Assembly: GCA_964514975.1 (NCBI GenBank)
Contig: CAZESS010000001.1
Location: forward strand, 126,297-172,268
From: an uncultured Thermoplasmatales archaeon
GTDB taxonomy: Archaea > Thermoplasmatota > E2 > UBA202 > DSCA01
DNA: 45,972 bases
Direction: 5' to 3'
Of the stretch, positions 1-45,972 are shown in pieces. Positions within the stretch are counted from its first letter, which is position 1. Each line of letters opens with the position of its first letter. The notes below the pieces were generated by a model. The model did not search any database. It saw only the letters and a program-made list of their open reading frames with translations, and had not been told where the DNA came from. The position numbers were made by a program, and so were the translations under genes.

Positions 1-415
1 GATGTGGTGCTGTCGAAGACGGTGTGGAATGGCTCAGCCTGGGTGGAGTATCACTGGGAGGATGTCGGTGATGTGGTGACGTTTAATTTGACGGTGACGA
101 ATAATGGGACGAATCCCTTGGTGGATGTGACGGTGAATGAGTCGTTGCCGGCGGGGCTGCTGAATGGGAGCTGGGGGGCATCGTATGAGTGGACGATAGC
201 TGGTCCGTTGATGGTGGGTGAGAGCTGGTCTGTTATGTTTGATGCTGTGGTGATTGATGTGGGCGTGATGGTGAATGATGCCCGGGTTGGGGGGTATTGT
301 GAGAATACGTCTGCGTTTGTCGAGGATGCCGATTCGGCGTCTGTTGAGGGTGAACGGGCGGATGTGGTGCTGTCGAAGACGGTGTGGAATGGCTCAGCCT
401 GGGTGGAGTATCACT
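1..415 (+). repeat. Exact 55-bp direct repeat (1-55 and 361-415) marking a 360-bp tandem coding unit
   Basis: gatgtggtgctgtcgaagacggtgtggaatggctcagcctgggtggagtatcact is identical at both positions. Confidence 0.95.
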
Positions 416-3400
416 ATGTAGACGATATGAGAGAAGCCATCATGTTCAATCTCACGATAATGAATAATGGTACTAATCCATTGATAACGGTTAACGTAAC
501 GGATGTGCTGCCCTCTGGCTTGGCGAATGCCTCATGGGGCGAGAGTACATCCTGGCTTATTTCATTCCTTGCCGTTGGTGATACAACCACCATTATCTTT
601 AATGCTACTGTTGTTGGTGATGGCATACTTGTTAATACCGCATCTGTTATGGGTGTCTGTGAAAATACATCTACCCCTGTTTATTACGAGGATAACGCCA
701 CCGTTGAAGCAGGAGCTGACCTGGTAGTGGAAAAGATGGATATGCCGGACCCGGTGGTGGCGGGGGCATCTCTGAATTACACGATTACGGTAACCAATTA
801 TGGTCCCACGGCAGCAGATAACGTGCTTGTTACCGATCTGCTTCCTGCAAATGTTACGATAACGGCTGCTGCAGCAGGGTATACTTGTCTGGATCATCCT
901 GTGCAGTGGCTTATTCCGCGTTTGAACGCAAGTGCTTCGGTGATGCTCTGGGTGAACGTCACCGTGGATAGTAGTGCCCTGGGTATGCTGCATAACCGGG
1001 TGAACGTGTCCAGTTCTACCTATGATCCGAATGTCACCAACAACGAGGATGAAGAGGATACTGAGGTAAACACGGTCGTCCGGCTGTCAATACGTAAATC
1101 AGACTCGTCTGACCCGGTGCATGATGGCGAACCATTAACGTACACCGTCATCGTCACGAATCATGGTCCCAGCGATGCATATGACGTCATGGTAACTGAA
1201 CATTACGACAGCAGATTCACGTACCAATCCGCGAGCCCTCAGCCCGAGGAGGGAACACAGAACTCGTGGTCACTGGGCATGATTCCGGCTCACGGACACA
1301 GCACCATAGCCATCCAGGGCGTCGTTACGGTGGATGATGATGCAGACATGATCAATGTCGTCGCCGCTGTCGCCGCTAATGCAAATATTTCACGCACGAC
1401 GGAGGTTACCGAGGTCACCTCTCCGATCATACGAATAACCAAGGATGCACCGGTTACCGTGAAGGCATGGGAGAATATTACGTATTCACTGACCTATTAC
1501 AACCCTGGCGATATGCCGCTGACCAATGTGACCATCACTGAGACATACCCTTCGCCTACCACGTTTATCACCTCGATGCCCATGCCCACCGTGGGTAACA
1601 ACACATGGATTATCGATTATCTGCCGCCGCATACTGCGAGGGCCATTGAGGTTACGTTGTCTATTAACACATCAATTGAGAATGGGACGCTGCTTTTCAA
1701 CCATGTCAATGTCTCCGCTGACCAGAACGTATCTGCCACAGCCAACGCCACGACGACTGTTCTCAATTGTGAAATATATGATCCCAAGGTATCAATCGAC
1801 TTGAATGGCCCGCCACTTGTCCCGGGTGACATTATCGAGTACCGTATCTGGATTAACAACACAGGTATTCTTCCCGCTGAGAATGCTTCATTTACCGACC
1901 CGATTCCAACCCATACAGCCTATGTGCCAGGCTCCGCAACGGCATCATACGGCACAATTGTGTATAACACCAGCGCGGACAGCCTTCAGTGGCATGGAAC
2001 CATTCCCTCTAAGGCGTCGCTCAACATCGTCTTTAGAGTTCGCGTTGATGACGTACCCTCGGGGATTGAAATCCTCAATCAGGGTGTACTTTCCTGTCAC
2101 AATATGCAGAATCCCACTGATGACCCTAGCACAATACCGTTCGATGACCCAACAAATGATACCGTCGTGGTTCCACCATTAACCGTGGAAAAGACCGATA
2201 CTCCGGACCCCGTATATGCCGGGGATACCCTGACCTACGGTGTTACCGTAGCCAATACCGGTGAAGATATCCTCAGGAATATTACCGTGGTTGACACATA
2301 TGACTCGATGCTCACCGTCATTGCTACGGATAATGGAACAATACATAATGATACCATCACGTGGCACATCCCGCTTCTGTATCCCGGCGATGTCGTTGCC
2401 TACACGGTTACAGCGGAGGTCGAACATGTAGATATCGTTATGGAGATTCTCAATACTGTCATTGCTGTTGCGGAAACCGGAGAACGGGGGGAGGACAATG
2501 AGACCACCGGTATCAAACCCGTTCCCCCAGAACCATTGTTGATGATACAAAAAACGGACGATGTGGATCCTGTAGAGCCAACTCACCGGCTCAGATATAC
2601 GATAACCGTTGCTAATACGGGCTCAGGATATGCAACCGATGTTGTGATAAAAGATACGCTGCCTGGGGAGATACAGTATGAAGGGTCTTCCCATGCCCCG
2701 ACAAAGGTCGAGGGAAGCGTCCTCACCTGGGACATCGGAGATCTCGCCGCCGGTGAAACATTTACTTTGACTGTTTGGACTCGGGCTGACTACGGCCTTG
2801 CTACGGGGACGATACTGAATAATACTGTGAACGTTACCTGCGATGAGGGTGTTTATGATTACGCTTGGGAAACAACGAATATAACAAATAAGCCACCTGT
2901 CACCGAGAAAAAATTCCATGGATTTGTCCAGAACGAAAGCTTTACAACGGGTACCGGTAACTATGTGCTTCACCATGTAACAAATGAAACATTCATTACG
3001 CTTGACGCCGTCGATTTCCCGCATACTGGTATGTCAGGTGTAAACAACACATGGTACCGGATATATAAATGGAATAAAAACACAGAAAAATGGCAGATGC
3101 TTTTCAACTGGAAGCTCTACGGTAGCTGGCGGACAGAGGCACCATATTTCCCGGTACATCTGGCATCACTTGGGGAGATGTATGGACTCTCACCGGACGG
3201 AAAATACCAGATAGATTTCTACAGCAACGACGGAGCAGGCAACTACGAACAACCCAAATGGAATGATGTCTATGTACATTCATCACAGCTCCCGCAGGCT
3301 AGCTTCAGCTATACGCCGACAAGCCCCGCCACAATCGAGGACATACAGTTCACCGATACCTCGGTTGATGAGGCTGGATCTGTTGTTTCGTGGTGGTGGG

Positions 3401-5250
3401 AGTTTGGTGACGGTTCCACGGGGCGTGGTGAGCGGGTGTCGCATAGGTATGATGATGACGGGTGCTACCGGGTTAATTTGACGGTTGTTGATGATGACGG
3501 GGCGAGGGATACTACGAGCCAGATGATCACGGTGAGCAGTGTTGGGCCATCGGCGAGCTTTACGGATGAGCCTGCGAGCCTGAGCACCACCGATCTGGTC
3601 TATTTCAACAGCACCTCCAGTGACAGTGATGGCTCCATTGTTAACTGTACATGGGACCTGGGTGATGGTACCATCCTATATGGTGAACATGTGACCCATA
3701 GCTATAGTGACGACGGCGACTGCACGGTCACTCTCACGGTGACGGATGATGATGGTGCGATTGATACTGCCAGTCACGTGGTGTCGGTAAGCACTGTTTC
3801 GCCATCGGCGTCGTTCACTGTTTCGCCATCGGACCCGTTGACCGGCAACATTGTCTACTTCAATAGTACATCCAGCGATTTTGATGGAAGTATTGTGAAT
3901 TGGACATGGGATCTGGGTGATGGTACCATCCTGTATGGTGAACATGTTATCCATAGCTATGGCGACAATGCGAGCTACACGGTGACGTTGACGGTCGTGG
4001 ATGATGATGGAGCTACAAACACCATGTCCCAGCAGGTTGCTGTACATGCTGTCACCCCATCTATATCGTTCACTGCCAATGAATCCAGCGATGAACTCGT
4101 CGTTATCTCCGCGCCTCAAGGACTGTCATGGAGCGACGTTTACATTGCATGCTCCAATGGCACCGATACGGATATCATTGACATGGCAGGAACTATTGGG
4201 GAGGGTGATATTATCCCCGTTGGAACTACAGGACTCTTCGACACGATTACTGTTAACCTCACATGGATGCCCACGGCAGCTACTATCGGGCAATATGTGT
4301 TTACACGAGCCACATCCGCAGACACATCCGCCGATAGTCTCTATAACCTCTCTATTTCGATGTCGCCATCTGATTATGGTTCAATATCTCTCAATCCATC
4401 CGGTGGCATATATGGAGAAGGCACAGTGGTGACAGCCACTGCGACCCCGATGTCTGGCTGCCAGTTCGACCGCTGGGGTGGTGACGTCAGCGGCGGCGAC
4501 ACATCGGTCCAGATTACGATGCATGAGGATATGGGCATTGTTGCTTATTTCATCGAGGAAGCCTCCAGACCTGCAAAAAACATGGCTCCCACGATTTCCC
4601 TCGATACTCCTGCCGGCGGCAGCACCGTTTCTGATGTCGTACCCGTGGAGGGCACCGCCGGCGAAGTGGATGGAACCGTGCAATACGTAGAGGTCAGGAT
4701 AGATGAGGGGTCATGGCACACGGCGACAGGCACAGACAGCTGGATATATATGTGGGATACCAACATGGTAGGTGATGGCAGTCATACAGTATATGTACGC
4801 AGCTATGATGGAGAAGACCACTCCGATATTGCCTCTGTGACAGTGACGGTGGATAACGTCCTTCAGGGTCATATTCCCATCGTTGTTATTACAGCCCCGG
4901 CAAACGGTACAGTGATAGCTGAATCACTGGTCATCCAGGGGAATGCAGGTGACATGGATGGCAACGACACCGTTACAAAAGTTGAGATACGCATGGACGA
5001 CGGCGACTGGGTGGTGGCCAATGGCACTGGCAACTGGTCATACAGTCCTGACCCGGAATCCATGAGCGGTCATACCCATATCATACAGGCCCGGGCTTAC
5101 GATGGAACAGAGTATTCATCCATCAAATCCATCACATGTATCATGGGTGATGAGCAGGACAATAGTGCCCCTGGCTTCGAGATGCCTCTGCTGCTCGCCG
5201 TTGCGTTCGCTATCCTGATATTGCTGAAGAAACGGAAAACGGCTATGTAG
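4..5250 (+). CDS. Large cell-surface protein, 5'-truncated by the window edge: tandem DUF11-type Ig-like repeats, three PKD domains, Ig-like (Big) domains and a C-terminal PGF-CTERM anchor
   Basis: Repeated 'K.D.PDPV..G..L.YTITV.N.G' units; PKD 'W.WDLGDG...G..V.HSY...G.Y.VTLTV.DDDGA'; C-terminus PGFEMPLLLAVAFAILILLKKRK (PGF, TM helix, basic tail); many N-x-S/T sequons. Confidence 0.9.
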   Translation: MVLSKTVWNGSAWVEYHWEDVGDVVTFNLTVTNNGTNPLVDVTVNESLPAGLLNGSWGASYEWTIAGPLMVGESWSVMFDAVVIDVGVMVNDARVGGYCENTSAFVEDADSASVEGERADVVLSKTVWNGSAWVEYHYVDDMREAIMFNLTIMNNGTNPLITVNVTDVLPSGLANASWGESTSWLISFLAVGDTTTIIFNATVVGDGILVNTASVMGVCENTSTPVYYEDNATVEAGADLVVEKMDMPDPVVAGASLNYTITVTNYGPTAADNVLVTDLLPANVTITAAAAGYTCLDHPVQWLIPRLNASASVMLWVNVTVDSSALGMLHNRVNVSSSTYDPNVTNNEDEEDTEVNTVVRLSIRKSDSSDPVHDGEPLTYTVIVTNHGPSDAYDVMVTEHYDSRFTYQSASPQPEEGTQNSWSLGMIPAHGHSTIAIQGVVTVDDDADMINVVAAVAANANISRTTEVTEVTSPIIRITKDAPVTVKAWENITYSLTYYNPGDMPLTNVTITETYPSPTTFITSMPMPTVGNNTWIIDYLPPHTARAIEVTLSINTSIENGTLLFNHVNVSADQNVSATANATTTVLNCEIYDPKVSIDLNGPPLVPGDIIEYRIWINNTGILPAENASFTDPIPTHTAYVPGSATASYGTIVYNTSADSLQWHGTIPSKASLNIVFRVRVDDVPSGIEILNQGVLSCHNMQNPTDDPSTIPFDDPTNDTVVVPPLTVEKTDTPDPVYAGDTLTYGVTVANTGEDILRNITVVDTYDSMLTVIATDNGTIHNDTITWHIPLLYPGDVVAYTVTAEVEHVDIVMEILNTVIAVAETGERGEDNETTGIKPVPPEPLLMIQKTDDVDPVEPTHRLRYTITVANTGSGYATDVVIKDTLPGEIQYEGSSHAPTKVEGSVLTWDIGDLAAGETFTLTVWTRADYGLATGTILNNTVNVTCDEGVYDYAWETTNITNKPPVTEKKFHGFVQNESFTTGTGNYVLHHVTNETFITLDAVDFPHTGMSGVNNTWYRIYKWNKNTEKWQMLFNWKLYGSWRTEAPYFPVHLASLGEMYGLSPDGKYQIDFYSNDGAGNYEQPKWNDVYVHSSQLPQASFSYTPTSPATIEDIQFTDTSVDEAGSVVSWWWEFGDGSTGRGERVSHRYDDDGCYRVNLTVVDDDGARDTTSQMITVSSVGPSASFTDEPASLSTTDLVYFNSTSSDSDGSIVNCTWDLGDGTILYGEHVTHSYSDDGDCTVTLTVTDDDGAIDTASHVVSVSTVSPSASFTVSPSDPLTGNIVYFNSTSSDFDGSIVNWTWDLGDGTILYGEHVIHSYGDNASYTVTLTVVDDDGATNTMSQQVAVHAVTPSISFTANESSDELVVISAPQGLSWSDVYIACSNGTDTDIIDMAGTIGEGDIIPVGTTGLFDTITVNLTWMPTAATIGQYVFTRATSADTSADSLYNLSISMSPSDYGSISLNPSGGIYGEGTVVTATATPMSGCQFDRWGGDVSGGDTSVQITMHEDMGIVAYFIEEASRPAKNMAPTISLDTPAGGSTVSDVVPVEGTAGEVDGTVQYVEVRIDEGSWHTATGTDSWIYMWDTNMVGDGSHTVYVRSYDGEDHSDIASVTVTVDNVLQGHIPIVVITAPANGTVIAESLVIQGNAGDMDGNDTVTKVEIRMDDGDWVVANGTGNWSYSPDPESMSGHTHIIQARAYDGTEYSSIKSITCIMGDEQDNSAPGFEMPLLLAVAFAILILLKKRKTAM
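3545..4050 (+). repeat. Two closely related tandem PKD-coding repeats
   Basis: acatgggacctgggtgatggtaccatcctatatggtgaacatgt (about 3650) versus acatgggatctgggtgatggtaccatcctgtatggtgaacatgt (about 3904). Confidence 0.85.
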
Positions 5251-5404
5251 GCTGCTCCGGAACTGGTACATCCAACCCATCCTTCGTATCCACATAGCAT
5301 GCCCCTTTCATCGTAGCGGAAAATACGAGCGACAGATAGATGGTTCATGGCAGCTCGAACATATTTCCCCACTATCTTTTTATGTGGTTTTTCATTCAGC
5401 CTGT

Positions 5405-6694
5405 ATGAACTGGAAGAAAGAGGCCGATTTTGTCCGCAGCATGGCGCGGAAGAACAACCAGATGTTCGGCGACGTGCTCCCGATGATCGCCTCGGAGAAC
5501 ATTCTGTCGCCGATGTGCGAGGAGATGCTGGTCACCGATTTCCATGGCCGGTATGCGGAGGGCACCCCGGGCAACCGCTACTATCAGGGCTGCCGGTGGT
5601 TCGACGAGGTAGAGCTGAAGGGCATGGAGCTTGCCAGGAGGCTGTTCGACTGCGCCTACGCGGATATCAGGCCGACGGCTGGCACCGTGGCAAACATGGC
5701 CGTGTTCAAGGCGCTCATCGAGCCCGGTGAGCCGGTTACCGTGCTCGACACGGCATCCGGTGCGCATATCTCCTACGGAAAATGGGGCGCTGCCGGTCTC
5801 CGCGACCTGGAGCTGCATTCCTATCCGTTTGACGGCGACCGGATGAACATCGACGTGGACGGGGCGGCGAAGCTCATCCGGGAGGTTGAGCCACGGCTGG
5901 CGCTGTTCGGCCAGTCGGTGTTCCTGTTTCCGACGCCGCTGCAGGAGCTCGCCGACGTGGCGCACGAGGTCGGTGCCATGGTGGTCTACGATGCGGCACA
6001 TGTCCTGGGTCTCATCGGCGGCGGGCGGTTCCAGCAGCCCTTGAAGGAGGGCGCCGACGTGATGACCGGCTCGACGCATAAGACATTGCCCGGTCCCCAG
6101 GGCGGCATGGTGTTGACGGATACGGAGCGGGACGAGGCGGAATGGATGAAATATCTCGACTGGGGTGTGTTCCCCGGCGTGACGTCGTCGTATCATCTGC
6201 ACCATGTGGCGGCGAAGGTCATCGCGTTCGCCGAGCACCTGGAATACGGCGAGGCATATGCCGACCAGATTATCCGGAATGCGAAGGCGCTTGCTGGCGC
6301 GCTGGACGAGCAGGGCTTCGAGGTGCTGGGCGCCGATTACGGCTATACGGAGTCGCATCAGATCGTGTTCAAGGTGGGCGAAAAGCGAGGTAACCCTGCA
6401 GCCGGGCGCCTGGAGGAGGCGGGTATCATTGCCAACGGCAACATGGTCCCCGAGGACGAGAGCCCGCTGCATCCCTCCGGCATCCGGCTGGGGGTCCAGG
6501 AGATCACCCGGCTGGGGATGGAGGAAAATGAGATGGAGGACATCGCCGTGTTCTTCCGACGGGTGCTCCAGGACCGGGAGGAGCCCGAAACGGTGAAACA
6601 GGACGTTGTTTCGTTCAAGCAGCTGTATCGGACGATCCGGTACTGTTTCCATGAGGGCAGGGATCCCTATGCCTTTCATGAAATGATTCCATGA
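5405..6694 (+). CDS. glyA: Serine hydroxymethyltransferase
   Basis: MIASEN, YAEG.PG.RYYQG, DAAHVLGL, PLP-lysine motif STHKTLPGPQGG, SGIRLG; start taken at ATG 5405 (alternative 5384). Confidence 0.96.
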   Translation: MNWKKEADFVRSMARKNNQMFGDVLPMIASENILSPMCEEMLVTDFHGRYAEGTPGNRYYQGCRWFDEVELKGMELARRLFDCAYADIRPTAGTVANMAVFKALIEPGEPVTVLDTASGAHISYGKWGAAGLRDLELHSYPFDGDRMNIDVDGAAKLIREVEPRLALFGQSVFLFPTPLQELADVAHEVGAMVVYDAAHVLGLIGGGRFQQPLKEGADVMTGSTHKTLPGPQGGMVLTDTERDEAEWMKYLDWGVFPGVTSSYHLHHVAAKVIAFAEHLEYGEAYADQIIRNAKALAGALDEQGFEVLGADYGYTESHQIVFKVGEKRGNPAAGRLEEAGIIANGNMVPEDESPLHPSGIRLGVQEITRLGMEENEMEDIAVFFRRVLQDREEPETVKQDVVSFKQLYRTIRYCFHEGRDPYAFHEMIP

Positions 6695-7215
6695 AAACGG
6701 CCATCTCTGGGACGCCGGGAACCGGCAAAACGGCGGTTGCGTCATGCCTTGCGGAGCGGGGCTACCGGGTGCTGTTTTTTTCCCATCTCGCATCCGGGTA
6801 CGTGTGCGGCCGTGACGAGGAGCGGGACTGCGACATCGTCGATGTTGCCGCCATGGATGCGGTGTTTCGATGTCGCAGTGGTGACCTGCTCGTTGAGGGT
6901 CACCTGTCGCATCAGTTGAGCGTCGACCAGGCGGTGGTGCTGCGCTGCCATCCCGACGTGCTGGCCGGCCGTCTTCGGCAGCGGGGATGGAGCTCCCGGA
7001 AGATCAGGGAGAACGTGGAGGCGGAGGCGCTCGACGTTGTTTTGATTGATGCCATCGAGCGGCATGGCGAGGGACGGGTCGTGATGGTTGACACCACTGA
7101 ACGTGACGTCGCCGTGGTTGCGGACATGGTGGCGATGCTGCATGATGATGGGGTTGCTGCCGGTGCCGGTGACATGGTTGACTGGAACAGATGGCTGGTG
7201 GAGCATGCTGGATAG
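6691..7215 (+). CDS. Adenylate kinase, archaeal AK6/Fap7 type
   Basis: P-loop ISGTPGTGKT, VEGHLSH, LRCHP..L..RL..RGW...KI.EN.EAE; ATGA overlap with glyA. Confidence 0.9.
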   Translation: MKTAISGTPGTGKTAVASCLAERGYRVLFFSHLASGYVCGRDEERDCDIVDVAAMDAVFRCRSGDLLVEGHLSHQLSVDQAVVLRCHPDVLAGRLRQRGWSSRKIRENVEAEALDVVLIDAIERHGEGRVVMVDTTERDVAVVADMVAMLHDDGVAAGAGDMVDWNRWLVEHAG

Positions 7216-7813
7216 ATATCGTCATCGGGCGGACTGGCTGCTGGACGCGCTTGCCTCCCATATCGAGGTGCCGCCCAACGTGCTGAGCCTGCTGTCGCTG
7301 CTCTGTGCCTTTGCCGCCGGCGTGACGCTGTATGGCTCGTTTGCGCATGCAGGGCTGCTGGTGCTCGCCGCGGTACTGGTGGCGGCCAACGGGCTGTTTG
7401 ACGCGCTGGACGGCAGGGTGGCCCGGCTCCGGCGGCTTGCGTCACCCCGGGGCGATTTTGTTGACCATGCGATCGACCGCTTCGCGGACGTGTTCATCGT
7501 CGGCGGCGTCGCCGTTTCCGGGTGGTGTTCAAGGCTGGCCGGCGTGGGCGCGATGGCGGGGATGCTGCTGACCAGCTACATGGGCACCCAGGCGCAGGCC
7601 GTCGGATACGGCCGGGTGTACAGCGGCCTTCTGGGGCGGGCGGACCGCATCGTTATCCTGATGGTGGCGCTGCTGGTGCAGGCGGTGCTGGTCTGGCAGG
7701 ACGTGGCCGTTTTCGGTGAGCCATTGCTGCACTGGGTGATGGCGTACTTTGCGGTTGCGGGCATCGCGACGGCGGTGCACCGCGTTGCGCTCGTGCTGCG
7801 CTGGCTCCAGTAG
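7205..7813 (+). CDS. CDP-alcohol phosphatidyltransferase (archaetidylinositol-phosphate/archaetidylglycerol-phosphate synthase family)
   Basis: Signature DALDGRVAR....S.RG.FVDHAIDRFAD; PNVLS; hydrophobic helices; ATG 7205 overlaps the kinase stop region. Confidence 0.92.
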   Translation: MLDRYRHRADWLLDALASHIEVPPNVLSLLSLLCAFAAGVTLYGSFAHAGLLVLAAVLVAANGLFDALDGRVARLRRLASPRGDFVDHAIDRFADVFIVGGVAVSGWCSRLAGVGAMAGMLLTSYMGTQAQAVGYGRVYSGLLGRADRIVILMVALLVQAVLVWQDVAVFGEPLLHWVMAYFAVAGIATAVHRVALVLRWLQ

Positions 7814-7939
7814 TTCGACGCCCGTATGAAAACATTTAAGTTCCGGCTGGAGGTTAGCCTTTTTCCATGAAAGACAGCAGACCGATAGCTCCGATGAATG
7901 ATGCATGCGTTGTTGTGGCTGTTCCGGGGGGTGCATTGC

Positions 7940-9466
7940 ATGGATAGCGACCTTCTCAGCCTTGCAGGCATCGGCGAAACGAAGGCACGGGCGCTGCACG
8001 ACACCGGTTTTTCCAGCGTTGACGACGTCCGTCGCGCCTCGGTGGAGGAGCTCTGCGCCGCGGAGGGTATCGGGCCGACGCTGGCGGAGGACATCAGGCG
8101 GCAGGCCGAGGCGATGAAGACGCCCCTGGCTTCCGAAGCGCGCGAGGCGGAGACATTTGTTTTTGCCGGTGAGCGGGCAGACGAGGAACCCAGAGGTGCT
8201 GGTGATGCTGCTGCTGAACAATGTCGTTCGGTGACCGATCTGCCGGAACCGGAACCGGAGCGGCCTGCCATGGTGGGGTGCGGCTTCCGTGTTACGCCGA
8301 TGGTTGCCGTGTTCATGGCCGCGGTGTTCGTGGGCGGTGCTCTGCTCGGCGGCTTCGTTGGCTACTGGACGCTTTCGGGGGATATCGACGACCTGCGGCA
8401 GGAAAATGATGCGCTGCAGGAGCAGATGTCCACGCTTGGCGGCCCGTCGCACAACATCACGTATTTTTTTGGCAACGCGTCGCTGTCGTCGCTGTACCGC
8501 GAGGTCAGGGACTCGATCGTGGTCATCCATGCCATCATCGAGCAGCAGTCGGTGTTTGGCACCCAGTATGCGGAGTCGCAGGGCTCTGGCTTCGTGTACA
8601 ACTACTCCGGACGGCATGTCGTCGTGACCAACTATCATGTGGTGCAGGATGCGGCTAACATCACGGTTCGCCTCTGCAATGGCACCGTCTATACCGCCGG
8701 CCTGCTCGGCGCCGATCCCTATGCAGACCTGGCTGTTCTGGAGCCGCATACGGGCAATGCGTCGCTGCAGCCGCTGTCCGTCGCTGCTTCCTCGTCGCTC
8801 GAGGTCGGTGACCCGGTGGTGGCCATCGGCAACCCGTTCGGGCTGACCGGCTCGATGACCACGGGTATCGTCAGCCATCTCGGCCGGACCATCCGTGAAT
8901 CGTCGGCGGGCAATTTTCCCATCGCGAACATCATCCAGATAAGCACGCCCATCAACCCGGGTAACTCGGGCGGCCCCCTGCTCAACTATGAGGGCGAGGT
9001 CGTCGGCATCACCACAGCCATCATCCAGGACTCGCAGGGCGTCGGCTTCGCCATTCCCTCGGACACCGTACTCAGGGAGGTCCCTGCGCTGGTCACCGAG
9101 GGCAGCTACGACCAGCATGCATGGCTCGGGGTCACCGGCATCGATATGACCTATCAGCTCGCCCGGGCCATGAACGTCTCCGTTACCTACGGCTGGCTCA
9201 TCGCCACGGTGGTCGACGACAGCCCCGCCGACAAAGCAGGCATCCGGGGCGGCGACCGGCAGGCCGTGGTCGGCGGACAGCAGGTCCTGCTCGGCGGCGA
9301 CATCCTCATCGCCGTGGACGGACATCGCGTCGTCAACGGCGACGACCTGATAAGCTATCTTGAAGCTGAGACATCGCCGGGTGACTCCATCGAGCTCGTA
9401 GTGATGCGCGACGGGGGGCAGCATACGCTCATCGTGACGCTTGAGAAACGTCCGCCGCCGTCATAG
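7940..9466 (+). CDS. Membrane-anchored HtrA/DegP-like trypsin serine protease with PDZ domain and an N-terminal helix-hairpin-helix domain
   Basis: GSGF, TNYHVV (His), DLAVL (Asp), INPGNSGGPL (Ser), PDZ 'SPADKAGI..GD'; N-terminal LAGIGETKA...EGIGPTLA; one TM segment; GGGGTG RBS before ATG 7940. Confidence 0.92.
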   Translation: MDSDLLSLAGIGETKARALHDTGFSSVDDVRRASVEELCAAEGIGPTLAEDIRRQAEAMKTPLASEAREAETFVFAGERADEEPRGAGDAAAEQCRSVTDLPEPEPERPAMVGCGFRVTPMVAVFMAAVFVGGALLGGFVGYWTLSGDIDDLRQENDALQEQMSTLGGPSHNITYFFGNASLSSLYREVRDSIVVIHAIIEQQSVFGTQYAESQGSGFVYNYSGRHVVVTNYHVVQDAANITVRLCNGTVYTAGLLGADPYADLAVLEPHTGNASLQPLSVAASSSLEVGDPVVAIGNPFGLTGSMTTGIVSHLGRTIRESSAGNFPIANIIQISTPINPGNSGGPLLNYEGEVVGITTAIIQDSQGVGFAIPSDTVLREVPALVTEGSYDQHAWLGVTGIDMTYQLARAMNVSVTYGWLIATVVDDSPADKAGIRGGDRQAVVGGQQVLLGGDILIAVDGHRVVNGDDLISYLEAETSPGDSIELVVMRDGGQHTLIVTLEKRPPPS

Positions 9467-9476
9467 TCACGGGACC

Positions 9477-9860
9477 TCATTCATCTGTCTCTGTTTCTTT
9501 CCCTTTTTTCCAGGCTATGAACCCGCGGGTTTGCAGCATGTGGAAAAAATAAAACGTGCGCTTTTCCAGTTCCTCCTCCACCTCGAACCGGTCGCCCATC
9601 TCCTCGTCCAGCGCCTTGAGGATGTCCTCTACGGTGGTATCGCCGTCGCATCGTTTCCATATAAAGGAGCCTAGGTCGTCGAGGCGGACCATGGCATGGT
9701 TGGGCTTGTGGAGCACCCGGCACAGCCATTTTCCGAGCCTGCCTTCGAACTTCTGCATCCTGACCTGCACATGCCCGTCCTCGTTTTCCTCCCAGCGGGC
9801 GGTGCGAACCGGTGTCACGTCACCGGGGATGTCAAGCTCGGTGCGCTTTTTACGTTTCAC
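9477..9860 (-). CDS. PqqD-family (RRE-fold) small protein
   Basis: VRLDDLGSFIWKRCDGDTTVEDI...L...F...L...GFI pattern; GTG start at 9860 overlaps the OPT stop. Confidence 0.8.
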   Translation of the reverse strand: MKRKKRTELDIPGDVTPVRTARWEENEDGHVQVRMQKFEGRLGKWLCRVLHKPNHAMVRLDDLGSFIWKRCDGDTTVEDILKALDEEMGDRFEVEEELEKRTFYFFHMLQTRGFIAWKKGKETETDE

Positions 9861-11847
9861 TGTGCGCTTCCTCGGCCCGGGCCTTGTTGAACGTCCGGAT
9901 GACGATGTAGCCGATGAGGAAGGCGATGTAGCCCCAGACAACCATGCCCGGCCACGACGGTGCCTTGTCCAGCAGGGACAGGTCGACGTTGCCGATGATG
10001 AGGAACGCTGAGACGACGCCCATGAGCGCCTCACCCGCTATCAGTCCGGCGGTGAACAGCAACCCGGTACGGTGTGCCTCCTCCTTTGGAGACACGCCCG
10101 ACTGTTTGACGGCCATCTCCCAGTCGCTGGGCTCTCCTTCTTCCTCGTCTTCACCTCCGGTTCTGCCGGAGATGTACCGGTCGACGAGCGACCTGATGAC
10201 GCCGCCGCTGAAAATTGGGATGCTCAGGGTGAGCGGAAGATAGGTGCCGATGGCTACGGGCAGCACGGGGATGTCCATTAGGATGAGCACCATGGCCAGG
10301 AAGGCGCCCGCGATGACATAGGGCCAGACCATCTCGCCGCCGATAACCCCCTCCACGATGCCCCCCATTAGGAACGCCTGCGGAGCCGGGAGATTCTTGG
10401 TGCCGATGCCGTAGGCGCTGTCAAGCGCTTTGACCACGATGCCGAGCACGGGCGCTGCGGCGATGACGCCGAACAGTTCGGCGAGCTGCTGCTTGTAGGG
10501 CGTCGAGCCGATCATCTGGCCTGCAGCCAGCGACTGCAACACGTCGCCGGAGATGGCGCCGGCGCAGGCGACCACAGCAGCCATCAGGATGACGACGGTC
10601 ATGCCCTCGATGCCGGTGGCTCCGAACGCCAGCATCAGTATGCTGACGAAGAGCAGCACCGCCACCGTCACCCCTGAGATGGGGTTGTTGGAGGAGCCGA
10701 GCAATCCGGCCATGTAGCCGGCGATGGCGCTGGCCACGAACGCGGCGATGACCAGCACGATGGCCATGAACCCGGAGATGGCGTAGGCCGATGAAACCCA
10801 TGCATAGATGATAAACGTGGGGATGACAAGGAATCCTATTGTGAGAAACACCTTTTTGTATGAAAGATCGTTCTCCGTCCGCTTTTTGCTTTCCACCTGG
10901 CCGCCGCGGATGCCGATGATGGCCTCCTTGATGCCCTCCATGAGGTTGTTGCGGAGCCCCCAGATGGTGTACAGGCCGCCGACCACCATGGCGCCCACGC
11001 CGATGTAGCGGACGTAGTCGCCCCATATCTTGTAGAAGCCGTCGACCGCCGTGGCAGCCCCCTCGGGCATGCCTGTGGAGAGCAGGATGAGCGGCGTCAG
11101 GATGACCCAGCCGAGGATGCCGCCGGCGAACACGAACGAGGCGATGCGCGGGCCGACGATGTAGCCTACGCCGAGCAGCGCGGGCGATGCAGCCGCACCG
11201 CCATAGAAGTAGCCGCCCCGTGACTGGCCGAGCACGTAATACTTGCCGGCCTCGACAACGCTTTCAACGCTGCCCTTGAAAATGTTGAGCGATACCTGCG
11301 AAAACTTGACCAGGCCCGCCAGTGCGGCGCCGATGATCATCCAGATGCTGCCGCCGCCTCCACCGTCTCCGTCACCCTCGCTGTCCGCCGTGGTCATCAC
11401 CGCGGCAACGGCGATGCCCTCCGGAAACGGCAGATCTGTCTTGACGATGAGCGCCCGCCGCAACGGAACCATCCACAAAACGCCCAACGTGCCGCCGATG
11501 AGCGCGATGAGCGTGGTCTCCAGATACTGGATGCTCTCCCAGGCGCCGATGACAACCAGCGCGGGAATCGTGAAAATGATGCCGGCTGCCAGTGCCTCAC
11601 CAGCGGCCGCGCCCTGCATCCCGATGACGTTCTCCAGGATGTTGCCCTTCAGGGGCTTGAGCAACGCCAGGGCCATGATGGCGCCGGGAATGGCAGCGCT
11701 GACCGTCATGCCGGCGTAGAGGCCCAGGTAGGCGTTGGCCGACCCCATGATAATAGCAAGGATCATGCCCACGAGGACGGCCTTGAGCGTCAGCTCGGGC
11801 ATGGATGTTCCCGCAGGGATGTAAGAGTCAAAATCCTCACGTGACAT
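9850..11847 (-). CDS. OPT-family oligopeptide transporter
   Basis: ELTLKA, YLGLYAGMTVSAAIP, LPFPEG.A.A, GSSNNPISG, LPAPQA.LM, GLIAGEAL; many TM helices. Confidence 0.95.
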   Translation of the reverse strand: MSREDFDSYIPAGTSMPELTLKAVLVGMILAIIMGSANAYLGLYAGMTVSAAIPGAIMALALLKPLKGNILENVIGMQGAAAGEALAAGIIFTIPALVVIGAWESIQYLETTLIALIGGTLGVLWMVPLRRALIVKTDLPFPEGIAVAAVMTTADSEGDGDGGGGGSIWMIIGAALAGLVKFSQVSLNIFKGSVESVVEAGKYYVLGQSRGGYFYGGAAASPALLGVGYIVGPRIASFVFAGGILGWVILTPLILLSTGMPEGAATAVDGFYKIWGDYVRYIGVGAMVVGGLYTIWGLRNNLMEGIKEAIIGIRGGQVESKKRTENDLSYKKVFLTIGFLVIPTFIIYAWVSSAYAISGFMAIVLVIAAFVASAIAGYMAGLLGSSNNPISGVTVAVLLFVSILMLAFGATGIEGMTVVILMAAVVACAGAISGDVLQSLAAGQMIGSTPYKQQLAELFGVIAAAPVLGIVVKALDSAYGIGTKNLPAPQAFLMGGIVEGVIGGEMVWPYVIAGAFLAMVLILMDIPVLPVAIGTYLPLTLSIPIFSGGVIRSLVDRYISGRTGGEDEEEGEPSDWEMAVKQSGVSPKEEAHRTGLLFTAGLIAGEALMGVVSAFLIIGNVDLSLLDKAPSWPGMVVWGYIAFLIGYIVIRTFNKARAEEAHSET

Positions 11848-11889
11848 TATATCGCCTCCATATCTCCTTTTGTTTTATAAATGCATCGT

Positions 11890-12270
11890 TTAGTCGAGCT
11901 GTGCCTCATATGCGGCTGGCGAGAGCAGCGTGTCCAGCTCACCGGTATCGTCGATTTCCATTTCCAGCAGCCATCCCTCGTCATACGGGGACTCGTTGAC
12001 CAGCTCGGGGGCGCTTTCCAGGTCACTGTTGACCACGGTGACCTCGCCGCCGATCGGCGCATAGATCTCGGAGACGGACTTGACCGACTCGACCACGGCT
12101 ACCTCCTGGCCCTGCTCGAAGCGCTCCCCCACGCCGGGCAGTTCCACGTAGACGACGTCGGTGAGATGCTCCTGCGCGTAGTCGGTGATGCCGATGCGCA
12201 CGACCCCGTCTTTCTTCATCACCCATTCATCATTTTCAGTATACAGCAAATCGTCCCGTATCTCGGTCAT
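11890..12270 (-). CDS. gcvH: Glycine cleavage system H protein (lipoyl carrier)
   Basis: IGITDYAQ.HL.DVVYVELP, lipoyl-lysine motif VESVKSVSEIYAP, PELVN.SPY..GWL. Confidence 0.96.
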   Translation of the reverse strand: MTEIRDDLLYTENDEWVMKKDGVVRIGITDYAQEHLTDVVYVELPGVGERFEQGQEVAVVESVKSVSEIYAPIGGEVTVVNSDLESAPELVNESPYDEGWLLEMEIDDTGELDTLLSPAAYEAQLD

Positions 12271-12506
12271 GATATCGGCATTACTATTTCACATATTAAT
12301 CTTGTGTTTGAGCCCGTTCTATATGCGGTGTTGGCAGCGCATTGTCGCCCGTGAAAAACGTGGGAGGGAGGGCAGGAAGGTAAAAAGTGTGGAGGCTTTT
12401 TGGGGTTGCAATGGTGACATGCAATCCATGTGTGGCCTGCCCTCACCACAGTATGTAACACTTGTTAATAACGTTTTCGGCAATCAGGCCAGTCATCTCG
12501 ACCGGT

Positions 12507-13331
12507 CTACTCCTCAAGCAGCCGGTAGCGGACGGCCAGCTCATCCCGCAGCCGCCATATCTCGTCGGCGACCGGCCCGTCAAACGAGGGTATAGCATCC
12601 CGCACGCCATGCTCAGTGACAAAGCCGGTCACCAGGTCATCGGGTACGGCCTCAAAATACACGTTCTCCACCGTCACTCCGGGCGGCGCGTCGCTCCACA
12701 CCTCCCCCGGCGGTTCCTCCCGAACGAGCACAAACGGGAAACGCTTGTAGGACGATGCGGCAACATACAGGGGCACGCCATGGCGTTCGGCGGCCAGCGC
12801 CAGCGCCATGCTCCCTCTCTTGTTGACAACGCGTCCCTGGAGCAGTGCATCGGCGCCGATGAGCACCATGTCCGCCTCGCTGGTACATGAGAGCACGCCG
12901 GCATCGGTGGCAAACCGGACCTCGATGTCCGCCTCGGACAGTTCCCGGGCCAGCCGGCGTCCCTCGTAGCTGGGGCGTCCCTCACCGCAGATGACTCCGA
13001 TATGTTTGTCTGTGCTCTCCCGGAGGATACGCATGACCGTCGAGCTCCTGCTGTAGGTGAGCACCCTCATGTCGTGCTCGAGCAGCTCCATCCCATGCAT
13101 CACGACCCGGTCGCGGGCCTGCCCCATTTTTTCGTATTGACCGGCGGCGTCGGCGCCGTGGACACATGCGAGGTTGGCCATGACCCAGAGCGACGCCATC
13201 GACGGATAGGAGGCGAGCACGGTACGGCAGCTCTCATACAGGGTGCCATTGTCCACCGCGGCGAGCAGCCGTCCGGCATGGTCGCTGCCGATTTCGGCGG
13301 CTCCGGACAGCCTGTCGCGCTCCATGGCCAT
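12507..13331 (-). CDS. eIF-2B alpha/beta/delta-like family protein (aIF-2B or sugar-phosphate isomerase-like)
   Basis: PSMA, LTYSRSSTV, EGRPSYEG, IGADAL, VVNKRGS..LAL.A....VP.YV, NVYFE..P.DLVTGFVTE.G. Confidence 0.85.
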   Translation of the reverse strand: MAMERDRLSGAAEIGSDHAGRLLAAVDNGTLYESCRTVLASYPSMASLWVMANLACVHGADAAGQYEKMGQARDRVVMHGMELLEHDMRVLTYSRSSTVMRILRESTDKHIGVICGEGRPSYEGRRLARELSEADIEVRFATDAGVLSCTSEADMVLIGADALLQGRVVNKRGSMALALAAERHGVPLYVAASSYKRFPFVLVREEPPGEVWSDAPPGVTVENVYFEAVPDDLVTGFVTEHGVRDAIPSFDGPVADEIWRLRDELAVRYRLLEE

Positions 13332-13404
13332 ACATGCGCTCGGCGTTCATAAAACATGTGCAGGGAGATGGCAAGGTTTATATCTCGTTGTTCGATAATC
13401 GATT

Positions 13405-13644
13405 ATGGTCAAGTACAGCACCATTTCGGTTCCCAAGACGCTCCACAAGGAAATACGGAGAACCGTGGTCGAGGACCCCCGCGTCGGCTATTCCAGCGTC
13501 GCGGAGTTTTCCAAGGAGGCGATCAAGCTCAGGATGGACGAACTGAGGATGGAGCTCCGGGAGCAGCAGGCGAACAGGGACGACATCAGGCAGCTCGTCG
13601 GAAAAATAAAGGGCATCATCGAAACCCGTCGAGGGGCTGACTAG
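13405..13644 (+). CDS. Ribbon-helix-helix (CopG-like) DNA-binding protein
   Basis: YSTISVPK.L...I......GYSSVAEF.KEAI; TATA-like tttatat at about 13377. Confidence 0.8.
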   Translation: MVKYSTISVPKTLHKEIRRTVVEDPRVGYSSVAEFSKEAIKLRMDELRMELREQQANRDDIRQLVGKIKGIIETRRGAD

Positions 13645-14621
13645 CCCGTTTTTTGTTCCAGTGATTCAGGGTTGACACAGTACCGCGGTGTCTCTCCCCG
13701 CAAGCCGGCGAGGAGATTATCCGCGGCTATCTCCGCCATCTCCGTCCGTGTTTCAATCGAGGCTGAGCCAGCATGTGGCGCCAGCACCACGTTATCCAGC
13801 GATGCCAGGTCCTCCGTCAACGCGGGCTCATGTTCGAACACGTCGAGTGCCGCCCCCGCGATGTCGCCGTTTTTGAGCGCCGTGACCAGCGCTGCCTCGT
13901 CGACGCATTCACCCCGCGCGGTGTTGACAAGATAGGCGGTGTCTTTCATCGCCGCCAGCGCTGCCTGGCCGATGAGATGGTAGGTTTCATCGGTGAGCGG
14001 CACATGCAGCGTGACATAATCGGCGGTGGCGACGAGCTCATCGAGCGCTACATAGCGGGCGTTGCATTCCTCCTCGAACGAGGGCTTCCGCGTTCGGCTG
14101 TGGTACAGGATGTCCATGTCGAAGCCCATCGCCCGCCGCGCCATCGCCTGGCCGATACGCCCCGCGCCGATGATACCCAGCGTCTTGCCATATATATCGC
14201 TGCCCAGCAGCACCTTTGGCCCCCAGCCCTTGAAATCGCCCCGACGGACCATGTCGTCGCCCTCGGGGATGCGTCGCGCTGCAGCCATCAGCAGCGCCCA
14301 GGCCAGGTCGGCTGTCGTCTCGGTGAGTACGCCCGGGGTGTTGCCCACGGGAATGCCCCGCCGCGTTGCCTCCCCGATGTCGATGTTGTCGTAGCCCACG
14401 GCATAGGTGGAAATCGCCCGCAGGTTTGGGGCGGCGTCGAGCACCTCCCGGTCTACCGGGTCGGTGAGGAGACAGAGCAGTCCCTCCGCATCGTTTACGT
14501 GCTCGATGATTTCCTGCTTTGCGGGCGGCTCGTCGCCCCGGTAGACGTCAACCTCGTGCTCCTCTTCAAGCATCGCGATGCCCTTTTCGGGAATCTCCCG
14601 GGTGAGATAAATGCGGGCCAT
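13641..14621 (-). CDS. gyaR: Glyoxylate reductase / D-glycerate dehydrogenase (D-2-hydroxyacid dehydrogenase)
   Basis: AVGYDNID, NTPGVLTETTADL, GIIGAGRIG, LVNTARG, ALDVFE.EP, PHAGSA. Confidence 0.9.
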   Translation of the reverse strand: MARIYLTREIPEKGIAMLEEEHEVDVYRGDEPPAKQEIIEHVNDAEGLLCLLTDPVDREVLDAAPNLRAISTYAVGYDNIDIGEATRRGIPVGNTPGVLTETTADLAWALLMAAARRIPEGDDMVRRGDFKGWGPKVLLGSDIYGKTLGIIGAGRIGQAMARRAMGFDMDILYHSRTRKPSFEEECNARYVALDELVATADYVTLHVPLTDETYHLIGQAALAAMKDTAYLVNTARGECVDEAALVTALKNGDIAGAALDVFEHEPALTEDLASLDNVVLAPHAGSASIETRTEMAEIAADNLLAGLRGETPRYCVNPESLEQKTG

Positions 14622-14723
14622 GTATGCCGAATGTCCCCTGGCGTTCTAAAACTTTCGATGATGCCTTGCGCTGACAATGAAATATTTCGATAAAATAATA
14701 TAGGGCGTATGGTTTTTCCGGAC

Positions 14724-15089
14724 ATGGCACAGACTTCACTCAACATGGGAGAAAACATAGAAGGCGCCCTCTGCTATCTCCTCGGATGGCTGACCGGTAT
14801 TATCTTCTATCTGATAGAAAAAGACAACGAGTTCGTGCGCTTCCACGCACGGCAGTCCATCCTGGTGTTCCTGCCGCTCTCGATACTGTTGTTCATCTTC
14901 AGCGGCGGATTCATGTTCGGCGGTGGCCTGTTCTACGGAGGCCTGGGCATATGGGCTCTCTTGTCTATCCTCGGTACCCTCCTCTGGCTGCTGACGTTCA
15001 TCCTCTTGCTCGTCCTGATGTTCAAGGCCTACCAGGGAGAACGGTTCAAGCTCCCCATCGTGGGCGACATCGCAGAGCGCGGCTTCTAG
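14724..15089 (+). CDS. DUF4870-like small membrane protein
   Basis: EN..GALCYLLGWLTGIIFYLIEK.N.FVRFHA.QS ... KAYQGE.FKLP.VG.IA. Confidence 0.8.
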   Translation: MAQTSLNMGENIEGALCYLLGWLTGIIFYLIEKDNEFVRFHARQSILVFLPLSILLFIFSGGFMFGGGLFYGGLGIWALLSILGTLLWLLTFILLLVLMFKAYQGERFKLPIVGDIAERGF

Positions 15090-15129
15090 CCCGCCCGAAC
15101 GCTTTTAACCCGTCATCCGTTTCAGGTAG

Positions 15130-16515
15130 ATGATGGGAGGACAGCGTTTTAGCACCGTGGAGGATGTCCTATCTTTTCTCGAGGACGAGGGCAGCGACGT
15201 CAGGTTCATCAACCTGCTGTTCCCGGACATCCTCGGCGAACTCCGCGGCTTCGACATCCCCTCCTACGAGCTCGAGCAGGCGTTCGAGGACGGCACGGGC
15301 TTCGACGGCTCGTCCATCGAGGGACTCGCACGGATAGAGGAAAGCGACCTGCTGGCACGTCCCGACCCGGCAACGTTCAGGGTGCTCCCCTGGCGATATG
15401 AAGCCAATGGCGATACCTACCGCGTCGGCTGCATGTTCTGCGACATCCACAACCCCGACGGCAGCCCCAACCGGTGTGACACCCGCTTTGTTTTGAAACA
15501 TACATTGCGGCAGGCCCGCGAGCAGGGCTTTTCATCGTTCAAAATCGGGCCGGAGCCCGAGTTTTTCTACCTCGAAAACCATCACGGCACGGCGGTGCTC
15601 GATAAGGGCGACTACTTCAGCATGGGCATCGGCGATCCATATGGGGCGTTGCGCAAGGAAACAGCGCTCGGTCTCCTCGACATGGACATCATCACCGAGT
15701 ATGGCCACCATGAGGTGGCGCCCTCCCAGCACGAGATCGACCTCCGCTACGGCGACGCGCTCGAGATGGCGGACATCGTGATGCTGTTCCGCTACGTGGT
15801 CAAGGAATACGCGAGCTGCGCCAACAGATATGCGACGTTCATGCCCAAGCCGTTGGACAACGAAAACGGCAACGGCATGCACGTCCACCAGTCTCTGTGG
15901 AACAGGGAGGGCAACGTTTTTTACAGCGACAGCGATACCTACAATCTCTCCGGCATCGCCAGGGCGTACACCGCCGGTATCCTGGCCTACACCGGCGAAA
16001 TCACGGCGGTGCTCAACCAGTGGGTCAACTCCTACAAGCGCCTGGTCCCCGGCTACGAGGCGCCGGTCTACATCGTCTGGGGACAGAAAAACCGGTCGGC
16101 GCTGGTCCGCATTCCCGAGTATGCCCCGGGAAAACGGCAGGCCACGCGCATCGAGCTGCGCAGCCCCGACCCCGGCTGCAATCCATATCTGGCGTTCAGC
16201 GTGATGCTCGCCGTCGGCCTCCGCGGCATCCAGGAAGGGCTGGAGCTGCCACCGCCGACCGAGCAGGACATCTACTGCATGGACCAGGACGAGCGGGATC
16301 GGCTGCACATCGACATGCTCCCCGGCACCCTGGAGGAGGCGCTGACGGCGATGCAGGAGGGCACGATCGTCCGGGAGACGTTCGGCGAGCAGCTCTACCA
16401 CAAGTTTATCGCCAACAAGGAGATACAGCTCCGGAACTACCGGGGCGAGGTCGGCCATAAATACGACGCAAGGGTCAGCCCCTTTGAGATAGAGCACAAC
16501 CTGCCGCGGTTATAG
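15130..16515 (+). CDS. glnA: Glutamine synthetase (type I family)
   Basis: FDGSSIEG, GPEPEF, HHEVAPSQHEI, TFMPKP...NGNGMHVHQS, NSYKRLVPGYEAP, NRSALVRIP, RIELRSPDP..NPYL. Confidence 0.95.
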   Translation: MMGGQRFSTVEDVLSFLEDEGSDVRFINLLFPDILGELRGFDIPSYELEQAFEDGTGFDGSSIEGLARIEESDLLARPDPATFRVLPWRYEANGDTYRVGCMFCDIHNPDGSPNRCDTRFVLKHTLRQAREQGFSSFKIGPEPEFFYLENHHGTAVLDKGDYFSMGIGDPYGALRKETALGLLDMDIITEYGHHEVAPSQHEIDLRYGDALEMADIVMLFRYVVKEYASCANRYATFMPKPLDNENGNGMHVHQSLWNREGNVFYSDSDTYNLSGIARAYTAGILAYTGEITAVLNQWVNSYKRLVPGYEAPVYIVWGQKNRSALVRIPEYAPGKRQATRIELRSPDPGCNPYLAFSVMLAVGLRGIQEGLELPPPTEQDIYCMDQDERDRLHIDMLPGTLEEALTAMQEGTIVRETFGEQLYHKFIANKEIQLRNYRGEVGHKYDARVSPFEIEHNLPRL

Positions 16516-16685
16516 ACGTCTATGCTCGCTTGCAGCCAAGTTATACTGAAGACATTGTTTTCTATGGAATATCCAGTCTGCCAATCTATATCGCTGTATT
16601 TGTATCATATACAACTATATATCTCCCCCACAATCCCTATCTGTATCACATAACTTTAAATATGTGAAGGAGTTATCGGGGCGAC

Positions 16686-16829
16686 ATGTTTAAGGACATG
16701 GTCGATGAGGCTCTTGACCCTTTTCGCCAGCAGCTTGGTAAATTTTACCCGCTGACCAGATTATTTCTTTTCCTATTCGTTTCAAACTTTCGTCTTATTG
16801 TCATATTGTTGATGTTGTATGGCATATAG
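16686..16829 (+). CDS. Putative 47-aa small membrane protein (MFKDMVDEALDPFRQQLGKFYPLTRLFLFLFVSNFRLIVILLMLYGI)
   Basis: Read manually; tttaaata box at about 16655 upstream; hydrophobic C-terminal half. Confidence 0.45.
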   Translation: MFKDMVDEALDPFRQQLGKFYPLTRLFLFLFVSNFRLIVILLMLYGI

Positions 16830-16882
16830 ACTGCTGGACTGTACTAACGTATAATATAAATACAAGCTTTTGATGTATCATT

Positions 16883-17353
16883 ATGGACATTGCTCCGTTT
16901 GACCAATACCTCGCGATGAAGTCCCGTGCTCTTGAGACCGATATGGGCGAAGAGGAATGGATAGCCGAGCAGGAGAAATGGATTGAAAGTTACTGGAAGA
17001 ATCTTTCAATTGTGGAGAAACGGGAAATCGCACTTTTTCTGGCCAGGCTCCGTGACATCCTCTATTATCGAAGCAGGAACCACATCGACTACGACGATTA
17101 CAAAGTGGGCAGCGAGCATAACCAGTTTATTGTGGAAAACCTCTTCTGGGTAACGAGGCGGCTGCTTGACGACATCCGGACCACGGAATGGGAACGAAAA
17201 AAGATGAAAGAAAAACATGAAGAGGGCAGATCCATCCGTGAAATCGCCAGCATGTTCAACCGAAGCAAACGCATCGTCCACCAAGTTTTGAAAACAACTG
17301 CTCCCTTTGCCTCCGCTTTTGATAAAAACAAAAATGGGCCCGCGGAGATTTGA
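16883..17353 (+). CDS. Hypothetical protein with C-terminal helix-turn-helix
   Basis: EGRSIREIASMFNRSKRIVHQVL HTH pattern; TATA-like tataaata at about 16855; 3' end overlaps the tRNA-Ile 3' end. Confidence 0.7.
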   Translation: MDIAPFDQYLAMKSRALETDMGEEEWIAEQEKWIESYWKNLSIVEKREIALFLARLRDILYYRSRNHIDYDDYKVGSEHNQFIVENLFWVTRRLLDDIRTTEWERKKMKEKHEEGRSIREIASMFNRSKRIVHQVLKTTAPFASAFDKNKNGPAEI

Positions 17354-17409
17354 ACTCCAGACCTCCCGGTTATCAGCCGGGCGCTCCAACCTAGCTAAGC
17401 TACGGGCCC
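17335..17409 (-). tRNA. tRNA-Ile(GAT)
   Basis: Reverse complement GGGCCCGTAGCTTAGCTAGGTTGGAGCGCCCGG-CTGATAA-CCGGGAGGTCTGGAGTTCAAATCTCCGCGGGCCCA folds as a cloverleaf; TTAATATA about 30 nt upstream. Confidence 0.96.
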
Positions 17410-17438
17410 TTTTTTTGTGCGAATAGAAACGGGGTATA

Positions 17439-18641
17439 TTAAGGAAGCGGTTCATGTACGAGCGGCTCCCGGTCCAGCCAGGTTTCATGTGTCGCTATCC
17501 AGCGGAACAGCAGGACGAGTATGATGTCGATGGCGAGCATGCATGTCGCCGCCAGGCCGATGAACAGCCCGCTGTGTGCAGCCGCGGTGCTCCAGTCGAG
17601 GTAGCGCTGCTCGATGAGCAATGTTGCCCCGGAGAGCAGTGAGATGCCGAACAGTCCGGCCACCATCCGCCTGCTTTCGACGACGTAGGGTGCTAGCAGT
17701 CCGAACAGGACGAGGTAGTACTCGTAGTGTATCTTGGGGTAGACGACGAAGTAGATGAGCAGCGTCAGCGAGACGGTTTTCCAGACGCCGAGGGTGCGGC
17801 GGTATGCCATGATGTAGACGGCGAGGAACATGATGCCCATTATGATGATGAGCCCGGTTTTTGGCACCGCCAGGCCCTGGCTGTCCAGGATGCGCCACAG
17901 GCTGATGCCCTGCAACGTTTTTTCTCCCTGGCCGAGCAGGTAAAACCGGAGATGCCACATGAACTCGTCATACGCCATGATGAGAAAGGGCAGCGTCGCC
18001 GCCAGGGACACGACGACCATGACCGCGAAGTGCCGCAGCATATGCCGGCGCTCCCTGATCAGGAACGGCGGGATAAGGAACACTGAATGCATTTTTATCC
18101 AGACGCCCAGCGCGGCGCCCGCCGAGTACAGCCATCGCCTCCGGCTGACCATCATCGCCAGCAATGGCAGCAGAAAAAACAGGACGACGATGCTTTCGTC
18201 CTGCCGTGCAAATGATGGGATGACCAATGTCGAGGGCACGAGCAGAAAGATGAGGGCGCCATAGAACGCCTTTCGGTCGTTGACCCGTGAGAGGTAATGG
18301 TACAGCGACAGCGTGGTGAGGACGATGAACATCGAAAAATAGAGCTCGAAGGCGAGCGCCGTTCCACCGAGCGCGACGGGAGGCACCAGCAGGTAGTTGA
18401 TGAGCGGCGGCGTCCGGGTGTCGACGTCCCGGTAGAGCAGGTCGCCGTCCAGGATGGTCTGCGCCCGCTGGATGTATAGCTGGTTGTCGGTGTGGTCCGT
18501 TGCGGGATCGGTGTTCACCGCCGTGTCGACATACAGTCGGTCGGCCGTGATAAAGATGGAGAGCAGCAGCAGGGAGAGCAGCAGCAGTACGAGCAGCTTT
18601 TTTCGATGCGGGAGTCCCATGAGCCGTTCCCGGATGTCCAT
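17439..18641 (-). CDS. Multi-pass GT-C fold membrane glycosyltransferase (GT87/PMT-like)
   Basis: D..LY......L.G.LLYRDV....PPL, QDE, G..IK, about 10 TM helices; alternative GTG start at 18656. Confidence 0.75.
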   Translation of the reverse strand: MDIRERLMGLPHRKKLLVLLLLSLLLLSIFITADRLYVDTAVNTDPATDHTDNQLYIQRAQTILDGDLLYRDVDTRTPPLINYLLVPPVALGGTALAFELYFSMFIVLTTLSLYHYLSRVNDRKAFYGALIFLLVPSTLVIPSFARQDESIVVLFFLLPLLAMMVSRRRWLYSAGAALGVWIKMHSVFLIPPFLIRERRHMLRHFAVMVVVSLAATLPFLIMAYDEFMWHLRFYLLGQGEKTLQGISLWRILDSQGLAVPKTGLIIIMGIMFLAVYIMAYRRTLGVWKTVSLTLLIYFVVYPKIHYEYYLVLFGLLAPYVVESRRMVAGLFGISLLSGATLLIEQRYLDWSTAAAHSGLFIGLAATCMLAIDIILVLLFRWIATHETWLDREPLVHEPLP

Positions 18642-18685
18642 CGCGGTTGTGAACACGCGCCGTGCTTATAAGTTTTCACGCCGTT

Positions 18686-19894
18686 CTACTGCAGCCTTTC
18701 ATATGGCAGCTCTCGCTCCCGGAGCGCCCGCTCAACCTGGCTGATCTGCTCGGTGCCAAGGGTCTGAAATGTGACAATTATCTTTACATGCCCGATGGGC
18801 ACCGAGGTCGTCATCCGGTCATGGGAGATGGACTGCACGTTGACGTTGAGCTCGGCAAGCGCATCAAGCATCCTGCCGAGCATGTGTGGCCTGTCTGGAA
18901 CGGTGACTGCGAACCGGGACAGCAGGTCATGCTGCATCATCCCCCGCTCGACGGCCTGGGTGAGCAGCAGCAGGTTGATGTTGCCGCCAGATAATAACGC
19001 AACGACGTTTTTGCCGGGAAATGAGACGGTGCCGCAGAGCACCGCGGCCAGCCCCGCCGCCCCTGCGGGCTCGACGACGAGCTTGGCGCGCTGCAGGAGC
19101 ATGTACAGCGTCCTGGCGATTTCCTCGTCGGTGACCGTTATCATGTCGTCGACGTATCGCCTGACATGCTCGAACGTCAGCATGCCGGGATGTTTCACGG
19201 CGATGCCGTCGGCGATGGTAGACATGCTGGTCAATGGGGTTGGCTCCCCCTGCTGGAGCGACCGGAGCATGGCCTGTGCGCCCTCCGCCTCCACGCCGAT
19301 AACCGTCACGTCGGGCTGCAGGTGTTTCAGGGCGACCGCGACGCCGGAGATGAGCCCTCCGCCGCCGACGGGGACGAGCACGACGTCGATGTCGTCCAGC
19401 GCCTGATATATCTCGATGCCGATGGTGCCCTGGCCGGCGATGACGTCGGGGTCGTTGAACGCCGGCACAAACGTCAGCCCGTCACGTTCGGCGTGCTGCG
19501 CCGCTGCCCTGTGTGCGTCATCGTAGGTTTCCCCCTCGAGTACCACCTCGGCGCCATATGAGCGGGTGGCGATGATCTTGGTCGGCGGCGCATACCGGGG
19601 CATGTAGACGGTGCTTGAGACGTCGAGCAATGTTGCGGCATGGGCGACGCCCTGGGCATGGTTGCCAGCCGACGCGCAGATGACACCCCGCCGTTTTTGC
19701 CTGTCATCCAGCCGATGTATCTTGTTGTAGGCGCCCCGGAGCTTGAACGAGCCCGTGGTCTGCAGGTTTTCCAGCTTGAGGTAGAGGTCGGCCTCGGTCA
19801 TCTCGGAGAATGTCTTGGAGCGCTCCAGCGGCGTCTGTTTCACGACGGGCCGGAGCACCTCGTATGCAGCCGCTATGTCGGCATAGTCAACCAT
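18686..19894 (-). CDS. ilvA: Threonine ammonia-lyase with C-terminal ACT domain
   Basis: LKLENLQTTGSFKLRGA, SAGNHAQG, VGGGGLISG, TIADGIAV, EPAGA, SGGN; GGAGG RBS before ATG 19894. Confidence 0.94.
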   Translation of the reverse strand: MVDYADIAAAYEVLRPVVKQTPLERSKTFSEMTEADLYLKLENLQTTGSFKLRGAYNKIHRLDDRQKRRGVICASAGNHAQGVAHAATLLDVSSTVYMPRYAPPTKIIATRSYGAEVVLEGETYDDAHRAAAQHAERDGLTFVPAFNDPDVIAGQGTIGIEIYQALDDIDVVLVPVGGGGLISGVAVALKHLQPDVTVIGVEAEGAQAMLRSLQQGEPTPLTSMSTIADGIAVKHPGMLTFEHVRRYVDDMITVTDEEIARTLYMLLQRAKLVVEPAGAAGLAAVLCGTVSFPGKNVVALLSGGNINLLLLTQAVERGMMQHDLLSRFAVTVPDRPHMLGRMLDALAELNVNVQSISHDRMTTSVPIGHVKIIVTFQTLGTEQISQVERALRERELPYERLQ

Positions 19895-19978
19895 CGTCGT
19901 CCTCCACATGGATAAGCCGCCGTCGCCATATAACGGTTGCCATAAGGGTAAAACGTTTTATCCCCTGGCGCCATCAGG

Positions 19979-20935
19979 ATGTGCATGCGGAAATCCTGGC
20001 GCTATCTGCTTAACATATCGGTCAGCATCGCCCTTATAGCGCTCATCATCTATCTCACCGGCGTCGACCGTATCACCGGGCAGCTGGCCGGGCTCATGCT
20101 GCCCATTTTCGTCCTGGCCGTCATGCTGGAGCAGCTCGGCGTCGCGCTGAGCGCCAGGAAATGGCAGCTGTTGCTCGGAGCGAAGGATGAACATGTGCCC
20201 TTTTTGCAGGCATGGAAATACTACTACATCGGCACCTTTTTCAACGCGTTTCTGCCGACGTCGGTGGGCGGCGACGCGGTCAAGGCCCACGTGTTTTCGA
20301 GGCAGCTGTCCCGGCGGGAGGAGAGCTACGCCTCCGTTGTTATGGACCGGCTGACCGGCCTGGTCGCGGTGGTGGCCATCGGCTCGCCGGCGCTGCTCGT
20401 TGGCTGGCCGCTCATCGACCCGACGGCGCGGCTGCTCGCGCTGCCCATCCTGATATTGCCGCTGGTGTTGCTCGTTGTTTTGTTTTTCACCGACTGGGTC
20501 GACCGGCTGCTCCGCCTTCGCTTTTTGCAGCGTTTCGAGCGGGTGCAGTGCTTCGTCGGCGACGTTTACCGGGCGCTCCGCGCGTATCGCTCCCGCCGAA
20601 GGGTTCTGCTTCCCGTCATGGCTATCTCGCTGGGGTATCATCTGCTGCTCATCATGGTGAACGTGACGCTGGCATGGGCGCTCGGCCTTGACATAGCCAT
20701 CTCGTATTTTTTTGTGTTCATCCCGGTGGCCGAGATCCTGGTGTTTCTGCCGGTGACCGTGCAGGGGTTCGGCGTCCGGGAGGGCACCTATGTGACGCTG
20801 TTTTCCTCCATCGGCGTTGCAAACGCTGCAGCGTTTTCCCTCGGGTTTTCTAATCAGCTGGTGAAGCTCATCGGCAACCTCGTCGGCGGCCTGGTCTATC
20901 TGGGCCACAGCCTCCGGGCTACAGGGTCTCCCTGA
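19979..20935 (+). CDS. Lysylphosphatidylglycerol-synthase TM-domain (flippase-like) membrane protein
   Basis: IGTFFN.FLP.SVGGD.VK, SVV.DR..GL, LPVT..G.GVREG. Confidence 0.88.
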   Translation: MCMRKSWRYLLNISVSIALIALIIYLTGVDRITGQLAGLMLPIFVLAVMLEQLGVALSARKWQLLLGAKDEHVPFLQAWKYYYIGTFFNAFLPTSVGGDAVKAHVFSRQLSRREESYASVVMDRLTGLVAVVAIGSPALLVGWPLIDPTARLLALPILILPLVLLVVLFFTDWVDRLLRLRFLQRFERVQCFVGDVYRALRAYRSRRRVLLPVMAISLGYHLLLIMVNVTLAWALGLDIAISYFFVFIPVAEILVFLPVTVQGFGVREGTYVTLFSSIGVANAAAFSLGFSNQLVKLIGNLVGGLVYLGHSLRATGSP

Positions 20936-21848
20936 CGCTGTACATTTTTGTGTCGGACAGCGTGTAGTATTCCCGTATCATGATCTCGGCGAGGAAGCCG
21001 AAAAATATGACCTGGAGGCCCATGATCATCAGCAGGATGCCCAGCAGGAGCAACGGTCGCTCGGAGAGCTCCTCCCCGTAGAGCAGTTTTAACAGCAGCA
21101 GGTAGAGGTTGACGAGGAAGCCGGCGCCGAAAAACAGGCTGCCGATGCCCCCGAAAAAATGCAGCGGCCTGGTGGAATAGTCGGCCCAGAACTTGAAGTT
21201 TACGAGGTCGAAAAAGCCGCGGAGCAACCGGTTGGCGTCATATTTGCTCCGGCCGTGCTCCCGTTCATGGTGGCGTATCTTTTTTTCGCCGACCCGGTAG
21301 CCCTTCCAGGCCACCACCGCCGGGATGTACCGGTGCATCTCTCCATACAGGAGCAGGTCGTCCAGCGCCTCCCGCCGGTATACCTTGAGCCCGCAGTTGA
21401 AATCGTGCAGGTCGAGCCCGGTCAGCCTGCGGGAGACGGCGTTGGAGATGCGGGACGGCAGCTTTTTGCTGAGCCATTTGTCCTTCCGGTCGTGCCGCCA
21501 GCCGCATACCACGTCATAGCGGTCGAGCATGTCCACCATCCCGGGGATGTCCCGCGGGTCGTTCTGCAGGTCGCCGTCCATGGTGATGACGATGTCGCCG
21601 GAGGCATGGGCAAAGCCGGCCATCACCGCCGGGGTCTTCCCGAAATTCCGGCGGAACGATACGCATCTGACGCGGCCATCCTCCTCGTGCAGGGAGCGTA
21701 TTTCCTCAAACGTGGTATCGGTGCTCCCGTCGTCAACGAACAGGATTTCGTAGTCTCCCAGGTCATCCATCACCTCCGCTATGGCCCGGTAGAGCGGCTG
21801 CACGTTGCGCGCCTCGTTGTAGACCGGGATGACCACGCTGTACCGCAT
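20919..21848 (-). CDS. GT2 glycosyltransferase (polyprenol-phosphate glycosyltransferase, ArnC/DPM-like) with two C-terminal TM helices
   Basis: SVVIPVYNE, VDDGSTD, RNFGK..A..AG, MDGDLQNDP, DFNCGLK, GEMHRYIP. Confidence 0.93.
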   Translation of the reverse strand: MRYSVVIPVYNEARNVQPLYRAIAEVMDDLGDYEILFVDDGSTDTTFEEIRSLHEEDGRVRCVSFRRNFGKTPAVMAGFAHASGDIVITMDGDLQNDPRDIPGMVDMLDRYDVVCGWRHDRKDKWLSKKLPSRISNAVSRRLTGLDLHDFNCGLKVYRREALDDLLLYGEMHRYIPAVVAWKGYRVGEKKIRHHEREHGRSKYDANRLLRGFFDLVNFKFWADYSTRPLHFFGGIGSLFFGAGFLVNLYLLLLKLLYGEELSERPLLLLGILLMIMGLQVIFFGFLAEIMIREYYTLSDTKMYSVRETL

Positions 21849-21888
21849 CACCGGGGAAAGGAGGCAAGGTACTTAAATATTTAGAGAT

Positions 21889-22770
21889 TTGCATGACATG
21901 GGCCCGTCTGCCCCTTTGCTCGACGAAATTGCATCGCTCTCCCATGACGAGGTGGCAGCCATTGTGCGGGACGCCCGCGCCGCCATGGAACCGGAGTCGG
22001 CGCTCCTCGAGCTCGACGGCGCGCTGATGCTGGCGGGCGACATCCACGGTGATTTTTACACCGCCGGGGCGGCTGTCCAGCGCTTCGTCGACCGCGGCTA
22101 TGACCATCTCGTGTTTCTGGGCGACTATGTCGACCGGGCGCCCGCCGATGTTGGCTCATCGGTGCCCGCCGTCACCTATCTCCTCGACGTGAAGCGGGAG
22201 ATGCCCCGTCGCGTCCACCTGCTGAAGGGCAACCATGAGAGCCATCATCTGCTGCCCGTCGCCCCCTACACGTTTGACCGGGAGGTCGAGGCCAGCTATC
22301 CCGGGTTGTATGGGGCATATGTCGAGGCGTTCCGGGAGATGCCGCTCATGGCGCTCGGCAGCGGCATTTTTGCGGCGCACGGCGGCATCTTCAAGGACCA
22401 TGACGGGGAGATGCTCTCCAGCGTCGGGAAAAACGACCCCGCCGCGGTGGAGGCGCTGACCTGGAGCGATCCTGTCGATGCAGCGACGTTGCGCGGCGCA
22501 GGCGACCCCTACACCGGGGAGGAGCTCCATGCCTTTTTGGACGGCATCGGCGCCGCGCTGTTTGTCAAGGGCCATGACTATCACACGCTGGGCATGGCAA
22601 TCTATGGCGGCAGATGCCTGACGCTGTTTACCTCCCGCCGGTATCGCACCAGCGGCAACAACGGTGTCCTCATCGCCGAAATCGACGGCACGGTGGAGAC
22701 CATCGACGACGTCAGGGTAAAAAACTATGTCGACGGCTCCTGGCGGGACTACGAGGTCGCTGTAAAATAA
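21889..22770 (+). CDS. PPP-family serine/threonine protein phosphatase (metallophosphoesterase)
   Basis: GDIHG, LGDYVDR, LKGNHE, HGG, WSDP, KGH, LTLFTS; ATG 21898 is an alternative start. Confidence 0.92.
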   Translation: MHDMGPSAPLLDEIASLSHDEVAAIVRDARAAMEPESALLELDGALMLAGDIHGDFYTAGAAVQRFVDRGYDHLVFLGDYVDRAPADVGSSVPAVTYLLDVKREMPRRVHLLKGNHESHHLLPVAPYTFDREVEASYPGLYGAYVEAFREMPLMALGSGIFAAHGGIFKDHDGEMLSSVGKNDPAAVEALTWSDPVDAATLRGAGDPYTGEELHAFLDGIGAALFVKGHDYHTLGMAIYGGRCLTLFTSRRYRTSGNNGVLIAEIDGTVETIDDVRVKNYVDGSWRDYEVAVK

Positions 22771-22855
22771 TGCGAGGGGCCGGATTTGAACCGACGAACC
22801 ACTGCTGGAACAGATCTTGAGTCTGTCGCCGTTGGCCTGGCTTGGCTACCCTCGC
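22771..22855 (-). tRNA. tRNA-Leu(CAA)
   Basis: Reverse complement GCGAGGGTAGCCAAGCCAGGCCAACGGCG-ACAGA-CTCAAGA-TCTGT, long variable arm, GTCGGTTCAAATCCGGC-CCCTCGCA. Confidence 0.96.
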
Positions 22856-22898
22856 AGACGGGGTGAAAAAAGCGCCGGGGTCTTTTAAGCGTTTCTCT

Positions 22899-23807
22899 CT
22901 AGATGCCGACCCGGGTGCGGAGCGCCTCGTATCCGGCCTGCTCGATGGCGTCGGCGACGTTCTTCTGCAGTTCCTCGCCCGGCGTCAACGCGACCATGAA
23001 CCCGCCGAGGCCGCCGCCGGTCATCTTCGCGCCGGGGGCGCCCTGCTCCCGGGCCAGGTCGACCAGCTCGTCGAGCTCCTCCGACGACACCTCTATCTGC
23101 TGCAATAGCTCATGGTTTTGGTTCATGTACCGGCCGACCGCCTGCCAGTCCGAGGCGAGCAGCGCCTCCCGGGCATCGTGCACGAGCTGGTCTGTCTGCT
23201 GGAAGATGCGCTCGTATTTCTCGGGCTGCTGTTCTTTGCGCTCGCGGACGCCCGCCACCGCTTTTTTGGTGTCGGCGACGATGCCGGTGTTGCCCATTAC
23301 GATGTTGACGGGCCGGTTGATGTCGAGGTGTTCCATGTCGCCGGACTGGAACCAGACCAGGCCGCCATGGGTTGCGACGGTGTTGTCCAGGCCGGACGGG
23401 GTGCCATGGTAGCCTCGCTCTCCTTCATAGGCGACGTGGTTGATGTCGTCGTCGCTGTAGCCCATGTCGTATTCGTCGTCGATGGCTCTCGCTATCGCGG
23501 CGCAGCTCGCCGCGCTCGCGCCGATGCCGGATGCCGCCTTCAGATCGCCGCCGAGCCATATCTCGAGCTCGCCGCTGACGTTCATGGCCTGGAAGATGTA
23601 GCGGAGGGAGTCCTGCTGCTGGTCTTTTTTGTTTTCCTTGTATCCCGGGGTTGCCATCCGCTCGTCGTGGAGCACCAGGCCCGGCGGGCTTTCCTTGACC
23701 CTGGCCGTGGTTGTCTTGTCGATGGCCGACGCGATGGCCGGCACGTCGTACACCACGAAGTGCTCGTTGAACAGGATAACCTTGCCGTAGCCGTAGCCTT
23801 CTCCCAT
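22899..23807 (-). CDS. mvk: Mevalonate kinase (GHMP family)
   Basis: GKVILFNEHFVVY, SGIGASAA, HGTPSGLDN, GAKMTGGGLGG. Confidence 0.93.
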   Translation of the reverse strand: MGEGYGYGKVILFNEHFVVYDVPAIASAIDKTTTARVKESPPGLVLHDERMATPGYKENKKDQQQDSLRYIFQAMNVSGELEIWLGGDLKAASGIGASAASCAAIARAIDDEYDMGYSDDDINHVAYEGERGYHGTPSGLDNTVATHGGLVWFQSGDMEHLDINRPVNIVMGNTGIVADTKKAVAGVRERKEQQPEKYERIFQQTDQLVHDAREALLASDWQAVGRYMNQNHELLQQIEVSSEELDELVDLAREQGAPGAKMTGGGLGGFMVALTPGEELQKNVADAIEQAGYEALRTRVGI

Positions 23808-23874
23808 GTCATCCGTATTTGCTCCTGCTATTAATCATTTTTGACCCATAGAAATTTAAACGCATCTGCCATAG

Positions 23875-24372
23875 ATGTCTATGAGCCAGGCGAAGCTGAT
23901 CAATGACATCACCGATCTGGTGTGGCTGATGCGAGCATTTGACTCCGATGTCAAACGAGCGGTGTTTGAAAAAGTATGCGAGGGCTGGACCATCATGGAG
24001 GAGGTCGAGGAGGAATGCGGCGAGGCGGGAAAAGACGCCATCCAGTTTTTCGAAAAAGTCAAGCTCGTGGAAACCCGGTGGGAGATGGACGAGGGCACGG
24101 CTAAAAAACAGTATCATGCGTTTTATTCATCGTTCCACATCAAGGTCATCTCGTCGGTCGACATGCTCCAGGACGTGTTCTCCATAGCGCTGATGGACGA
24201 GGAGACCTTCCGTGACATCGAGCAGCGCATCTATGACTTCGTCGACGACGGCGAGCTCGGCCGGGAGGCGGAGCGTGAGTTCGGTTTCAGCTCCATCCAG
24301 ATGAAATCCATCGTGAAACGGTCCTCGATTCTCGAGTACAAGGGCATGAACATCCACCGTCTCGACCAGTAA
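23875..24372 (+). CDS. Archaeal ArsR-like winged-helix regulator (conserved uncharacterised family)
   Basis: KLIND..DLV.L.RAFDS.VK..VF....GW.....EE..GE.G..A..FFEK.KLVETRW...K.YH..Y.SFHI ... VKRS..LEYKG. Confidence 0.75.
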   Translation: MSMSQAKLINDITDLVWLMRAFDSDVKRAVFEKVCEGWTIMEEVEEECGEAGKDAIQFFEKVKLVETRWEMDEGTAKKQYHAFYSSFHIKVISSVDMLQDVFSIALMDEETFRDIEQRIYDFVDDGELGREAEREFGFSSIQMKSIVKRSSILEYKGMNIHRLDQ

Positions 24373-24447
24373 CCGTATCCGTCGCCGTCGACCGATGGCC
24401 GGCCTTTTGCATCATGGCTCTATCGTTTGCCGCAGCGTCAGGTCTGG

Positions 24448-25514
24448 CTACCAGCCCCATTCCAGCGAGAGGGCCACGCCCTTTGCCATCGCCCTGAACG
24501 AGGGCGCCAGCAATGGATAGCGCAGTGCCGCAATCCTATCCCGGTGACCTAGCTCATACAGCGTTTTTCCGTTGATCAGCCGCCCCATCTTGTAGAGGTC
24601 GTCGACCTTGAGGCGGAGCAGCGTGTTTTTCGCCCGGATGATGCTCGGGTCGGCCATCGGATGCGCATGGACCGCCTGCTCGTATCTGGGTAGGTCGTCG
24701 ATGTATCGTGCGAGCAGCCCCGATGCATGGATGATGGGGGTCAGCCCGCCCCCGGACAGGGGGTTCGTCATCGAGGCGGCGTCGCCGATGAGCGCCCGGG
24801 TGCCGTCGACGATGCGCTCGGGTATCCCGCCGACGGGGATGACGCCGGCCATTTTTTCCTTCATTGCTCCGCCATCGAACTCGAGGTGTTCGAGCAGGCG
24901 GTCGAGCTGCCGGAACGTGCCAGATAGGCCGATGTTGACCACCTCGCCGCGGGGGAACAGCCAGCTGTAGTGCTCGCTGAAGCGCTTGTCGAAATAGAAG
25001 CGGAGATGGTCCATGTCCGTGGTGTCGTGAGGGATGCGGTACTGGACGCCGCAGATGAGCTCCTGGGAAATGCCCATCTGTTTTCTGAGCGGGGAAAACG
25101 GGCCGTCGGCGCCGATGACCACGCTGGCCTGCACATGTCCCCTGTTTGCAGCGTGACGCCGTCGTTGGTTGCCGTGGTGACCGTGGTGCCGATGTGGAGG
25201 ATGCCCCCTCGCCGTGTGAACGCCTCGGCGAGTCCTTCCAGCCAGTGCTGCCGGTGGAGCACGACCCCGGGGTTCGGGACGTCGAAGTGGCTGCCGCCCG
25301 GGAAGACCGCGTAGGCGCCGTCGACCGCGTGGGCGATGTATGGCGTGGAGTCGAATGGCAGCGTGGCGAGCGAGGCACTGTCGCATGCCTCGGCGCAGAC
25401 CGATGACGTTACCTGTGGCTGTTTTTCGCAGATGACGGGTGTTTCTCCGCGCTCGAGGAGCCGGAGGCCGGTGATGAGCCCCGCCGGTCCGCCGCCAACA
25501 ATGACCACGTCCAT
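24448..25514 (-). pseudogene. Geranylgeranyl-reductase-family flavoprotein interrupted by a 1-nt deletion near 25140 (pseudogene or sequencing error)
   Basis: N-half MDVVIVGGGPAG...CAE is in one frame; C-half VVIGADGPFS, YSWLFP, NIG, IGDAASMTNPLSGGG is in another; one extra G in ACAGGGGACAT restores ...QTGGHVQASVVIGADG. Confidence 0.85.
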
Positions 25515-25546
25515 GAAACATGCATATATGCCATGTGGTTTTTTAA

Positions 25547-25798
25547 TCATTGCGTTGCCGGGTGGCCTGCCGGCGCGACATGCGGACGGCGATTGTGGAT
25601 GTAGCGCTGTCCGAAGGCTGACTTGTAGACCGCCCGGGAGCTCAGGAGGTGGTAGTTGATGCCCAGCGACGCCTGGATGCCGACGGTGCGCATGTTTCGT
25701 GCCATCCGCTTCAGGAGGTTGCCCGGCGCATAGAAGGTTTCGATGAAGCGGGATACGCCGTCGTAGAGCTCGTGGGGTGTCATGTGTTTCGGCTGGAC
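25547..25798 (-). pseudogene. Orphan C-terminal fragment resembling the tail of B12-binding radical SAM proteins
   Basis: In-frame VQPKHMTPHELYDG...FYAPGNLLKR resembles the F.PK.MT.EEL..G......FYS...I..R tail; no SAM core upstream. Confidence 0.5.
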
Positions 25799-25976
25799 CG
25801 GCCTGCAGGAGCTCCCGGAGGACTACAACTGGTGGATCGTCCGCCGGAGCATTGCATGGATGGCCGGCCTATCCGGGGATGTGTTTTGCCCGGTCGAGGG
25901 CGGCAATGTTTATATTTATCAGAATACCCCACAGCTTGCTGTGGGGATGATATGCAAATCACCAGCAAACCAGTAA
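25782..25976 (+). pseudogene. Probable orphan C-terminal gene fragment (…LQELPEDYNWWIVRRSIAWMAGLSGDVFCP…)
   Basis: Backbone-like codon usage begins abruptly at about 25795 with no promoter or RBS. Confidence 0.35.
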
Positions 25977-26107
25977 GTGAATAAATGAAAGTTTTTTGGA
26001 AGGAGAAATCGCCGTCTTGAAAATCTGCGTAATGCCCCGGAGCTTGCTCCGTGGGATAGCAGATTTTAGGCGATTCTTTTTACTAACGCGCCTGTGTTGC
26101 CAGTGCG

Positions 26108-26654
26108 ATGAACGACGAGGGCCAGGACGTCGTATACAAGATTTTTCGATTGCTGCGGGAAAACGTCATCATCATCCTGACGGTCCTCCGCGAGCAGGAG
26201 GGCCTGCGCTGGAAGGAAGCTCCAGGACGAGACGGGCATCGCCACCGCCACCTTCAACCGGGCGCTCGCAGCGCTGCAGGAAATGCATTTCATCGAAAAA
26301 CCCGGGGGACGCTACCGTCTCACCTGGGCCGGCCGCCTGGTCGTCGACGCCTTCTTCCTGCTGGGCTGGCGGATGGCGGACACGCCGGAGAGCATCGAGG
26401 ACTACGTCGCCGAGACGGTGCTGGCCAAGGATATCGTCATGGTGACGCTGATGATCATCCTGGTGAGCCTTCGCCTCCGCGGCCGGATAAACATCGAGGA
26501 GCTCGAACAGGAGATCATGGAGGAAACAGCGGTCATCACCCGCATCCTCGACGAATACGAGCAGGACGGATACATCGAGCGCGAAAACGACGTCATCCGG
26601 GCGACCGATAGGCTCGACGATTTGGCGCCGCAGGAGCTGTTTTCGCTTGAATGA
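26108..26654 (+). pseudogene. Winged-helix transcriptional regulator interrupted by a +1 frameshift near 26218 (pseudogene or sequencing error)
   Basis: MNDEGQ...LRWKE continues in the next frame as LQDETGIATATFNRALAALQEMHFIEK..GRYRLT..G (wHTH); TGGAAGGAAGCTCCAG has one surplus base. Confidence 0.82.
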
Positions 26655-26926
26655 ACGGCAGTCCCGCCGATGACGCTGAACCGTAGACGGCGCTCCAGGG
26701 AAACGTACATCCACCTCGCCATTTGTTCACGGACATCCAGCGAGCATGCAGACACGCCGATGAATCCATGTGGCGGCAGCCCGCACCGTCATCGATATCA
26801 AAATATTATCAAAAACCCGTTATTCATATCTAGTGCACTACTAATAAACTATATTTATTAAAGTTATTGAATAGTTTAATATAGATATTATCAATTCATT
26901 CTATCAGCCATATAGGAGGCATAAAC

Positions 26927-29900
26927 ATGAACGGAAAAACAATATTGAAAGAATACAAGAAGTTAGCATGTTTTTTGGTTACAGGTATTTTTTTATTGGG
27001 TGCTGTCCCCGGTACAATTGTGGACGTAAAAGCACAAGAAAACACTCAGATAATAGTCCCAGTTCCCGGCTCAGTGAGCGGTTCGGCTGGCACAGGAAAA
27101 GAGTGGGAAGGAACCATCGAGGTGCCAGCAGGCTTAAAACAACTAAAAATAGAACTAGACTGGGGTGCTAACGATGTTTCTGGTGCTTGGTTCTATCCTG
27201 TTGTTACGGATCCGTCAGGTAATAAACATGGGCTTAATCATAACCCACTCCATTATTCTGGAGCAAGTAAACCACAGTATTATATATTTGATACTCCGCA
27301 AACTGGCGATTGGCAAATAAAAGTTGGTGTTTGGACTGGAGTAACTGGCACTCGAGACTTTAAAATTACAACAAAAACTTCAAAAGATATTAAGTTGGAA
27401 AATAGAAAAATATTCATGACACAAGGCTCGGGGATTGCTGGTCCGAGTTTTGTCGAGACATATTTGCCAGATGGTGAGACTTTTCATTCTGGAGATACTA
27501 AAAGAGTCAAGATTTGTACGGGTTCTACAGATGTTAATTCTATCAAAGGACGTGGAGCAGTAACTGTATCTGTTCCTAAACAGAGCACCAACCTTGTCAA
27601 AGACGAAATGAATACGTATTTCTGGAACGCGTTTTTGTGCCATGGAACTACTTATGAGGGAGTTGAATCTATAATAGCTTTTCAAAAAGCAATCAGTATA
27701 ATTACAGGAGCATTCACTCCCCCTACAAGCACAATATTTCAAACAGTTGCAGAAAAGATTTTAGATATGATTAATTGGTTACAAACACGGGATTACTCCT
27801 ATGGAGGCGGCCCTACAGGCCCCGAATGGACGAATACAAATAATTATGATATATACTCCTTTGAATACAGCACCGGACCTATGTATAGTGGATACGCTTG
27901 CAATAGAATTGAGGTAACACTGCCTATCGAGTTGAAAGGAAATAAAAATATCCCGGTACATATCCATAATTCCTACACATGGTGGGATGGATTGTATACC
28001 ACCAAGAATGTAGGCCACGAAGAAACGATTATATTAGAGCCTAAACCAGACTTCAATGTCGAAACTGTTTCTAAAAATTATTACTATGAGAGAGATGAAG
28101 TTGCTAAAGTGAAAGTAAATGTAACAAATAACAGAGATGAAGATACGGATATTTGGTTAGGCACTACCTTCAAAGGTCCAGAAGGAAATGAATACGATAT
28201 CCCGCTTAAACACTCAAATATCCCCAAAGACAAAACAAAATCATTTGATATAAACTGGAGAATACCTTCAACTGCTGCGGCGGGTCAGTATGAGATAGCT
28301 GTTAATTGCTGGAAGAGCGGAGCACAAACCGAGAAATATACTGATAATCTTGAGTGGCAGTCGATTTTTTATGTTCCTAATCTAGATATAGTAACTCCTA
28401 CTACCTCCAGACCAGCCATTGTTGGTGACCCATCACACCCAGTAGAATTCTTTTTAAAATTAGATACAGGCTTAAAAGATATGACTTCGTGCTATCTAGC
28501 AAATGCGTTCGACATCGAAATTGGTGGAAAAGAGGCAAATTTCCAGTTGTACAACATAGACCGTGAGAACAATTATTATTTTAAGGTAACTCCCCCCACA
28601 CAGGCAAGTGAAGGTAACTATGATTTGGAAGTAAGCATGGACGCCGGCGACATCTCGGACACGGAGATTGAGCCAAACGCGGTCACATATTCGACAGGCG
28701 GAAATGCAGATGTCGTGGAAGTCATCGACCGCTCCGGGAGCATGAGCGGACGAAAGATAGACGATGCCAAGAACGCAGCGAACTTATTCGTCGACAAAAT
28801 GACCAACGGAGACTACATAGGAGTATGCTCCTACAGTAGCGGCTCATCGGTCAACTATCCCCTCACCGAAATCACTTCTAGCGCCATAAAGCAAAACGCA
28901 AAAAACTCTATTAATGGCATCGCGGCCGGAGGAATGACTTCCATCGGTGCCGGACTGCAATCTGCGTACAGTCAGCTCGTCAGCAGCGGCGACCCCGGAC
29001 ATCCATGGACGATTATCCTGATGACGGACGGCCATCATAACACCGCTCCCGATCCAGACAGTATCCTGCCCGACCTAAAGACGAACAATATCAAGGTATA
29101 TACCGTTGGCCTGGGAAGCAATGCAGATGCGAACTTGTTAACTCATATAGCGGAGGAAACAGGCGGCCAGTATTACTTCTCACCCAGCGAGAAAGAATTG
29201 GTAGCGATCTATAACACCATCTCGGGACAAGTGAAAGCTGAAAGCATACTAAAAACGATGGATGGAGCCGTCCAGAAGGGAAAGAAAGAGGTAGAAACGG
29301 TGCATGTTGACCCCTCGTTGGATGTCGTTACCTTCACCGTTACGTGGCCATCCGGCACAATAGACACTGTGCTCACACAACCTGACGGCAGCGTCGTAGA
29401 TCCTGCCGATGCCGGGGTATCCCACACAAAAGGCTCAAATCACGAAATATACACGATCGACGACCCGAATGCAGGAAGCTGGCAACTCGAACTCACCACC
29501 CCGCTCTCCGACCCGCCATACACCGTCACCGTCACGGGGACCACAAACGTCACCTTCGACATGTTCACCGATAAAAATAGCTACGCCACCGGTGAGCCAA
29601 TCCAGGTCATTACAACCCTTTCAGATAACGGTGCTGCAGTAACCGGAGCGACAGTAACGGCAAACATTACCCGACCTGACACCTCGACCACCAGCATGCG
29701 TCTCTATGACGATGGAATGCATGGCGACATGGCGGCCGATGACGGCGTATACGCAAACTACTATACAGATACGGGAGCCACCGGAAGCTATGTAATCAAC
29801 GGCCAGGCCACGGGCGCCGTGGGCCCCGACACCTTCATAAGAGAGGCTACGAAGTCAGTGACTGTCTCCGGAACCTCATCGGGCGGACTCTCAATAGCCC

Positions 29901-32134
29901 CTGCATCATGGGAGACAGACACGATACATAACGGAGAATACGCACTGAAGTCGTTTACCGTGCATTCATCATCGCCAAACGACGAAACAGTCTCCCTGTC
30001 GGCAACTGACTTCGTAAACGAGTCAAAACAGATAGGCCCGGATAACGCCTTCTTCGTACCCCAGACCTTCACAGTTCCGGCCGGCGGCGACAAAACCATC
30101 TTTGCGGTTGTTTCCATCCCTGACAATGCGCGCACTGGCAATTACACGGGGCACATTCTCCTCCAGAGCAGCGCGAATTCCCTTAGCATTCCCACAACTC
30201 TATGTGTGGAACAACTCAAAACTGATTTACACATTGAAATGCAGGATTCCCCATCTCGTGTCAAGCCAGGCGACAACCTAACATACACCATCGACATAAC
30301 AAATACCGGCAATATACCTGCACAAACCGTCAGCATCAGGGAAACCTATGATACCAACTTTGTTCCGCTGACCTTCAGTCCTGCCCCCGATGCGGGTAAC
30401 ACGACATGGATGTTCGACTCGATTGCACCGGGTGAAACAAAGACAATACAGATAACGGGCATGGTCGCTGACAACAGCCAGAGCTTCCTGCGCAACGTTG
30501 TCACCTATTCATCAGCCGATACAGACTTAGGGCGCGTGGTAGAGCATACAGAGGTGATATATGCACAGCCGGGTCTCCGGATAGAGGATCCTGCCATGGC
30601 CGAGGCCGGGGATGCCATTCGGTGTAGACTCACATATTACAATGGCGGAGGACTCAACATGACAAACACGAGTCTCAGATTTCACACGCCACATGCCTCA
30701 GTCCAGGAGCAGTATTCCTATGGAACACAGTACAATTCCAGTGACTCAACCGCCGATAGCATATGGAACATTGGAACGTTAAAAGCGCATTCGTCGGAAG
30801 TGATCGAATGCTGGCTGCAGATAGATACACCGCTGGACAACAACACCATCCTGCCGTTCCGGGCTGAGCTGGTTTCCGACCAGGCTTCAAAACAGGCAAT
30901 CACCAATATGACAGTGCATTCATCGCCATATCTTACCACCGACATAGAGGATACCCCAGACCCCATCAATGAGGGACAAAACGTAACCTACACTATGACG
31001 GTTCACAACACCGGGAACATGAATGCCACAAATCTGACAGTGACCCATGCTTTCGATGAAATCATGCTACATATCGTCGATAGCGACGGAGGAGACAACA
31101 ACGGCGATGCGCTCATATGGGATGTTGACAAGTTAGCCGTGGGAGAAACTAGAGAATATATTGTGACAGCCACGGCCGACGATGTACAGAGCGAAACACC
31201 TGCCACCAATACGATTGAGGTTGACTGTGAGCAAAACGTCTCCGCATGTTGCTCGGAATCCACGACGATATGCCCGGTATTATCACCACCCGATCTCCAT
31301 GTCAGCCCGGTTGCTCCTACAATAACAGAGGCCAACAATATCCAGTACCTCGTCGAGGTTGCCAATACAGGCCAGCAGGAGGCTACCGGTCTGACGATAA
31401 CGCTTACCTACGACGAAACCCAGATAACAATCATGGGATGTGATGGCGGGACAAACACGGGAGGTAGGGTTACATGGAACCTGACAGAACTTGCCGGAGG
31501 GACAACTACCGCCTTTACCGTCGATGCAGCGGTAAACGATGCTTCCTCCGATATCGCCATATCAGCCGAAGCGACCTGTAACAATGGGGTAGGAGACGTA
31601 AATGAAACCACCACGGCTGTTGTCTGCCAGCCCCCAGCGACCACAGTTGACTTCCATGGATATGCCAGTGAGGAGATATTCCTCGGCGGTATTTACACGC
31701 TTTACAACATCAGGCCAAATACCTCTCTTACTCTGAGCAGCACGGATGCCCCGCCGGCCGATGCAGCCGGCGTAGATGCCACCATGTACCGGGTATGGCG
31801 ATGGGACAGCTCCAACTCGAGATGGGTCAGGCTGGTTGACTGGAAGGAATACGAAAACAAGGCCATCACGTTAGCTACGCTTGGCGAAACCAACGGATAC
31901 CCGCAATCTGGTAAATATTGCATTGACTTTTACAGCGTCGACAAAGCCGGAAACCAGGAGCCGATACAATGGATGGACATATATGTCTCCGAGCCCGCTA
32001 CAGGAGAGGAAGACACAGCCCCGGCCGAGGGAATCTCATCCATGGAGAGGAGCATACCCGGCTTTCAACTGTTCATTCTGTTGGGAGCCGCAGCGACTAT
32101 CTTTCTGCTGATCAGGAAAAAGAAACAGGGATAG
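26927..32134 (+). CDS. Large secreted cell-surface protein: signal peptide, variable N-region, vWA domain, choice-of-anchor-X-like domain, DUF11 repeats and PGF-CTERM
   Basis: GGAGG RBS; MIDAS VIDRSGSM, TSIGAG, MTDG; LYDDG.HGD..ADDGVY; DUF11 units; IPGFQLFILLGAAATIFLLIRKKK. Confidence 0.92.
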   Translation: MNGKTILKEYKKLACFLVTGIFLLGAVPGTIVDVKAQENTQIIVPVPGSVSGSAGTGKEWEGTIEVPAGLKQLKIELDWGANDVSGAWFYPVVTDPSGNKHGLNHNPLHYSGASKPQYYIFDTPQTGDWQIKVGVWTGVTGTRDFKITTKTSKDIKLENRKIFMTQGSGIAGPSFVETYLPDGETFHSGDTKRVKICTGSTDVNSIKGRGAVTVSVPKQSTNLVKDEMNTYFWNAFLCHGTTYEGVESIIAFQKAISIITGAFTPPTSTIFQTVAEKILDMINWLQTRDYSYGGGPTGPEWTNTNNYDIYSFEYSTGPMYSGYACNRIEVTLPIELKGNKNIPVHIHNSYTWWDGLYTTKNVGHEETIILEPKPDFNVETVSKNYYYERDEVAKVKVNVTNNRDEDTDIWLGTTFKGPEGNEYDIPLKHSNIPKDKTKSFDINWRIPSTAAAGQYEIAVNCWKSGAQTEKYTDNLEWQSIFYVPNLDIVTPTTSRPAIVGDPSHPVEFFLKLDTGLKDMTSCYLANAFDIEIGGKEANFQLYNIDRENNYYFKVTPPTQASEGNYDLEVSMDAGDISDTEIEPNAVTYSTGGNADVVEVIDRSGSMSGRKIDDAKNAANLFVDKMTNGDYIGVCSYSSGSSVNYPLTEITSSAIKQNAKNSINGIAAGGMTSIGAGLQSAYSQLVSSGDPGHPWTIILMTDGHHNTAPDPDSILPDLKTNNIKVYTVGLGSNADANLLTHIAEETGGQYYFSPSEKELVAIYNTISGQVKAESILKTMDGAVQKGKKEVETVHVDPSLDVVTFTVTWPSGTIDTVLTQPDGSVVDPADAGVSHTKGSNHEIYTIDDPNAGSWQLELTTPLSDPPYTVTVTGTTNVTFDMFTDKNSYATGEPIQVITTLSDNGAAVTGATVTANITRPDTSTTSMRLYDDGMHGDMAADDGVYANYYTDTGATGSYVINGQATGAVGPDTFIREATKSVTVSGTSSGGLSIAPASWETDTIHNGEYALKSFTVHSSSPNDETVSLSATDFVNESKQIGPDNAFFVPQTFTVPAGGDKTIFAVVSIPDNARTGNYTGHILLQSSANSLSIPTTLCVEQLKTDLHIEMQDSPSRVKPGDNLTYTIDITNTGNIPAQTVSIRETYDTNFVPLTFSPAPDAGNTTWMFDSIAPGETKTIQITGMVADNSQSFLRNVVTYSSADTDLGRVVEHTEVIYAQPGLRIEDPAMAEAGDAIRCRLTYYNGGGLNMTNTSLRFHTPHASVQEQYSYGTQYNSSDSTADSIWNIGTLKAHSSEVIECWLQIDTPLDNNTILPFRAELVSDQASKQAITNMTVHSSPYLTTDIEDTPDPINEGQNVTYTMTVHNTGNMNATNLTVTHAFDEIMLHIVDSDGGDNNGDALIWDVDKLAVGETREYIVTATADDVQSETPATNTIEVDCEQNVSACCSESTTICPVLSPPDLHVSPVAPTITEANNIQYLVEVANTGQQEATGLTITLTYDETQITIMGCDGGTNTGGRVTWNLTELAGGTTTAFTVDAAVNDASSDIAISAEATCNNGVGDVNETTTAVVCQPPATTVDFHGYASEEIFLGGIYTLYNIRPNTSLTLSSTDAPPADAAGVDATMYRVWRWDSSNSRWVRLVDWKEYENKAITLATLGETNGYPQSGKYCIDFYSVDKAGNQEPIQWMDIYVSEPATGEEDTAPAEGISSMERSIPGFQLFILLGAAATIFLLIRKKKQG

Positions 32135-32135
32135 C

Positions 32136-32157
32136 CTTCCTCCCTTTTTCTTTTTTA
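32136..32157 (+). terminator. Pyrimidine/oligo-T archaeal terminator
   Basis: Pyrimidine tract with two T-runs (ccctttttc ttttttt-like) immediately after the stop codon. Confidence 0.55.
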
Positions 32158-32211
32158 GGCTGCAAAGAAAGGCTTAAAACACCCGGGCATATTCACCCTT
32201 GAGGTGTAGAT

Positions 32212-33114
32212 ATGAAACTGATAGAGTGTGTGCCCAACTTCAGCGAGGGAAAGCGCCAGGACGTCATCGACGCCATCATCGGCGAGCTGGACGGCTACGA
32301 CGTCAACATCCTCGACCGGTCGCCGGACGCGGACCACAACCGGACCGACGTCACCTTCATCGGCGCTCCCGATACGGTCAAAAACGCGGCGCTGGCCATG
32401 GCGGAAAAGGCGGTCGAGCTTGTCGACATGACCAAGCACAGCGGCGAGCATCCCCGGATGGGCGCCATGGACGTCGTCCCGTTTATCCCGCTGATGGACG
32501 CGACGATGGAGGACTGCATCGAGCTGGCCCGCGACTTCGCCGAAACATTTGCAGAAAAAACGGGGGTTCCCTGCTATCTCTACGAGGAGGCCGCCACCCG
32601 GCCGGAGCGCAAAAACCTGGCGGCGATACGCAAGGGAGAGTTCGAGGGGCTCCGCGACGCCATCGGCACCGACCCCGAGCGAACGCCGGACTATGGCCCT
32701 GACAGGATCCATCCGACGGCGGGCGCCACCGCGGTCGGCGCACGGTTTTTCCTCATCGCCTTCAACGTCAACCTGGACACCGACGACATCCAGGTGGCGA
32801 AAAACATTGCCAGGGCGGTCCGTCATTCCTCGGGCGGCTACCGGCACGTCAAGGCAATGGGCTTCGAGATCAAGGAGCGCGGCATCGTCCAGGTGTCCAT
32901 GAACATGGTCAACTACCGCGGCACCCCCTTGTTCCGGGTCTTCGAAACCATCAAACAGGAGGCGGCACGCTACGGCGTCAACGTCATCGGCAGCGAGCTC
33001 ATCGGCCTGCTGCCCATGGAGGCATTGCTGGACGTCGCCGACTATTACCTCCGGCTGGAGGACTTCGACCCCGGGCAGGTGCTCGAGCAGCGGATGATGG
33101 AGGACCTCGGATGA
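32212..33114 (+). CDS. ftcD: Glutamate formimidoyltransferase
   Basis: IECVPNFSEG, DADHNR, GEHPRMGA.DVVPF, IRKGEFEG, HPTAGATAVGAR.FLIAFNVNL, QVSMN; GAGGTG RBS. Confidence 0.96.
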   Translation: MKLIECVPNFSEGKRQDVIDAIIGELDGYDVNILDRSPDADHNRTDVTFIGAPDTVKNAALAMAEKAVELVDMTKHSGEHPRMGAMDVVPFIPLMDATMEDCIELARDFAETFAEKTGVPCYLYEEAATRPERKNLAAIRKGEFEGLRDAIGTDPERTPDYGPDRIHPTAGATAVGARFFLIAFNVNLDTDDIQVAKNIARAVRHSSGGYRHVKAMGFEIKERGIVQVSMNMVNYRGTPLFRVFETIKQEAARYGVNVIGSELIGLLPMEALLDVADYYLRLEDFDPGQVLEQRMMEDLG

Positions 33115-33722
33115 GCTTCGCCGCCATGCCGCTCAAGCAGTTCATCGATGACCTCGCATCCGGAAGTCCCACGCCGGGCGGCGGGAGTGCCGCCGCGGTC
33201 AGCGGCGCTACGGCCGCAGCGCTGGCGGAAATGGTCTGCAACCTGACCATTGGCAAGGACCGCTACGCCGACGTCGAAAGCGAGATGCGCGAGCACCGGG
33301 AGGAGCTGGCAGGGCTCCGGGCGCATCTGCTGACGCTGGCCGACGACGACGCTGCGGCGTTCGACGACGTCATGGCCGCATTCCGTATGCCGAAGGGCGA
33401 CGAGCGCAGCCGGGCCATCCAGGATGCCTCGAAACATGCCGCCGAGGTGCCCCTGGAGACGGCGGAGCACTGCATGATGGTGCTGCAACACGCCGAGACA
33501 ATCGCCGCGAAGGGCAACCAGAACTCGGTCACCGACGCGGGCACCGCTGCCCTGCTCGCCCATGCCGGGCTCCATGCGGCGCTGTACAACGTCCGCGTCA
33601 ACCTCGCCGGCATCGACGACGACGGTTTTTGCAGCGACATGGCCGACATGGTCGACGAGCTCACCGGGCAGGCCGGGACACGGCTGTGGGAGACACGGGC
33701 CATCGTCGATGAGGCGCTATGA
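33111..33722 (+). CDS. Formiminotetrahydrofolate cyclodeaminase / cyclohydrolase family
   Basis: LASGSPTPGGGSAAA, MVCNLT.GK, VPLETA, GNQNSVTDA, NVRVNL; ATGA overlap. Confidence 0.94.
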   Translation: MSFAAMPLKQFIDDLASGSPTPGGGSAAAVSGATAAALAEMVCNLTIGKDRYADVESEMREHREELAGLRAHLLTLADDDAAAFDDVMAAFRMPKGDERSRAIQDASKHAAEVPLETAEHCMMVLQHAETIAAKGNQNSVTDAGTAALLAHAGLHAALYNVRVNLAGIDDDGFCSDMADMVDELTGQAGTRLWETRAIVDEAL

Positions 33723-35392
33723 AGTCAGACCTGGAGATCGCCCGGGCGACCGAGCTGGAGCCCATCGGGGACGTGGCGGAGCGCATCGGCATCCGGAGCG
33801 GCGAGCTGATCCCCTGGGGACGGCACAAGTCCAAGGTGTCCCCCGACATCTGGGAGCGCGTGCAGGGCAACCAAGATGGCAGGCTCATCCTGGTAACCAC
33901 GATCACGCCGACGCATGAGGGCGAGGGGAAGACCACGGTGACCATCGGCCTGGCGCAGGCCCTGGCGAAGCTGGGCAAAAAAACGGCGCTTGCTATCCGT
34001 GAGCCATCGCTCGGCCCGACCATGGGTGTCAAGGGCGGGGGAACCGGCGGCGGGTTTTCGCAGGTGCTGCCGATGGAGGACATCAACCTGCATTTCACGG
34101 GCGACCTGTCTGCGATTACGGCCGCCCACAATCTGCTGTCGGCGATGCTGGACAACCATATCTATCACGGCGACGCGTTCCACATTGATCCACGCTACAT
34201 CGTGTGGCCGCGCGTGCTCGACATGAACGACCGGAATCTCCGGAACGTTGTGGTGGGGCTCGGACGGCCGGTTGACGGCATCCCGCATCAGGACTCGTTT
34301 TCGATCACCGCCGCATCCGAGGTCATGGCGATCCTGTGCCTGTCCAGGAGCATCGGGGAGCTCAAGCGTCGCCTCTCCAACATCATCGCCGCCTACACCT
34401 ACGAGGAGGAGCCCGTCACCGCCGCTGATCTCAATGCGGTGGGTGCGATGACGATGCTGCTCCGAGATGCGCTGCATCCCAACCTGGTGCAGACGGTTGA
34501 ACATGTCCCCGCCTTCGTCCACGGCGGCCCGTTTGCGAACATCGCCCATGGCACCAACAGCCTGATGGCCACGCGGCTCGGGCTGAAGCTCGCCGACTAC
34601 TTTGTCACCGAGGCGGGCTTCGGCAGCGACCTCGGCGCGGAAAAGTTTTTCGACATCGTCTGCCGGCAGGGCATGTCCCCCGACGCAGCCGTGATGGTGG
34701 TGTCCATCCGGGCGCTCAAGGTCCACGGCGGCATGTCCCCGGAGGATGCCCATACCGGCAGGTCATATGCCGAGGCCGTCCGGGCCGGTCTGCCAAACCT
34801 GGAAAAGCACGTGGAAAACGTGTCGCTTTTCAACGTTCCCGTCGTGGTGGCGCTCAACCGTTTCTCCGGTGACACCGACATGGAAATCGACGTCGTCGAA
34901 TCATTTTGCGAGGAGCATGACCTGCCGTTCGCGGTCGCCGACGTCTGGGCGGAGGGCGGCGAGGGGGGCGTCGAGCTGGCCGGCAAGGTGGTCGACGTCA
35001 TCCACAACAGCCGGGCGAGCCTTCGGTATCTCTACGAGCCGGAGATGTCGGTCACCGAAAAAATCGAGGCCATCGCCCGCCGGATGTACGGCGCCGACAA
35101 GGTGGTGTACACGGTCACCGCCGAGGAGGACCTCCGGATCATCAAGCAGCTCGGGCTCGAAGATTTGCTCATCTGCATGGCGAAGACGCCCTATTCGCTG
35201 TCGGACGACGCATCCCTCAAGGGACGGCCCGAGGATTTCAAGATCACCATCAAGCAGATACGTATCTCCGCCGGCGCCGGATTCCTGGTGCCCATAACCG
35301 GGAAGATCACCACGATGCCCGGGCTGCCGAAATGTCCCGCGGCCGAGAACATGGACCTGGACAGCGACGGCACCATGCACGGGCTGTTTTAG
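33719..35392 (+). CDS. fhs: Formate--tetrahydrofolate ligase
   Basis: TPT..GEGKTT, REPSLGP..G.KGG..GGG, INLHFTGD, HGGPFANIAHG.NS, TEAGFG.DLG.EKF, MPGLP. Confidence 0.97.
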   Translation: MKSDLEIARATELEPIGDVAERIGIRSGELIPWGRHKSKVSPDIWERVQGNQDGRLILVTTITPTHEGEGKTTVTIGLAQALAKLGKKTALAIREPSLGPTMGVKGGGTGGGFSQVLPMEDINLHFTGDLSAITAAHNLLSAMLDNHIYHGDAFHIDPRYIVWPRVLDMNDRNLRNVVVGLGRPVDGIPHQDSFSITAASEVMAILCLSRSIGELKRRLSNIIAAYTYEEEPVTAADLNAVGAMTMLLRDALHPNLVQTVEHVPAFVHGGPFANIAHGTNSLMATRLGLKLADYFVTEAGFGSDLGAEKFFDIVCRQGMSPDAAVMVVSIRALKVHGGMSPEDAHTGRSYAEAVRAGLPNLEKHVENVSLFNVPVVVALNRFSGDTDMEIDVVESFCEEHDLPFAVADVWAEGGEGGVELAGKVVDVIHNSRASLRYLYEPEMSVTEKIEAIARRMYGADKVVYTVTAEEDLRIIKQLGLEDLLICMAKTPYSLSDDASLKGRPEDFKITIKQIRISAGAGFLVPITGKITTMPGLPKCPAAENMDLDSDGTMHGLF

Positions 35393-35510
35393 CGCCGAGC
35401 TGCACTGGATGAAAAGGAGAGGACGGGGCTGAAAATATGGAGGCAAATCCGTCTTTTCGACCCCGCCCTCAGTGCGATATGAAACGCGTGTTTATATCTG
35501 TTTTCATTTT

Positions 35511-36623
35511 TTAGCCGGATGGAAGAAAGAAATGATGCTCGTAGAAGCCGACGACGTTCCGCATCTCATAATGACGGCCGTCGACATGGATGTCGGCGGT
35601 GAGCGAGCCGGCCAGATAGGGCATCCCGTACCATCCCGTGCCGGCGACGAGATAGTAGCGATGGAACCGCACCGTCGCGTTGACCGACACGCTGCCGTTG
35701 CTGCCCGTGATCCGGAGGCGGGTGGGCTTCCGCACGCCGGCGATGTCCTCCCATTCCAGGTATTCAAGCGTGACGTTTGACATCGGGATATATCGCGTGC
35801 CATGCTCCGTGGCCACGTTGACGCCGCCGTGCCGGTAGGGCCCGTCACCGATTTTCGCTGCACCATAGATAAAGCTGACCGGCGCCGCGGCATCGGTGAA
35901 CTCGCCCCAGTCCCACTGGAGCGGCAGCTTCCGTGAAATCCCCCAGTTGTGGTCATGGTAGCCGACACCCGACATGTCATACTGTTTCAGGTCGCCCATG
36001 TCCCGTAACATGACGCTGCCATGCACCTCGCCGGAGGGAACGGCCGCGTTCCAGCCCATCCATTCCCGGCTGTTCAGCATGTCTCGCCGTCCCCGGATGG
36101 GAGCCGTCAGGCCGGTGACATGCAGGTCGACGTCGACATCCTGCAGCAGATTGTGATAGGTGACATCGTAGCTTCCGTCATCCCGCCGGACGAACCGGTC
36201 GCCGGCGATGGACACGTCACATGTCTCATAGCTCAGCGAATACGGGATACCCGGATAGCTCTTCAGGCTCTTATATGTGGAGCCGTCCTCGTGCATGAAC
36301 AGCATGACCACGCCGACCGCCGACGCAGCCGGATTGTTCAGGTCGCCAAAGGTGAAAAACTCGATGAGCAGACTGTGGCCGTCATCCGTCTTCACGTTCA
36401 GATACCACCATTCATACCACCGCTCGATGTCGCTGTCGTTCTGATAATATTTAAAATGAGCCGCATTGTCAACCCCGCCGCCGTCATCCGCCGTCGCCTG
36501 TGTTGCCTGCCCCGCCGCCGGATGGTCAACCACGCCGTCATCCGGCTGCTGCATCTCGGCAGTGAGCCCCGCGGTGCCCGCGACAACGACGATGCCGATG
36601 ACACAGAGTGCAAGCAAACGCAT
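35511..36623 (-). CDS. Secreted CrtC/AttH-like (lipocalin-type beta-barrel) protein, hydratase/cyclase-like
   Basis: WYEWWYLNV, GVGYHDHNWG, WDWG motifs; signal peptide MRLLALCVIGIVVVAG; GGAGGTG RBS before ATG 36623. Confidence 0.65.
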   Translation of the reverse strand: MRLLALCVIGIVVVAGTAGLTAEMQQPDDGVVDHPAAGQATQATADDGGGVDNAAHFKYYQNDSDIERWYEWWYLNVKTDDGHSLLIEFFTFGDLNNPAASAVGVVMLFMHEDGSTYKSLKSYPGIPYSLSYETCDVSIAGDRFVRRDDGSYDVTYHNLLQDVDVDLHVTGLTAPIRGRRDMLNSREWMGWNAAVPSGEVHGSVMLRDMGDLKQYDMSGVGYHDHNWGISRKLPLQWDWGEFTDAAAPVSFIYGAAKIGDGPYRHGGVNVATEHGTRYIPMSNVTLEYLEWEDIAGVRKPTRLRITGSNGSVSVNATVRFHRYYLVAGTGWYGMPYLAGSLTADIHVDGRHYEMRNVVGFYEHHFFLPSG

Positions 36624-36686
36624 CGCACCTCCCAACAGCTCGCCATATATATGCGTTACGCCCATGAATGTATCCATGCCCCGTTG

Positions 36687-37367
36687 CTAGTTCACCGGCA
36701 GCGCCAGCGCCAGGATGAGAAACGGCAGGCCGAGCTTCGCGAGCAGGATGCTCTGATTGCGCACCCGGGGGCTCCAGCCATAGTCATCAAGACGGTAAAA
36801 CAGCAGCCAGCCATACTGGGAAAAAAAGGCAAACAGGGACAGCAACACCACCTTCAGCCATATCATTCCCTCGACCTCTGTAAAGGCATCCAGGCCGTGA
36901 TGCAGGCTGCCGACCTGCACATAAAACGAGCCGATGACCAGAAACATCGCCCCGAACGCCATCTGCGCCTCGCTGTGCAGCAATCCCTCCGCATACATGC
37001 ACACGACAGCGCCGATACCCGCGAACACCATCACCGGCCAGCCCGCCCGCAGCGTCAAAAACACGGCGATGACCAGCAGCACCAGCAGGGTGACGAGCAG
37101 CAACATCTTCAGCATGCGCCGGGACAGCGTCGCCCGTTCCTCCAGGTCATAATGGAACAGGTCATGGATGGTATGCGACAGCAGATAATGCGCGAGAAAC
37201 CCGCCAAGCGAGGTGAGGCCCAGCGCCAGCCATGAAACGTTATCCAGCGATGGAAGCACCCCCGTGCTGTAGGCAAACAGGCCGCCGAGCAACGGAAACA
37301 GGCCGCCCGTGATAACCGAGGTGGCGACGGTAAACGGAGACACCATCCCCTTCTGCTCGAGCGACAT
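36687..37367 (-). CDS. Multi-pass membrane protein, weakly UbiA/MenA prenyltransferase-like
   Basis: About 7-8 TM segments; HTIHDLFHYD in the position of the NDxxD loop; starts directly after the prenyl synthase stop. Confidence 0.55.
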   Translation of the reverse strand: MSLEQKGMVSPFTVATSVITGGLFPLLGGLFAYSTGVLPSLDNVSWLALGLTSLGGFLAHYLLSHTIHDLFHYDLEERATLSRRMLKMLLLVTLLVLLVIAVFLTLRAGWPVMVFAGIGAVVCMYAEGLLHSEAQMAFGAMFLVIGSFYVQVGSLHHGLDAFTEVEGMIWLKVVLLSLFAFFSQYGWLLFYRLDDYGWSPRVRNQSILLAKLGLPFLILALALPVN

Positions 37368-38345
37368 CTATACCGTAACGCCGATTTTTTCCGTCATCTT
37401 GTTGGTGATGTACACCGGGGCCTCACGCAGCAGCGCACGATAAGAGCTATCCGGGATGGCATCAGAACCGGCGACATCCTGCGCCGCCCCCACATACCGC
37501 TGGATGCCCTGCTCGTAGACCTCCTCCAGGCTGGTGCCCTTTTTCTCGAGTTCCTCCTCGATGGACAGCTTGCCCTTCTCCAGCAGGTCGATGGTCCGCT
37601 GGTCGACATCGGTGCCAAACGCCTTCAAAAGCGGCATGATGATACCCTCCTCCATCTTGCCCTGCGCGATGTCCACCATGTCATCCGCTATCTGATATGC
37701 GAGGCCGACGTTCCGGCCGTACTCGGCCATCACCGAGCGCACATGCTCAGACGCCCGTGCCTCGATAGCACCGGCGCGGCAGGCGGCCGCAAACAGCGAA
37801 GCCGTTTTCATCTCGATGACCCGGATGTACTCCTGCATCAGCAGCTCCGTGGAGTTCTCCTGCTCAAATATTCGCTCCAGATGCGCGTTCAGGTCGATGT
37901 CGCGCAGCTGCCCGACCAGGGTGTCATCCCAGGTGTCAAGAAAAATACGGGCATTCTCCAGCCCATGGTCAACCGAAATCCGGAACGCCTGGCTGATCAT
38001 CCGATGCCCCGTCAAAATAGCGTTACCCACGCCCTTTTCCACATGCAGCGCCGGCTTCCCGCGCCGCACCGCGTCGTCATCCATGATATCGTCATGGAGC
38101 AATGAAGCCGAATGCGCAAGCTCGATACCCACGGCGCTCTCCAGCGCCTTCTGGTATAGCTGGTCACGCTCGCCGTTCGAGCAGGCCCTGAACGACAGGA
38201 TGAGCATCACGGGCCGGAGCAGCTTGCCGCCCTCGACCGCGTAGCGCATGTCCTCGTCGGATACCTCCCCCTCCATCTTTTGGCGTACCTCGTCCTGCAT
38301 CTCCGCGACGAATTCCTGAAATGTGAGCACATGACTGAGGGACAT
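37368..38345 (-). CDS. trans-Polyprenyl diphosphate synthase
   Basis: GGKLLRP, FARM LLHDDIMD...RRGKP, GQ..D, KTASLF, SARM YQIADDMVD. Confidence 0.93.
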   Translation of the reverse strand: MSLSHVLTFQEFVAEMQDEVRQKMEGEVSDEDMRYAVEGGKLLRPVMLILSFRACSNGERDQLYQKALESAVGIELAHSASLLHDDIMDDDAVRRGKPALHVEKGVGNAILTGHRMISQAFRISVDHGLENARIFLDTWDDTLVGQLRDIDLNAHLERIFEQENSTELLMQEYIRVIEMKTASLFAAACRAGAIEARASEHVRSVMAEYGRNVGLAYQIADDMVDIAQGKMEEGIIMPLLKAFGTDVDQRTIDLLEKGKLSIEEELEKKGTSLEEVYEQGIQRYVGAAQDVAGSDAIPDSSYRALLREAPVYITNKMTEKIGVTV

Positions 38346-38689
38346 TGTTAGGGCTAAACGACATCTTATATAATAACCTAACGCCCGTCACAGTACTTCG
38401 GAATGTGGCAGAAAAGGTGGTAAATACTGTGGATGAAACTAAGCCAGCACTTTAACCTCCCCTTGTAACGCCGCCATATATCCTCACAAATAGTTAATAA
38501 ATTATTACTTTCCGAACTACTGCGTCACGGTGGCGTTCCCCGTCACCCGGCCGGCATGTTTTTTACCGTTCGGTCACCGATAGCCCGGCCATGGATTCCA
38601 TCCGGCATGGAAAAACGGGTTTTTTTCTCCTGTAGCACACATGGAAAAACGAGAAAATTTAAATAATCTCGTCCGTTGGCACATCCACT

Positions 38690-40366
38690 ATGGGCTCCGT
38701 TGAAACAGCCGCACACAGGGAGGGATACCGGGTGCTCGAACCGACCCGCAGCGTCGACGAGGAGACAATGGAAAAAACCGGAGTCCCGGCGACCATCCCC
38801 GCGGCCTACGTAGAAAAAAATGGCGAGGTGTTTTTGCTCAAGGAAAACGGTACCAGGGAGCGCATCGGCACCATGGCATACTGGCAAAAAATCAAGCAGT
38901 ATCCGCCGCCCCCGGACCGGACAGCCGACATCTCCACCGACATCGAGCACGAGCACGACCTCCAAAGCTGCGGGCTCTGCAGCCAGCACAAAAACAGCAC
39001 CGCGCTGCTGAACGTCGCCGTCACCAACCGATGCGACCTGCGATGCTGGTACTGCTTTTTCTACGAGGAAAAAGCCGGCTTCGTCTACGAGCCCACGCTG
39101 GAGGACATCATGGAGGGCATCCGCACCGCCCGGCGGTTCAACGGCTACGTGCCCCCGATACAGATAACCGGCGGCGAACCAGCGATGCGGGACGACCTCG
39201 CCGACATCATCAGCGGGGCGGTCGAGCTCGGCTCGCCCCATGTCCAGCTCAACTCCAACTCCATCTCGGTCGGCATCGACTATTTCGAGGACCCCGACAG
39301 CGCCATCGAACGGGTGCGGCGGTGGCGGGAGGCCGGCCTGAAAACCATCTACACCTCGTTCGACGGCGTCAGCCCGGACTCGGCCAGCGACCCCAAAAAC
39401 CATTACGAGATACCGTTTGCACTGCAGGCCTACATCGACGGTGGCATCAAGTCAACGGTGCTCGTCCCCACGGTCAGCCAGCTCAACCTGCACGAGGCAG
39501 GGGACATCGTCCGGTTCGCCATGCACAACATGGACAAGGGCATAATGGCCGTCAACTTCCAGCCCATCTCCATGGTCGGCTACATCAAAAAAGGCGACCG
39601 GGAAAAACTCCGCGTCGTCCAGAGCGACATCGTCGAGCAGCTGGAGCAGCGATTTGGCTTCGGCATCGAGGCATGGTATCCCGTGTCGACGGTGTCATCG
39701 CTGGCGGACATCGTCGGCAAACGCGCCCACTACGACGTCCACTTCTACAACAACGAAAAATGCGGCATCGCCACCTATGTCTACGTCGACCGGGAAAACA
39801 TGACATTGCACCCGATCACCGAGTTCCTGGACGTCGACCGCTTCATCCAGGACGTCAACGACATGACGACGAGCCGCTGGAAAAAAGTCGTCACCGGCGC
39901 CAGTTTGCTGCGTGACACGGTCCGCTACCGCGGGCTCAACAGGGCGCTGGCGAAAAAGCTCACCGACTACATCATCCGGGACGAGCTGCCCAACGGCGAG
40001 TCCCTGTCCGAGATGCTGGAGAACATCCTCGGCGACGGCAGCTACGACAGCCTCCGCACCTTCCACTACAACTTTTTGTTCCTCGGCATGATGCACTTCC
40101 AGGACTACTACAACTACGACGTCAACCGCGTCCAGCGCTGCAGCATCCACTACGCCACCGGCGACCGCATCATCCCCTTCTGCACCTACAACGTCTACCC
40201 CTCCCTCTACCGCGACCGCTATCTCGAACAGCACAAGGAAACCGGCGACCGCGCCCAACAGCTCATGGAGCAAAGCAGGCAGGCAAAAAAGCGCGTCCAG
40301 AAATTCCGCAAACACAAGGACGAAATCGTGGAACACCCGGTGTATAAGCAGGTGTACGACTTCTAG
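38690..40366 (+). CDS. Radical SAM protein of the tetraether lipid synthase (Tes/GDGT-MAS, MJ0619-like) family, divergent
   Basis: CGLC.QH...T.L...VTNRCDLRCWYCF, YEPTLE.I, QITGGEP, VNFQP.S.VG, MHFQD.YN.D..RV.RC.IHYAT...IIPFCTYN; aaaatttaaata promoter at about 38655. Confidence 0.85.
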   Translation: MGSVETAAHREGYRVLEPTRSVDEETMEKTGVPATIPAAYVEKNGEVFLLKENGTRERIGTMAYWQKIKQYPPPPDRTADISTDIEHEHDLQSCGLCSQHKNSTALLNVAVTNRCDLRCWYCFFYEEKAGFVYEPTLEDIMEGIRTARRFNGYVPPIQITGGEPAMRDDLADIISGAVELGSPHVQLNSNSISVGIDYFEDPDSAIERVRRWREAGLKTIYTSFDGVSPDSASDPKNHYEIPFALQAYIDGGIKSTVLVPTVSQLNLHEAGDIVRFAMHNMDKGIMAVNFQPISMVGYIKKGDREKLRVVQSDIVEQLEQRFGFGIEAWYPVSTVSSLADIVGKRAHYDVHFYNNEKCGIATYVYVDRENMTLHPITEFLDVDRFIQDVNDMTTSRWKKVVTGASLLRDTVRYRGLNRALAKKLTDYIIRDELPNGESLSEMLENILGDGSYDSLRTFHYNFLFLGMMHFQDYYNYDVNRVQRCSIHYATGDRIIPFCTYNVYPSLYRDRYLEQHKETGDRAQQLMEQSRQAKKRVQKFRKHKDEIVEHPVYKQVYDF

Positions 40367-40496
40367 AAGGAAGAGAACAGCTGAGCGAAATAAAGAGTTA
40401 CTTATTTGCAAGTAGATTTTTTAGGCGAACTCTGGTAATCTGATAAAAATCAAAATAAACTTATATGTCAAAATATTACTTATTTGTAGGGATGAG

Positions 40497-42002
40497 ATGC
40501 GACTACTAATAGATACGAACATATTCATTTATCGGGAAGATTATGGAGTTGTTCCTGAAAACCTTCAGAGGCTTATAAAAATATTAAACGATTTAGGAGC
40601 CCACATTTTGGTACATCCTATGTCTGTGGAAGAGATAAAGAGAGATGAGGATGCGGAAAGAAGAGAGGTTTCTCTCTCGAAAATTAAAACCTATACGTTC
40701 GTAGAGAATCCTCCGGAAGCGACGGACGATAAGAAATTTATTGCGTTAGTGGGCCAAACTGATGACCCTCACGAAATAGTTGATAATAATCTTCTATTTT
40801 GTATTCAGAAAGAAGCAGCACAATATCTCATAACAGAAGATAAAGGTATTCATAGAAAAGCAGAGAAGATACAGTTATCAGACCGGGTGCTATCGGTTAG
40901 TGAGGCAATTGATAGTTTCGAAGGTTTTCTTCCTAAAGAAGCAGTTAGAACGCCGCCCTCATTGAATCATGTGCCTCTATATACTCTAGATATCGAAGAC
41001 CCTATTTTTAATTCATTAAAACAGGAATATCCTGACTTTGAGAAATGGTGGAGAAAAAAATGCCGGGAGGGGAGAAAAGCATGGGTATATTTTCAGGAGA
41101 ATAGGACTATTGGTGCAATTCTAATCCTAAAACTAGAAGAGGAATCTATCCCTTCGACTCCGTCATTACCAGAAAAGAAACGGGTTAAAATATGTACTCT
41201 AAAAGTTAAAGAAACTGGACATAAAATTGGCGAATTGTTTATTAAAATATCTGTTAGATTGGCTATTAAAAACCAACGAGATGAATTGTATTTAACCCAT
41301 TTTACTAAACTAGAAGGGGATCGTCTTGTTGATTTAATCAAGGAATTTGGATTCAATCAAGCCGCTAAGACATCAGATGGAGAAGCTGTATATGTAAAGA
41401 ATATTTATCCTATACGAAATGGGTATGTGCCTATTGAAATTGACAAACAATTTTATCCTGGCTTCTATGACGGAGAAAAGGTAAAAAAATTTTTAGTTCC
41501 TATCCAGCCCCAATATCATGACAGGTTATTCATTGATTGGCCTGGTAGACAACATAGTCTTTTCGAATTTAGCAAGACAGGAGCGGAACTTATTACTGAA
41601 GGGAATACCATAAAGAAGGCATATATTTGTCATTCAAAAACAAGAAAGGTGTCCACGGGTGATATTTTATTGTTTTATCGTTCAAGGGATAAAAAAAGCG
41701 TTACCACTCTTGGGATAGCGGAAGAGGTTTACGATGACATAACTTCAGCCGAAAGGATAATCCATCTTATCGGAAAAAGAAGTGTATATAGTATACCGGA
41801 GATAGAAGAGCTGACTATTAAGCCGACCAAAGTGATTTTGTTTAGGCAACATTTTAACTTCCCCATTCCTGTTTCACGAGATTTTTTAAACGAAGAGGAT
41901 ATTATGTGCTGGGCACCACAGTCAATTACCGAGATAGAGAACGAAGAATATCAACTAATAAAAAACAAAGGAGGAATAGATGAAAGCTTTACTGTCGATT
42001 AA
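40497..42002 (+). CDS. PIN nuclease - GNAT acetyltransferase - PUA-like (EVE/ASCH-type) fusion protein
   Basis: PIN LIDTNIFI...E...D..L...LITED; GNAT KICTLKV....KIGELFI...LYLT...LI.EFGF; C-terminal VPI.P.YH..LF, GNTIKKAY, GDILLFYRS; AT-rich. Confidence 0.82.
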   Translation: MRLLIDTNIFIYREDYGVVPENLQRLIKILNDLGAHILVHPMSVEEIKRDEDAERREVSLSKIKTYTFVENPPEATDDKKFIALVGQTDDPHEIVDNNLLFCIQKEAAQYLITEDKGIHRKAEKIQLSDRVLSVSEAIDSFEGFLPKEAVRTPPSLNHVPLYTLDIEDPIFNSLKQEYPDFEKWWRKKCREGRKAWVYFQENRTIGAILILKLEEESIPSTPSLPEKKRVKICTLKVKETGHKIGELFIKISVRLAIKNQRDELYLTHFTKLEGDRLVDLIKEFGFNQAAKTSDGEAVYVKNIYPIRNGYVPIEIDKQFYPGFYDGEKVKKFLVPIQPQYHDRLFIDWPGRQHSLFEFSKTGAELITEGNTIKKAYICHSKTRKVSTGDILLFYRSRDKKSVTTLGIAEEVYDDITSAERIIHLIGKRSVYSIPEIEELTIKPTKVILFRQHFNFPIPVSRDFLNEEDIMCWAPQSITEIENEEYQLIKNKGGIDESFTVD

Positions 42003-42420
42003 GCCGAAATACATTAAAGAAATTGCCAATGGTAACAAAAAATACGAATTTAGAAAATATACATTTAAAAAAAGGGTCCAAGAAATATGGATTTATGCAA
42101 CTTCTCCGGCCCAGGAAATTGTTGGTTTATTCTCGGTCGGAGGGATAATTAAGGATACACCGCAAAATTTATGGGATTCCCTCAAAAAAGATGCGGGAAT
42201 CTGTGAGAAAGAATTTTTTGATTATTTTAATGGAACCAACGTAGGGTATGCGATCAAGATTGGAGATATTGAATTCTTTGATACACCTTTAGACCCGTGG
42301 GAAATTTTTCCGAATTTTTCGGCCCCCCAGTCATATTGTTATCTCCGAGAGCCTATGCAATATACGCAATCGTTTGAACAGTCACTATTGGATAGTTATC
42401 CTTCAGCGGTGCCCGGTTGA
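41980..42420 (+). CDS. ASCH-domain protein
   Basis: LLSIKPKY...I..G.KKYEFRK, IYATSP...IVG.F, APQSYCYL; GGAGG RBS; 23-nt overlap with the upstream gene. Confidence 0.88.
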   Translation: MKALLSIKPKYIKEIANGNKKYEFRKYTFKKRVQEIWIYATSPAQEIVGLFSVGGIIKDTPQNLWDSLKKDAGICEKEFFDYFNGTNVGYAIKIGDIEFFDTPLDPWEIFPNFSAPQSYCYLREPMQYTQSFEQSLLDSYPSAVPG

Positions 42421-42704
42421 TAATACATTTGTTTCTCCTTATAGCAACTGATAAATAGTTTAGACGAGCGGGCTCGGTGGGATTTGAACCCACGGTCTGC
42501 AGCTCCGAAGGCGTGCGCCTCATTGCTGTCCGCTGAGGGGCTATTTGGCAACGGTGTATAGACGCAGTGGCCGCTGAAAAATTCGCGCAGCCGTATGGTT
42601 AAAAACTGCGAAACGTTCAGGCCGTATGCCTTCGCCATATTGAGCAAATGCTGAGGCACGCGCACGGTTGTTTTGCGCTTTCGCGTTTGCTTGCTGTATG
42701 GCAT
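42396..42704 (-). CDS. CcdA/RHH-like small protein reading through the att half-tRNA; probable N-terminal fragment of a split (SSV1/pTN3-type) integrase
   Basis: RKTTVRVPQHLLNMAKAYGLNVSQFL..RL RHH pattern; AFGAADRGFKSHRAR is encoded by the tRNA half. Confidence 0.6.
   Translation of the reverse strand: MPYSKQTRKRKTTVRVPQHLLNMAKAYGLNVSQFLTIRLREFFSGHCVYTPLPNSPSADSNEAHAFGAADRGFKSHRARSSKLFISCYKEKQMYYQPGTAEG
42469..42512 (-). mobile_element. att site: isolated 3' half of tRNA-Arg(TCG)
   Basis: Reverse complement GC-CTTCGGA-GCTGC-AGACC-GTGGG-TTCAAAT-CCCAC-CGAGCCC-G gives the anticodon loop, T-arm and 3' acceptor strand; no D-arm or 5' acceptor strand upstream. Confidence 0.85.
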
Positions 42705-42763
42705 AGTGCCATAATGTGCAACCACTCAAAAAGCTTGTGAAATAAGGCAGGGGTGAAGACCTA

Positions 42764-43435
42764 TTATCCCCTCGGTACAGGTTTGAATATTTTAATAATA
42801 AACGCAATTAAGAAGGAAACGCTCAAGATAGCAGCAAGACTAATCACTAATATAGCAGTTATAAGAATTGCAGGGTATATCTCTAAAACAGGTGAGAGTG
42901 GAAGACAAATCAATGATAATATTAGTACAAATGCGATAAAATGTATAGCAGGGTAAAATTCTTTTAACGAAAATCCTTCTCTGTTTTGAGGTTTAGTATC
43001 AGTTAGTAAGGGTTTATTCCTTTGGAATATTGGCGATTGTATTGCCAAAAAACCCCCGATTATTCCAAGTAAAGCAGCAAAACCTTGTAGCATGCTGCTA
43101 AAAAACCAATACGAAGTATTTTTTGTTACTCCGAACCGAGCGTATTCCCCTGATGCATCCATAAAAACAAACGTAAATGAGGCAATAACTGCAACCAAAG
43201 CAAAGGCAAAGATTGATATTTTTATGCTTTGGTCTAATGTCAGTAGATAGGATATCATGATGAACAGACCGATGAATGCAAGGATGCCAAATAGATATTC
43301 GTAAAAGCCAATGGTAATACCTACTGTTAAATGAGTGATTACCAATGTAATGCTTATGGCCACATACAGTGGAATAACGACTTTTGAGCGAGAAATTTTC
43401 TCGCTCAAATCTTCCCACACTCCATTATTTGTCAC
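42764..43435 (-). CDS. Hypothetical multi-pass membrane protein (AT-rich cargo)
   Basis: 223-aa ORF with about 6 hydrophobic segments. Confidence 0.65.
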   Translation of the reverse strand: MTNNGVWEDLSEKISRSKVVIPLYVAISITLVITHLTVGITIGFYEYLFGILAFIGLFIMISYLLTLDQSIKISIFAFALVAVIASFTFVFMDASGEYARFGVTKNTSYWFFSSMLQGFAALLGIIGGFLAIQSPIFQRNKPLLTDTKPQNREGFSLKEFYPAIHFIAFVLILSLICLPLSPVLEIYPAILITAILVISLAAILSVSFLIAFIIKIFKPVPRG

Positions 43436-43538
43436 GATACTGAATGAGATTATTTATTAAAAATCAATTGGTTTTCTATAAATCCATCATTTTTATCGCA
43501 AATTTAATAGCAAGCGGATAATATTCCTGTTTTCTATA

Positions 43539-44219
43539 ATGGATTTAGCAATTCCTAAACAGGGCAACAAATTCGTAAGCATTCAACGCGTGTGGTTTAT
43601 CGCCATGGTCGGACTTTCTATTGCTTGGCTTATGAGCGACATCGTGCTGCGCCTGCCAATGGATTACGAAGGGCGTGCGGTGCTATTTGCCGCCATCATT
43701 GTGCCAATCTGCTTTGTCCTGTTACATTTATTCGTTGTTCGGCGCGGGCTTGCATCGTGGCATGATTTTGGATTAACCACCCGCAATGCGGGCAGAAACG
43801 CCGCATATGGCGTGGCGTTGGGCGCTGTTGCGCTCGTTGTTGCGGTTGCTACGTTGCGATGGGTGTATGGCGTTACCGACATGAACCCACCTGCTGATTG
43901 GCAGCTTTATGCCGTTGCGTCGGGCGTTGCCGCGCCGATATGGGAGGAACTGCTATTCCGTGGCATGCTTTTTGGCTCGCTGCTTATGCTCGTTGAACGC
44001 AGGGTGCGCACCGACTTGCAACCTGCTGTTTTGCTTGGCGTGGCGTTTTTGATAAACATATTTTTCCTGACGGCGCATTGGGGCGCAAACCTGCTCGTTA
44101 TTTACCTGACGGGCTTTGCGTACGTGTTTGCGTTTTACGCAACGCGCAGTTTGGTAACGCCGATTATCGCGCATGCAGTGTACAACCTAACACTTATTGC
44201 TGCCGCATCTTGGTTTTAA
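43539..44219 (+). CDS. CPBP-family (CAAX/Abi) intramembrane glutamic endopeptidase
   Basis: APIWEELLFRG (EExxxR), FLTAH (FxxxH), IIAHAVYN (HxxxN). Confidence 0.9.
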   Translation: MDLAIPKQGNKFVSIQRVWFIAMVGLSIAWLMSDIVLRLPMDYEGRAVLFAAIIVPICFVLLHLFVVRRGLASWHDFGLTTRNAGRNAAYGVALGAVALVVAVATLRWVYGVTDMNPPADWQLYAVASGVAAPIWEELLFRGMLFGSLLMLVERRVRTDLQPAVLLGVAFLINIFFLTAHWGANLLVIYLTGFAYVFAFYATRSLVTPIIAHAVYNLTLIAAASWF

Positions 44220-44252
44220 TCCTATAGCGATATGTTTATAAGTTAAATTAAA

Positions 44253-44275
44253 TTTATAATTGGCTACGTAGCCAA
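44253..44275 (+). promoter_or_regulatory. TATA box followed directly by a perfect 16-bp palindrome (operator-like)
   Basis: tttataa at 44253-44259; TTGGCTACGTAGCCAA at 44260-44275. Confidence 0.6.
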
Positions 44276-44356
44276 CATGTACTATACTGTTGCTGCACCA
44301 CCGCAGTTGGATGATAGGCCAGGAGTGGAATTGGTACTATCAAGGAGACGAATAGT

Positions 44357-44455
44357 ATGCTAAAAATAGCAATCTCCGCTGACAGCGATGATATTGTAAA
44401 AATAGCCAAAGCAGCCTTTTGGTTTGCCATAGCTATTGGCGCAATATCACTCTAA
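44357..44455 (+). CDS. Putative 32-aa hydrophobic peptide (MLKIAISADSDDIVKIAKAAFWFAIAIGAISL)
   Basis: AGGAG RBS-like sequence upstream; hydrophobic C-terminus. Confidence 0.45.
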   Translation: MLKIAISADSDDIVKIAKAAFWFAIAIGAISL

Positions 44456-45167
44456 TTCAGAGGAGATATTCGGATGGGTGGCGGAGGCGTGAATTGTTGT
44501 ACATGTAACGGTGGGCGTGCTTTTTCATGCCCACCTATTATCCCTTCATTATTCCTTTTTACAATCGCGCATCAAATAGCATTATTGCTGAGATAAGCGC
44601 GAGAAAGGGCTAACCACGTGGCGAGCGTGGAATGCGGGCAAAGGCAAGGGCTCGTCGCCCTGCCCGCCGCATGTAAAGCGTGTTCTGCGGCAAGTCATAT
44701 AGGCGTGCATTGCGCCACGCAGGTGATGTAGAATAATCAGTAAAAGTATAGAAAATGCCTATACAATTGCAAGAAAATAACTATCAGTAATCGCGGGTAA
44801 ACCTATCTATTTACCAGCCATTCTGCATCAGTCGCCACGCAAAGCAAAACGCTTTTATAGCTTGCTTGCGAGCTCTCATTTGTCTTGGTACTGCATGCCG
44901 TGCTTGCTGAGCGCTCGGAAATAACCAATGGGGAAAAACTTTTATACGGAATCGCGCCGCTGTGAGGATTGCCAAAGCGTGCGCAAAAACATTATGCGTC
45001 TTCTTGTTATGCCATAATACGGTTTGTTTTGGCTGTGTTGTCGCTTGCTTGCTTACCTGCGTCTTAGCATCGTGCACTTTGCAGTTGGCAATAGCGCTCT
45101 GTGCATGGTGCAGTAAAAAAATAAACAATAAAAGTAACACAAAACAACAAACAAAAAACCCTGCATT

Positions 45168-45462
45168 TTTACTTGCTTACTTGCAAGTTAGCAAGTACGC
45201 AAGTTAGCGCATTAGCATACTTGCACATTGCATATTGCACGTGCACTTAGCAAGCTTGCACCTTGCACACTTGCACATTAGCAACATTGCATATTGCAAA
45301 TGAGCAAGGGCGCTTGGTGGTGGGGTATGTATGCAAGTAACCAATGGTTATTCTTTTGCTAATTAGCAAATAAGCACATGTGCACAGTGCACCGTGCAGG
45401 GTGCAGGGGGCGCATGTGCACGGTGCAGCCCTGCACCCCTGCTGAATTGTGCAGGGTGCTTA
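45168..45462. repeat. Dense array of 7-8-bp (T/A)GCA-core degenerate repeats and palindromes (origin- or centromere-like)
   Basis: acttgctt acttgcaa gttagcaa gtacgcaa gttagcgc attagcat acttgcac attgcat attgcac ... gtgcacagtgcac gtgcagggtgcaggg ... ccctgcacccctgc. Confidence 0.75.
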
Positions 45463-45514
45463 AGTGGCATACAAAAAAGCAAACCCTTATATGGCACTAC
45501 CGTATTATGCAGCT

Positions 45515-45676
45515 ATGAAGATGTTCCGCATGGACGAGATGGCGCACCGCCTAATCGAAGATGCCAAAGAGCGCATGCAGGACATAGGTTGGGAGCACCC
45601 AACCAACAGCGACGCCATACGCTACATGCACGAAAAAGCGTTTAACGATAAGCATACGCAGCATAAGCCAAAATAA
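45515..45676 (+). CDS. Small RHH/antitoxin-like DNA-binding protein (53 aa)
   Basis: MKMFRMDEMAHRLIEDAKERM......PTNSDAIRYM pattern; cttatat box about 25 nt upstream. Confidence 0.6.
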   Translation: MKMFRMDEMAHRLIEDAKERMQDIGWEHPTNSDAIRYMHEKAFNDKHTQHKPK

Positions 45677-45702
45677 ACTGCGTGGTGTTGGCCAATTTTT
45701 TA

Positions 45703-45808
45703 CGCTAAGGCCGATTGCAGCGCCGCTAAGCGCTCCCATGGCGCGGGGTGCTACATAGCCCTTGCCGAAGACCACTCGCTCTTAGCGCGGCGTTATTCGT
45801 CCTTAGCG
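45703..45808. repeat. Imperfect 31-bp inverted repeat built from CGCTAAG units
   Basis: Arms 45703-45733 and 45778-45808, each with two CGCTAAG units 21 bp apart; 44-nt spacer. Confidence 0.75.
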
Positions 45809-45972
45809 CCGAAAGCTGTATCGCGACAAATTCAACGGCATTCTCAATGGAGCAGACAGCACCCAAAATGCGCGTTTTTATCACACAATCAGCAAGATTC
45901 ACAGTTCGCTAAGTAAACAGTAGTTCCGAATCCCAAAAAATGCCAAGGAAGCATGATTTTATAGAGAAGGAT

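Follow-up and report, generated by a model that had tools for sequence, protein, structure and literature searches.

A horizontally acquired PIN-GNAT-EVE and ASCH gene pair of the candidate defence family PDC-M11 in an uncultured Thermoplasmatales archaeon

Introduction

What are two overlapping, AT-rich genes doing between a conserved radical-SAM gene and a piece of a tRNA gene in an archaeal genome? The pair was found in a stretch of 45,972 nt from an uncultured Thermoplasmatales archaeon (UBA202; DSCA01), assembly GCA_964514975.1, contig CAZESS010000001.1, positions 126,297-172,268 of the forward strand; this whole stretch is called the window below, and its numbering is used throughout. 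The original prediction saw here a defence-island operon that senses modified viral nucleic acid, or writes and erases an acetyl mark, and in this way gates a PIN toxin. The two genes (A and B) and the elements around them are as follows:

40367..40496, + strand, upstream intergenic region, part of the acquired cassette, 99.2% identical to the sister species
40497..42002, + strand, gene A, ORF for a PIN-GNAT-EVE protein of 501 aa (PADLOC PDC-M11A)
41980..42420, + strand, gene B, ORF for an ASCH protein of 146 aa (PADLOC PDC-M11B)
41980..42002, + strand, overlap of A and B, 23 nt, from the ORF coordinates
42466..42512, - strand, partial copy of tRNA-Arg(TCG), 47 nt, att-type repeat, 100% identical to the intact gene

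Results

Gene organization and surroundings

The ORFs of A and B are both intact and have 23 nt in common, with the codons for the C-terminal G-G-I-D-E of A serving also as the Shine-Dalgarno-like GGAGG and the ATG of B. This arrangement is widely kept: B adjoins A in all 76 related loci with room for it, 70 of these 76 show an overlap of exactly 23 nt, and, over 75 rows, the start codon of B is ATG in 70 and a Shine-Dalgarno-like motif is seen in 61. In the phylum sample, B lies within 350 nt of A in all 16 genomes that carry A, while 13 genomes have B without A. The layout is thus set up for translational coupling. The GC content is 0.442 at 40001-41000, 0.355 at 41001-42000 and 0.408 at 42001-43000, compared with 0.612 at 39001-40000 and 0.577 genome-wide, and the AT-rich operon of two overlapping genes thus stands as it had been described (36-44% GC vs 57.7% for the genome), ORFs and coordinates included. 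Upstream of A, TTATAT at 40461-40466 resembles a TATA box and lies about 33 nt 5' of the ATG, and an 11-nt direct repeat occurs twice (40398-40408, 40476-40486); these may represent a promoter and an operator.

The block is bounded by the radical-SAM gene on one side and, on the other, by a 47-nt stretch that repeats the 3' portion of tRNA-Arg(TCG), from about position 32 of the tRNA to two bases beyond its 3' end. The intact tRNA-Arg is on another contig of the same genome (matching bases G000:C8:68875-68921), where it is followed by a tyrosine-integrase ORF. Beside the A/B pair neither ARAGORN nor Rfam (E<=1) detected a complete tRNA gene, the 47-nt fragment being all that is present. The proposed island position beside a tRNA integration site is supported, though what marks the site is a fragment and not a complete tRNA gene. 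The att-type repeat bounds a separate integrated element to its right, and the pair sits just outside the repeat rather than within the element that it delimits.

Seven neighbouring proteins, taken from around the pair and from contig C8, were scanned with PADLOC. Six gave no match, and no known defence gene was found adjoining the pair. The seventh, the radical-SAM gene, gave a weak generic match to a viperin model; this was discarded because the same gene is present in 41 of 41 relatives, and it was rejected as a viperin-type defence gene. The neighbours at this locus are thus the radical-SAM gene, the tRNA fragment and the integrated element, with no type I restriction-modification (RM) system alongside. 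As for the relatives, in a raw tally over 80 related loci, 16 had type I RM subunit genes no more than 6 ORFs away, 7 of these on both sides, and the other 64 had no such gene within that distance. Further neighbours seen in relatives include SLFN/AlbA_2, YhcG/PDC-S02, Fic/PDC-S04 and Imm5-like genes.

Membership of the PDC-M11 family

The PADLOC check that had been proposed for the pair gave matches to both components of PDC-M11. Residues 1-500 of A align with positions 1-500 of the 501 in the PDC-M11A model (PDLC04422, E=1.8e-156), and B, with A adjoining, matches the PDC-M11B model (PDLC04425, E=9.9e-47). By these matches the pair is an ordinary member of an already catalogued family, PADLOC candidate PDC-M11: both proteins match over their full length, with the same gene order and adjacency and no structural difference, though the copy in the window stands alone and not inside a BREX, DISARM or type I RM operon. 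According to Payne et al., 2024 (10.1101/2024.01.29.577857), PDC-M11 came out of a guilt-by-embedding screen, and the 145 PDC systems are phage-defence candidates.

The same operons had been described, as (PIN)-GNAT-EVE plus ASCH, by Bell, Wolf and Koonin in 2020 (PMC7641849), with credit to Iyer et al., 2013. There too a three-domain protein is followed by an ASCH gene, and the operons are portrayed as patchy across archaea and bacteria, with type I RM neighbours frequent among relatives. The locus in the window differs in lacking an AAA_17 ATPase, an HTH on its ASCH protein and an RM system. In the literature searched, Bell et al. and the preprint version of that paper were the sole sources to use PIN-GNAT-EVE or GNAT-EVE, PDC-M11 occurred as a passing mention in the text that the search covered, and an ASCH domain together with an acetyltransferase in an anti-phage setting occurred in one unrelated comparative paper; the same literature yielded no experimental study of a family member. 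The earlier statement that such architectures had been noted by comparative genomics, and not by experiment, agrees with this.

Names for a homologous pair are given in GenBank record PV340567.1 (Escherichia phage PhiR47_2), where a PIN-less homologue is annotated as GevT toxin and its partner as GevA antitoxin. Identity to GevT is 28% over residues 164-500 of A (E=8e-35), B and GevA have 44% of their residues in common (E=3e-35), and the two phage genes share the same 23-nt overlap. GevT has no PIN domain, is prophage-borne and lies directly after cI, whereas A has a PIN domain and is chromosomal. No publication behind these names was found in the literature searched, and the labels are those of the GenBank annotation.

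Domains of the A and B proteins

Three domains were delimited in A:

40497..40931, + strand, PIN domain, residues ~1-145, from PIN-fold matches of the model of residues 1-150
40944..41414, + strand, GNAT acetyltransferase domain, residues ~150-306, from structural match
41478..41984, + strand, C-terminal PUA-like (EVE-type) domain, residues ~328-496, from Pfam and fold match

The Pfam matches of A itself are below threshold (EVE, E=0.023; PIN_12, E=0.057), and its architecture is taken from Pfam at the level of the family, from an AF2 model of full-length A (pLDDT 83.8) and from a separate model of residues 1-150 (pLDDT 87.6). Across 36 homologues of A, Pfam detected PIN_3 in 18, EVE in 18, Acetyltransf_1 in 9 and PIN_12 in 9. 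The VIA-align list for the whole protein was filled by the GNAT domain, and the PIN domain was for that reason folded on its own. Foldseek matches to the resulting model whose titles name a fold are all PIN; the best, 1o4w (E=5e-4), is the sole match at E<=0.001, and others include VapC toxins, Utp24, SMG6 and Nmd4. The copy in the window carries the PIN acidic residues D6, E14, E46, D96 and D115, and among 81 sequences these positions are conserved as D6 in 79, E14 in 79, E or D at 46 in 79, D96 in 80 and D115 in 80.

The GNAT domain of the model matches NAA60, NatD, Ard1 and others with VIA-align Z of 12-13.7, and Foldseek also returns GNATs. Its conserved stretch is G241-x-K-I-G245-E246, with G241 kept in 80 of the 81 sequences and G245, E246 and K231 in all 81; taken together, the PIN acidic residues and the conserved GNAT and EVE residues are retained in 79-81 of the 81. 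The C-terminal domain is matched by the EVE protein 2gbs (Foldseek E=2.9e-5) and, as its best structural match, by the ASCH protein of Zymomonas mobilis, ZmASCH (5guq_A; Z 14.4, rmsd 3.0, 141 residues aligned).

The B protein has a Pfam ASCH match that exceeds the curated cut-off (E=1.5e-5), and its motif, G18-x-K20-x-x-E23-x-R25, is unchanged at K20, E23 and R25 in all 34 sequences compared. All four domains first proposed for the pair, one PIN, one acetyltransferase and two of the PUA superfamily, are accordingly supported, by family Pfam, by the models and by the Pfam ASCH match of B. The two PUA-superfamily domains are not significantly related by sequence (profile-profile probability 0.26, E=0.24 for B against the C-terminal domain of A), though their folds match and an A/P-P-Q-S stretch occurs near the end of both. 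Several B homologues are labelled 'type I restriction enzyme S subunit' in their source records.

ZmASCH is also the closest solved relative of B (5gus_A, E=6.8e-16, over residues 2-125). Its structures are PDB 5GUQ/5GUS, and Kim et al., 2017 (PMC5615036) report it as a Mg-dependent ssRNA ribonuclease. Among the three residues given as functional there, Tyr47 and Ser128 have equivalents in B and Lys53 is replaced by Gln; the G-K-E-R motif is also present in B. According to a recent preprint (10.64898/2026.02.27.708502), ZmASCH deacetylated ac4C in E. coli tRNA in vitro; it did not hydrolyse free ac4C, and its overexpression in E. coli did not lower ac4C. The same preprint reports that, in three other ASCH proteins, the Lys and Glu of the motif are essential for tRNA ac4C deacetylation. 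Both activities, cleavage of ssRNA and removal of tRNA ac4C (the latter in vitro only), are reported for ZmASCH, to which B is compared by sequence.

Acquisition and distribution

Of 41 related genomes, all have the flanking radical-SAM gene and 2 were found to have A. Empty sites within the genus reveal a 2.1-kb insertion between tRNA-Arg and this core gene: in genome G003, where the cassette is absent, the end of tRNA-Arg lies 64 bp from the radical-SAM stop, and in genome G001 the order is tRNA, B, A, radical SAM. Over 40367-42512 the DNA is 98-99% identical to that of the sister species, compared with 88.3% in the radical-SAM gene, and the codons that differ synonymously between the two species number 6 of 501 in A vs 99 of 558 in the radical-SAM gene. 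From this difference in identity between module and flank, the transfer is recent; the cassette was horizontally acquired and has recently been shared with the sister species. Between the two species A has 10 nonsynonymous and 6 synonymous codon changes; the numbers are low, and nothing in them points to strong recent constraint.

Of the 401 genomes in the phylum sample, 16 carry A. The original prediction had named vertical inheritance in housekeeping contexts as the observation that would count against it; what is seen is a patchy distribution (2 of 41, 16 of 401) and recent transfer. The family as a whole, with at least 1591 homologues of A, spans archaea, bacteria, plasmids and proviruses. 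Its 33 plasmid records, of which 11 are conjugative, include 17 full-length forms. Full-length forms dominate the cellular loci, and the archaeal provirus psiM100 also carries one, while 13 of the 15 listed phage rows begin at residues 143-164 and are thus PIN-less. The minimal two-gene cassette, the empty sites in the same genus and the recent transfer argue that the pair is autonomous.

Discussion

We consider it very probable that the pair is a mobile conflict module of the (PIN)-GNAT-EVE plus ASCH family. Within this, the account that we favour, with some hesitation, is that of a toxin-antidote-type defence or addiction module, carried as a self-contained acquired cassette. A would be the effector, with its PUA-like EVE domain docking on nucleic acid, most likely tRNA or other RNA; the GNAT domain, the part common to all relatives, would acetylate the docked target, and the optional PIN domain would cleave it. 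B, whose ASCH motif is of the Lys/Glu type, would hold A in check as long as there is no infection, either by undoing the modification or by shielding it, and infection or loss of the cassette would shift the balance towards A. The PIN domain as the gated core toxin, as first proposed, has lost ground: many relatives consist of GNAT-EVE plus ASCH without it, and in the GenBank record it is a protein with no PIN domain that bears the name of toxin.

TacT/TacA-type toxin-antitoxin systems offer an analogy, since in both cases toxicity probably resides in a GNAT fold, and TacT3 matches A (Foldseek E=5.7e-5). A does not belong with TacT at the sequence level, and N-terminal acetyltransferases match it equally well or better. 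The partners differ too, the antitoxin being of the RHH/TacA type in TacT/TacA and a macrodomain in DarT/DarG, whereas here the partner is an ASCH protein. DarT/DarG is a writer/eraser toxin-antitoxin system, in which the partner enzyme reverses the modification.

Could A and B work in that manner? The idea of writing and erasing is plausible, and it is indirectly strengthened, by analogy, by the Lys/Glu motif of B together with the reports of ac4C deacetylation by ZmASCH. The known writers of ac4C on tRNA are larger, helicase-GNAT enzymes, and for this reason the writing of ac4C by a plain GNAT is unproven. As set out above for this pair, the acetyl writer/eraser mechanism is a tentative suggestion and less likely than not. 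One form of it, a reversible nucleic-acid acetylation system in which GNAT-EVE writes an N-acetyl mark (e.g. ac4C) on RNA and ASCH erases it as the antidote, is unlikely; under it, the mark could itself be toxic or could flag the RNA for the PIN nuclease.

A plain addiction pair, which by post-segregational killing would stabilise its carrier island or prophage and have no antiviral role, seems to us an improbable account, though it has several observations in its favour. The homologous pair in GenBank is labelled toxin and antitoxin, B occurs without A while A without B was never found, and the family is carried on plasmids, in part conjugative ones (11 of the 33 records). Partners bearing an HTH on alpha-proteobacterial plasmids, as described by Bell et al. 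(PMC7641849), also resemble autoregulating antitoxins. The 16 of 80 loci within or beside type I RM operons fit such a role poorly, as does the selection of the family by PADLOC through its embedding in defence systems, and for the chromosomal copy in the window there is no element remaining to stabilise. A further point against it is that the lambdoid phage copy follows directly after cI, which is the place of the rexAB exclusion genes in phage lambda.

The association with type I RM could be read in another way, as a sign that the GNAT acetylates a DNA base and that the EVE and ASCH domains read or remove modified bases, with an RM system or in the manner of one; Bell et al. (PMC7641849) attribute a proposal of this kind to Iyer et al., 2013. 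Bell et al. also note ASCH fused to HsdS, a review has EVE domains of restriction enzymes reading 5mC/5hmC DNA, and the S-subunit label on B homologues points in the same direction. The fold matches of the PIN domain are, however, to the RNases VapC, Utp24, SMG6 and Nmd4, the sole biochemistry on a close relative of B concerns RNA, and most loci, the window included, have no RM partner. Action on DNA is thus quite improbable.

Another scenario, from Bell et al., 2020 (PMC7641849), makes the host PIN-GNAT-EVE protein a counter-measure, which recognises and degrades aminoacyl-tRNAs that have been acetylated by a phage GNAT-EVE. It is in keeping with the prevalence of PIN-less forms in phages (13 of the 15 listed rows) and of full-length forms in cellular loci, but it leaves unexplained the fully conserved GNAT stretch of the host protein, as well as the same ASCH partner and 23-nt overlap in both forms, and the archaeal provirus psiM100 has the full-length form; we regard it as very unlikely. 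A housekeeping role in RNA modification, as a tRNA acetyltransferase and its deacetylase, would suit the in vitro deacetylation of tRNA ac4C by ASCH proteins (10.64898/2026.02.27.708502) and the frequency of PUA-like domains in RNA-modifying enzymes (PMC7641849), but it is scarcely credible, being contradicted by the patchy distribution (searches for A gave nothing in 39 of 41 close relatives and in 385 of 401 phylum-sample genomes), and the foreign base composition of the block and the recent transfer of the cassette also stand against it.

For the toxin-antidote-type module that we favour, this copy taken alone contributes little, and its value is that of a clean natural example of the minimal cassette. 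Should the acetylation reading be true, the pair would stand beside DarT/DarG as its acetyl equivalent, serving immunity in archaea and bacteria. A writer/eraser pair of this sort would give a biological context to the newly reported deacetylase activity of ASCH proteins, and the chemical principle would be a new one among toxin-antitoxin and immune modules.

Gene pair and domain architecture

ORF calling in the window recovers two overlapping genes at exactly the positions first proposed, sharing 23 nt: gene A, encoding a PIN-GNAT-EVE protein, and gene B, encoding an ASCH protein.

40497..42002, + strand, gene A, 501 aa ORF
41980..42420, + strand, gene B, 146 aa ORF

The AT-rich block described for this region is also present, with a GC content of 0.355 at 41001-42000 as against 0.612 at 39001-40000 and 0.577 for the whole 1.96 Mb genome. 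The overlap is coding in two frames -- the codons for G-G-I-D-E at the C-terminus of A also supply GGAGG and the ATG of B. Just upstream of A, an 11-nt direct repeat occurs in two identical copies (40398-40408 and 40476-40486, spaced by 78 nt), one on either side of a TATA-like box; the copies could be autoregulatory operator sites, or could reflect chance in AT-rich DNA.

The Pfam matches of A itself fall below threshold (EVE, E = 0.023; PIN_12, E = 0.057), so its architecture was settled from family-level Pfam and structure matches. Among 36 aligned homologues, PIN_3 and EVE were each detected in 18 and Acetyltransf_1 and PIN_12 each in 9. In the AF2 model of whole A (pLDDT 83.8, pTM 0.63), residues 150-306 align structurally with many GNATs (Z 12-13.7) and residues 328-496 with ZmASCH, the Zymomonas mobilis ASCH protein (Z 14.4, rmsd 3.0, 141 residues); Foldseek concurs with the ZmASCH match and adds the EVE protein 2gbs (E = 2.9e-5). 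The PIN part was beyond the reach of this whole-protein search, and residues 1-150 were therefore folded alone from 38 sequences (pLDDT 87.6). Those Foldseek matches that have a fold named in the title are then PIN proteins (AF0591, VapC toxins, FitB, Utp24/Utp23, SMG6, Nmd4), though modest ones, with a best E of 5e-4, TM of 0.5-0.6 and one match only at E <= 0.001. B matches the Pfam ASCH domain above cut-off (E = 1.5e-5), its nearest solved relative being ZmASCH (E = 6.8e-16). Together these matches agree with the original prediction of a PIN domain, an acetyltransferase and two PUA-superfamily domains.

A one-genome-per-species collection holds 335 stretches encoding a relative of A, of which the best 80 were analysed.

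Conserved residues of A, counted in 81 sequences (the 80 loci plus the window)
PIN: D6, 79/81; E14, 79/81; E/D46, 79/81; D96, 80/81; D115, 80/81
GNAT: G241, 80/81; G245, 81/81; E246, 81/81
EVE-like: N370, 80/81; K374, 80/81; Y394, 80/81

The ASCH motif of B (K20, E23, R25) is invariant in 34/34 sequences, while the position of ZmASCH Lys53 is occupied by Gln.

Pairing and the extent of the family

At least 1591 homologues of A were found at E <= 1e-3 among 7999 scored candidates, typically 45-57% identical to it, in Methanosarcinales, Methanomicrobiales, Asgard archaea, Altiarchaeales, Dehalococcoidia and Syntrophales alike. In a sample of 401 genomes from the phylum, A-like genes (E <= 1e-10) occur in 16 genomes, representing 14 of 162 genera, and B-like genes in 29. 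Each of the 16 genomes with A also carries B, on one contig with it and 350 nt or less away; 13 genomes have B without A, and in three of these B lies about 550 nt or less from a contig end, where A may have been cut off.

Of the 80 loci, 74 have B downstream of A in the same orientation and two have it convergent; in the remaining four, A lies no more than 83 nt from a contig end. For the 76 loci with B, the overlap is 23 nt in 70, 38 nt in two and 17 nt in one; two others are convergent and in one the frame of A ends early. ATG is the start codon of B in 70 of the 75 rows with both genes on one strand, and an SD-like motif stands ahead of it in 61 of the 75. The annotations of phage PhiR47_2 and provirus psiM100 show the identical 23-nt overlap.

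The PIN domain is missing from many relatives: in the phylum sample, 7 of the 17 matches to A begin at query residues 95-164, 13 of the 15 phage rows listed start at residues 143-164, and 17 of 33 plasmid records cover at least 80% of A, about half being PIN-less. Since these relatives retain GNAT-EVE and ASCH, the sequence comparisons indicate that GNAT-EVE plus ASCH form the core of the system and the PIN domain an optional add-on. The Methanothermobacter provirus psiM100 (NC_002628.3, 5001-6846 of the stretch examined) encodes a PIN-GNAT-EVE protein of full length, ORFD, with 41% identity to A; most of ORFD falls inside 'inserted fragment IFa'. ORFD shares 23 nt with ORF5, the putative ASCH partner judging by its position, which is annotated as present in phage psiM2 too.

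Recent insertion of the cassette

All 41 related genomes carry the radical-SAM gene flanking the pair (558 aa protein, 38690-40366); A was found in two of them, the source genome and G001, of the same genus. In two further genomes of the genus, the distance from tRNA-Arg to the radical-SAM gene is 64 bp (G003, tRNA end to stop codon) or about 255 bp (G002), while the gene order in G001 is tRNA-Arg, B, A, radical SAM. Compared with L019, a G001-type record, DNA identity is 88.3% in the radical-SAM gene and markedly higher beyond it (intergenic region, 99.2%; A, 98.9%; B, 98.2%; from there on to the att copy, 97.8%), the step falling at the radical-SAM stop codon. Synonymously differing codons (99/558 in the radical-SAM gene, 6/501 in A, 3/146 in B) support the same point independently of protein-level selection. 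The A-B pair is thus itself a recent insertion, and the two species came to share the cassette (40367 to about 42465) well after they split. Over 40497-42417, nonsynonymous codon changes relative to L019 outnumber synonymous ones by 10 to 6 in A and 5 to 3 in B, numbers too low to support a reading.

A polyprenyl synthetase gene lies near the radical-SAM gene on the opposite strand (37368-38345); the 558-aa protein may be a lipid-biosynthesis enzyme, e.g. a tetraether synthase. Elsewhere in the window, two giant ORFs of 1748 and 1735 aa (1-5250 and 26927-32134) occupy lower-GC stretches and carry DUF11, PKD, CARDB, VWA and Ig-like repeats; they probably encode surface or adhesin proteins.

The tRNA-Arg site and a neighbouring element

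The pair had been described as adjoining a tRNA att site. An att-type repeat does adjoin it, but as a 47-nt fragment; no complete tRNA was found beside the pair by ARAGORN or Rfam in the window.

42466-42512, - strand, partial copy of tRNA-Arg(TCG), 47 nt, 100% identity to a segment of contig C8

The copy runs from about position 32 of the tRNA to two bases beyond its 3' end. Contig C8 of the same genome carries the intact tRNA-Arg(TCG), and the ORF immediately after it matches Phage_integrase (E = 1.9e-9) as well as Archaeal phage integrase. The window runs to the end of its own contig, C1, and C8 extends 2.3 kb past the tRNA, both tails being AT-rich, so that a separate integrated element probably bridges the C1/C8 assembly gap. 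The 47-nt copy would be its far att repeat and, by the usual integration geometry, the A-B pair lies just outside it, on the former 3' flank of the tRNA gene.

This AT-rich, apparently split element comprises 42513-45972 of the window and 68922-71221 of C8 (L002 1548-3047), where a tyrosine integrase comes after the intact tRNA. On the window side, the minus strand carries a small CcdA/RHH-like ORF at 42396-42725 (E = 0.001); a membrane protein of 223 aa and, at 43539-44219, an Rce1/CPBP-like protease are also encoded there. In G002, which represents another species of the genus, a 105-nt remnant (L010 1338-1441) with 82% identity to window 42638-42742 separates tRNA-Arg from the radical-SAM gene; related elements have therefore hit this tRNA site repeatedly.

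Genomic neighbours

Crude ORF calls, up to six per side, gave 604 ORFs at the 80 loci; 454 were singletons on clustering, so the contexts are very diverse.

Recurrent neighbours at the 80 loci (descriptive counts, without background control)
HsdM, 11 loci
HsdS, 10 loci
HsdR, two clusters, 6 and 3 loci
Schlafen AlbA_2 / RecG_C-like protein, 5 loci
YhcG PD-(D/E)XK (PDC-S02), 5 loci
Nucleotidyltransferase, 4 loci
Fic (PDC-S04 / SoFic), 4 loci
Imm5-like protein, 3 loci
N6_N4 DNA methylase, 3 loci
MmeI-like enzyme, 2 loci

At 16 of the 80 loci (12 of the 56 with 8 kb or more of flank), the nearest six ORFs on one side or the other include type I RM subunit genes, and at seven such genes occur on both sides of the pair. 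At the window's own locus, neighbour annotation and a PADLOC scan found no defence gene adjacent to the pair.

Relation to known systems and possible function

The PADLOC check proposed with the original prediction shows the pair to be already listed, as candidate PDC-M11 (PDC-M11A for A, PDC-M11B for B). The 145 PDC systems derive from genes found inside BREX, DISARM and type I RM systems; in the accessible text of the source preprint, its authors term them untested (10.1101/2024.01.29.577857). From what is accessible of Bell, Wolf and Koonin 2020 (PMC7641849), (PIN)-GNAT-EVE operons nearly always encode an ASCH protein, none of these modules had been characterised, and a toxin-antitoxin function was suggested, along with the speculation that PIN-GNAT-EVE acts by degrading aminoacyl-tRNAs that phage GNAT-EVE has acetylated; HTH-ASCH fusions were also reported. 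Bell et al. further credit Iyer et al. 2013 with the proposal of a DNA-directed system, in which the GNAT would acetylate a DNA base and EVE and ASCH would read or remove modified bases. This bears out the earlier remark that the architecture was known from comparative genomics and uncharacterised, and the type I RM neighbour tally is consistent both with that account and with PADLOC's route to PDC-M11.

A PIN-less homologous pair in the lambdoid E. coli phage PhiR47_2 (PV340567.1; L106 3198-5384) is labelled 'GevT toxin' and 'GevA antitoxin'; a literature search found no publication behind these names. GevA is 44% identical to B, and GevT 28% identical to residues 164-500 of A. The two lie directly downstream of cI, before kil/gam. 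In phage lambda, rexAB occupies this same position, which suggests that GevT/GevA are expressed in the lysogen.

The family is mobile, its genes are obligately paired and set up for translational coupling, residues are conserved in all four domains, and part of it lies in a conflict-type context; a mobile toxin-antidote-type conflict module is very probably the right class-level reading. In this reading B would act as antidote, and the toxic activity would reside in the GNAT-EVE portion of A, an assignment that fits the occurrence of B without A but never of A without B, the HTH-ASCH fusions (annotated on alpha-proteobacterial plasmids) and the GenBank labels.

As to mechanism, the original prediction had proposed that the pair senses modified viral nucleic acid, or writes and erases an acetyl mark, to gate a PIN toxin. 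According to the accessible text of a 2026 preprint (10.64898/2026.02.27.708502), all 19 of 19 ASCH proteins tested, ZmASCH among them, stripped ac4C from E. coli tRNA in vitro, and the motif Lys and Glu were essential in three members other than ZmASCH. B retains both residues, which lends the eraser half of the idea indirect biochemical backing. The same text reports ZmASCH to be inactive on free ac4C and without significant effect when overexpressed in E. coli, and makes no mention of GNAT partners or defence; ZmASCH had earlier been reported, in what is accessible of that paper, as an ssRNA nuclease (PMC5615036). An acetyl writer/eraser mechanism, in which the GNAT would acetylate a putative target, is put forward as a tentative possibility, plausible but less likely than not. 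The observation behind the original prediction holds; its interpretation is partly supported. The pair is an ordinary, fresh member of a catalogued, experimentally uncharacterised family; this copy is of modest interest, and the family as a whole is a good target for biochemistry.
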